From positions 31,124,001 through 31,188,000 of the forward strand of contig NC_135808.1 in assembly GCF_964213995.1 (NCBI RefSeq): a DNA stretch of 64,000 nt, given 5' to 3'. Each line of letters opens with the position of its first letter. Position 1 is the first letter of the stretch. The position numbers and the translations under genes were made by a program. Under the pieces are notes generated by a model. That model was not told where the DNA came from, did not search any database, and saw nothing but the letters and a program-made list of their open reading frames with translations. The stretch comes from Mustelus asterias (taxonomy: Eukaryota). Below, one piece after another: positions 1 to 64,000 of the stretch.

Positions 1-906
1 TCTTTCTGTATTAAATTTGATCTGCCACACATCCGCCCATTCTGCCTGGTGTCTGTATCCTTGAAGTCTACTTCTCCTCACAGCTCACGAGGTGAGCAAG
101 TTTCACGAGGTGCACAAATTGTGAAATTGCACCCTGCGCACACAATCTCAGAATTGCGCAGAAGGTGTGCGCACCAGCTCTACAAAGGGGCATGATGACT
201 GAGTGCCATACTCCTGCCTTTTCCCCATAACTCTTACACTCAGGGCCTAGATCATTAACATGAGATCGAGAAATGGTCCAACCAGGGACCCTGCCGCCCA
301 CCCAATTTTCCTGGGCCCTGCCTGAGGCACCCCACTACATACCCAACTCCACTCTAAAACTTCCTGTCAACGGACCAATTCCGTATGCAGGCTGCCATTG
401 CCCCGTTTTATTCCATCCAATAAATACAAGCTGCTTTTTTTCCCTTTAATATAAGGTGCAAATGAAATAGACACGCACACAGTAAATGGAGATAACGACA
501 GATGGGTGGGTACATAGAGGGCAAAGGAAAATACTTAGAGTTGTACATGCGGAAATAATGACAAAATAGCACGTTTTTAAAAGGCCCCAAAATATAGCGT
601 CAGGTACGTCATTAAGCTGCAGATCAGCCCTGACAAAACTGACTTTAGCGTATTTGATGTGTTAACTGCATCTTGTACAATGTAATAATCCGCAATGATC
701 TTGTACAATGTCAGTAATAATCCGCAATGATGCTTAAAGTTTAGTAATGGCAGCAAGTTTCTACACTATAAACCCACCCCATCTAAAATCTTATTGCGAC
801 TGGATGGATAGTCTCCTGAGTAAATCCCATTAGTAATCACCTAATTTCTAAAGAGCCAGAACACCATATATCGTACCCGCGGTCGCCCCGGAACACTCCT
901 TCTTAC

Positions 907-1320
907 CTTGTACTTTCTCACCGCGTCCGCCACGGGCAGGAAGCTGTGTCCTGAGTGTGAGGGTGAATCTCGACAAATGACACAGATCAGAGTCTGATCG
1001 TCCTCACAGAAGAGTTTCAGCTTCTCATCGTGTTCCTCGCAGTGAGAGCCCACCGCCTGTGGCGCCGGGTTCACTTCCAACTGTCTGGCTTTCTCACAGA
1101 GATTGGCCAACACCCTGGCATTTTTAAACGACCTCTGGGGGAAAACTGCCCGGCATTCCGGGCAGGAAAACTTCTTCCTCCGGCTTTCCCAACATTTCTC
1201 TATACAGGATTTACAGAAGTTGTGATCACAGTCCAGCCGCACCGGCTCCACAAACAGAGCCAGGCAGATGGAGCAGGTTAAATCCTCACTCAGAGTTAAG
1301 ACCTGCTTGTTAGCAGCCAT
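907..1320 (-). CDS. TRIM E3 ligase (TRIM27/39/69- or nuclear factor 7-like), first coding exon with RING and B-box2; gene continues beyond the left edge
   Basis: MAANKQVLTLSEDLTCSICLALFVEPVRLDCDHNFCKSCIEKCW...CPEC is a C3HC4 RING. CEEHDEKLKLFCEDDQTLICVICRDSPSHSGH is a B-box. ATG at 1320 (the ORF track start at 1341 is GTG). Donor AAG|GTAAGA at 907/906 gives a 414-nt exon and a phase-0 intron. Confidence 0.93.
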
Positions 1321-1340
1321 GTTCTCTGTACTGGAATCCA

Positions 1341-1360
1341 CATTTTCACTTTCATTTCTT
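1341..1360 (-). promoter_or_regulatory. ISRE/IRF-E-like element upstream of the TRIM start codon
   Basis: Minus strand reads AAGAAATGAAAGTGAAAATG, i.e. tandem GAAA repeats including GAAANNGAAA, 21-40 bp upstream of the ATG. Confidence 0.6.
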
Positions 1361-1494
1361 CATTGATTGAAGGTCAAAGAGCAAATTAGCGAACATTTCT
1401 TCTTGCAATTAGGGGATGTGGGCTGGGCCAGGTTGTGGTGTTTCCAGGTATCTGTTGCTTTTGTCTTCGATGGTAGAGGTTGTGGATTTGGGGG

Positions 1495-1969
1495 GGTGAA
1501 AAACAGATGGGAATGTTGCTTCTGCAGAAAAATCACAAGACTGACCCACAGTGTGTGTGTATGTAATAAGATCAAACAAACAAAAGATGTGGTTAACGGT
1601 TAACTGATGGAACTAGAAAAATCGCTGACAACTGCAGTTAGCACACACAAGAAGCTTGCACAAGAATAGATAATCAAATAAGGCGTAAAACAAACACGAG
1701 TAAGGGGTAAAGGGATTAGAGGAGTGGAATAAGTAAACAAGGGCAGAGAGAATAGACCTAGGATAGGCTTCCTCAAATGGCAATATAACCTAATCATGGA
1801 AGGGAAAGGCGTGGAGAGACTCAAAACTGCTGTATAAAAATGAGCTGAGTATGTTTGCTGGGTGTGCCTACTTATCGGACACCCGCTCTTGCAAGAACGT
1901 TTGAATAAAACCACTGCTTCAGAATTTGACTCGAGAAAAATTATTAAAGAGTGAGCTGCGTTTCTCACA
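1495..1969 (+). mobile_element. Solo LTR (~475 bp) inserted in an old LINE 3' fragment
   Basis: Termini GGTGAAAAAC...GTTTCTCACA are an 8/10 inverted match. TATAAAAA at 1833 and AATAAA at 1904. Flanks GGGGG/GAGGG form an imperfect TSD. The interrupted LINE sequence resumes after 1970. Confidence 0.65.
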
Positions 1970-2727
1970 GAGGGCGCTCCCTCAGGAATTCCTGCAGTGC
2001 ATCTTGGAGACAGTCACACAGCTGCTATGGTTTATCGGTGGTGGAGGGAGCGAATGTTAGTGGAAGGGGTTAGCAATCAAGCATGGCTGCTTTGTCCTGG
2101 ATGCTGTCTAGTTCTTGAATGTTGTTGGAGCTGCACTCATCCAGGCAAGTGGAGAATATTCCATCACACTCCTGAAATTCATAACTTATTTCATAAAGTT
2201 TTATAGCACAGAAAGAGGACCTGAGGCCCATCATGTCTGCATTGGCCATCAAACACCTATCCTAATCCCATTTTCCCACTCTTGCTCCATAGCCTTGTAT
2301 GTTATGGTATTGCAAGTGCTCATCTAAATGCTTCTTAAATTTTGTGAGGGTTCCCACCTCTCTCACCCTTTCAGATAGTGTTCCAGATTCCCACCACCCT
2401 CTGGGTGAAAATGTTTTTCCTTAAATCTCCTGCTCTTACCTTAATTCTATGCCCCCTAGTTATTGACCCCTCTATGAAGCAGGAAAAGTTTCTTCCTTGT
2501 TACCCTATCTCTCTTATAATTTTGTACACTTTGATGAGTTCCCCCCTCAGATTTCTCTGCTCTAAGGAAAACAATCCAGCAGCCTCTCTTCAAATCTAAA
2601 ACTCTCCAGCAATAACCTTTGCATTCTTTCTAGTGCAATCACATCCTTCCTTTAGTGTGATGATCAGAATTGCATTCAGTACTCGAGCTGTGGTTTTATA
2701 CAGCTTCATCATAACCTCCCTGCTCTT

Positions 2728-5198
2728 ATGCAGGTGGACTGGGTAAATAATGTTGCCAGTGGACCCAAAGAAAGGGAATTCATTGAATGTTTACAGGACG
2801 GCTTTTTGGAACAGCTTGTGATGGAGCCCACGAGGGAACAGGCTATTCTGGACTTAGTGTTATGTAATGAGCCAGACGTGATAAAAGATCTTAAAGTAAG
2901 GGAACACTTAGGAAGCAGTGATCATAATATGGTAGAATTCAGTCTGCAATTTGAAAGAAGGAAGGCAGAATCAGATGTGAAGGTTCTACAGTTAAATAAA
3001 GGTAATTACAGGCGCATGAGGGAGGAACTGACAAAAATCGACTGGAAGCAGAGCCTAGTGGGAAAGACAGTAGAACAGCAATGGCAGGAGTTTCTGGGAG
3101 TAATTGAGGACACAGTGCAGAGGTTCATCCCAAACAAAAGAAAGGTTATCAGAGGGGGGATTAGGCAGCCATGGCTGACAAAGGAAGTCAGGGAATGCAT
3201 CAAGGCAAAAGAGAGAGCCTATAATGTGGCAAAGAGTAGTGGGAAGTCAGAAGATTGGGAAGGCTATAAAAACAAACAGAGGATAACAAAGAGAGAAATA
3301 AGGAAGGAGAGGATCAAATATGAAGGTAGGCTAGCCAGTAACATTAGGAATGATAGTAAAAGTTTCTTTAAATACATTAAAAACAAACGGGAGGCAAAAG
3401 TAGACATTGGGCCGCTCCAAAATGACGCTGGTAATCTAGTGATGGGAGACGAGGAAATAGCTGAGGAACTTAATAAGTACTTTGCGTCAGTCTTCACAGT
3501 AGAAGACATGAGTAATATCCCAACAATTCAGGAAAGTCAGGGGGCAGAGTTGAATATGGTTGCCATCACAAAGGAGAAAGTGCTAGAGAAACTAAAAGGT
3601 CTGAAAATTGATAAATCTCCGGGCCCAGATGGGCTACATCCTAGAGTTCTAAAGGAGATAGCTGAAGAAATAGTGGAGGCGTTAGTTATGATCTTTCAAA
3701 AGTCACTGGAGTCAGGGAAAGTCCCAGAGGATTGGAAAATCGCTGTTGTAACCCCACTGTTCAAGAAGGGAACAAGAAAAAAGATGGAAAATTATAGGCC
3801 AATTAGCCTAACCTCAGTTGTTGGCAAAATTCTAGAATCCATCGTTAAGGATGAGATTTCTAAATTCTTGGAAGTGCAGGGTCGGATTAAGACAAGTCAG
3901 CATGGATTTAGTAAGGGGAGGTCGTGCCTGACAAACCTGTTAGAGTTCTTTGAAGAGATAACAAATAGGTTAGACCAAGGAGAGCCAATGGATGTTATCT
4001 ATCTTGACTTCCAAAAGGCCTTTGACAAGGTGCCTCACGGGAGACTGCTGAGTAAAATAAGGGCCCATGGTATTCGAGGCAAGGTACTAACATGGATTGA
4101 CGATTGGCTGTCAGACAGAAGGCAGAGAGTTGGGATAAAAGGTTCTTTCTCAGAATGGCAACCGGTGACAAGTGGTGTCCCGCAGGGTTCAGTGTTGGGG
4201 CCACAGCTGTTCTCTTTATATATTAACGATCTAGATGACGGGACTGGGAGCATTCTGGCCAAGTTTGCCGATGATACAAAGATAGGTGGAGGGGCAGGTA
4301 GTATTGAGGAGGTGGGGAGGCTGCAGAAAGATTTAGACAGTTTAGGAGAGTGGTCCAAGAAGTGGCTGATGAAATTCAATGTGGGCAAGTGCGAGGTCGT
4401 ACACTTTGGAAAAAAGAATAGAGGCATGGACTATTTTCTAAACGGTGACAAAATACATAATGCTAAAGTGCAAAGGGACTTGGGAGTCCTAGTCCAGGAT
4501 TCTCTAAAGGTAAACTTGCAGGTTGAGTCCGTAATTAGGAAAGCAAATGTAATGTTGTCATTTATCTCAAGAGGCTTGGAATACAAAAGCAGGGATGTAC
4601 TTCTGAGGCTTTATAAAGCACTGGTTAGGCCCCATTTGGAGTACTGTGAGCAATTTTGGGCCCCACACCTCAGGAAGGACATACTGGCACTGGAGCGGGT
4701 CCAGCGGAGATTCACACGGATGATCCCAGGAATGGTAGGCCTGACATACGATGAACGTCTGAGGATCGTGGGATTATATTCATTGGAGTTTAGGAGGTTG
4801 AGGGGAGATCTGATAGAAACTTACAAGATAATGAACGGCTTAGATAGGATGGACGTAGGGAAGTTGTTTCCATTAACAGGGGAGACTAGGACGCGGGGGC
4901 ACAGCCTTAGAATAAAAGGGAGTCACTTTAGAACAGAGATGAGGAGAAATTTCTTCAGCCAGAGAGTGGTGGGTCTGTGGAATTCATTGCCACAGAGGGC
5001 TGTGGAGGCCGAGACGTTGAGCGTCTTCAAGACAGAAATTGATAAATTCTTGATTTCTCGAGGAATTAAGGGCTATGGGGAGAGAGCGGGTAAATGGAGT
5101 TGAAATCAACCATGATTGAATGGTGGAGTGGACTCGATGGGCCGAATGGCCTTACTTCCGCTCCTATGTCTTATGGTCTTATGGTCTTATGGTCTTAT
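2728..5198 (+). mobile_element. Young 5'-truncated CR1 LINE; ORF2 (partial APE endonuclease + RT) open for 791 aa at 2728-5103; (TATGGTCT)n tail
   Basis: Motifs LDLVL...SDHN (APE C-terminus), KSPGPDG, NYRPISLTS, YLDFQKAFDKV, GVPQGSVLGP, FADD, and the CR1 C-terminus LVRPHLEY...RRNFFSQRVV. TCTTAT at 2724-2729 and 5193-5198 bounds the insertion within an older minus-strand CR1. Confidence 0.96.
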
Positions 5199-5376
5199 AG
5201 TCTATGCCTTGTCCATTAAAGGCAAGTATTCCATTTGTTTTCTTAACCACCTTATCTACTTGTCCTGCTGCATTCAGGGGCCTTTGGACATGCACCCTAT
5301 TAGAGGGGGAATTAATGAATACGGTTTATTGCAATTCCTTAGAACAAAGTGAGTATGTGTTATTAAGGGATCAAAA

Positions 5377-5700
5377 TCATAGCATCCCTACAGTGCAGAA
5401 GGAGGCCTTTTGGCCCATCGACCCTACATCGATAACAATCCCAACCAGGCCCTATCCCTGTGACCCCACATATTTACCTTGCTAATCTCCCTAACACTAA
5501 GGGGCAATTTATCATGGCCAATCCACCTAGCCTGCACATTTTTGGACTGTGGGAGGAAACCGGAGCACCCAGAGGAAACCCACGCAGACATGGGAGGAAA
5601 GTACAAACTCCACACAGACAGTGACCTGAGGCTGGAATTGAACCTGGGTCCCTAGTGCTGTGAGGCCGCAGTGCTAACCACTGTGCCACGATGTTGCCCA
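5377..5700 (-). mobile_element. HE1-like tRNA-derived V-SINE with CR1-derived tail (one of about 20 copies)
   Basis: Head GTGGCACAGTGGTTAGCACTG...GGTTCAATTCC (A/B boxes) and V-core GTCTGTGTGGAGTTTG...CTGCGTGGGTTTCCTC. Other copies at about 15787-16078, 23407-23690, 25573-25876, 26830-27140, 31010-31349, 36868-37200, 37906-38252, 43473-43790, 48938-49279 and 54335-54620. Confidence 0.88.
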
Positions 5701-6699
5701 TAAAGGTTTCTCAATAAAGGTCTCATCACAATGGACTAGGGAATCTATCTAAAACTGTTAGAAACTTTAAGTAAAATTCTACATTCAGGGGAAAAGAATA
5801 TGTTGATATAAACAAAACCTGCTTCCGTGGGTGAACAGCTAGCTAGTATGCCTGATGACCTTTGTACCAACTCAAGCTAAAAGTACAAGGTCAAGCCTAG
5901 TAACAACAGATCATTCTTGGAGCAACAGACACCCTGACTCATGATGTCTGTAAAATGTGAATCGAAAATAGGCACTGCTGGAATTTAAAACAATATACCG
6001 CTTACATGATTTTTCACTGCAAAATATATGTCATGGTTCTTCAGCTGGGCAGAGCGTGCATATACTTGAAAAATAAAGTGATCATAACATATTCTGAATC
6101 TCCTGTGATTAGCTCACAATCAGCGATAAGAACTCCAAAGTCCCTCTGGTCCTCTGTACTTCCTAGCATCTTACCATTCATTGAGTATTCCATTGCCTTG
6201 TTAGTCCTCCCAAGATGCATCACCTCACACATGACCACTGGAAATATTTAAGCCAATTCTTTACAGCCAGTAAAATGCTTCTTGAAGTACGGCAAAGATT
6301 GAGATGTAGAAAATGTAGCTCACAGAAAATTTATACGAATGTGATGATAACTGGATAATCTTTTTTTTTGTGGTGACATTGATTGAGGTATTGGCCAGAG
6401 CACCAGCAATAGCTTTCCTGGTCTGCTTAGGAACACTAGGAGCAAGTAAGCCATTAGACCCCTCAAGCCACTTTGCCATTCAAACAGATCATAGCTGACC
6501 TCTTGCACCTCTTTTGCAGTTTATCGTCTCATCTGAAAGGCAAATACTTCTGACAGTCCTGCTGCCAAGTGTTCACTTTGATTTGTGTGTGCAGGCCCTT
6601 GAGTGGGAATTGAACCTTGAACTTCTGTGATTCTGTGACAAATGCACTACCAACTGACACACGGGGTCCATAACAAAGAAGGGTATTTCCATCACTTGT

Positions 6700-7296
6700 T
6701 AGTGTTACATTGATGGGAGTAAAGAGGTGTCCAGTTCACCAGGGGTACAGATCATTGACAACCTGTTCGGGTCCCTCCATGCCGGTGCTATAGTTAAGAA
6801 AGCCCACCAACACCTCTAATTTCTCAGGAGGCTAAGGAAATTTGGCATGTCCGCTATGAATCTCACCAATTTCTACAGATGCACCATAGAAAGCATCCTT
6901 TTTGAATGTGACTCCTGCTCTGACCAAGACCACAAGGAACTTCAAAAGGTTGTAAATGTAGCCCAATCCATCACGCAAACCAGCCTCCGACCCATTGACT
7001 CTGTCTTCACTTCCCGCTGTCTTGGAAAAGCAGCCAACATAATCAAGGATCCCATGCACCTTGGACATACTGTCTTCCACATTCTTCTGTCGGGAAAAAG
7101 ATACAAAAGTCTGAGATCAAGAACAGCTTCTTCCCTGCTGCCATTAGACTTTTGAATGGACCTACCATCTATTAAGCTGATCTTTCTCTGTACCCTATCT
7201 GTAACTGTAACACTATATTCTGCACTGTCTCCTTTAATTCTGCCCTATATACTCTATGAACGGTATGCTTTGTAACTATAGTGTGCAAAAAACAAT
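6700..7296 (+). mobile_element. Rex1/Babar-like LINE 3' fragment; its tail resumes at ~14948-15005
   Basis: NFYRCTIESIL...LQKVVNVAQSI...LLSGKRYKSL is the Rex1-type C-terminus. The 3' end AACAA|TACTTTTCACTG...AATAAATCAAATC is split by the insertion at 7297-14944 (compare the intact end at 62085-62150). Confidence 0.75.
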
Positions 7297-8190
7297 GGGC
7301 ATGATTCTCTCAAAAAAATTCTAAATGCCGAATTTGCATAAAAACTGGAGTAAATCCTGCTGGTTTTTTAGTGGATTTTTCAAAATGAATCTCACACACC
7401 CTGAGCACTGCAGAGTGCCCTAGCATGAATCATTCCAAGAATCAATGGGCAGGGCATGTTCCTGCTGGGGAGTTGGCAACTTAGTGCTGAGTGGGCCATT
7501 GCGCATGCATTCACCCTGTCAGAGAGAAGATATGAGCAGTATGAGAAGTATGAGCATCCCGCCCCAGAATGCTGTCCCTCTGACCCTCCCACGCCCTTTT
7601 CACTGGCTTCCTGGAAGGCCCCAGGCCAGCCCTGACCGTGCCCCCCCCCAACCCCATGCCCCTGGCAGTGCCAATCTCCAGATTCCACCTCCCTTCCACA
7701 GTCCTAACACCCCCTCACATCCCGATGTCCCAAACCCCCCCTCCCCGGCAGGCCAAACCCCCCCCACCCTCCAACACTAAGGCTAGCCCCAATCAGCCCT
7801 TCCCTCTCTCTATCATTGATCCTGACTGCAGAGTGGCAGCGGGACCCCCCACACCACTGATCTGTCCACATAGGCCTCATCCTCCTCTGGCCCTATCCCC
7901 TTGTCACTGCCTGATGCCCGGTGGACAATGCCATGGTGCTCCCTGTCTATTGCCGCTTTGCCCCTTGAGCAGTGCCGGGAAGCCAGTGTGGCAAAGTCTC
8001 AGGGGGGACCCCCCTTACCCCGAGCTTCTGGGAGGCCTCCAATGGCCTCCCTTCACTCCAGCAGGGTCGGGCTGCCAGTTCCCCATTAGTGGGGAGCTAT
8101 TGTAAACCCCACTGGCGAGGGGCAGGGAGTGGTGGTGAGGCTAGCAGGCCCAGAGACTTCAGTTCCGGGCCTGCTAATGACATTAAAATT

Positions 8191-8920
8191 TGAAGAAGGG
8201 AAAGGGTTAATGTTTTTTGTACTCAATGTATTTTGTGCCTAAAAGGTTGAACTTTGTATCTGGAATGTATCATAAACATATTGTTTACTTGTGGCTAGTC
8301 ATCCCTTTTTTATATTGCTCCTGGTAGTAGCATAAGCCATTTGTTCATGTCCTTCATCTTTTACTTTAGTATAAGCCATTTGTTCATGGTTCTCTCGCTT
8401 GTTTATATCATTCTGATAAAACAGACAGTTGAATATAGATGTTAGGAGGCTTTCCCGGAGGCTTGTCTGTGATTTAAGCAGAGGAAGCAGCCACCAAATG
8501 GTAGAGTGCAAGAATGGCCATTTGAAGGAGGACTCCCACTGGGACAGTTGCACTCAGTCACTCAGTCACTTCAAAGGAAACGCTGCGGGAAGAGCAGGGG
8601 ACCAGAGATGACACCTTGACTGCAATGACCAGAAGAATTGTGCTTTATGACCCAAGGATACCAGATGGTTTCTAACCATGATCCAAAGACTATCAGAAGC
8701 TGTTAAAGGAACTATAATTTACGATCAAGGACTGTTAACTGGACTTTGCTTCATGACTTGTATTGGGAACCCTGATGTATAAATATCCATGTTTCTTGTG
8801 TTCAGAGAGAACTTTGGCTTCCACTTTCAAGGGGTCAAGTTCTCCCATAAGCTTATGAAAATAAAGCCTGACTGTATTTTTGACTCATATCAGCCTATAG
8901 AGGTATAATTTCCGACTTCA
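8191..8920 (+). repeat. ERV 5' LTR
   Basis: TGAAG...CTTCA termini. Contains TATAAAT, AATAAA and a duplicated TAGYATAAGCCATTTGTTCATG. About 6 transition differences from the 3' LTR. Confidence 0.96.
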
Positions 8921-8924
8921 GTTT

Positions 8925-8942
8925 TGGTGCCGAAACCCGGGA
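8925..8942 (+). promoter_or_regulatory. Primer-binding site complementary to tRNA-Phe
   Basis: TGGTGCCGAAACCCGGGA is the reverse complement of the vertebrate tRNA-Phe 3' end, 4 nt after the LTR. Confidence 0.92.
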
Positions 8943-9401
8943 CAAAAAAACCCCGGATGTTTGTGGGACTCTTTTTGCAGGCCCAGGTTGAATGGCCACA
9001 ACCTGTGCACTGGAATAGAGTTCTGAACCTAATAGGGTGAGTCAAATTACAGTGGGCCGATCATGTGTGGTGAGTGTGTGTGAGAGTGAAAAGCATCTGA
9101 GCTGAACACATGCGGACAAGGAGGCATTTGTCTGTTATGGATTCTCAAGTGAGTGTAAAGACTGGAGAAAGGTTGCCTGAGATGTGATGTTCAGACGTGA
9201 GTGAGAAAGAAACTGTGTGAGAGAGAAACTGTCTGAGTGATCACTGGAATAGTGTAAGCTTAATAGTGTAAGCGGTGGTACGGAGGGATTTGATCACCCC
9301 TGACAGGTAACACCGGACTCTGATAAGAGCGACCTAGGAGTGGGAGAGTGAGAAGGGAGAATAGAAGGCTCCAAGTGGTGAGTATAAAACTTATCTGTAT
9401 T

Positions 9402-10454
9402 ATGGTGGGATCACAAGTACAAGGACAGTGGGGACTACCGGAATCCCTGATAAATGAGTGTATGACTGAGAGGAACAAATTCATTAAACAGATGAGAAAA
9501 GGGGGGTGGAACTTATCCTACCCTCTGGGCCAACAGCATAAGTGGTTGAGTAAAGAAAAGAGAAACATGACAAAGAAAATAGGAATATTGTTAATACATC
9601 AGTTAGCTGGACTAATTGAGCAAGTCGTTGCCTCTACTCAAAAGTGGAGTGAGGATAAAGAAAGGATTAGGGAGTTAGAATGCAGAGTAAGGGGACTGGA
9701 GAAACAAAACCAAGTATTAGAAGAACAGCAATGGAGAGGGGAAACCATTCCTCTACCTCCTTATGAGTCCATACAACAGGAACTAAACACTCTTCCAGAG
9801 GAATGGGACGCCCGAGAACACAACTTAGTGCCAGTAACCCAAGGGGGAACAGATACACAGCCAAAAGTAAATTATGAACCTTTCACCCTGGGTGAGAGGC
9901 AGCAGATAATGGTTTCCCTGGGTAAATTACAACCTAGAAGCGCAAACACTAAATTCTGGGAAGAATTAGACACAATTTGGGTAGGACACCAATTACACCT
10001 GAGAGACGTACACCAGCTGGTAAGGGCAGCCTGTCCAGCGGGTAAGTGGAGGCAGGTAGCAGGTAGACCCGCCGCTCCTCCAGCACAGGATTATAGTGGG
10101 GGACGGTGGACACATGTAGTCGCCCTAACATCAGAGATAGATGCCCAACAGACACCCTTCGCCCAGTTTAAAGTAGAAATTCTGAGAGTATTAGGGAATG
10201 CTCCCACTAACTGGAGCAGAATGACCACAACGAAACAGCTAAAAGGAGCTTCTGAATGTGGGGGATGGTTGTTCCAGGTACATCAGGAGTGCTCTGGACA
10301 AGGAAACCCAGGTCAAGGGGATCGAGCGTTCATCCAGGCTTTTAAGGATGAATTCTTTAGTGTTCACCAAAAACTCCTTGAAATGGGAATTCTCAGTACC
10401 CCGAACTATGATGAGTTGATAGAATGGGCGAATGGCATACCTGGAGGTGGATAG
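9402..10454 (+). CDS. gag: ERV Gag-like protein (~350 aa; capsid-like region, no CCHC nucleocapsid)
   Basis: First long ORF after the PBS and leader. Contains a coiled-coil segment, an LPPY late-domain-like motif, and YEPFT...HQLHLRDVHQLV resembling the gamma/epsilon CA N-terminus. First ATG at 9402. Confidence 0.75.
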   Translation: MVGSQVQGQWGLPESLINECMTERNKFIKQMRKGGWNLSYPLGQQHKWLSKEKRNMTKKIGILLIHQLAGLIEQVVASTQKWSEDKERIRELECRVRGLEKQNQVLEEQQWRGETIPLPPYESIQQELNTLPEEWDAREHNLVPVTQGGTDTQPKVNYEPFTLGERQQIMVSLGKLQPRSANTKFWEELDTIWVGHQLHLRDVHQLVRAACPAGKWRQVAGRPAAPPAQDYSGGRWTHVVALTSEIDAQQTPFAQFKVEILRVLGNAPTNWSRMTTTKQLKGASECGGWLFQVHQECSGQGNPGQGDRAFIQAFKDEFFSVHQKLLEMGILSTPNYDELIEWANGIPGGG

Positions 10455-11944
10455 GAGAGATCTTAGTTTTTGTATTTCAGTGTGTTTGTGTGATCTGGTT
10501 TCTAGTCGAATGTAGGTGGTTGTTGTTGTATTAAATTGAGAGCAGGAATTGTTGAAACCTTTGTTCTTGTGGAGTGTTTATTGCGGGTAATAAATGACCT
10601 TAGTTTAGCCTCAGGAATGCTGGGGAGGTGTTAAGACTGTTAAAGATTAAAGTGATAAGATTTCTTGCATTTACTTCTGTTTTGAGTTTTACTTTCAGTT
10701 TGGAAGAAAGAAGAATAAAAGTGACTGTCTTAATCCAAGTTCTGTATTCTTTTAAATGTTTTACTTATATGTCAGTTTAAGATGTTAAGTTTGAATGAGT
10801 GGTGGAAGCTTCCATGTGTGTCTGTGTGTGTTTAACAGAGTTGTTTGTTTTGATGTGATTTTACAACTGTGGGTTTGATACAGAGTTTGAATAAAATTAG
10901 AAGATAAATTGAAGTTTCAAAATCAAAGTACATAATTTGAAGTTGGAAATAGCCAATTTGAATTTTGAATAAACCTGTGTTTGAATTTTGTTAAGAAAGG
11001 ATTTTAAACCTTGGAGGGAACCATGTGCTCTCTCCTTTGTCTTAAAGTGAAGATTATGAGAGAATTAGTAGAGAAATTGGGAGAAGAAATTAAGTAATTT
11101 TATGGAAAAGTAGATAAGCAAGAACAAAAGAATGTCTATGAGTCAGTTTAACATATTTTAAGTTAAGTGAAATGAATTGTAATTCTGCTTATTTCACGTT
11201 CCAGCAGGAGATTAATCAATTAAATCTTAGTTGCCAATGCAAATTGCCCTTACAAATGTCTGATAGTTTAATGTTCTGTAACTGGTTAAAATTATGTACT
11301 GCCGTTGGAATTTTATGTGCTATCTATTGTTCAAAGTTTGCCAAATATTGAGCACTGTCAAGCTTAAAATCTAGCCAGTTAAAATCAAACCAAAAGGTTT
11401 CTGATTAATTAACTAGTGTGTATTGTACCTGCTTTGGTTTTGATTTGGCGCCTGTTGTTTTCCTCAAGTGCGGGGGGGGGGTTTTATCTGGAGCTTGGTT
11501 TAAATTGGAAACGGATTGGATTAAAGGGGTTTGGATATCACAGTTATGGTGTGTAAAGTGGTATGATACAACTGCCGCTTGATTATTTTTATCATACAGT
11601 ATAGCACTGCTATATCGACCCGGAAATAAAATCAAATTCTGAAAAGCATTCACCAATTTTGTATAATATAGTTATATATTATATGTTGTGTATTGATAAA
11701 ACATAATTCTGTAGGAGCTTCCTGTTTTCCTCGCCATACAAATGATTAAACTAGAGATAATATCAGGGTACATTATATAAAGATTGGAGCTGTATGGTAT
11801 GTGATTTTAATGGGGAATGCGATGTTTTTTGATGAGATTATTTACAAATGAATGGATGTCCAACTACAGCCAAAAAACCAGTTTAAAGTGTTATTTAATT
11901 CACACTAAGCTTTCTATGGAAGGGGGGTGTGTAGTTAAATGTAT

Positions 11945-12299
11945 AATGTACTAGCTAAAGCCATACAGACATCGGGGAAATTGTGGACAGAGATATTGCC
12001 CACTATACTGATGAGATTAAGAATTACCACAAACCGGACAACCGGATTAACCCTTATGAATTAATGACAGAATGGGTGATGATGTAGGTTCACTAAAAGA
12101 TGAATTCAGGAGATATATTTTGGAACTAAGCACCCAACTTAAAGGCTTGCGCAAATTGGTAAAAGACAATCTGGAACAAAGAGACACAGAGAGAGAGAGA
12201 GCTTGAAATGCTCCCTGACGGGCAGGAAGTTGCGTCCAAGTAAAAGCATTACTTGACAAACCTGGGTTCGACCCTCAATGGGAGGGCCCCTATAAAGTT
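11945..12299 (+). pseudogene. pol: Integrase C-terminal remnant (only surviving part of pol)
   Basis: Manual translation gives NVLAKAIQTSGKLWTEILPTILMRLRITTNRTTGLT/PYELMT (frameshifted) and PQWEGPYKV (GPY/F motif) at 12273-12299. Confidence 0.8.
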
Positions 12300-12445
12300 A
12301 AAATTGTGTAGTGTGCTTAATTCACAGATATGCGAGACGGTTGACCTCCAAGCAAGCTGAACGGGTTCGCGGGCAGTGGCGCGCGGGCGGTATAGCCTTT
12401 GGACCATTGTATAACGGTCGCGCGGGTTATTAGTTAAGTGATAGG

Positions 12446-14026
12446 ATGATTTTCTTGCTGCTTCTCACGACCCTTGCCCTGCTAGTTACGGAGGGGAAGT
12501 ATAGATGGAATTGTGTAGACTTGAGGATAGAGCATCGCAAGCATGTAACGATGGCTCTGTCTATTGTAACCTTCTGACACATGGAATAAGTCCCTGGGAG
12601 GTAACCCGTAGGGACCGCTGCTTGGGATTCCTTAACCATGCCATGTTGCTAACTCTGTTGGAGGGGCGAGGTGATTGGGGTCTCCCATGCATGTAATGTG
12701 GTGTAACTGGAATTTTTGGTGTTTAGCTGAGGGACCGGGATGGATCTGTACCCGGCAACAGCAGAGGGCTCGGGAGGATGTGTACATCAACACGAGATTT
12801 GGTCGATCCAAGCAATCATTGTACCAATCCTCTAAAATCAGGCCCCATCACATGAACACTTTCATGTATATGTCTCACTTGTATGTATTGCAGTCAAAGT
12901 TTTGAGCAAGTGCTGGGTCTGCTCACATATTCCCATGCACGAAGGAAAGGGGGGAAAGTCCTTTATTCCCTATCCCTTTGTCAACTCCGGGAATAGTAGA
13001 GGGGATTTCGAATCAGAATGGAACCCACGATGGGACAAGGAAAGTGACATTTTAAAAAAAACCCCATCAGGCATGTTGTGAAAACCCAACAAGGGGGATC
13101 TATCTGCTTGGTAAGAAACGGAACCATACTTATTGGCCGTAGCTACTGTACCCAGCAGATTAATGTCACCAGTGATGCCTGGGCTTTGGCGCAACAGATT
13201 ACAATCCATTACCCTACTGCTGATGTCCTGGTCAGCCTCTCCTCTACTTATATGAGCAGCATGGCTGCATATAATGGTACCTGTTGTGTGTGTGGAAACA
13301 ATGCCGACCCATGGCTTCCTTGGGATTGGGTAGGATCGTGTTATTTAGTATATGTGGTACCCTATATTCACCGTTACTGAGACAGAATGGTTCTTTATGA
13401 TAGCTTTCCCACTTTATGGGACAGCAAAAGCAGCACAGGAACTTATACATATGGCCTCGACCTTGGAGAGAATTGCAAATGAAACTAGAGACAGGTTCGA
13501 GGAGGTGAGCACAGCCTTCTCTGAAGTATCAGCTGAGGTTGTAGCTATCCGGACTGTTGCTTTACAGAACCGATTGACACTTGATTATGTGTTGGCTTTC
13601 CAGGGAGGAACGTGCGCGATAATTGAATCTGAATGCTGCACGTATATCCCAGATGTTTCGGAAAATGTAACTCGTTTGGCAGATCATATCAAACGAGTGA
13701 CGATGACAATACAAGGTGAAGGGAGCCAATATCATAATTATAACCCTCCGGGATCACTGGGGCAATGGTTCAGGTCGTGGGAATCATATCTGATGCACAG
13801 GTTAATTGTATTAATTGTCATTGTTATCGCATGTTGTATTTGTATGGCATTATTGAACGCTTGTTGTAAAACGGTAACAGCCCGAATTATGCCGAGTGCA
13901 AGTGTACAGGCAGAAGGGACAGACTTCCTGATGAAGGAGGTAGGCCCATATGTATTGGTAACATTTGGCTCTGAGTTGGTCATGGGGCCATGTTTGCACT
14001 TGGCCTCTGACCAAAGGGGGAATTGA
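12446..14026 (+). pseudogene. env: Gamma-type env; SU disrupted, TM reading frame open at 13352-14026
   Basis: Signal peptide MIFLLLLTTLALLVTEG at 12446 and CWVC (SU CXXC) at 12911. TM has LQNRLTLDYVLAFQGG (immunosuppressive domain), CAIIESECC (CX6CC) and a transmembrane segment LIVLIVIVIACCICMALL. No furin site remains. Confidence 0.9.
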
Positions 14027-14753
14027 AGAAGGGAAAGGGTTAATGTTTTTTGTACTCAATGTATTTTGTGCCTAAAAGGTTGAACTTTGTATCTGGAATG
14101 TATCATAAACATATTGTTTACTTGTGGCTAGTCACCCCTTTTTTATATTGCTCCTGGTAGTAGCATAAGCCATTTGTTCATGTCTTTCATCTTTTACTTT
14201 AGTATAAGCCATTTGTTCATGGTTCTCTCGCTTGTTTATATCATTCTGATAAAACAGACAGTTGAATATAGATGTTAGGAGGCTTTCCCGGAGGCTTGTC
14301 TGTGATTTAAGCAGAGGAAGCAGCCACCAAATGGTAGAGTGCGAGAATGGCCATTTGAAGGAGGACTCCCACTGGGACAGTTGCACTCAGTCACTCAGTC
14401 ACTTCAAAGGAAACGCTGCGGGAAGAGCAGGGGACCAGAGATGACACCTTGACTGCAACGACCAAAAGAATTGTGCTTTATGACCCAAGGATACCAGATG
14501 GTTTCTAACCATGATCCAAAGACTATCAGAAGCTGTTAAAGGAACTATAATTTACGATCAAGGACTGTTAACTGGACTTTGCTTCATGACTTGTATTGGG
14601 AACCCTGATGTATAAATATCCATGTTTCTTGTGTTCAGAGAGAACTTTGGCTTCCGCTTTCAAGGGGTCAAGTTCTCCCATAAGCTTATGAAAATAAAGC
14701 CTGACTGTATTTTTGACTCATATCAGCCTATAGAGGTATAATTTCCGACTTCA
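14024..14753 (+). repeat. ERV 3' LTR
   Basis: 730-bp near-identical copy of 8191-8920, preceded by the PPT. Confidence 0.96.
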
Positions 14754-15163
14754 AAATTCAAATTAAAATATTTTAATGCTGGCATCGTCAGCTCCGTGCT
14801 GGGGATCGGTGTGGAACTGACGACGCCAGAATTCCGGCGGCCGGAGACACTTGGGGACCATGGCACTCAGCGGGGAACCCGCTAAACTGTTTCTGTTTAT
14901 GTCTCCCAGTTCATTGGGCTGGGAGTGGGCTGGGAGAATTGCCCCTCATACTTTTCACTGCATACCAATGCATGTGACAATAATAAATCAAATCAAAAAA
15001 TCAAAGTAAAGATTGCTGCATCAACTTCCTCAATGTTATTTATAAACATGAAAGAATTTTTTTAAAATTAAAAATACATGCTGCCTTAAAAGGTTTGAAA
15101 CATTCAGTCATTTTCCTAATCACGATTTAAAATTGGTATTAAGGGACTGTGGGGGGGGAGAGA

Positions 15164-15292
15164 TCCTGCCGATGGCGATCCCCACCCCTTCGCTGCGCAG
15201 GGTTCCCCTGTGGTGCCAGCGGAGTTGGAGGGAGGTATTAAGGGGGGAGGGAACCCTGCGCAGCGGAGGAGTGGGGATCGCCATCGGCAGGA
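15164..15292. repeat. GC-rich palindrome (MITE-like), ~44-bp arms
   Basis: TCCTGCCGATGGCGATCCCCAC...CGCAGGGTTCCC pairs with GGGAACCCTGCG...GTGGGGATCGCCATCGGCAGGA. Confidence 0.7.
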
Positions 15293-17126
15293 CCGGAAGA
15301 TCCCTCCAGTAGGAAGGGCCGGAAGATTCAGCCCAGTCCTTTCCAGAGCACAGTAACTGGATGACTTGGGAGAGCGTTCACATCTCCCCCACTGGAATTT
15401 CCTTTGCCAAACCTCTCCAATCTGTCCTGTGGGTGCCGAACCCCTCCCACTGGAAACGTTTCATCCTTATTGACTCTATCAACACCCTTGGTGATGATAA
15501 ATTCCCCGATGAAATCTCCCTCTTTACAATTTCTGCTCGTGAGAGAAATATTCCATCTAATTAAAGTCGCTCATCCCTATGGCCAGTCCGGTACATTCCC
15601 TCTGCATGCACTCCAAGGGCTTGGCGTTTGGGAAATGCCAAGGTTTCATTTTTATTGAACGATCCCATGTGAGTGCGACTGGGTAAAGGGACACCGAGCG
15701 GTGGTGGTGAAGCAGCCACTAGAGGGCAGCCACGTCCCATTCATTCCCCTGCCACACAAACCTTTCCCTTGGTCTCGTCTGTCCTCATAGATTCTTAGAA
15801 AACTTACAGCGCAGAAAGAAGCTATTGGGCCATCAAGCCTGCACCGACAACAATCCCACCCAGTCCTTAGCCCCACTAATCCCTAATTTACACACTAAGG
15901 GACAATTTAACATGGCCAATGCACCTAACCCACACATCTTCGGATTGTGGGAGGAAACCTGAGCACCTGGAGAAAACCCACACCGACACAGGGATAATTC
16001 CATACAGGCAGTCACCCGAAGCCGGAACTGAACCCGGGTCCCTGGCGCTGTGAGGCAGCAGTGCTAACCACTGTGCCATTGTACAACCTACCCTTCTTGT
16101 CTACATTTAAGATTCAATTACAAAGCAGCAGCTACCTGTTTCCGAATGGTTCACAGTATTCAAGCAGCACCCAGCCAGCATGGCAGAGTTATTGCGGATT
16201 TCACCTGCGATAGCAACAAGGAAGTAAAAGGAGAAACAATAAAATCTGGCATCGACTCTGTTTTTCTTTTGCCATAGCAACAAGCCTTGTGAGCAAGAAG
16301 CACGGGAGATTGTTACATTAGCTTATGGCTTAAGGGGGCTAATGCGAGCTGAGTGCTGGTTAATAGGCCGAAACCAGAGAAGGGCAAAAGGTGTGACTTT
16401 TGGATTCAGTGTATAGCCAATAAAGTGCCACCAGGATCACTGTCTGAGCCTCAGCTATTTACAGAGTAAAGTTCCCTCCACACTGTCTCCATCAAACACT
16501 CCCAGGACAGGTCCAGCACAGGGTTAGATACAGAATAAAGCTTCCTCTGATATCCAGCACAGGGTTAGAAACAGAGTAAAGCTCCCTCTGCACTGTTTCC
16601 ATTAAACACTGTAAGAAGTCTCACAACACCAGGTTAAAGTCCAACAGGTTTATTTGGTAGCAAAAGCCACTAGCTTTCGGAGCACGGCTCCTTCTTCAGG
16701 TAAGTGGGAGTTCTGTTCACAAACAGGGCATATAAAGACACAAACTCAATTTACAAAATAATGGTTGGAATGAGAGTCTTTACAGGTAATCAAGTCTTAA
16801 AGGTACAGACAATGTGAATGGAGAGAGCATTAAGAAGTCTCACAACACCAGGTTAAAGTCCAACAGGTTTATTTGGTAGCAAATACCATAAGCTTTCGGA
16901 GCACAGCTCCTTCGTCAGATGGGGTGGATATCTGTTCTCCAACAGTGCACATACACAGAAATCAAGTTACAGAATACTAATTAGAATGCAAATCTCTACA
17001 GCCAGCCAGGTCTACCCACATTATCTGTACCTTTAAGACCTGGCTGGCTGTAGAGATTTGCATTCTAATTAGTATTCTGTAACTTGATTTCTGTGTCTGT
17101 GCACTGTTGGAGAACAGATATCCACC

Positions 17127-17163
17127 CCATCTGACGAAGGAGCTGTGCTCCGAAAGCTTATGG
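17127..17163 (+). ncRNA. Minimal type I hammerhead ribozyme motif in a PLE terminal repeat
   Basis: CCAT-CTGACGA-A-GGAGC(TGT)GCTCC-GAAA-GC-TT-ATGG: stem I CCAT/ATGG, stem II, palindromic AGCT stem III. Mirror copy at 16886-16922 (-). Confidence 0.78.
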
Positions 17164-17330
17164 TATTTGCTACCAAATAAACCTGGTGTTGTGAGACTTC
17201 TTACTGTGCTTACCCCAGTCCGACGCCGGCATCTCCATATCGAGAGCATTAAGCAAAGGTTAAAGAGATGTGTATTGTCTCCAGACAGGACAGTTAGTGA
17301 GATTTTGCAAGCCCAGGCAAGTCGTGGGGG

Positions 17331-18900
17331 TTACAGACAGTGTGACATGAACCCAAGATCCCAGTTGAGGCTGTCCACATGTGTGCGGAACTTGGCTATC
17401 AGTTTCTGCTCTGCGACTCTGCGTTGCCGTGTGTCGTGAAGGCCGCCTTGGAGAATGCTTAGCCGAAGATCAGAGGCCGAATGTCCGTGACCGCTGAAGT
17501 GTTCCCCAACAGGAAGAGAACACCCTTGCCTGGTGATTGTCGAGCGGTGTTCATCCATCCATTGTCGTAGCGTCTGCGTGGTCTGCCCAATGTACCATCC
17601 CTCGGGACATCCTTTCCTGCAGTGTATCAGGTAGACAACGTTGGCCGAGTTGCAAGAGTATGTACCATGTACCTGGTGGATGGTGTTCTCACGTGAGATG
17701 ATGGCATCCATGTCGATGATCCAGCACATCTTGCAGAGATTGCTGTGGCAGGGTTGTGTGGTGTCGTGATCACTGTTCCCCTGAAGGCTGGGTAGTTTGC
17801 TGCGGACAATGGTCTGTTTGAGGTTGTGCGGTTGTTTGAAGGCAAGAAGTGGGGGTGTGGGGATGGCCTTGGCAAGATGTTCGTCTTCATCAATGACATG
17901 TTGAAGGCTCCGGAGAAGATGTCGTAGCTTCTCCGCTCCGGGGAAGTACTGGACGATGAAGGGTAACCTGTCCGCCGTGTCCCGTGTTTGTCTTCTGAGG
18001 CGGTCAGTGCGGTTTTTCGCTGTGGTGCGTCGGAACTGCCGATCAATGAGTCGAGCGCCATACCCTGTTCTTATGAGGGCATCCTTCAGCGTCTGCAGGT
18101 ATCTGTTGTGATCCTCCTCATCTGAGCAGATCCTGTGTATACGGAGGGCTTGTCCGTAGGGGATAGCTTCTTTAACGTGTTTAGGGTGGAAGCTGGAGCA
18201 GTGGAGCATCGTGAGGTTATCCGTGGGTTTGCGGTACAGTGAGGTGCTGAGGTGACTGTCCTTAATGGAGATGCGTGTGTCCAAGAATGCAACCGATTCC
18301 GGAGAGTAGTCCATGGTGAGTCTGATGGTGGGATAGAACTTGTTGATGTCATCATATCGTTGTTTCAGTGATTGTTCACCATGAGTCCAAAGGAAGAAAA
18401 TGTCATCGATGTATCTAGTGTATAGCATCGGTTGAAGGTCCTGTGCAGTGAAGAGGTCTTGTTCGAACCTGTGCATGAAGATGTTGGCATATTGAGGTGC
18501 GAATTTGGTCCCCATGGCTGTTCCGTGTGTCTTTATGAAGAACTGGTTGTTGAGGGTGAAGACATTGTGGTCCAGGATGAAGCGGATGAGTTGTAAAATT
18601 GCATCTGGAGATTGGCAGTTGTCGGCATTGAGTACTGAGGCAGTTGCAGCAATGCCATCGTCATGGGGGATGCTGGTGTAGAGTGCCAAGACATCCATTG
18701 TGACGAGGAGCGCTCCTGGTTCAACGGCTCCATGTGTGCTGAGTTTCTGTAGGAAGTCCGTAGTGTCGCGACAAAAGCTGGGGGTTCTTTGTACAATGGG
18801 TTTCAGGATGCCCTCGACGTAGCCGGAGAAGTTCTCGCACAGTTCCCATTGCCCGATACAATGGGACGGCTGGGTGTGTTTGCCTTGTGTATCTTGTGTA
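17331..18900 (-). pseudogene. PLE polyprotein fragment: reverse transcriptase, Cys-rich linker and GIY-YIG endonuclease (5'-truncated)
   Basis: TMDVLALYTSIPH, GTAMGTKFAPQYAN and RYIDDIF (PLE RT), PCHSNLCKMC linker, NVVYLIHC...WYIGQT...H...E...LN (GIY-YIG). Confidence 0.9.
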
Positions 18901-20514
18901 GGACATTTTCTTCCTTTGGACTCATGGTGAACAATCACTGAAGCAACTATATGATGACATCAACAAGTTCCATCCCACCATCAGACTCACCATGGACTAC
19001 TCTCCGGAATCGGTTGCATTCTTGGACACACGCATCTCCATCAAGGACAGTCACCTCAGCATTCACTGTACCGCAAGCCCATGGATAACCTCACGATGCT
19101 CCACTTCTCCAGCTTCCACCCTAAACACGTTAAAGAAGCCATCCCCTACAGACAAGCCCTCCGTATACACAGGATCTGCTCAGATGAGGAGGATCGCAAC
19201 AGACAGCTACAGACGCTGAAGGATGCCTTCATAAGAACAGGATATAGCGCTCGACTCATCGATCGACAGTTCCGATGCGCCACAGCGAAAAAATGCACTG
19301 ACCTCCTCAGAAGACAAACACGGGACACGGCGGACAGAGTACCCTTCGTCGTCCAGTGCTTCCCGGAGCGGAGAAGCTATGACATCTTCTCTGGAGCCTT
19401 CAACATATCATTGATGACGGCGAACATCTCGCCAAGGCCATCCCCACATCCCCCTTCTTGCCTTCAAACAACCGCACAACCTCAAACAGACCATTGTCTG
19501 CAGCAAACTACCCAGCCTTCAGGAGAACAGTGACCACGACACCACAAAACCCTGCCACAGCAATCTCTGCAAGATGTGCTGGATCATCGACATGGATGCG
19601 ATCATCTCACGTAAGAACACCATCCACCAGGTACACGGTACATACTGTTGCAACTCGGCCAATGTTGTCTACCCGATACGCTGCAGGAAAGGATATCTCA
19701 AGGCATGATACATTGGGGAGACCATGCAGACGCTACAACAATGGATGAATGGACACCGCTCGACAATCACCAGGCAAGAGTGTTCTCTTCCTGTTGGGGA
19801 ACACTTCAGCGGTCACAGACATTCAGCCTCTGATCTTCAGGTAAGCGTTCTCCAAGGCAGCCGTCAGGACACACGGCAACGCAAAGTCGCTGAGCAGAGA
19901 CTCCGCACATATGAGGACAGCCTCAACCGGGATCTTGGGTTCATGTCATACTGTCTGTAACCCCCACGACTTGCCTGGGTTTGCAAAATCTCACTCACTG
20001 TCCTGTCTGGAGACAATACACATCTCTTTAACCTGTGCTTAATGCTCTCTCCACTCACATTGTCTGTACCTTTAAGACTTTATTACCTGTAAAGACTCGC
20101 ATTCCAACCATTATTTTGTAAATTGAGTTTGTGTCTTTAAATGCCCTATTTGTGAACAGAACTCCCACTTACCTGACGAAGGAGCAGCGCTCTGAAAGCT
20201 TGTGGCTTTTGCTCCCAAATAAACCTGTTGGACGTTAACCTGGTGTTGTGAGACTTCTTACTGTGTTTACCCCAGTCCAACGCTAGCATCTCCACTCCAT
20301 TAAACACTCTCAGGACACGTACAGCACAGGGTTAAATACAGAATAAAGCTCCCTCTAAACTGTTCCCATCAACCAGTCCCAGGACAGGTACAGCACAGGG
20401 TTAGATACAGAGTAAAGCTACCTCTACACTGTCCCCATCAAACACTCCCAGGGCAGATACAGCACGGGGTTAGATGCAGAGTAAAGCTCCCTCTAAACTG
20501 TGTCCATCAAACAC

Positions 20515-20799
20515 AGTAAGAGTTTTAACAACACCAGGTTAAAGTCCAACAGGTTTATTTGGTAGCAAATGCCATTAGCTTTCGGAGCACTGCTCCTTCG
20601 TCAGATGGAGTGGATATCTGCTCTCAAACAGGGCATACAGAGACACAAAATCAAGTTACAGAATACTGATTAGAATGCAATTCTCGACAGCCAACCAGGT
20701 CTTAAAGATACAGACAATGTGAGTGGAGGGAGCATTAAGCACAGGTTAAAGAGACGTGTATTGTCTCCAGACAGGACAGCCAGTGAGATTCTGCAAGAC
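20515..20799 (-). mobile_element. PLE terminal-repeat fragment with hammerhead at 20572-20608 (-)
   Basis: TSD TCCATCAAACAC at 20503-20514 and 20800-20811. Confidence 0.8.
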
Positions 20800-21354
20800 T
20801 CCATCAAACACTCCCAGGACAGTTACAGCAGGGGATTACATACAGAGTAAAGTTCCCTCTACACTGTCCCCATTAAACACTCCCAGGACAGATAGAGAAC
20901 AGGGTTAGATACAGAATAAAGCTTCCTCCACACTGTCCCACCAAACACTCCCAGGGAAGATACAGCGCAGAGTTAGATACAGAGTAAAGCTCTCTCTATA
21001 CTGAACCAATCAAACACTCCCAGGACTGGTACAGCACAGGGTTAGATACAAAGTAAGATCCCTCTACACTGTCCCCATCAAACACTCCCAGGGCAGGTAC
21101 AGCATGGGATTAGATACAGAGTAAAACTCCCTCCATACTTTCCCCATCAAACATTCCCAGGATAGGTACAGGGTGAATATAGACACATTAATGCTGACTC
21201 CACACTGTTTCTGCAAATATTTGAAGAAGGTGCACAGAATATGTTTCAGAGGGTGCTGTCATGATCCCCAGTCAAATGTTGGGAATTTCAGGAGAATGTG
21301 GGAAGAGAATGAAAGAAAATAGATTATTCGTGGGCACTGGCTACTGGAAATGGA

Positions 21355-21545
21355 GTAAGAAGTCTAACAACACCAGGTTAAAGTCCAACAGGTTTATTTG
21401 GTAGCACATGCCACTCGCTTTCGGAGCGCTGCCTCTGAAAGCTAGTGGCATTTGCTACCAAATAAACCTGTTGGACTTTAACCTGGTGTTGTTAGACTTC
21501 TTACTGTGTTTACGCCAGTCCAACGCCGGCATCTCCACATCATGA
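21355..21545. mobile_element. Mini palindromic PLE derivative
   Basis: Inverted PLE termini folded at hammerhead stem II. TSD CTACTGGAAATGGA at 21341-21354 and 21546-21559. Confidence 0.85.
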
Positions 21546-21615
21546 CTACTGGAAATGGAAACAGTCGGTGATCAGTGAGGAACCTGTCAGCCTCCGCAGC
21601 TTGTATTTTTTAAGA

Positions 21616-21621
21616 TTTATT
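21616..21621 (-). promoter_or_regulatory. Probable polyadenylation signal of the MHC class I gene
   Basis: AATAAA on the minus strand about 330 nt after the stop codon. Confidence 0.55.
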
Positions 21622-21950
21622 TTACATTTGCAAATAGTATTTCAGAGGCAGATGCACAATCTTTGTTCCATAAATCTGTCACTGTCTGCTGATCGCTGCG
21701 AGTCTCTGCCATCCTATATTGGTTGCTGCTTGACTCACTCAGCTCTGCCATTCTCGGCTGGTCTCGGACAGTGGTTGTTGGTCTCTGTTGCTCATTGTGC
21801 TCCATGCCTGTAGCTGGTGGTCTCCATTGCCTGCTTCTCTCAGTCTCTGCACATCACCACCAGCCAAACCAGTTTCTACTGGGTCTCTATTAACCTCCAA
21901 TGATCTCCGTCAGGCTCTGTCAGTGCCTGTAGGTCTCTATCATTCCTCTG

Positions 21951-22147
21951 CTAGGCTCTGCCAGTCTCTTCCTGTCTCTGCCGGTTGCTGCCACTTTCTG
22001 CCATTATATGCTGGTTGATGCCAGTATTCCTGCTCGGTTTCTTCCTCCGGAAACCAATGCCAATGACGATGCCAAGAAGAGTGAGTGAGATGGCTGTTGC
22101 TCCAATCATAATCCTGACCTTCACATCTTCTTGTGTCACTCTCTCTG
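21951..22147 (-). CDS. MHC class I exon 5: connecting peptide, transmembrane segment and cytoplasmic tail
   Basis: TM IMIGATAISLTLLGIVIGIGF followed by basic stop-transfer RRKK. NAGNAG acceptor (CAG CAG; exon start 22147 or 22144). TAG at 21953-21951. Confidence 0.82.
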
Positions 22148-25100
22148 CTGGCACATAGAGATTGATTAATATTATATCGATAAACCTCCTAATAATTCTG
22201 TGCTTCATTGACCTGCAAACTAGTGGAGCAGGCACGGCTTCAGATGGGAAGTCCACCCATGCCCAAGTAAGGCCCAAAAGTGGCCACTTAAGGACCTTTT
22301 CCCTCCAATCCTCAACTTTCTGGCTGGTGGCTACCGGATGTCTCAGAAAAAGTTAAGAACTTTGTGACTTGAGGGGGAGGGGTGAGGATTTTGGGGGGGA
22401 TGAGGGCTGCATCTCCCTCAGAAGTCACCTTCTGAGTGGGGAGGGGAAACATCCGCCCCTCAAGGAGCAGACCTCTGGTTCTCCACACTCCACTGGCCAT
22501 CCCACAATAGAATTAACCTGGTGTTGTTAAACTTCTTACTGTGTTGATCCCACAATAGCCCAGTCACCACCCGCGTCCTCATAAACCACCAGGGAATACC
22601 CATCCCGAGACCCCTGCCACATAACTTACACTGGCTCCCTGCACTTAACCCCAGGCCTGACCTGCAGTACCTCTTCCGACCACCGCAGCGCTATGCCTGG
22701 ATGGGCTGGAGGGCTGTTGGCAAATCTGATTGGCCGTCCGCTCTCCAAAGACACGTCTTATTTCCAAATGAGGATGGAAGTACGGCCTGCTGCCATCAAT
22801 ACTAATTACAGCGTTAAAATGGCAGCGGGACTGTCGCACGGTGGGGTTCAAGCCTCTGTCAGCCAAATCTTCAGGACACAGACTTTTTATTTATTTGTGT
22901 CACAAGTAGGCTTACATTAACACGGCAATTAAGTCACTGTGGAAATCCCCGAGTCGCCACATTCCAGCGCCTGTTCGGGTACACTGAGGGAGAATTTAGC
23001 ATGGCCAATGCACCTAACCAGCTTTTGGACTGTGGGAGGAAACCAGAGCACCCAGAGGAAACCCACGCAGACACAGGGAGAATGTGCAAACTCCACACAG
23101 ACAGTGACCCAGTGCTAACCACTGTGCCACTTGATCGCTCACTCAATGAAATACTCTTTTCTGTTGCATTCTTTTGAATTTTTCCCCAAACCCCTCTCCC
23201 ACCCCAGCTTTACAAACCAGTTGCAACTCCTGCTGTGGGAAAAGTGAAACATCTTGGCCTAGTCGACATTGTAGCAGTAAAGGAAATTGTAAGAATGAGG
23301 AGTAGGAGTAAATCCTATGGTCTCACAGAGCTGATCTGTCTGTCGTTCAGTAAGGTCATTGCTGAACTTATCCACCAATCCCTCGGCAAAACGGGATTAG
23401 TATTGACACAGTGGTTCGCACTGCTGCTTCACAGCACCGGGGCCCAGGTTCGAGGGGCCAAAAAGTTCCGCCCAGCCTTGGGTCACTGTCTGTGTGGAGT
23501 TTGCACATTCTCCCCGTGTCTGCGTGGGTTTCCTCCCACATTCCAAAGACATGGAGGTTAGGTGGATTGGCCATGCTAAATGTATGGGGATAGGGAGGAT
23601 GTGGGACAAAGCTGGGTAAATGGAGTTGGGTCACCGATTGGTGACTGAACAATGAAACAGGTTCGAGGGGTGTATTCCTATTTCTGTATTCCTCAGTCTA
23701 ATGGAATGCCCAATCCTTTTGATTACCAACATTTAATAGATCCTCACCTTTAAAAAAATAAGCGTAGAATGGCTGACCATGAGAGGTGAAACCATCTGAA
23801 CCTCACTGGGGCTTCCTGCTTTGAATAATCTGGCTGAGGGAGCACACACAGGGCTGGCTCTGCTGCCCTGTCACTTGTAACTTACGATGTGGAGATGCCG
23901 GCGTTGGACTGGGGTAAACACAGTAAGAAGTTTAACAACACCAGGTTAAAGTCCAACAGGTTTATTTGGTAGCAAAAGCCACTAGCTTTCAGAGCCTTAA
24001 GCCCCTTCTTCAGGTGAGTGGGAATTCTGTTCACAAACAGGGCAGATAAAGACACGAACTCAATTTACAGAATAATGGTTGGAATGCGAATACTTACAGC
24101 TAATCAAGTCTTTAAGGTACAAACAATGTGAGTGGAGAGAGCATTAAGACAGGTTAAAGAGATGTGTATTGTCTCCAGACAGGACAGCCAGTGAGACTCT
24201 GCAGGTCCAGGCAAGCTGTGGGGATTACAGATAGTGTGACATGAATCCAATATCCCGGTTGAGGCCGTCCTCATGTGTGTGGAACTTGGCTATCAGTTTC
24301 TGCTCAGCGACTCTGCGCCGTCGTGTGTCGCGAAGGCCGCCTTGGAGAACGCTTACCCGAATATCAGAGGCCGAATGCCCGTGACCACTGAAGTGCTCCC
24401 CAACAGGAAGAGAACAGTCTTGCCTGGTGATTGTCGAGCGGTGTTCATTCATCTGTTGTCGCAGCGTCTGTATGGTTTCCCCAATGTCCCATGCCTCAGG
24501 ACATCCTTTCCTGCAGCATATCAGGTAGACAACATTGGCCGAGATGCAAGAGTAGGTACCGTGTACTTGGTGGTACACGGTACACGGTACATACTCTTGC
24601 AACTCGGCCAACGTTGTCTACCTGATATGCTGCAGGAAAGGATGTCCTGAGGCATGGGACATTGGGGAAACCATGCAAACGCTGTGACAACAGATGAATG
24701 AACACCGCTCGACAATCACAAGGCAAGACTGTTCTCTTCCTGTTGGGGAGCACTCCAGCGGTCACGGGCATTCGGCCTCTGATATTCGGGTAAGCGTTCT
24801 CCAAGGCGGCCTTCACGACACACGACGGCGCAGAGTCGCCGAGCAGAAACTGATAGCCAAGTTCCGCACACATGAGGATGGCCTCAACCGGGATATTGGG
24901 TTCATGTCACACTATCTGTAATCCCCACAGCTTGCCTGGACCTGCAGAGTCCCACTGGCTGTCCTGTCTGGAGACAATACACATCTCTTTAACCTGTCTT
25001 AATGCTCTCTCCACTCACATTGTTTGTACCTTAAAGACTTGATTAGCTGTAAGTATTCGCATTCCAACCATTATTCTGTAAATTGAGTCTGTGTCTTTAT

Positions 25101-28100
25101 CTGCCCTGTTTGTGAACAGAATTCCCACTCACCTGAAGAAGGGGCTTAAGGCTCCGAAAGCTTGTGGCTTTTGCTACCAAATAGACCTGTTGGACTTTAA
25201 CCTGGTGTTGTTAAACTTCTTACTTGTAACTTACCCCAGCGTACATCGAGGCCCTGTAAGAGGCTGGCATGCTCGATGCGACAGGAATATATCTCCCCAC
25301 CATCTTCACTGAGCTCCATCGTTTTCATCACCCGATACGTCTCGTCCTGGTTGGGGAGCGTGCCACTGGATTCAACACTGAGGACCTCCTCACCATTCTT
25401 CAACCACGTCACGTCGATAGGCCATGGGTAAAAGGCCGTCACAAGGCAGGAGAGTCTCAGCACTCGCTCGCCCTCGCTCCGGTTCGTAATATACACCTCA
25501 GGGGTGGCTGAGAAAGTGAAACAAAGACCAAAAATCACTGACCATGGAGTTTCGACAAAAGGTCATCAACCTCATAGAATCCCTACAGTACAGAAGGAGG
25601 GTATTTGGCTCTTCGAGCCTGCACCAACAACAATCCCATCCTATCCCCATAACCCCACATATTTACCCTTCTAATCCCCCCGAAACGAGGGTCAATTTAG
25701 CTTGGCCAATCAACCAAACCCGCACATCTTTGGGAGGAAACCGGAGCACCTGGAGGAAACCCACGCAGACACGGGGAGAATGTGCAGACTCCACACAGAC
25801 AGTGAAGCAAGCTGGGAATCGAACCTGGGTCCCTGGTGCTGTGAGACAGCAGTGCTAACCACTGTGCCACCGTGCCATCAACCTGAACCACTAACTCTGG
25901 CTCTTTTCTCTCCTTACAGATGCTGCCAGACCTGCTAAGATTTTCCAGCATTTTCTCTTTTGGTTTCAGATTCCAGATTCCACAGTAAAATTTGTTCTTA
26001 GCCAGTGTTTACTGTCGGCAGAACTTTTCAGCCATTCCCGCTGGCTGGTTTTCCAGTCCCAACAAAGAACAAAGAACAATACAGCACAGGAACAGGCCCT
26101 TTGGCCCTCCAAGCCCGCACCGCTCCCTGGTCCCAACTAGACCATTCTTTTGAATGCCTCCATTCCCACTCCGTTCATGTGGCTATCTAGATAAGTCTTA
26201 AACATTCCCAGTGTGCCCGACTCCACCACCTTTCCCGGCAGCGCATTCCAGGCCCCCACCACCCTCTGTGTAAAATACATCCTTCTGATATCCGTGTTCA
26301 ACCTCCCCCCCCTCACCTTGAACCTATGACCCCTCGTGAACGTCACCACCGACCTGGGAAAAAGCTTCCCACCGTTCACCCTATCTATGCCTTTCATAAT
26401 TTTATACACCTCTATTAGGTCACCCCTCATCCTCCGTCTTTCCAGTGAGAACAACCCCAGTTTACCCAATCTCTAAACTGGGGTTGTTCTCACTGGAAAG
26501 ACGGAGGATGAGGGGTTGAAGCCTTTTGAATAGCCCTACCTACTGCCACCTCCCACAAACCACATCCCGTCTCCTGCCGCAACCAGACCATAAAATTCCA
26601 CCCTCTCTTTTTCTCTCTCTCTCTGCAGATGCTGCTGAGAATTTCCTGCCTGCACCTTTTCTTTCAGATTTCCAGCATGACAGATGTTTGTTTTTGCATT
26701 AATTGTTTGTTAAATTCGTCCATGGGATGTCACTGGCTGCCCTCCATTTCAGAGGGCAATTAAGAGTCAACTACATTGCTGTGGGTCTGGAGTCACATGC
26801 AGGTCAGACAGGATAAGGATGGCAGATTTCATAGAATCCCCACAGTACAGAAGGAGGCTATTAGGCCCATTGAGTCTGTACCGACCACAATCCCACCCAG
26901 GCCCTATTCCCACAACACCACGCATTTACCCTACTAATCCCCTGACACTAGGCTCAATTTAGCATGGCCAATCCACCTAACCCTCCATCTTTGGACTGCG
27001 AGAGGAAACCAGAGCAACCGGAGGAAACCCACACAGACACGTGGAGAATGTGCAGACTCCACACAGACAGTGACCCGAGGATGGAATTGAACCTGGGACC
27101 CTAGTGCTGTGAGGCAGCAGTGCTAACCACTGTGCCACCCTTCCCATGAGTGAACTAGATGGGATTTTACAACTATCAACACTGGTTTCATGGTCATCAT
27201 GCGACTTTTAATTCCAAAATAAAATTTTTGGGATGTTTTAATTTCAGATTTTTATTGAATTCAAATGTTCCCATCTGCACTGGCAGAATTTGAACCTAGG
27301 TCTCCGAGAACTGCCCTGGGTTACTATGTCAATTAAAACACCTCCCCTTGACAAACCCTCTTATCATTCCTTCATTATTTAGTGTCCATTAACATTCTCA
27401 GTTGAAGGCAGGTGACTGATGCTCCTATCGAATCACAGAATGCCTACAGTGCAGAAGGATGCCATTCAGCCCATCAAGCCTGCACCGACAACGCAGACCC
27501 TATCCCCGTAACTCCAAATTACTCCACATATTTACCTTGCTCATACCCCTGACACTGAGAGAGAATTTAGCATGGCCAATCAACCCAATCTGCACATCTT
27601 TGGACTGTGGGAAGAAAACAGAGCACCCAGGGGAAACCCAAACAGACACGGGAAGAATGTGCAAACTCCACACAGACAGTCACTGAGGGATCCTCTGTAT
27701 GCGTAGCCCTGTTTACTTCAGTCTATGCAAAGACTTCATTTTAAGATATCTTTGCCTCGACAGAATTACATTTAAATGCTGGACTGTAGGGACTCTGCTC
27801 AGCTGAACATGAAGGCATGATGGCTTAGCTAAAAACTGACTGCATTCCTGAAAAGTAAACAATGCAGGCAAACAACAGTTCCCCATAACAGCAGCTATCA
27901 GGATTATTTTCGAGATGGAGACAGCATGCGAAAAACACTTCTTGTAACAAGATAGAGTTGAAATATATTTTGGTTTCAGAGAGTTTGTGTTCAAGTTCAG
28001 TTCAATTCAGTTCTTAGATTAGAGGGACTGGTTTAGAAGCAGTCTCCAAGTTTGCTTTTCTTTGCTTTTGTCATGTTAATTTTTTTAAGTTCTTTCCAAT

Positions 28101-31100
28101 AAAAGAATATCATTTTAAAACTCATACCAGTGCTGTCCTCTCGTCTCTTCACACAAATGAATGGACCCAACAGTCACCCAAGACCAGAATTGAACCCGGG
28201 TCCCTGGCACTGTGAGGCAGCAGTGCTAACCACTAAATGCTAACAACTAAATAAGTAAATTCAGTCCAATTCTTTCATCCCCTCACCTCACAACCTACGA
28301 ACAAGTAATGCTGTAACTGACGGCAGTGGCAGCGTCAACTTACTGCTACCCTGCCCAAGAACAGTTGGCCCCCAGAGAGGGACCTGGTATAAAACTTAGG
28401 GTGGAATTTTTCAGCCTCATCATTGCAGAAACAGGATCTGCAAATGAGGCGAACCGTTCAAAGGAAAATCCTGCTGGCGAGCAGGGCTGTAAAATTCCTG
28501 TCTGTGCCACATGGGAACCCCGGGGAGCGCTCCGTCTAGTCACCATACCTCTCCTCTGCAGAACCCCTCGCCCATACTCGAGATATATCAGTAGCCATTT
28601 CACGCAGTCCTTTTCCAACAGAGCCTTGAAGTACTTGTTCATGAAGGTGTTGGCATTCCATCTGCTCGCTAACATCTGGAACTCTGGATTGAGTGCTCTC
28701 CAGCTCGTTCTGTCCTTATTAAAAACAAACGCATCTTCCCCATCATATCCCACCTTTATAAATCCATTCGTGGTGTTATCACTGTATATTTCACAGCCAC
28801 ACATTCCCTGGACAAAGAAAATACCTGGAAATTCACAATGTGCAAAATATTTGGTCAGATTGGCAAAAATTTGTGTTTATACAGTGATTTTAACATCATA
28901 AAACACTCCAAGAACTCCTCACAGGTGCACTATCGAGCTAGATTTAACCTGGAACCACATGGGAAGATTGGGCATCATGGTGGCACAGTGGTTAGCACAA
29001 CACCAGGGACCCGGGTCTGTGAATACCTCCGCCAGCTGATCTGCAGGATCTGAGTGCATGTCTGGGTACTCCATCTGGAGGACCACGATCTGGGGTGAAA
29101 GTGGCCCTCTGTCCTACCCGAAACGGGTTGCGTCTTCGGAGCCAAGAGCTGTCAATGAGCACCTGTCGCAGACTGGCACCTTCTACGGACTACGTTCCGA
29201 GAGACACACTAACATTTTGAGCGACCCCTGCAAATGCTCAATCGGGAAAGACCACTGCCAAAGACTCCCCCACTATTGTAAAATGAGGAGCTAAAAACTC
29301 CAGGATTCCTGGATGTGTCCTTGATTTCCCATTGGTGGGAATTACTTCCATCAAAGTTGGACCATATGTTTGACATGATAATCTACATTGTATGAATATA
29401 ACTTGTAATTGTAAATGCAGCGATGCACCTCAGAGGACCACAGTATTGAAAGAAACAGAGCTAGTTAAGCACTTTACAGAATCATGAAATCATATAACCC
29501 CCACAGTGGGGAAGAGGCCATTCAGCCCATCAAGGCTGCAACAGGTCTGCACCAACTCTCTGACAGAGTATTATACCCAGACTCTCTCCATTGCCCTATC
29601 CCTGCAACCCCACACATTTATCATCTATCTAACCGACACATTGGATAATTTAGCATTGCCAATTCATCTAACTTGCACATCTCTGGATACTGAGGGACAA
29701 TTTTCATTCCACCAAACCTGCACATCTTTGGAATGTTTTACATAACGTCAAATTTGAAATGTTATCAGTGAGGTGCACAAAATAATGGAGGGATAAAGTT
29801 AGTGTGGTTAGCAAGAAACGTTTCCCCTTAGCAGAAGGGGTCAATAACCAAGCGACATTGGTTTAAGGTCAGGGGCAAGAGATTTAGAGAGGATTTGAGG
29901 AAAAACCTTTTTCACCCAGAGGATGCTGAGAATCTGGAACTCACTGTCAGAAAGGGTGTAGAGGCAGGATGCCTCAACATTTAAGAACTATTTAGATGAG
30001 CACTTGAACTGCTACAGTATACAAGGCCATGGACTAAGTGCTGGAAAATGGGATTAGAATGGATAGGTACTTGAATCCTTTCCTCTGGACACACTGTCAC
30101 CGCACTGTCTCTGTGAGGACACTTACCTGCAGCTCCACCGCGCTGTCGGTAAAATATCTCAGCGTTCCCTCTGACCAGGCCGTGGAATCCCGCCATCGTG
30201 ATCATCATGTCCGTCCAGTGATCTCTCTGGAAGGAGTCAGACATCCACTGCTGTCTGGGCACGATGCGCTCCAGGGTGCTGTCAAAATAGACTATCTGAT
30301 AGTCATCCAGCATCGCCACCAAGCTGTACTCGGGAAGCTCGGCCTGGCCAAGGTTCAGTAAGTAGTAAAATGCCAGGATGTGAAAATCTGCGGGGTCACA
30401 AGCAGGGACCAGTCTCAAAAACAATTGTGAAATAACTGGTGGTAAGAATGTCCACGGTAAATGCTACACCAGAGCATAAGAAATAGGAGCAGGAGTAGCC
30501 CACACCGGCCCTCGGATCTGCTCCACCATTCAATAAGATCAGGGCTCAGCTGCTACCGTGAGAGGCAACCTTCTTGAGACATACAGGGCAGGGATTTATA
30601 GTCTTGCTCGACTCGAGACTGGACAATCCTGCCCGCGGTCTACCAACCTTCCTATTGTCCACCCCCGGCTCGCTCCGATTCCCATGGTGGGCAGGACAGT
30701 GGAATTCCAATGACAGGATTCTCAGGGGGTTTGACAGAGTCGATGCTGAGAGGTTGTTCCTTGTGGTGAGAGATTCTAGGACCAGACGGCATAATCTCAG
30801 AGTAAGGGTCACCCATTTAAAACAGATGAGGAGGAATTTCTACCCTCAAGGGGTAGTGAATAAGTGGAATTCTTTACCACAGAGGGCTGTAGAGGTTGGA
30901 TCATTAAGAATGTCCAAGGCTGAGATGGATAGATTTTTAATAGTAAAAGAATCTAGGGTTATCAGGATAAGGCGGGAAAGTGGAGTTGAGGATTATCACA
31001 TCAGATCAGTCATAGAAACCCTACAGTGCAGAAAGAGGCCATCTGGCCCATCGAGTCTGCACCGACCACAATCGCACCCAGGCCCTACCCCCATATCCCA

Positions 31101-34100
31101 ACACATTTACCCACTAATCCCTCTAACCTACACATCTCAGGACACTAAGGGGCAATTTTAGCATGGCCAATCAACCTAACCCGCACATCTTTGGACTGTG
31201 GGAGGAAACCGGAGCACCTGGAGGAAACCCACGCAGACACGAGGAGAATGTGCAAACTCCACACAGACAGTGACCCAAGCCGGGAATTGAACCCAGGTCC
31301 CTGGAGCTGTGAAGCAACAGTGCTAACCACTGTGCTATCGTGCCGCCCTCATTGCAGGTCATGATCTCATTGCAGAGCAGACTCGATGGACCAAATGGCC
31401 TACTTCTGCTCTGACATATTATGGTGTCCAGTCCACTTCCCTGCCTCGATTCGCTTCCTAACCTGGAATCTGCCCCAGTCACTGTTGAGTGTTTGCATCG
31501 TTGAGCATCCAGAGCTCCCTGGGATGGAGAATTCCAAGGATCCCAGTCAGAAACTGTGTCCAAATTTAGATCCTGTCAATTCAGGAGCATCGAGGGCCAA
31601 CTGAAATTCTTTCCTCTGGGACAGAGAGGGCCTAACAGATCCAATAAAGAAGCCAAATCCATCAGGGGTGGGGTGGTGTTCAGCAACAGAATGAGAAGAG
31701 TCACAGGGATTTGAAACATTCCCTCTGCTTCTATCTCCACATAGGCTGCTTGACTTGCTAAATCTATGATGTGGAGATGCCGGTGTTGGACTAAACACAG
31801 TAAGAAGTCTCACAACACCAGGTTAAAGTCCAACAGGTTTATTTGGTAGCAAAACCCACTTGCTTTCAGAGCGCTGTCCCTTCGTCAGGTGAGTGGGAGT
31901 TCTGTTCACAAACAGGGCATATAAAGACACAAACTCAATTTACAAAATAATGGTTGGAATGCGAGTCTTTACAGGTAATCAAGTCTTAAAGGTATAGACA
32001 ATGTGAGTGGAAAGAGCGTTAAGCACAGGGTAAAGAGATGTGTCTTGTCTCCAGACAGGACGGTTAGTGAGATTTTGCAAGTCCAGGCAAGTTGTGGGGG
32101 TTACAGATAGTGTGACATGAACCCAAGATCCCGGTTTAGGCCGTCCTCATGTGTGTGGAACTTGGCTATCAGTCTCTGCTCAGTGACTCTGCGCTGTCGT
32201 GTGTCGTGAAGGCCGCCTTGGAGAACGCCTACCGGAAGATCAGAGGCCGAATGCCCGTGACCGCTGAAGTGTTCCCCAACAGGAAGAGAACACTCTTGCC
32301 TGGTGATTGTCGAGCGGTGTCCATTCATCCGTTGTCGCAGCGTCTGCATGGTCTCCCCAATGTACCATGCCTCGGGACATCCTTTCCTGCAGTGTATCAG
32401 GTAGACAACGTTGGCCGAGTTGCAAGAGTATGTACCGTGTACCTGGTGGATGGTGTTCTCACGTGAGATGATGGCATCCGTTTCGATGATCCGGCATGTC
32501 TTGCAGAGGTTGCTGCGGTGTCGTGGTCACTGTTCTCCTGAAGGCTGGGTTGTTTGCTGCGGACAATGGTCTGTTTGAGGTTGTGCGGTTGTTCGAAGGC
32601 AAGAAGTGGGGGTGTGGGGATAGCCTTGGCGAGATGTTCGTCTTCATCAATGACATGTTGCAGGCTCCGGAGAAGATGTCGTAGCTTCTCCGCTCCGGGG
32701 AAGTACTGGACGATGAAGGGTACACTGTCCACCGTATCCTGTGTTCGTCTTCTGAGGAAGTCGGTGCGGTTTTTCGCTGTGGCGCGTCGGAACTGTCGAT
32801 CGAGGAGTCGAGCGCTATATCCTGGTCTTATGAGGGAATCTTTCAGCGTCTGGAGGTATCTGTTGTGATCCTCCTCATCCGAGCAGATCCTGTGTATTCG
32901 GAGGGCTTGTCCGTAGGGGATGGCTTCTTTAACGTGTTTAGGGTGGAAGCTGGAGAAGTGGAGCGTCGTGAGGCTATCCGTGGACTTGCGGTACAGTGAG
33001 GTGCTGAGGTGACCGTCCTAAATGGAGATGCGTGTGTCCAAGAATGCAACCGATTCCGGAGAGTAGTCCATGGTGAGTCTGATAGTGGGATGGAACTTGT
33101 TGATGTCATCATATCGTTGTTTCAGTGATTGCTCAACATGAGTCCAAAGGAAGAAAATGTCATCGATGTATCTAATGTATAGCATCGGTTGAAGGTCCTG
33201 TGCGGTAAAGAGGTCTTGTTCGAACCTGTGCATGAAGATGTTGGCATATTGAGGTGCGAATTTGGTCCCCATGGCTGTTCCGTGTGTCTGGATGAAGAAC
33301 TGGTTGTTGAAGGTGAAGGTATCGTGGTCCAGGATGAAGCGGATGAGTTGTAAAATTGCATCTGGAAACTGGCAGTTGTCGGCATTGAGTACTGAGGCAG
33401 TTGCAGCAATGCCATCGTCATGGGGGATGCTGGTGTAGAGTGCCAAGAAATCCTTTGTGACGAGGAGTGCTCCGGTTCAACTGCTCCACGTGTGCTGCTT
33501 TTCTGTAGGAAGACTGTAGTGTCGCGACAAAAGCTGGGGGCTCTTTGTACAATGGGATTCAGGATGCCGGAGATGTTCTCGCATAGGGTCCCATTTCCTG
33601 ATACGATGGGACGGCCGGGTGTGTTTGTCTTGTGTACCTTTGGGAGGCAGTAGAGATCTCCAACGCGGGATCAACCGGGATCCTGGGTTCATGTCACACT
33701 ATCTGTAACCCCCACGACTTGCCTGGACTTGCAAAATCTCACTAAAAGTCCTGTCTGGAGACAATGCACACCTCTTTAACCTGTGCCTAACGCTCTCTCC
33801 ACTTATATTGTCTGTACCTTTATGACTTGATTACCTGTCAAGACTCGCATTCCAATCATTATTTTGTAAATTGAGTTTGTGTCTTTATATGCCCTGTTTG
33901 TGAATAGAACTCCCACTTACCTGACGAAGGGGCAGCGCTCCGAAAGCTAGTGGCTTTTGCTACCAAATAAGCTTGCTCAATTTAGCCAACGTTTTCTGTT
34001 TTCATTTCAAGTTTTCTAGCATTTACAGTATTTTGCATCTATATTAATAAGAACCAATGCTTCTTGTTGTTTGTTGAGTTGGGAACCAGACAGGCAGAGA

Positions 34101-37100
34101 TGGTGGCGCAGTGGTATTTTCATTGGTCTACTAATCCGGAGACCCAGGGTAAGGCTCCAGGGACCCAGTCTGAATTCGACGTATGGCAGATGGTGAAATA
34201 TGAATTCACTAAAAATCTAGAATTAAAAAGTCTCCTAATAATGATCAAGAAACCATTGTCGTAAAATACCATCTGGTTCACTAATGTCCCTTTTGGGGAG
34301 GGAAATCTGTCATCGTCACCCTGTTGGTCTACATGTGAATCTACATCCGCAGCAGTGTGGTTGACTCTGAAATGGCTTAGCAAGCCACAGAATTCAAGGG
34401 CAATCAGGGATGGGCAGTAAATGCTGACCTAACCAGTTACATCCATGTCCCATGAAAGATTATTTTAACAACAAAGAACAAAGAACAAAGAACAGTACAG
34501 CACAGGAAACAGGCCCTTCGGCCCTCCAAGCCTGTGCCACTCCTTGGTCCAACTAGACCAATCGTTTGTATCCCTCCATTCCCAGGCTGCTCATGTGGCT
34601 ATCCAGGTAAGTCTTAAACAATGTCAGCGTGCCTGCCTCCACCACCCTACTTGGCAGCGCATTCCAGGCCCCCACCACCCTCTGTATAAAAAACGTCCCT
34701 CTGATGTCTGAGTTATACTTCGCCCCTCTCAGCTTGAGCCCACGACCCCTCGTGATCGTCACCTCCGACCTGGGAAAAAAGCTTCCCACTGTTCACCCTA
34801 TCTATACCCTTCATAATCTTGTATACCTCTATTAGATCTCCCCTCATTCTCCGTCTTTCCAAGGAGAACAACCCCAGTCTACCCAATCTCTCCTCATAGC
34901 TAAGACCCTCCATACCAGGCAACATCCTGGTAAACCTTCTCTGCACTCTCTCCAATGCCTCCACGTCCTTCTGGTAGTGCGGCGACCAGAACTGGACGCA
35001 ATACTCCAAATGTGGCCTAACCAGCGTTCTATACAGCTGCATCATCAGACTCCAGCTTTTATACTCTATACCCCGTCCTATAAAGGCAAGCATACCATAT
35101 GCCTTCTTCACCACCTTCTCCACGTGTGTTGCCACCTTCAAGGATTTGTGGACTTGCACACCTAGGTTCCTCTGTGTTTCTATACTCCTGATGACTCTGC
35201 CATTTATTGTATAACTCCTCCCTACATTATTTCTTCCAAAATGCATCACTTCGCATTTATCCGGATTAAACTCCATCTGCCACAATCAAGGAAACAATTT
35301 TGGGTCATTTGGGATATGGAAGTTGGGGTTTTCAGACTCCTCGTGGAAGCTAGTGTCCGGTGGGGTACCAGAAGGATCTGTGCTGGCTCCCCTATTGTTC
35401 GTCATTTATACAAGCAACATAGATGGGTATGGATGGGGTAGGGTGAGTAAGTTTGCGGATTACACAAAGATTGGCCAGGTGGTTAACAGTGAGGCTGGGT
35501 TTCTTGAGTTACAAGAAGATATAGACAGGATGGTCTGATGGGCAGAAAGTGGCAGATGGAATTTAACCCTGAAAAGTGTGGCGGAATACCCTTTGGAAGG
35601 AGTAATTTAACAAGGAAGTATTCAATCACACGAGGACATTCTGTGGAACAAAAGGACCTTGGTGTGTTTGTCCATAGATCTCTGAAGGCGGAAGGGCATG
35701 TCCATAGGGCAGTGAAAAGGGCATATGGGACACTTGCCTTTAATACAAAAGCAGAAAAGTCATGTTGGAGCTGTATGGAACTTTGGTGGGGTCACAGCTG
35801 GAATACTGTGTGCTGTTTTGGTCACCACATTATCGGAAGGATGTGATTGCACTGGAGGGGGTGCAGAGGAGATTCACCAGATGCTGCCTGAGATGGGACA
35901 TTTAAGCTATAAAGAGAAGTTGGACAGGCTTGGGTTATTTTCGTTGGAGCAGAGAAGACTGAGAGGCAACCTGATCGAGGTGTACAAGATTATGAGGGGC
36001 ATGGACAGAACTGATGAGAAGCAGCTGTTTTCCCTTAGTCAAAGGGTCAGTCACGAGGTTCAAGGTGAGTGGCAGGAGATATAAGAGGGATATGAGGGTG
36101 GGTAAGAGAGTGGTGATGGTCTGGAATGTGCTGCCTGGGAGGGTAGTAGGGGTGGGTTGCCTCACATCCTTTAAAAATACCTGCATGAGCATTTGGTACA
36201 TCAGAGCATTCAAGGCTCTGGGCCAAGTGCTGGTCGATGGGATTAGGTGAGAGGTCAGGTGTTTCTCGCGTGTCGGTGCAGACTCGATGTGCCGCAAGGT
36301 CCCTTGTGCATCTTATGATTCGGTGATTCTGTGAATGGATGCCAAGAGTCCATACTTGAAAGTTCCTCACCCGTCATTTTCCTCCCACAGGTGACAATTT
36401 CCAATACGCCAAATTCAAGTTAACAACGCAATAAGCTGGTTTAGCCTCTGGCATCAGTTCAATTGTTGCAGAGTCTGCAGCTAATTCTCTCCATAATCAC
36501 ATCGGCCTTGACTCACTCAGACACTGCAATAAACCCTATGGTTTGTTCAGAAATTTACAACAAAAAGTCATTCTTGGGCCACAGCAGCAGATTGGGCAGT
36601 GCCAAAGTTCACTGTGATTTCTACAAGAAGAAGGCGGAGCCAGAGGGCAGGGTTAGAAACCACACCGGCTGCAGTGTCACCCCCGCTAGTGAAGCAGGAG
36701 GAGGTTCAGGAGGAATTTACATTTATACTGTGCCTGTCACAGCCTCTGAGTGTCCCAAAAGGCTTCGCAGCAAATGGGGTATTCCTGAAAGTGCACGGTT
36801 ACTGGTTTGTATGAAACTTCATTCATCGTGCAGAGTGGTTTGAACCCAGAGCTAAAAGTAGAGCTTTCATAGAATCCTACAGTGCAGAATGAGGCCATTT
36901 GGCCCATCGAGTCTGCATTGACCACAATGCCAACCATGCCCTATCCCCATAGCATCCCATGCATCTACCATGCATCTACCCCAGCTAGTCCCCCTGACAC
37001 TAAGGGGCAATTTAGCATGGCCAATCTACCTAACCTGCACATCTTAGGAGTGTGGGAGGAAACTGGAGCACTCGGAGGAAACCCGCGCAGACACAGGGAG

Positions 37101-39742
37101 AACATGTAGATTCCAAACAGACAGTGACCCAAGCTGGGAATCGAACCCCGGGTCCTTGGCACTGTGAGGCAGCAGGGCTAACCACTGGGCCACCACACTG
37201 CCTCTAATAGCAGAGAATAGTTTTGATTCACCAACCTCTGGGTTATGGGCCCAGCATGCTTCCGCTGCACCACTCTGCTATATGCTAATGTTCAATGTGA
37301 GGATATGTTGCATCTCTCTCTCTCAACCTTTCTGCACATACATATGTCAGACTTTCATTTGTTTCTGTAACTAATTATTCCTAGAACAGCTCACTAATCT
37401 GTCACCGGGGGCTTATAATTTGAGGGGCATTACACCACATCAAGCAGAGTCACACTCATTCACCCTCTCACACAGACAAACTAAGGGGTAATCTACAAGG
37501 GGAGCAGATGGCTCAGTGGTATTATCGCTAGATTGTTAATCCAGAAACTCAGCTAATACTTGACCTTGGTTTGAATCGCGCCACAGCAGCTGGTGGAATT
37601 TGATTTCAATAAAAAATATCTGGAATTAAGAATTCACTGATGGCCATGAAACCATTGTCGATTGTCCAAAAAACCCATCTGGTTCACTAATGTCTTTGAG
37701 GGAAAGAAATCTGCCGCCATTACCCGGTCTGGCCTACATGTGACTCCAGAGCCGCAGCAATGTGGTTGACTCTCTGTTGCCCTCGGGCAACTACGGATGG
37801 GCAATAAATGCTGGCTAGCCAGCGACACCCATGTCCCATGAATGAATAATTTTAAAAATTACAAAGGCCATTCCTCCTCACTTATACATGTTGGGACACT
37901 AAGGGTGGGCGGCACGGTAGCACAGTGGTTAGCACTGCTGCTTCACAGCTCCAGGGTCCCGGGTTCGATTCCCGGCTCGGGTCACTGTCTGTGTGGAGTT
38001 TGCACATTCTCCTCATGTCTGCGTGGGTTTCCTCCGGGTGCTCTGCTCCCACAGTCCAAAGATGTGTGGGTTAGGTTGATTGGCCAGGTTAAAAAAATTG
38101 CCCCTTAGAGTCCTGGGATGCGTAGGTTAGAGGGATTAGCGGGTAAAATATGTGGGGGTAGGGCCTGGGTGGGATTGTGGTCGGTGCAGACTCGACGGGC
38201 CGAATGGCCTCCTTCTGCACTGTAGGGTTTCTATGATTCTATGATTCTATGAATTTAGCATGGCTAATCCATCTAAACTGCACATCTTTGTATCGTGGAG
38301 GAAACCGGAGCACTTGGAGGGAACCCACACAGACACGAGGAGAATGTGCAGACTCCATCCAGGAATCGAACCCGGTCCCTGGTGCTGTGAGGCAGCAGTG
38401 TTAACCACTGTGCCATGAAACTATTGTCAATTGTCATAAAAGCTCACCTGATTCACCTATGTCCTCTACCTGACCGGAGAAAGCTGATCTGGCTTACGTG
38501 TGACTCCAGATCCACAGCAATGTAGTTGACTCTTCAAATGGTCTCTGCCCTCTGAAATGCACTGGGTTCAAGGGTGATTAGGGATGGGCAATGAATGCTG
38601 GCCCATTCAGGAGAGCAAGGAAGGGGTATTCAGGAAAAAAAAATCCTGCTGTAATTTTCTTGTGTTTGAAATCCACAACCTGCACAAAAAAATCCCACCC
38701 CTGGGCTAAGTTCCCTTTATGTTCCTCAGCCCAGTTGATGTTTAATGTCCAGGAGGCAAAGCCAAAACCTGATTCATTACATGAGAGAGGAAAAAGAAAA
38801 CTAAATCAAACATCCACCCAGAGAAGGGCCCCGGTATTGCTCAAAATCTTTCTCCTTGCCTTTCCACCTTTGCATTAAATTTTCACTTCCATTGCCTTTC
38901 CATTCTCGTTCCTTCCTTTCAATCCCATTGCCTTTCCCAATCCTCTTCCCCTCCCCTCACCTTCCCTTCTTTTCCCTTTCAAGTTACAGTTCCAAGACAT
39001 CCCATCTCAATGGGAAATTCACCGAAGCCCCTCAGACAGCACCTTCCAACCATGACCACTTCCATCTCAGAGGACAAGGGAACACCACCTCCTGCAAGTT
39101 CCCCTCCAAGCCACTCATGATCCTGACTTGGAAATATATCATCGTTCCTTTGCAGTCGCTGGGTCAAAATCCTGGAAATCCCTCCCTAACGGCATTGTGG
39201 ATCAACGCACAGCACAGGGACTGCAGCGTTTGAAGAAGGCAGCTCACCACCACCTTCTCAAGGGCAATTAGGGATAGGCAGTAAATGTTGGCTAGCCAGC
39301 GATGCCCATATCCCACAATTGAATTTTTAAAAATGATCATATTATGTTTGTGCGTTTAAATAATAGCAGCCAACCCATGAAATAACATCCCCAGTCAAAA
39401 ACACTGCAGACAAATCATCAACACAACTCATCACAGTAGCCCTCTCCTGCAGGAATCATCCTATCCTGTGGCTCTGTCAATCCTGGGAAGGGTCCCGGCA
39501 GAAGTGCTGGGTTCCAATGACTGGCGACTAAGGACTTATAACAACGGTTTATTCAGCATTCTGAGCAGCTCTTGGCTGCTCCCACTCTGCCCGTTTTCCG
39601 GAGAGAACGCACACGCTTCTGCCATATGAGCCTTTAAATCACATGAGCACTCGGTCTACAGACCCTCCAAATACTGTTTGAATGGCTTACCGGAGGAGAC
39701 TATAGAAACACAGCAGACATTCAGTAAAGTAACAAGCAGCAT
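21951..39742 (-). CDS. Non-classical MHC class I alpha chain gene, 5 coding exons, 352 aa predicted
   Basis: Exons 39742-39691 (52 nt), 30387-30127 (261), 28824-28549 (276), 25507-25235 (273) and 22147-21951 (197) total 1059 nt. All introns are GT-AG and phase 1, and the spliced frame has no internal stop. Confidence 0.9.
23886..25221. mobile_element. PLE inverted pair (GIY-YIG end plus terminal repeats) in MHC intron 4
   Basis: About 650-bp near-perfect arms centred at 24567-24572. TSD ACTTGTAACTTAC at 23873-23885 and 25222-25234. Hammerheads at ~23979-24017 (-) and ~25129-25167 (+). Confidence 0.92.
25235..25507 (-). CDS. MHC class I exon 4, alpha3 Ig-C1 domain
   Basis: PEV...LSCLVTAFYPWPIDVTWLKNG...LPNQDETY...YSCRIEHASL...W. 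Acceptor TTTCTCAG| and donor G|GTAAGT. Confidence 0.95.
26061..26516 (-). mobile_element. CR1 3' fragment with (TTCTTTG)n tail and a fold-back at the 5' truncation
   Basis: LGLFSLERRRMRGDLIEVYKIM...FTQRVVGAWNALP. Inverted repeat at 26422-26516. Confidence 0.88.
27684..28172 (+). mobile_element. Solo LTR (489 bp) inserted in a V-SINE within MHC intron 3
   Basis: TG...CA termini (TGAGGGATCC / GGACCCAACA), perfect 5-bp TSD GTCAC at 27679-27683 and 28173-28177, AATAAA at ~28098. The SINE resumes exactly after the TSD. Confidence 0.8.
28549..28824 (-). CDS. MHC class I exon 3, alpha2 domain
   Basis: GIFFVQGMCGCE...GYDGED...W...DCVKWLLIYLEYGRGVLQRR. Canonical 276-nt size. Acceptor TTTCCAG| and donor G|GTATGG. 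Confidence 0.94.
30127..30387 (-). CDS. MHC class I exon 2, alpha1 domain
   Basis: DFHILAFYYLLNLGQAELPEYSLVAMLDDYQIVYFDSTLERIVPRQQWM...W. Acceptor CCCGCAG| and donor G|GTAAGT. Confidence 0.92.
31767..33970 (-). mobile_element. PLE with frameshifted RT and GIY-YIG and an inverted terminal repeat, in MHC intron 1
   Basis: ORF fragments 33018-33446, 32397-32732 and 32101-32349 match the PLE at 17331. Plus-strand terminal repeat at ~33670-33970. Hammerheads at ~31856-31892 (-) and ~33917-33953 (+). Confidence 0.9.
34468..35285 (-). mobile_element. CR1 3' fragment
   Basis: WQMEFNPDKCEVMHFG...LVRPHLEYCVQFWSP; (AAAGAAC)n tail. Further CR1 fragments at about 29760-30070, 30710-31000, 35340-36330, 47400-47740, 50110-50930 and 55745-56560. 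Confidence 0.9.
39691..39742 (-). CDS. MHC class I exon 1, leader peptide MLLVTLLNVCCVSIVSS
   Basis: ACAACATG start, hydrophobic 17 codons plus 1 nt, donor G|GTAAGC. Joins the alpha1 exon as G+AT (Asp). Not in the ORF track because it is short. Confidence 0.8.
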
Positions 39743-39840
39743 GTTGTACAGAGCACAGGACACTGATTAACCAGAAGAGAAGCTGTTGTAACAGTAATGT
39801 AATCTCCTCTGCGCCTGAGCACTACACTAGAGCGAAGCTA

Positions 39841-39913
39841 CTTATCATGTGTAGCAGATCTGATAACCAGATCCAGTGAAACCGAATGGATGGTTCTGGT
39901 CACTGGTTTATCA
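39841..39913 (-). promoter_or_regulatory. MHC class I proximal promoter: ISRE-like site and three GATA motifs
   Basis: GAAACCGAAT at 39878-39887 (one mismatch to GAAANNGAAA). WGATAA sites at 39842-39847, 39861-39866 and 39908-39913, 100-170 bp upstream of the ATG. Confidence 0.45.
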
Positions 39914-40261
39914 GGGAGCGGGGAGTCTGTCATCTGTCTTTTACCGCAGAGCACACACATTAAAATCCTATTCAAAGTTGCAATGAGGGACACGCAGCAG
40001 CTATTTTGTGCACAGCAAGCTCCCACAAAGAGCAACATGATCAGGTGAGGGATAAATATTGGTGAAACAGTGAAGACAACTACACTGTTTTTCTTCAATA
40101 GTGCGATGGGAGCTTTGACAGAGGGGCAGATGTAATCTTGGTGTAACAATCTCACTGAAAATACAGCACCTCCGACAGTGCAGCACTCCCTCAGTACTTC
40201 CTCTCCACCAATGCAGTGTTTCTCTGCATTGGCCATCCAACATTGCAGCTGTCCCTCAGTA

Positions 40262-43058
40262 TTTTTTTAAATTCATTCATGGGACATGGGCGTCGCTGCT
40301 GGGCCAGCATTTATTGCCCACCCCTAGTTGCCCTTGAGAAGGTGGGGGTGAGCTGCCTTTTTGAATCGCTGCAGTCCATGTTCTGTGGGTTGACCCACAA
40401 TGCCGTTAGTGAGGGAATTTCAGGATTTTGATCCAGCGATTGCGAAGGAACGGCGCTATATTTCCAAGTCAGGATGGTGAGTGGCTTGGAGGGGAACTTG
40501 CAGTTGGTGGTGTTCCCATTTATCTGTTGCCCTTGTCCTTCTCAATGGAAGTGGTCGTGGATTTGGAAGGTGCTGTCTCAGGATCTTTGGTGAATTGCTG
40601 CAGTGCATCTTGTAAATAGCACACACTGCTGCTACTGAGCGTCGGTGGTGGAGGGATTGAATGTTTGTCGATGTGGTGCCAATCAAGCGGGCTGCTTTGT
40701 CCTGGACAGTGTCAAGTTTCTTGAGTGTTGTTGGAGCTGCACCCATCCAGGCAAGTGGGGAGTATTCCATCACACTCCTGACTTGTGCCTAGTAGATGGT
40801 GGATAGGCTCTGGGGAGTCAGGAGGTGAGTTACTCGCCGTAGTATTCCTAGCCTCTGACCTGTCTTGTAGCCACTGTGTTTATGTGGCGAGTCCAGTTGA
40901 GCTTCTGGTCAACGGTAACCCCAAGGATGTTGACAGTGGAGGATTCAGTGATGGTAACACCATTGAATGTCAAGGGGTGGTGGTTAGAGTGTCTCTTATT
41001 GTTGATGGTCATTGCCTAGCATTTGCGTGGTTCGAATGCTACTTGCCACTTGTCAGCCCAAGCCTGGATATTGTCCAGATCTTGTTGCATTTGAACATGA
41101 ACTGCTTCAGTATCTGAGGAGTCACGAATGGTGCTGAACATTGTGCAATCATTGGCAAACATCCCTACTTCTGACCTTATGACGGAGGGAGGGTCATTGA
41201 TGAAGCAGTTGAAGATTGTTGGGCTTAGGACACTACCCTGAGGGACTCCTGCAGAGATGTCCTGGAGCTGAGATAACTGACCCTCCACAACCACAACCAC
41301 CAGCCTTGATGTCAAGCGCTGTCACTTTCATCTCACCTCTGGAATTCAGCTCTTTTGTCCATGTTTGAACCAAGGCTGTAATGAGGTCAGGAGCTGAGGG
41401 ACCCTGGCGAAACCCAAACTGGGCGTCACTGAGCAGGTTATTGCTGAGCAGGTGCTGCTTGATAGCACTGTCAATGACCCCTTCCATCACTTTGCTGATG
41501 ATTGAGAGTAGACTGGGCAGTAATTGGCTGGGCTGGATTTGTTCTGCATTTTGTGTACAGGACGTACCTGGGCAATTTTCAGCATTGTTGGGTAAATGCC
41601 AGTGTTATAACTGTATTTGAAGAGCCAAATCGAATTGTCTGGAGACTGGCATCTGAGATGCTGGGGACCACTGGAGGAGGGCGAGATGGATCATCCACTC
41701 GGCACTTCAGGCTGAAGATTGCTGCGAGTGCTTCAGACTTAACTTTTGCACTGATGTGCTGGGCTCCTCCATCATTGAGGATGGGGATATTTGTGGAGCC
41801 TCCTCCTCCAGTGAGTTGTTTATTGTCCACCACCATTCCCGACTGGATGTGGAAGGACTGCAGAACTTAGATTTGATCCACTGGTTGTGGGCTCACTTAG
41901 CTCTGTCTATCACTTGCTGTTTTTGCCATTTGGCGTGCAAGTTGTCCTGTTTGGTAGCTTCACCAGGTTAACATTTCATTTTTAGGTATGCCTGGTGCTG
42001 CTCCTGGCATGCCCTCCTAAATTCTCCATTGAACCAGGGTTGATCCCCTGGCTTGATGGTCATAGTTGAGTCGGGGATATGCCGGGCCATGAGGTTGCAG
42101 ATTGTGGAGTACAATTCTGCTGCTGTTGATGGCCCACAGAGTCTCATGGATGCCCAGTCTTGAGTTGTTGGATCAGTTCAAAGTCTGTCCCATTTAGCAC
42201 AGTGATAGTGCCACACAACACGATGGAGGTTATTCTCACTGTGAAGGCGGGACTTCGTCTCCACAAGCACTGTGCGGTGGTCACTCTTACCAATACTGTC
42301 ATGGACAGATCCATCTGCAGCCAGCAGTTTGGTAAGGATGAGGTCAAGTATATTATTTCCTCTTGTTGGTTCCTTCACCACCTGCTGCAGACCCAGTCTC
42401 GCAGTGATATCCTTTAGGACCTGACCAGCTCGATCAGTAGTGCTGTTGCTGAGCCACTCTTGATGGTGGACATTGAAATCTCCCACCCAGAGTACATTTT
42501 GCGCCCCTGCCACCCTCAGTGCTTCCTCCATGTGTTGTTCGACATGGAGGAGTACTGATTCATCAGCCGAAGGTGGACGGTACGTGGTAACCAGTAAGAG
42601 GTTTCCTTGCCCATGTTTCACCTGAAACCATGAGACTTCATGGGGTCCAGAGTCGATGTTAAGGATTCCCAGGGCAACTCCCTCCCAACTGTGCCGCCAC
42701 CTCTGCTGGGTCTGCCTACAGGTGAAACAGGACGTATCCAGGGACGGTAATGGTGGTGTCTGGGGTGTTATCTGTAAGGTATGATTCTGTGAGAATGACT
42801 GTGTCAGGCTGTTGCTTGACTAGTCTGTGAGACAGTTCTCCCAATTTTGGCACTAGCCTCCAGATGTTACTGAGGAGAACTTTACAGGGTCGACGGGGCT
42901 GTTTGTTTTGCTGTTGTCTTTTCCGGTGCCTAGGTCAATGCCAGGTGGTCCGTCCTGTTTCATTTCTTAGTTGAGGCTGTGTCGCGATTGTTACAACTGA
43001 GTGGTTTGCTAGGCCATTTCAGAGGATAGTTAAGAGTCAACCACATTGCTGTGGCTCT
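40262..43058 (-). mobile_element. Degenerate long LINE of the CR1/L2 group (APE + RT)
   Basis: TTYRPPS...WVGDFNVHH...LDLILT...SDH (APE), QFGFR, GVPQGSVLSP, MEYSPLAW...HRRSVAA. 3' fragments of the same family at about 1400-2175, 39010-39330, 56690-57425 and 62380-62710. Confidence 0.85.
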
Positions 43059-43189
43059 CCACTTCTCTCCACCAAGCAGCGTTTCCCTGTGCTGGCCATC
43101 CAACAGTGCAGCGCTCCCTCAGTATTTCCTCTCCACCAATAGAGTGTTTATCTGTGCTGGACATCAGTGAGGGCAATGCTCCTGAGTGT

Positions 43190-43908
43190 CTTGTCAAAAC
43201 TTATCCCTCAATCAACATCAGCTGGTCATGTTGCTCTTCGTAGGAGCTTGCCTTGCACAACATGGCTGCCACGTGTTCCTCATTCCAACGTTTAAAGGAA
43301 TGTTCAATAAACTGCGGCAAAAGGCAGATGGCAGATTCCCCTTCCTTGCTAAACTAGTGACCAGAACCATCCATTCAGTCTCACTGGATCCGGTTATCTG
43401 GCCTGCTGCACGTGATAAGCTGCTTCTCTCCAGTGTTGTGCTCAGACGCAGAGGAGATTACATTATACATTAAGGGCGGCACGGTAGCACAGTGGTTAGC
43501 ACTGCTGCTTCACAGCTCCAGGGGCCTGTCTGTGTGGAGTTTGCACATTCTCCTCGTGTCTGCGTGGGTTTCCTCCGGGTGCTCCGGTTTCCTCCCACAG
43601 TCCAAAGATGTGCAGGTTAGGTTGATTGGCCATGCTAAAATCCCAGTGTCCTGGGATGCGTAGATTAGAGGGATTAGTGGGTAAAATATGTAGGGATATG
43701 GGGGTAGGGCCTGGGTGGAATTGTGGTCGGTGCAGACTCGATGGGCCGAATGGCCTCTTTCTGTACTGTAGGGTTTCTATGATTTCTATGATTACTGTTA
43801 CAATAGCTTCCTCCTGGTTAATGCGCTGTCCTGTGTTACAACATGCTGCTTGTTACTTTAATGAACATTTACTGTGTGTCCTCAGTCTCACCTTATATCT
43901 GTGGATAG
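43190..43908 (+). pseudogene. Inverted duplicate of the MHC class I promoter and leader exon (orphan exon 1), with a SINE inserted at 43473-43790
   Basis: Aligns to the reverse complement of ~39691-40090. ATG at 43843 reads MLLVTLMNIYCVSSVSP-YICG-stop. The donor position reads AT instead of GT. Confidence 0.82.
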
Positions 43909-44727
43909 TATCGGATTGACAATGTCACAAGACAGTGTTGAGAGTTCTCTGGCCAGGAGTATTTCATTACCCCTCGGTGTGTGATTCAGAATAGATGGTA
44001 CCTGTCCCAGGAAAAGGTCACTGTGAGAATTGACCCAACAATACAGTGCATCCTCTGCACTGTCCAACAGTGGAATGATCCAGGTGGCATGATGGCACGG
44101 TGGCACAATGGTTGGCACTGCTGCCTCACAGTACCAGGGACCCGGGTTTGATTCCCGGCTTGGGTCACTCTCGGTGTGGAGTCTGCACATTCTCCCCGTG
44201 TCTGCATGGGTTTCCTCTGGGTGCTCCAGTTAGAAAGACGTGCAGGTTAGATGCATTGGCCATCCTAAATTCTCATTCAGTGTACCCAGCACCGGAGTGT
44301 GGCGACTAGGGGATTTTCACAGTAACTTCATTGCAGTGTTAATGTAAGCCTACTTGTGACACTAATAAATAAACTTTAAACTTTAAATGATCCCTCAGAA
44401 TACTGGTGCTATCATTGGACTGGTAGGCCAGAGAGTCAAGCTAATGTTCTGGGGCAAGGATTCGAATCCCACGACAGCAGCTCATGGAATTTAAATTCTA
44501 TTGATAATATCGGGAATTGCAAAGGTAGTCCCAATTAAGCCAATGTGATGCGAGAAAGACTTTATCACACAGTGGGTGGTTGAGGTCTGGAATGCACTGC
44601 CTGGAAATGTGATGGAGGCAGATTCAATTGAGGCATTCAAGAGGACATTAGATGATTATTTGAATAGAAACAATGTGTACAGGGAAAAGGTAGGGGAATG
44701 GCATTCTTTGATTCTGTGAAATAAAAT

Positions 44728-44988
44728 TCTGACATTACAACACTCCCTCAGTACTGAGCCTCTGACAGTGCAGCACTCCCTCAGCACTGACCCTCTGACA
44801 GTGCAGCACTCCCTCAGTACTGACCCTCTGAAAGTGCAGCACTCCCTCAGTACTGACCCTCTGACAGTGCAGCACTCCCTCAGTACTGACCCTCTGACAG
44901 TGCAGCACTCCCTCAGTACTGACCCTCTGACAGTGCAGCACTCCCTCAGTACTGACCCACTGACAGTGCAGCACTCCCTCAGTATTGA
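44728..44988. repeat. 33-bp minisatellite, ~8 copies
   Basis: (CTGACCCTCTGACAGTGCAGCACTCCCTCAGTA)n. Confidence 0.93.
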
Positions 44989-45009
44989 CCAATCAACAGT
45001 CTTGTGCAA

Positions 45010-45810
45010 TGTTTGAGGGTATATGTGTGAGTTCAGTGTGTACGAGTTTGAGGGTATAAGTTTGGAGGTTGGTGTGTACATGTTTGCGGGTATATGTGTG
45101 GAATTTGGTGTGTACGAGTTTGAAGGTAAATGTGTGGAGTTCAATGTGTATGAGTTTAAGGGTATATGTGGGCGGCAGGGTGGCATAGTGGTTAGCACTG
45201 CTACCTCACAGTGCCAGTGACCCGGGTTTGATTCCCAGCTTGGGTCACTGTCTGTGCGGAGTCTGCACGTTTCACTTGTCTGCGTGAGTATCCTCCGGGT
45301 GCTCCGGTTTCCTCCCACAGTCCAAAACACAAGCAGGTTAGGTGCATCGGCCATGCTAAATTCTCCCTCAGTGTACCCGAACAGGTGCCAGAGTGTGGCG
45401 ACTGGGGGATTTTCACAGTAACTTCATTGCAGTATTAATGTAAGCCGACTTGTGACTAATAAATAAACTTTTATGTCGGAGTTTAGTGTGTACAGATTTG
45501 AAGGTACATGTGTGGGATTCAGTGTGCAAAAGTTTGAGGGTATATGTGTGTGGTTCAGTGTATAAAAGCTGGAGGGTATATGTGCGGAGTTCAGTGTTTG
45601 TGGGTTTGAGGGTATATGTGTGGTGTTCTGTATGTATGAGTTTGAGTGTATATTTTTGGGGTTGTGTGTACCAGTTTGGGGGTCTATGTGTGGGGTTCAC
45701 TGTGTACCAGTTTATGGGTATATGTTTGCGGTTTGTTATGTACATGTTTGAGGGTATATTTGTGGATTTAATTATGTACAGTTGGAGAGTATATTTGTGG
45801 TGTTCTGAGT
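45010..45810. repeat. Degenerate ~36-bp GT-rich minisatellite split by a SINE (45170-45472)
   Basis: Recurrent GTTTGAGGGTATATGTGTGGAGTTCAGTGTGTAC. Confidence 0.8.
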
Positions 45811-47884
45811 TCTGTGGCGAAAGTGGTGGGAATGTTGGAGGCAACTGGTCTCAACAAGACTATCAATCCCACAGCTCAGTAACTACAAACTTTTTTTTAT
45901 CTTTCAAATTATTGTGGATGTTTATTACAGTTTTCATTCTATTTCAAAGTGATGTTGATTGGAGCGTTATGTGATGTAACTTGCTACTTCTCAGCAAACC
46001 AAATATATATGAAAACTCTGGTGAATGAGACTTGTCAGATTTAACGCTTGTCCCCTCACGCTGCTGTGTGCTGGGCATGTAGAAAGCATTGCTCAGATCT
46101 GGAGTACAGGATTCAGTTTTGGGCTCTGCAACTCAGGAGGGGTATATTTACTCTGGAAGAGGTGTTGTGCAGAGTTACTGCAATATTTCTGTGAAACCTG
46201 CTTAACTGCATCCCCACAGGTCAATGCCACAAATTGTGACGAAATGGAAATTAACAGAAATGATGGTGAAGATCTTTCTTTGTCTGAATTTCTTACAGTA
46301 CCTTACTTCAGAGTGAATACAGTATCCCTCACCAACTGAACAGAAATACTCACCTCCCCGGAGTATTTACACCACAAAGAACTGTGATTGTTTGTTGCAG
46401 ATCAAAAGTTATCGACTCTTCACTCTATACACTTGATAGAAGTCAATGAGGTTACACTGAGGCTTCATTTGAAGCAATTTTTTGAAACGGCATCTAGGTC
46501 TTTTGGCGAAGGTGCAAGTGAAATCAAGCACTGGAGGGGGTGCAATGCCTGCTCCTATCAGCTTGGTTAATGTCGATCAAGCCCAAGACAGGAAGAGGCT
46601 TGCCTGTCTTGTCAGCTTGGATCTGTCATGTCTCACTGGTTGAGACTTTGCATTGGACTCTGATTGGATTTGATTGGATATAACTAAAAAAAAATCTGAC
46701 CCAGTGCTTTAACTTCTGCCAGTGTTTCACTAGCCTTTGACTGAATAAACCCACACTGAGAGCACAGTGCAGAATCTACCCCTCTACCTTCAGCAATCTC
46801 CAGGCTTGACCCCTCTCCAATTGCATCCTTTGCGGCCTCTGTTTCTGATGCGTGTATTGGTCACCTCTCTGTACTTTTCATGTATGTGAGGCCAGCTTTG
46901 CAGCACAACAGAGTGCCCTGGAAACCTGAGGGTACTCAAAATCAGAGCTAAGGACAGAGGCCAGGATTTTCAGGATGCTGAGGTTTCCTGTGATAACCCC
47001 TAGGACTGGGGAAATCACTGGTTGGCCTCCATGTAGGACCAGTTGAATACGAGCTCTCTGGGGATTGGTAATTAACTCACCAGATTGAGCTTATATACCG
47101 AGGCCTGCATAAGGCAGGCTCTTGAGTGGATCCATTGCCTTTGAGTCCCAGTTGGGACCTGTTTGTGTTCAACACAGGCTTGTGGTTTTGCTTTACTTTA
47201 TTTTACAAAAAAGTACTGTTCCTTTACATCTGACTCCCAGAGTTATTTTATTTCCCTTTGCGCCACTTTGACAGTTGGTGGGGCACGCAACCCTCCCCAT
47301 ACAGATCACGCTGCAGTCACTTAACACTCCAACAAGCATCCCAGAAATGTTATGGTCATACACCCGACCCCACCTACAAACCTGTCGGCTGGGAAATGTA
47401 AACAATTTGTTGAGAGGCATAGATCGGGTGGACTCTCAGAGGCTTTTTCCCAGGGTGGAAATATCTGCTATGAGAGGACACAGGTTTAAGGTGCTGGGGG
47501 GTAGGTACAGGGGAGATGTTAGGGCTAAGTTTTTCACACAGAGGGTGGTGGGCGAGTGGAATCGGCTGCCGTCAGTGGTGGAGTCGAACTCAATAGGGTC
47601 TTTTAAAAGACTCCTGGATGAGTACATGGAGCTTAATAGGATGGAGGGTTATAGGTAGGTCTAGAAGGTAGGGTTGTGTTCGGCACAACTTGTGGGCCGA
47701 AGGGCCTGTTTGTGCTGTAGTTTTTCTATGTTTCTATGTTTCTCATTTGCCCAGAGAAACTTGGAATACTCAGCGAGCATGTTGCAGAAAGAGTTAACAT
47801 TTTATCAGAACTGGAAGCTGTGGCAGACTTACAGCTTTCAATCAAGTACTTAGAGAATACGTTGGCAGCCGTACTGTACTATGG

Positions 47885-48277
47885 AGACACTGGTCTAGTG
47901 GTAATGTCACTAGGCTAGTAATCCAGAGGCCCAAAAATGCACCAGGGCAAGGGTTCAAATCCCACCAAGGCAACTGGTAGAATTAAAAATTAATTAATAT
48001 CTGGAATTGAAGGCCAGTCTCAGTAATGGTGACCATGAAGCTACCATTGATTGTTGTAAAAACAACTCTGGTTCACTCATGTCCCTTTATGGAAAGAAAT
48101 CTGCTGTCCTCACCCGGTCTGCCCTACCTGTGACTCCAGACCCACAGCAATTGAACTGACTCTTATCTGCCCTCTGAAATGGCCTTCGAAGCCACTCAGT
48201 TCAAGGCCAATTAGGGATGGGCAACAAATGCTTCCCTTGCCACAAATGCCCTCATCCCATGAAAGAATAAATTTAAA
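47885..48277 (+). mobile_element. Second SINE family (tRNA-like head) sharing both body and tail with the 40262-43058 LINE
   Basis: CTAGTGGTAATG...GGTTCAAATCCC head and GGGATGGGCAA...CCCATGAAAGAATAAA tail. Other copies at about 34095-34467, 37500-37856 and 50965-51335. Confidence 0.75.
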
Positions 48278-48365
48278 AAGTACAGAGGCAGCACTGTTTG
48301 ATGGTTTGATATGAAGATCCTGGCTATAAAGATGGCTAAAGCAGACAGCTGCTGCATGAACTGGT

Positions 48366-49763
48366 CATGATGTGGAGATGCCGGCGTTGGACTGGGGTGA
48401 ACACAGTAAGAAGTTTAACAACACCAGGTTAAAGTCCAACAGGTTTATTTGGTAGCAAATGCCACTAGCTTTCGGAGCGCTGCCCTTCGTCAGGTGGAGT
48501 GGAGATCTCTGCTCACAAACAGGGCATACAGAGACACAAACTCAATTTACTGAATAATGATTGGAATGCATTCGTTACAGATAATCAAGTCTGAAAGGTA
48601 CAAACAATGTGAGTGGAGAGAGCATTAAGCACAGGTTAAAGAGATGTGTATTGTCTCCAGAAAGGACAGCCAGTGAGATTCTGCAAGTCCAGGCAAGCTG
48701 TGGGGGTTACCGATAGTGTGACATGAACCCAAGATCCCGGTTGAGGCCGTCCTCATGTGTGCAGAACTTGGCTATCAGTTTCTCCTCAACGACTCTGCGC
48801 TGTCGTGTGTCGTGAAGGCTGCCTTGGAGAATGCTTATGCAAAGATCAGAGGCCGAATGCCCATGACCGCTGAAGAGCTCCCCAACAAGAAGAGAACAGT
48901 CTTGCCTGGTGATTGTCGAGCCGTGCCGTGCCGAGCTGGGGCGGCACGTTAGCACAGTGGTTAGCACTGCTGCTTCACAGCTCCAGGGACCTGGGTTCGA
49001 TTCCCGGCTCGGGTCACTGTCTGTGTGGAGTTTGCACATTCTTCTCGTGTCTGCGTGGGTTTCCTCCGGGTGCTCCGGTTTCCTCCCACAGTCCAAAGAT
49101 GTGCGGGTTAGGTTGATTGGCCGTGCTAAAATTGCCCCTTAGTGTCTTGAGATGGGTAGGTTAGAGGGATTAGCGGGTAAATATGTAGGGATATGGGGGT
49201 AGGGCCTGGGTGGGATTGTGGTTGGTGTAGACTCGATGGGCCGAATGGCCTCTTTCTACACTGTAGGGTTTCTATGTTTCATTCATCCATTGTCGTAGCA
49301 TCTGCAGGTGTTCCCCAATGTACCATGCCTCGGGACATCCTTTCCTGCAGCGTATCAGGTAGACAACGTTGACTGAGTTGCAAGAGTATGTGCCGTGTAC
49401 CTGGTGGATGGTGTTCTCACATGAGATGGAGGCATCTGTGTCGATGATCCGGCACGTCTTGCAGAGGTTACTGTGGCAGGGTTGTGTGGTGTCATGGTCA
49501 CTGTACTCCTGAAGGCTGGGTAGTTTGCTTTAACCTGTGCTTAATGCTCTCTCCACTCACATTGTTTGTACCTTTAAGACTTGATTATCTGTAAAGACTG
49601 CATTCCAATCATTATTCTGTAAATTGAGTTTGTGTCTCTGTATGCTCTGTTTGTGAGCAGAGATCTCCACTCCACCTGACGAAGGGGCAGCGCTCCGAAA
49701 GCTCGTGGCATTTTCTACCAAATAAACCTGTTGGACTTTAACCTGGTGTTGTTAAACTTCTTA
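48366..49763. mobile_element. PLE 3' fragment with inverted terminal repeat and nested V-SINE
   Basis: TSD CTGCATGAACTGGT at 48352-48365 and 49764-49777. Hammerheads at 48462-48497 (-) and 49672-49708 (+). Confidence 0.9.
49672..49708 (+). ncRNA. Minimal type I hammerhead ribozyme motif (best copy)
   Basis: CCAC-CTGACGA-A-GGGGC(AGC)GCTCC-GAAA-GC-TC|GTGG. Predicted cleavage after C49704. Confidence 0.8.
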
Positions 49764-51909
49764 CTGCATGAACTGGTGTCAGAGGCACAGATCCTGTTTC
49801 CTCACCACAGCAGCAGTACAGTGAGCTGAGGGAATGGTGTGATCTGGAAAGCTCTGACCTGAACTCCTGGCTGCATTGCAGGGATTCAATATCATGGCCT
49901 TAGGACTAATCTGGGATTGATACAGGGCTATGGGAGGGGGGGCATATAGGAGAGAGGGGCCGAGGAATAGAAGAGCTGTGGGGTTAGTCTGGGATTGATA
50001 CAAAGCTATGGGGGCAGAGTGGGGCAGTGGGATTAGTTTGCAATTCATACAGGTCTATGGAAATAGAGTGATGCAGTGGGATTAGTTTGGGATGGATATG
50101 GGGCTATGAACTTAGAGCATAGAACAGTACAACACAGGAATAGGCCCTGTGGCCCACAGTGTTGTGCCAAACATGACACCCACTCCCTTCTGCCTGCCCT
50201 TGGTCCATATCCCTCTAATCCTTGCGTATACGTGTGCTTGTCTAAAAGTCCCTTAAATGCACCAACCAATAAAGGCAAGCATGCCATATGCCTTCTTTAC
50301 CTTCCTATCTATTTGTGTGGTCACTTTCAGGGAGCTATGGACTTGAACCCCAAGATCCCTCTGTACATCATTGCTGTTCAGGGTCCTGCCATTAACTGTA
50401 TACTTACCCTTAACATTTGATCTCCCAAAGTGCAGCACTTCACACTTGCCTGAATTAAACTCCTTCTGCCATTTTTCCGCCCATATCTGCAACTGATCTA
50501 TATCTCGCTGTATCCTTTGACAAGCTTCTACACTATTCACAACTGTGTCATCTGCAAACTTATTAACCCACCCATCTATGTTTTTATCCAAGTCATTTAT
50601 ATATAATCACAAACAGCAGAGGTCCCAGTGCGGATCCCTGCGAAACTGCACTAATCACAGACCTCCAGCCAGAAAAATATCCTTCCACATCTACTCTCTA
50701 ACTTTTATGGGCAAGTCAATTCTGAATACAAGCTGCCATGTCACCATGGATCCTATGCATCTTAATCTTCTGGATGAGCCCACCATGAGGGACCTTGTCG
50801 AAAGCCTTACTAAAATCCATGTAGACAACATCCACTGCTCTACCATCATCGATCACCTTCATCACCTCCTCGAAAACAATTAGTAAGACAAGACCTGCCC
50901 TGCACAAAGCCATGCTGACTTTCCCTAATGAGGAAATGCTTTGGGAAGACAGCACAGCAGTGGGATTTTTTTTTAATTCATTCGTGGGACATGGGCATCA
51001 CTGGCTGGCCAGCATTTATTGCCCATCCCCAGCTGCCCTCGGAGGGCAGTTGAGAGTCAACCACATTGCTGTGGCTCTGGAGTCACATGTAGGCCAGACC
51101 GGATAAGGACAGCAGATTTCCTTCCCTAAAGGATATTAGTGAGCCAATTGTCGGTTTTTTCCGACAATTGGCAAAGGTTTCATGGTCTTCAGGAGATTCT
51201 TAATTCCAGATATTGTTTATTGAATTAAGATTCCACTATCTGCCATGGCGAGATTTGAACCCGAATCCCCAGAACATTAGCTGAGTTTCTGGATTAATAG
51301 TCTTGTGATAATACCACTAGGCCATTGCCACCCCATAGCGTGGATTGTTAGCTGCGGGAAAAGAGTGAGGCAGTGGGGTTAGTTTGAGATCTAGGGCTAC
51401 GTGGAGAGAGCAGCACATTAAATGGGGACTGAGTGGGATTTTGCAATGAATTTGCTAGATCTCCCCCTCACATGTTATTTTCAGATATCCAAAATTACAG
51501 ATTATGTCTCTCCCAATATATCTAATTCTGTTGAATTCAAGAACAGAGTTGGGAATCCGACATATCTGAATGAAAACCTATCCTTAATTTAATTTTCTTA
51601 ATGTTTCTACTGTTGATCACATCACACTATTCTTGTGTGGATTATCAATGTTCTGCATTTTTACCCCCTCTGGAGTTTGACTTGAAGTTGTTCCATCAGA
51701 CTAACAACAAAAAGCAACGTCAACAGTCCCTAGAAACTGTCTGAGTCACTGAACCAGTTAAACCACTTCTCTCAGTGTCTAGTTTGGATTTCAATGGAGA
51801 GAAGCCAGTGATTAGAATTTATTTTACTGCTGCATTGAGTTACACATTATACCTGTGCCCCTTTCCCATTGTCCTCCAAAATAACCCGAAAGATCTGTTT
51901 CTTCCTCCA

Positions 51910-52109
51910 AGTAAGAAGTTTAACAACACCAGGTTAAAGTCCAACAGGTTTATTTGGTAGCAAAAGCCACACAAGCTTTCGAGGCTCTGAGCCCTCAGAG
52001 CCTCGAAAGCTTGTGTGGCTTTTGCTACCAAATAAACCTGTTGGACTTTAACCTGGTGTTGTTAAACTTCTTACTGTGTTTACCCCAGTCCAACGCCGGC
52101 ATCTCCACA
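51910..52109. mobile_element. Mini PLE forming a perfect hairpin (82-bp arms, 51910-52075)
   Basis: Arms meet at CTCTGAG-CC-CTCAGAG. TSD TCTTCCTCCAAG at 51900-51911 and 52110-52121. Confidence 0.9.
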
Positions 52110-53092
52110 TCTTCCTCCAAGACCAGTCATTCAGCCCTATCATTAGGCAGGCTTTGACCTGTGTCAATGTCACCTCTCTTAATTGCAACTCTTATTACCC
52201 TGTTGTTTTGCAATGCATTTTAACCATTGATGCTTTTTAATCTTTTTCTGAACCCTCCTCATTGTCCTTTAAACCTGTTTTAACATGCCAAGGTCTGTTT
52301 TGTCTTAGCCTCAAGCATCGTCAACAGATGCTGTTTACTGCGGTTTAACAGTTAATTACTTTCATCCCCAGTGAGTCATATCACAAGGGCAACACACATC
52401 CTTCCTCCGCAGGGGCCTCCTTGTTTCAATTAGCATGTCCGTGCAGGTCAACCGACAGAAACTTCAATATATTCAATCTAGCTTGGTAAATTGTAGCAAG
52501 CTTACAAAGAGAAAAATGAACTTAAAATCAAAACCAGTTCACTCTGCTTTTAGTTTTGGTCACCGTGTTATAAAAATGATAAAGGCACTGGAGAGAGAGA
52601 GAGACAGAGCAGAAATTTAGAAGGATGATACAGGAACTGCATGGGTACACATATCAGGAAAGGATTAACGGTTGTGTCTAAATGTTGCTGTCTAATACTT
52701 TTCAACAGGTTTATTTGGTTTACTTTAACCTGGTGTTGTGAGACTTCTTACTGTGTTTACCCCAGTCCAATGCCAGCATCTCCACATCATAATACTTTTC
52801 AATACAGTGAACTGAGAGGAGGGGAACTGTAGAGAATCCCCCCAGGCTGTATGACTCACACTGGATATATACAATGAATACATGTATCACAATTATACTG
52901 AAGCACCTCAGAATGCAACTTGATCTTTGTAGCCAATTTAAAAACTATTGCACCATCAGCATTGGCTATTTTGAAATGTCTGCGATGTTACTTTGACTGC
53001 ATTGAAGCACCTCAGCGTGTAACATGATCTATGTAGAGAACCTGAATATTATTGCACTGTGTGGGATAGCCATTATGAAATGTCTGTAATGT

Positions 53093-54130
53093 TAGAACAT
53101 AGAAAAGCTACAGCACAAACAGGCCCTTCGGCCCACAAATTGCGCCGAACATGTCCCTACCTACTAGGCTTACCTATAACCCTCTATCTTACTAACTTCC
53201 ATTAACTTATCCAAAAGTCTCTTAAAAGACCCAATCGAATCCGCCTCCACCACCACTACTGGCAGCCGATTCCACGCACCCACCACCCTCTGAGTGAAAA
53301 ACTTACCCCTAACATCTCCTCTGTACATACTCCCCAGCACCCTAAATCTGTGACCTTTTGTGGCAACCATTTCAGCCCTGGGTAAAAGCCTCTGAGAATC
53401 CACTCTATCAATACCTCTCAACATCTTATACACCTCTATCAGGTCACCTCTCATCCTTCGCTTCTCCAAGGAGAAAAGACCTAGCTCTCTCAACCTATCC
53501 TCATAAGGCATGCCACCTAATCCAGGCAACATCCTTGTAAATCTCCTCTGCACCCTTTCTATGACTTCCACATCCTTTCTGTAATGAGGCGACCAGAACT
53601 GGGCACAGTGCACCAGGTGGAGTCTGACCAGGGTCCTATACAGCTGCAGCATTATCTCCCAATTTCTAAACTCAATTCTTCTATTGATGAAGGCCAGTAT
53701 TCCATACATCTTCTTAACCACAGCCTCTACCTGCAATGCTGCTTTGAGCGTCCTATGAACCCGGACCCCAAGATCCTTCTGATCTTCCACACTGCCAAGC
53801 GTCTTACCCTTAATATTATATTCTTTCATCCTATTCGACCTGCCAAAATGAACCACCACATATTTATCTTGGTTGAAGTCCATCTGCCACTTCTCCGCCC
53901 AGTTTTGCGTCTTATCTATGTCTCGTTGCAACTGCTGACATCCCTCTACACTATCCACAACACCACCAACCTTTGTGTCATCAGCAAACTTGCCAACCCA
54001 TCCTTCCACTTCCTCATCCAGGTCATTTATAAAAATCACAAAGAGCAAGGGTCCCAGAACAGATCCCTGGGGCACTCCACTGGTGACCGACCTCCATGCT
54101 GAAAAAGACCCATCTACACCACTCCTTGCC
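53093..54130 (-). mobile_element. CR1 3' fragment with open RT C-terminal frame
   Basis: GVPQGSVLGP...FADDTK...FFTQRVVGAWNRLP in ORF 53170-54183. Confidence 0.9.
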
Positions 54131-57100
54131 TTGCCTCCTCCCAAAGATGTGCAGGTTAGGTGGATTGACCATGGTAAATGCACAGAGTTACAGAGATAAG
54201 GCAGGACAGTGAGCCTAGGTAGAGTGCCGCATTTGGAGTGTCAGTGCAGACTAAAAGGGCTGAATGGCCTCCTTCTGTTCCTATTTTCTATGTTTCTATG
54301 ATGGGCCAAAGGCCTCAATCTGCACTGTAGGTATTATAGAATCCCTACCATACAGAAGAGGGCCATTCGGCCCTTCGAGCCTGCACTGACAACAATCCCA
54401 CCCTATCCCCATCATCCCACAAATTTACCCTGCTAATCCCCCTGAAACTAAGATGAACTTGGTATGTCTTTTGACTGTGGGAGGAAACCAGAACACCTGG
54501 AGGAAACCCATGCAGACACGGGGAAAATGTGCAGACTCCACACAGATAGTGACCCAAGTCGGGAATTGAACCGTGGTCCCTGGCACTGTGAGGCAACTGT
54601 GCAAACCACTGTGCCACCATGGAATCCATGGTAGCTGTTGGGATATTGGACAGTTCCCACCTTCCTCACAGGCTGCTCAGTCTCCATTCTGGGCATCCTG
54701 GAGTAGATCATCATCCACAGTTAATGTCACCTGAATCAATCCTTTTCTAGCTTTATCTAACCCAGTCAGTGCTGGAAGTGCATCGTCCATTTTACTGCTG
54801 CATTCTTTGCTTGTGTTCAGCTGAACACAACCATAAGACTTGGTAATTCTGCTTTCAAACTGCTTCCAACCATTGGAGAATGGTCCCTACCCCTTTACAG
54901 CGATCTCAATCTGCCTTCCTGAAAGCTCTTGGCTTCAGAACCTCTTCTGATTTCAGAGGAGCCAACTGCGACTAATTGTAATTGTCACTGAAGACTTCTC
55001 AAAACTCTTTGGTTTTTTTTGTCCATCACTCTTCTCTCTGGGGAAAAGTAGCATCTGTGCTTGTTTAATTTGTCTCTCTCTCTCTCTGAGGGATAGAAGA
55101 AACATGTCTGACTTGTACAGAAATGAGCTTACCCTGGTCACAGTAATCATTTTTAGCTCTATTAAATCTCTCCCAAGCCTTTTCCTGCCCCACTGGAATT
55201 AATCCCCGAGGCACTAATCAGGGCAGAACCTGCTCCATCGCCCTTGGGTATTAATGGAGATCTTCACAAGCTACTGCTGGGACATCAGCGCCGTGTTCCA
55301 ATCAGTCAAAACTGAACATCGATTCACCCAGAGGCAACAATTAACAAGCACATGTGCATTAGAGAGAGGGATAAGAACAAGCCAGACTTCAATGAAGATT
55401 GTGAATCAATGCTGAACACTGTACAAAGAATATTGAAAAGACCTGGAGCTCCTTTATTGTTGAACCTCAGCCATTTACGAAGTTCTGTCAGAGTACGTGA
55501 CAAGCGACAGTTACATTGGACAAGTGAGGCAGTGGCAGAAATGCACGGACTCAGGGTGCCAGTGGAACAAGGAGGGACAAGTTGGAGCAACTTTTCAATT
55601 GAAATCATACAACAATGAGAAGGGCCATTCAGCCCTTTGTGTTCAGGGAGGGCTCTTTGAAAAAAATATGCAATTAGTCCCACATCACCGCAATGCTCCC
55701 CTTTACAAGCCTATATCCGATTTCCTTTAAATTTCCTTTGTTAAGGTGCAGAAGGAGGCCATCTGGCCCATCATGTCAGCACCTGCTCTCCAAACGAGCA
55801 TTAAGACAATGCCATTCCCCTGCCTTTTCTCTGTGCCCCGGTACATTGTTTCTATTCAAGTAATCATCAAATAACCTCTTGAATACCTCAATTGGACCTG
55901 CCTCCAACACACTTCCAGGCTGTGCATTTCTGACCTCAACCACTTGTGTGATAAAGTTTTTTCTGACATCATATATCCTCTTTTGCAAATCACTTTAAAT
56001 CTGTGCCCTCTTGTTCTTGATCATTTTATGAGCGGGAACATCTATCTCGCCCCTTCATGATTTTGAACATCCCAATCAAAACTTTTCTTAGCCTTCTTCT
56101 CTCCAAGGAGAACAGTCCCAACTTTGCCAATCTATCCTCATAACTGAATTTTCTCATCCCTGGAATGATTCTCCTGAACCTCTTTTGCACTCTTTCCACT
56201 TCCTATCTTGTGGCACCCAAAAGTATACTCAATACTCCAGCTGAGGTCTAACTCGTGTCCAGTATAAGTTCAGCATAACCTCCTTGCTCTTGTACTCAGT
56301 AGTATCCCAATTAATAAAGCCCCGAATACTATTTTCTTTATTACCTGCCCTCTTCACCTGTCCTTCCATCTTTAATGATCTATGCACATATACACCCAGG
56401 TCTCTCTCTCCTGCACCACCTTAAGGACCTTACCTCTTATTTTATATTGTCTCGCCATGTTCTTCCTACCAAACTCCAGCATCACACGCTTCTCTTCACT
56501 AAACATCATCTGCCACCTATCTGTCCACTCCACCAGCTTATCAATGTCCTTTTGAATTTCAGACGGCACATTCCGCCTTCCAACAATTCACGGTGTAAAC
56601 AAAAAATGGTCCTCATTTCTCCCCTGATTCTTTTGCTGAATAGCTGAAATCTTGCTGCTCTGATAACCAACCCTACCTACTCAACTAGAACCTCACAAAA
56701 CATTAAAGATGCCTCCTTGATCAGCACCCTATCCACAACATGACATTACCATCACTGAATCTCCCACTATCAAGATCCTGGAGGTTACCGTTGACCAGAA
56801 ACTCAACTGGACTAGCCATACAATATTGTGGCTTCAAGACCAAGACAGAGGCTTGGAGTCCTGTGGTATGTAACTTACCTCCCGACTCCCTAAAGTGAGT
56901 CCACCATCAATATGACACAAGTAAGGAGCATAATGGAATACTCCCCACTTGCCTGGATGGGTGCATCCCCAACAGCACTCAAGAAGCTCAACAGCATCCA
57001 GGACAAAGCAGCCCACTTGATTGGCACCCCTTCCACAAATATTCATTCCCTCCACCACCAATGCACAGTACCAGCCATGCGTACCATCTACAAGAGGCAC

Positions 57101-57972
57101 TGCAAGGCTCCTTAGGCAGCATCTTCCAAACCCATGACCACTTCCGTCTGAAAAGACAAAAGCAGAAGATACCTGGGAACACCAACATCTGGAGGCTTCC
57201 TGACAAGTCACTCACAATCCTGACTTGGAAATATATCGCCGTTACTTAACTGTCGCTGAGTCAAAATCCTGAAACTCCCTCCCCAACAGCACTGTGGCTG
57301 TACCTAGACTATAAGGACTGCAGCAGTTCAAGAAGGCATCTCACTACCACCTTCTCAAGGGCAATTAGGGGATGGGCAATAGATGCTAGCCTGGCCAGGG
57401 ATGCCCGAAACTCATGAACAAATAAAACAAGCAGTTTGATTAAGTCCTTCCATACTGTCACTGCTCTAACAATAACAATGCCAACTCCTCTAGCCTCTCC
57501 AAAAGGTATGAAAATCTTTGCAAGGGGTGGATTTTGGATCTGAGATTGTAAAAATATTGATAAGGGATTCTGGGCACCCACACATCAGGAAGGACACAGT
57601 TGGCTTTGGAGGGAGTGCAGCATACATTCACTAAGACTTAAGGGGTTAAATGAAGAGGACAGGTTCCATTTTGTATTCTTGAGTTTAGAGGTTTGAGGGG
57701 GTGATTTAACAGAAAATAGGATTCGCGAGGTGAGATACAGAGAAACTGCAACAAGGCCAAAAGACCATAAAACGTAGGAGCAGAGAGATAGGTCATTCAG
57801 CCCATCAAGTCTGCTTGCCATGCATTGAGACCATGAAACCATGACTGATCTGATATGATCATCCTTAACTCCACTTTCCCACCTTATGGGACGGCGCGGT
57901 AGTACAGTGGTTAGCACTGCTGCTTCACAGCGCCATGGACCTGTGTTCAATTCCCAGCCTGAGTCACTGGGA

Positions 57973-58963
57973 GGGCCCTATTTTACCAAAACTTCGCGCC
58001 TGTTTTCGGACGTGAAATCGCAGTAAAGTCGGGCGTCGGGCCTTTAACGCGATCTGCACCTGAATCCGAGCAGATCGCGGCTTTACCCGAATCGGGCGGC
58101 CCAACGATTTAAATGCATTTGCATGCATTTAAATCGACTTAATGAACCGCGCGCCCAACTCTACCACCAAATCCCACTTTACCATCTTCTGGCCCAATCC
58201 GGATTCACACTTTTAACGACCTGCTGAATAAAAGTCTGAGTCGGGCGCTCCAGCCTCTGAAGAGCGCGTTCAGTGTTTCCAACGGCTCTCTGACTCAGAT
58301 CAGTGGTGGGGGTGGGGTGGGGGTGGAGGCGGGTCAGATCATTCTCTAGTTGGCGGGGGGGAGGGGAGTGAGGTCAGATCGTTGTCTGGTTGGGGGGAGG
58401 GAGGAGGGGAGTGAGGTCAGATCGTTGTCTGGTTGGAGGGGGAGGAGGAGGAGGCGGGTCAGATGGATCTCGGGGAGGGGGGCAGATGGATCTCTGGTTG
58501 GGGGGCAGATGGATCTCTGGTGGGGGGAGGGGGGCAGGGGTGGCGATCGGTCTGGGTAATTGGGGGGGTGAATAAGGGGGACACACACACACATCACTGT
58601 CCCCCTTATCCACCAACCCCCGCTACCCAGACCGATCGCCACCCCTGCCACCCTCCCCCACCCCACCAGAGATCCATCTGCGCCGCCCCCCCACCCCCCT
58701 CCGAGATACACCCTCGCTGCCGCTTTTCACTCCCGGGCCACTTTCTCTGCTTTCTGCGGCCCGGGAGCAATCTGACACGGGCGCACTGCTTCAGATTTTT
58801 TTTCGAACTGCGCATCGTTCTGGCAGCGCTAAGCCCCGCCCACAGCACGGATCAGACTGGAGCCGGCAAAAAGCGTATGGGCGCGCTGCAAAGAGGATTC
58901 CGGGCTCGGATCTCTATTACGCCCGGATCCGGCCCTTAGGCTCCAAATGGTAAAATAGGGCCC
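57973..58963. mobile_element. GC-rich MITE with perfect 16-bp TIRs (PIF/Harbinger-like ends), inserted in a V-SINE
   Basis: GGGCCCTATTTTACCA at 57973-57988 and TGGTAAAATAGGGCCC at 58948-58963. Internal inverted repeat at ~58507-58680 around a (CA)n loop. Confidence 0.8.
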
Positions 58964-61024
58964 AGAGTGTGCACTGTGTGGAGTTTGCACATTCTTCCCG
59001 TGTCTACGTGGGTTTCTTCCAGGTGCTTCAGTTTCCTCCCATACTCTGAAAGACGTGGGAGGAAACCGGAGCATTGACCTGAACAGGTGCCGGACTGTGG
59101 CGACTCGGGGAATTTCAGAGTAACTTCATTGCAGTGTTAATGTAAGCCTTACTTGTGACTAATAAATATACTTTTACTTTTTATTTTACTTTTTGTTCCC
59201 ATAACCCTTGATTTCCTTACTGATTAAAAATCTCAGCCTTGGACACACTTAACAATCATCACTTAAGTGCACCAGCTTTCCAGCCACACATTCATCTGCT
59301 CTGTCCTCCTACTTATACATTCATTGGCATGTAGCACTGGGACCAGCCATTAGCCAATAAAATGGAACAGATACAAAGGGCCAAGTGGCATACTTCTGTT
59401 TCCATGTCACATTTTAGCACTCTTTGACCATTTTTCCAAAGATTGGGGGGGGGATAATCGTCCTTTAAGTACTGAATTAAAAAACAAAGGGCAGAATTTT
59501 CCATCCACCACTGGGATCCTCTAATCCCACCGATTGTCAGTGGATCTCTGGCGGGGCTGTGGCATCTCCCCGGCAAGTCCTGGTACAGTGAGGCCAAAAA
59601 ACATCGGTCAATGTGGAGCTACATCAATTGTAACAGAGATGAGTATTTATGGAACAGACTTTAGAAAAAAAAATCAGACATTAAATCTCTTCCCCATGAT
59701 CATTCGGGGGAAGAGAAACAGGGTCTCAGCCTGGGCTCCAGAGAAACTTTTCCACCATGGAATATCCCTGCCTCTGTTCATCTATTCATGGAGCTTGTTT
59801 CAAAGTGGAGAGGGAGGGAGAGATAGGCAGCAGCAGCTTAAAACAAAGAGACGGAAATACTGAAAACAGACAAAGCCACTCAGCATTACTGGAGTGGAGA
59901 GAATAGAATATCTACTTTCCCCACCCACAAAAGTGCAAACAGTTCTGTTCTCTTCATCGATGCTGACTGACCGACGATTGCAATTTTCTAAGTAACTGCC
60001 AGACTTAAGGGTGGGCCAGGAACCAAACCCCAGGTTCCTGGTGGACAGGAGACAAGAGTATAAAGAACCACAGCTCAACAGCTAGGGATCTAAATAGAGA
60101 CAACTAGAAGCGACACAATGGAAAAGGCATTGGTCCATGTACTGCCTGAAAGTGTGGTCGAAGCGGATTCAGTCATAGGTTTCATACAACAAACACCTGA
60201 AGGAAAATAAAATAATAAGACTATGGGGGCAGTGCCAGGGAGATGGTCTATCTGGATCACTCTTTGACAGACAGGGCACAGACGTGATGGAGCAAGTGAC
60301 CACCTCCTATGCTGGCTCATTCTCAAATTCTATGAACTATGAGAGCCCTTACTGAGATTCAGAAGGTTAGCAATTAAATCATTTGGTTTAACAAAAGCAT
60401 GACAAGAGGACCGTATAGGATGTTTCTATATTAATACATGAGCACATTATACTGATCAGAGGTCATGTGGCACAATGGATAGCATCCCTGCCTCTGCCCC
60501 AGAAGCTTGGGTTTCGAGTCCCATCCCAGGACTTAATGGCTAAGGAACCATAACCGTAATAACCATGGTTCATAACACAGCCAAAAAGGTTGTTTGCCAA
60601 TCCTTACAGCAGACACCAATAGCTGGCAGTAAAAGTGGGAGAGACACCTGATCAACCATGTAGGATGGGGAGTGCCCACTCCCACCCTCACAAGTTAGGA
60701 GCTTCAGACCACAAGATTGCAACATGTTCTCGGAAAAACTTTACTTTGGGAGCTGAAAGTGTGCCTTATGCACCAAGAGGTGCAGGAAGAGAAACAACAA
60801 TATTGTACTGATTGAAGTGAGCCCTGCTGGAACAACTGACGACTTTGTATGTTCACTTGCTGTAAATAATGCAGTTTACTGAGATTTCCAAATATCTTTG
60901 CGCACTCCTTTCGCAAAGGTGAGAGAGGAATTTGCAAAACACTAGGATATCTACTTGAGATCACAGAGGACTATTACTGTTACACATACAAGCTACACTA
61001 TTGCATAAACGGGTATTGGGCAGT

Positions 61025-62365
61025 ATTTGATTTGATTTATTATTGTCACATGTATTAGTATACAGTGAAAAGTATTGTTTCTTGCACGTTATACAGACAA
61101 AGTATACCATACACAGAGAAGGAAAGGAGAGGGTGCAGAATGTAGTGTTACAGTCATGGCTAGGGTGTAGAGAAAGAACAACTTAATATGATGTACATCA
61201 TTCAAAAGTCTGATGACAGCAGTAAAAAGCTGTTCTTTAGTCGGTTGGTACTTGGCCTCAGACTTCTGTATCTTTTTCCCAACGGTAGAAGGTGGAAGAT
61301 TTTCAAGTTTGCTGATGACACCACCATTGTGGGTCGGATCTCAAACAATGATGAGACACAGCACAGGAATGAGACAGAGAATCTGGTGAACTGGTGCGAT
61401 GACAAAAATCTCTCCCTCAATGTCAAGAAAACGAAGGACACAGTCATTAACTTCAGGAAGCATAGTGGAGGACATGCCACTGTCTACATCAATGGGGATG
61501 AAGTAGAAATGGTCAAGAGCTGCAAGTTTTTAGGTGTCCAGATCACCAACAACCTGTCCTGGCCCCTCCATGCTGATGCTAGTTAAGAAAGACCACCAAC
61601 TTTCGTAAGAGGCTAAGGAAATTTGGCATGTCCACTACAACTCATGAACTTCTACAGATGCACCATAGAAAGCATTCTTTCTGGTTGTATCACAGCTTGG
61701 TATGGCTCCTGCTCTGTCCAAGACCACAAGAAACTACAAAGGGTCATGAATGTAGCCCAATCCATCACTCAAATCAGCCTCCCATCCATTGATACTGTCT
61801 ACACTTCCTGCTGCCTCGGAAAAGCACCCAGCATTATCAAGGACCCCATGCAGCATGGACATACTCTCTTCCGCCTTCTTCCATCGGGAAAAAGATACAA
61901 GGGTCTGAGATTACGTATCAACCAACTCATAAAACAACTTCTTCCCTGCTGCCATCAGACTTTTGAATGGACTTACCTTGCATTAAGTTGACCTTTCTCT
62001 GCACCCTAGCTATGACTGTAGCACTGCATTCTGCACTCTCTCCTTTCCCTATGTACGGTATGCTTTGTCTGTATAGTGAACAAGAAACAATACTTTTCAC
62101 TGTGTACTAATACATGTGACGATAATAAATCAAATCAAATCAAATCAAATGGAAGAGAGTATGTCCGGGATGCGTGGGGTCTTTGATTATGCTGGCTGCT
62201 TTTCCAAGGGTGGGAAGTGTAGACAGAGTCAATGGATGGGAGGCTGGTATACGTGATAGACTGGGCTTCGTTCATGACACTTCATAGTTTCTTGAGGTCT
62301 TAGGCAGAGGAGGAGCCATACCACTCCATGATACAACCAGAAAGGATGCTTTCTATGATGCATCT
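61025..62365. mobile_element. Two Rex1-like LINE 3' fragments, a plus copy (61300-62149) nested in a minus copy
   Basis: KFADDTTIVGRI...NFYRCTIESILSGCITAWYG and (TCAAA)n tails. TSD TGGAAGA at 61293-61299 and 62150-62156. Confidence 0.85.
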
Positions 62366-63249
62366 CTTATGTTTGTTATTAATTTATGGTATTTGGGCAT
62401 CACTGGTTAGGCCATAATTTATTGCCCATCCCTAGTTGCCCTTCAGAAGGTGGTGGTCAGCTGCCTTCTTGGACCACTGCAGTCCCTGAGGTGTAGATAC
62501 ATCCATAGTGCTGTTAAAGAGGGAGTTCCAGGGTTTTGACCCAGTGACAGTGAAGGAACGGCAATATATTTCCAAGTCAGGATGGTGAGTTGCTTGGAGG
62601 GGAACATCCAGGTGGTGATATTCACAGATGTCTGCTGCTCTTGTCCTTCTAGATATTACAGGCTGTGGGTTTGGAAGCTGCTGCCTAAAGGAACCTAAAT
62701 GATTTCCTGCAATGCTTCTCTGAAACTTAAGATGCTGGCTGCTTAATGGAGTAATAATAACCACTGAACTCAAGAGAATATCAACATCAGACCCTAACCA
62801 TAGAATCAGAGAAGATTTTCAACAGATGAGGCCATTCTGCCCATTGTGTGCATGCCTGTCAATGAAGAGTTATCCAGCTTAACCCCTGGATCAGTATCCT
62901 ACAGCTCATTGTTCTTCAAATGGGCATCTGAGTTTCTATCTCCACCACCATTTCATGGAGAGTGCTAGCCTCCTGCTTCATCCAAAAAATATGTTTCTTC
63001 ACTTTTATCCTTCCACTAATTATTTAAAATCTGTGTTCCTTGACTCCCCCCATTTACTTTATCCAGGTCCCTTATCCGCCTCAATTAAATGCCCCAAAAA
63101 TTCATGGGGTTGGATTTTCCAGGTTCTCCGACATTGGGCGCAGGAAACATCCTGGTGGTAAATTGGGGAGATTGCCCACCCAGTGCCAGTCTGTCGCTGC
63201 CCACATCCAGCTGCTTTGCCACCTTCCCAGGTCAAGTCAAATCAAATCA

Positions 63250-63825
63250 GGCTACTAATCAGTCGCAAGTAGGCTTACATTCACACTGCAATGAAGGTAC
63301 TGTGAAAATCCCTGAGTTGCCACACTCATACGCCTGTTCTTAAAGCGAAGTTTATTTATTAGTCACAAGTAAGGCTTACATTAACACTGCAATGAAGTTA
63401 CTGTGAAATTCCCCTCGTCGCCACAGTCAGGCACCTGTTCGGGTCAATGCAGCAATGCACCTAATGAGCACGTCTTTCAGAATGTGGGAGGAAACCAGAG
63501 CACCCGGAGGAAACCCACGCAGAACGGGGAGAACGTACAAACTCCACACAGAGTGTCCCAAGCCAGGAAACAAACCTGGGTCCCTGGCGCTGTGAAGCAG
63601 CAGTGTTAACTACTGTGCTACCATGCCGCCCACGGGTACACTGAGGGAGAATTTTGTATGGCCAATGCACCTAACCAGCACATCCTTGGACTGTGAGAGG
63701 AAACCGGAGGAAACCCATGCAGACACGGGGAGAATGTGCAAACTCCACACTGACAGTTACCCAAGCCGGGAACCGAACCCGGGTCCCTGGTGCTGTGAGG
63801 CAGCAGTGCTAACCACTGTGCCACT
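63250..63825 (-). mobile_element. Nested V-SINE copies with the alternative (Rex1-like) tail
   Basis: V-core plus tail TTTCACAGTAACTTCATTGCAGTGTTAATGTAAGCCT(T)ACTTGTGAC..TAATAAA. The same variant occurs at about 22885-23130, 44093-44385, 45170-45472 and 57888-59190. Confidence 0.8.
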
Positions 63826-64000
63826 TCAATTAGGAGTGGACCCATTCATTCAGGACTGGCCCAAAGCCTCATCAGGTCAGATGTGACCCCCCACTGGGCC
63901 TCAACTGAATTCAGCTCCCGTGGTGACATACTCACTGCCCGAGCTCTGAAGCATCTGAAATTTCCACCCTCTCAACCTATTTCTCATTCACAGAAGCAGA

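Follow-up and report, generated by a model that had tools for sequence, protein, structure and literature searches.

The window analysed here is a 64,000-nucleotide stretch of Mustelus asterias DNA, C8:31,124,001-31,188,000 (NC_135808.1), and it holds a class I gene that we call X, a label used here also for its orthologue lineage. As the preliminary description of this DNA had proposed, five exons on the minus strand, joined in phase 1 at GT-AG sites, encode a stop-free chain of 352 aa (Table 1), and every motif that it quoted was found in its place on that strand, its 'LPNxD' reading LPNQD. Exon 5 has a tandem acceptor, CAGCAG. Splicing at its second AG (22144) would shorten the chain to 351 aa and agrees with the 'W-ERV' junction that most X orthologue models show. 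With a leader-alpha1-alpha2-alpha3-TM exon plan, both disulfides and a predicted class I fold, X encodes an MHC class I heavy chain. As a random control, 20 shuffled windows were searched with five class I queries, and none matched at E<0.01. A pseudogene reading was dropped, since the gene is intact and conserved.

The RefSeq protein XP_078075269.1, annotated in Mustelus asterias as 'MR1-like', is identical to X over alpha1-alpha3. Its first exon, however, maps to window positions 56509-56435, where the DNA resembles the remains of a LINE. The leader exon listed in Table 1 is the better candidate, being matched at the N-terminus by the Pristiophorus and Heptranchias orthologues. This leader is present in the representative models of only 2 of the 13 species with X, and sparse RNA support may be the reason. 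The present model thus corrects both the 'MR1-like' label, which looks like a best-hit artefact, and the wrong first exon.

Table 1. Features of gene X (window positions) and its class I relatives on C8 (Mb), the latter named from the labelled alignments in PMC10751288
Feature	Position	Strand	Remarks
X exon 1	39691..39742	-	17-aa leader, predicted signal peptide, phase-1 donor; N-terminus matches orthologues P0007, P0008 and P0015
X exon 2	30127..30387	-	alpha1; F7, H59, hydrophobic helix, AGFHG motif, Q84; N86 sequon absent
X exon 3	28549..28824	-	alpha2; Q96, G97, C99, C101-C164 pair, N-glycan sequon NTT; also encodes L143, R146, W147, L159, W167, Y171
X Cys99 codon	28799..28801	-	extra groove-floor cysteine
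X exon 4	25235..25507	-	alpha3 Ig C1 domain, both cysteines, LPNQD
X exon 5	21951..22147	-	connecting peptide, transmembrane helix, ~33-aa tail; YxxPhi and di-leucine absent
X candidate polyadenylation signal	21616..21621	-	first AATAAA past the stop
UGA (L001; P0034)	C8:31.04-31.05 Mb	same as X	~96 kb downstream of X
UFA (L003; P0049)	~32.24 Mb		
UDA (L002)	~32.28 Mb		
UEA-type genes	32.4-33.6 and 40.1 Mb		match row labelled nurse shark 'UCA'
UBA cluster	21.6-24.7 Mb		

A genome-wide search gave 69 alpha2 matches and 68 alpha1 matches, every one of them on C8. The next best match to X is only 40-41% identical, so that X has a single copy among the scored candidates. The relatives in Table 1 were named by comparing 22 fetched stretches with the labelled alignments in the available part of the supplement to Verissimo et al. 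2023 (PMC10751288), whose labels are UAA, UAA-2, UBA, UCA, UDA, UFA, UGA and UHA; by the same comparison, UAA-type genes also lie on C8. None of the labelled rows in that part is X. PDB 9CH4 matches the UGA row of nurse shark and 8GM8 its UFA row, and the PDB titles confirm both names. Naming the genes that match the 'UCA' row as UEA is our own reading. The 'UHA' row, as given there, has an unrecognisable alpha1 and in our view resembles a beta chain of W type.

Sequence searches found X in 13 species, namely nine sharks (Mustelus, two Scyliorhinus, Cetorhinus, Pristiophorus, Heptranchias, Chiloscyllium plagiosum, Hemiscyllium and Stegostoma) and four batoids (Pristis, Leucoraja, Mobula and Hypanus). 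Over alpha1-alpha2, the orthologues are 64-87% identical to Mustelus X and UGA orthologues 59-74% identical among themselves, while X and UGA share 37-42%. UGA was also recovered from nine of the 13 species, and in seven of these the contigs with X and with UGA have equal reported lengths; the two accessions adjoin in skate (XP_055486429/430) and are nearly consecutive in bamboo shark (XP_043533869/872). The sawfish X protein is tied to LOC127585976 by name and position only. The X locus has been catalogued, yet without a lineage assignment there. No holocephalan or bony-fish orthologue appeared among the best 150 of 4071 profile hits (20 of the 150 identified by name) or in word-limited searches, which is weak evidence that X is absent from these groups.

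The main tree comprised 68 ectodomains, including 12 X rows (the Chiloscyllium model, in which part of alpha3 is missing, was left out) and six rows taken from gene models in which UDA and UFA are fused, which were labelled by position. X formed a clade at 100/100 and UGA (10 rows) one at 100/99, each with sharks and rays; X and UGA were joined at 93/83 and, together with UFA, at 99/96. The corresponding values in an alpha1-alpha2 tree of 41 rows were 100/99 for X, 86/62 for X+UGA and 94/79 for X+UGA+UFA, and a reduced tree of 27 rows made by a quick method gave 70 and 91 for the two larger groups. The sister grouping of X and UGA is unstarred in all three trees; common ancestry of X with UFA and UGA was recovered in each. 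Because the X and UGA clades both hold sharks and rays, the duplication that gave rise to X is older than the shark-ray split, which took place roughly 270-300 Myr ago. Bird CD1, represented by two domains of one protein, attaches to X+UGA+UFA at only 55/55, and X is not demonstrably a member of CD1. Marsupial MR1 lies outside X in all trees. A 'UGA'-type protein of Callorhinchus milii resembles X in being non-classical with few anchors (P0082 shares its labelled alpha3); it is 30% identical to X and 27% to UGA. In the larger trees it grouped with a long branch from coelacanth; once long branches had been removed, in the set of 27 rows, it stood next to X+UGA+UFA (SH-aLRT 89). Because its placement shifts in this way, it is not a demonstrated orthologue of either X or UGA.

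X is a real, intact and deeply conserved non-classical class I gene and a distinct sister lineage of UGA. It is not the orthologue of nurse shark UGA (9CH4), since Mustelus has a separate one (alpha1 scores against 9CH4 are 140.5 bits for Mustelus UGA and 75.4 for X) and the two clades are reciprocal. Likewise, nurse shark UFA (8GM8) has its own Mustelus orthologue and its own clade. UDA, with a separate Mustelus orthologue, keeps most of the peptide anchors; UBA is a multicopy cluster derived from UAA, and X is single copy and falls outside it. UEA/UCA is multicopy with an alpha2 that lacks C101, and X is a separate, single-copy clade with C101-C164; for dogfish UCA the comparison was a visual one, outside the tree. 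An allele or haplotig of UGA was rejected because X is only 37% identical to UGA and both lie on one chromosome. The phylogeny proposed in the preliminary description therefore leaves X outside the described peptide-binding lineages (UAA, UBA, UDA) and in a non-classical elasmobranch lineage with UGA and UFA; as X is neither of these, the suggestion that it might be undescribed survives. The available text of PMC12562908 lists UAA, UBA, UEA, UDA, UFA and UGA and nothing further, and our literature search, for which PMC10751288 and PMC12562908 were the relevant sources, returned no published name for X. We lean only slightly towards X being still unnamed, as the 'low-copy UGA' or the primary UFA/UGA work may already cover it.

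A structure model of X, built from a 116-row alignment with a mean pLDDT of 85, predicts a normal class I fold. Its best match is shark UGA, PDB 9CH4 (TM 0.95, rmsd 1.7), which at 39% identity is also the nearest solved structure; a second comparison with 9CH4 gave Z 28.7 and rmsd 1.6 over 268 aligned residues. Peptide-binding chicken class I reached Z 27.7, and as UGA leads it by only 1 unit, the fold does not reveal the ligand of X. Among 48,161 representatives, chicken CD1-1 came second (Z 26.4, rmsd 2.3, 262 aligned). In Pfam, X scored 93.6 bits with MHC_I and 34.3 with the CD1-type MHC_I_3, against a cut-off of 35 bits; all X rows score far higher with MHC_I than with MHC_I_3, as do UGA rows. 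The ESM Atlas returned only generic class I clusters.

In class I molecules, nine residues (7, 59, 84, 123, 143, 146, 147, 159 and 171) anchor the peptide termini. With HLA-A2 numbering carried over from a published HLA-A2/UGA alignment, X retains two of them, W147 and Y171 (one in two of the 12 aligned X rows), compared with 3-6 in UGA, 1-2 in UFA, 7-8 in UDA (8 rows) and 8-9 in five rows of UAA type, the classical class Ia. The alignment bore out the substitutions Y7F, Y59H, T143L, K146R and Y159L, the retention of W147, W167 and Y171, the loss of N86 and the cysteine at 99, all of which had been read by eye. Two further anchor losses, R/Y84Q and Y/F123A, had escaped notice, as had a replacement N-glycan site in alpha2: none of the 12 aligned X rows has the N86 sequon, and 13 of 13 orthologues have an alpha2 sequon (DNTT/DNST) instead.

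Hydropathy was averaged over a 36-position list of class I groove residues. X had the highest mean of the eight class I groups compared, at 1.23 (range 1.10-1.38), with 0.61 for UGA, 0.62 for UFA, 0.36 for UBA, -0.14 for UEA, -0.29 for UAA and -0.92 for UDA; one UBA row (L016), apparently misregistered with 0 anchors, stood out at 1.40, and one UAA-type row was left out for gaps. About two of the 36 positions are charged in X, against 6-10 in UAA and UDA. Within X, conservation is higher in groove columns (0.90) than in the rest of alpha1-alpha2 (0.82) or in alpha3 (0.77), and 79 of 179 alpha1-alpha2 positions are invariant, outward-facing helix sites included. Such conservation across species, with one Mustelus assembly at hand, points away from high allelic polymorphism in X. 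Positions specific to X include H59, C99, I114 and R146. Cys99 is present in 12 of 12 aligned orthologues, where UGA has Phe (10/10) and UFA has Trp (7/7), and no UGA, UFA, UEA, UDA, UBA or UAA row has a cysteine there.

UGA is the closest relative by tree and structure: sister clade, MHC neighbour, nearest structure, the AGFHG motif in the alpha1 helix and ten diagnostic residues shared with X (L11, Y22, H71, G72, G76, G97, M152, F156, L159 and D163), of which H71, G72, G76 and D163 are likely outward-facing. The two differ at 99 (Cys in X, Phe in UGA), 59 (His, Tyr), 81 (Phe/Val, Trp) and 167 (Trp, Leu), and X has a more hydrophobic groove and lacks both the N86 glycan and the YxxPhi tail motif, which none of the 13 X tails carries but 7 of 10 UGA tails do. 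UFA shares the three-lineage clade, G97 and a scarcity of anchors with X; however, it is only ~28% identical, with a shortened alpha1 end and alpha2, and 3 of 3 UFA models are nearly tail-less. Most, although not all, CD1 isoforms carry a tyrosine-based endosomal sorting motif, a feature that X tails lack. In the published alignment, tetrapod CD1 resembles X in having a hydrophobic groove, G97 and L159 (both present in the human CD1 row), a small residue at 99 and a hydrophobic one at 143; unlike CD1, X retains W147, W167 and Y171, and bird CD1 is 23% identical to it.

The preliminary description had also allowed for a metabolite presenter. In MR1, Lys43 forms a Schiff base, and Arg9 and Arg94 are also functional. 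MR1 shares H59 with X and supplies the best alpha2 sequence matches in the PDB; however, X has I/A/T/C at the Lys43 site, Y9 and G97. The metabolite or MR1-like part of the proposal is weak because the equivalents of K43, R9 and R94 are missing, and MR1 orthology was rejected on these grounds and because marsupial MR1 never groups with X.

A 2025 review (PMC12562908), citing a personal communication, describes UFA and UGA as CD1-like genes that sharks and rays have in single or low copy, and reports that structures and mass spectra indicate CD1d-like lipids in them. As X forms a clade with UGA and UFA and has 9CH4 as its nearest structure, these reports make it probably a third, apparently unnamed member of the shark CD1-like group, and the earlier suggestion that X is possibly CD1-like gains from the company it keeps in the trees. 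The lipid reports, together with UGA as the best match of the X model, lead us to infer from kinship and groove chemistry that X probably binds lipid; most likely it works like UGA and CD1. At a probability of roughly 0.6, we regard X as a conserved single-copy non-classical heavy chain, sister to UGA, that pairs with beta2-microglobulin and carries lipid for a conserved receptor. The heavy chain would likely assemble with beta2-microglobulin and likely hold the lipid in its hydrophobic groove for display. The floor may be somewhat roomier than that of UGA, having Gly97 together with Cys99 in place of Phe99; summed floor side-chain volume, a crude measure, is ~5% less (1452 versus 1524). A tail without YxxPhi would suit a molecule that picks up its lipid along the secretory pathway or at the cell surface and not in late endosomes, and H71, G72, G76 and D163, found only in X+UGA, could be contacted by a conserved receptor of, for example, innate-like T cells or NK cells.

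The retained W147, W167 and Y171 could also fit a ligand that is small and hydrophobic or a hybrid, for instance a short lipopeptide or an N-acylated amino acid of the sort bound by chicken YF1, in place of a full two-chain lipid. Chicken YF1*7.1 with N-myristoylated or N-palmitoylated glycine is among the fold matches of X at Z 26.6-26.8, but dozens of other class I chains tie at that score, and the nearest kin of X by both tree and structure is UGA; we consider such a ligand unlikely. Slightly less likely still is a groove that is closed or occupied by structural filler, in a protein that, as with HFE, FcRn or ZAG, would act as the ligand of a receptor or as a partner in transport. HFE and ZAG match the model at Z ~25.8, the 660 bases upstream of the X ATG contain no simple ISRE or kappaB match, and the invariant positions include outward-facing ones. 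The groove-facing columns are nevertheless the most conserved, with hydrophobic character and small floor residues, and the kin of X are those reported to hold lipid in PMC12562908.

Cys99 might, by analogy with the Schiff base of MR1 Lys43, capture an electrophilic lipid or metabolite covalently. Its invariance in X, its absence at 99 from the other shark lineages compared and the lack of an obvious partner besides C101/C164 speak for this; however, a small residue may just widen the pocket, and HLA-A*02:07, which has Y99C, still presents peptide according to PMC10205880, so that Cys99 alone is no argument for a non-peptide ligand. Covalent capture thus seems improbable. Least probable of all is the presentation of restricted hydrophobic peptides in a non-standard register: the normal class I fold, both disulfides and the three retained residues would permit it, but seven of the nine terminus-binding residues are gone in all X orthologues, and the scarcity of charge in the groove sets X apart from UAA and UDA.

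Returning to X as a lipid-carrying sister of UGA, the differences in tail among X, UGA and UFA suggest a possible CD1-like division of labour. A larger scheme, which we put forward tentatively and think more doubtful than not, is a three-member lipid-presenting family of UFA, UGA and X that predates the shark-ray split, with tails that sort as in CD1 isoforms, X being its most conserved and most hydrophobic member, absent from lineage lists, and Cys99 possibly a lipid trap. UFA and UGA are new evidence in the debate on whether lipid presentation goes back as far as peptide presentation; a third lineage, present in sharks and rays and conserved more tightly than UGA, implies that a lipid-type arm diversified early in elasmobranchs. 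X and UGA also offer a direct comparison, as they share a fold and differ in Cys99/Phe99, the N86 glycan and the endosomal motif.

A LINE-type element and a retrovirus-like stretch lie in the window outside the class I heavy-chain gene X, and its introns contain several Penelope-like copies. Within the retrovirus-like stretch, the env TM-like ORF matched TLV_coat in Pfam (E 1.9e-10). The same comparison returned no match for the 375-aa ORF, which by eye appears gag-like. The RefSeq model of X, XP_078075269.1, probably has a wrong 5' end.

Features flanking X and the RefSeq first exon (window coordinates)
Feature	Position	Strand	Content
TRIM gene exon, between X and UGA	841-1359	-	RING + B-box
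LINE-type element	2656-5103	+	Reverse-transcriptase ORF, 815 aa, no interruption
Retrovirus-like stretch	9327-14026	+	375-aa ORF; env TM-like ORF
First exon of XP_078075269.1 as modeled by RefSeq	56435-56509	-	Located within LINE-like sequence

The TRIM gene has a parallel in sawfish, where the matching MHC-Ib group is described as likewise having TRIM genes on its flanks (Verissimo et al. 2023, PMC10751288).

Among the RefSeq class I models, P0031, P0032, P0033, and P0039, from four species, each merge neighboring class I genes, joining either UDA to UFA or UEA to UDA. Eleven near-identical X models were found in Heptranchias perlo (the P0008 cluster), spread over seven contigs; these represent either uncollapsed haplotypes or a local expansion. 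The Callorhinchus milii protein P0082, labeled "UGA" in the 2023 supplement, is no nearer to UGA than to X, and it may be a separate lineage or a co-orthologue of the whole trio of X, UGA, and UFA. The UFA models (Mustelus locus L003 and P0049 to P0051) end at the C terminus in a short hydrophobic stretch with the cytoplasmic tail nearly absent, a sequence feature that may point to secretion or a lipid anchor.
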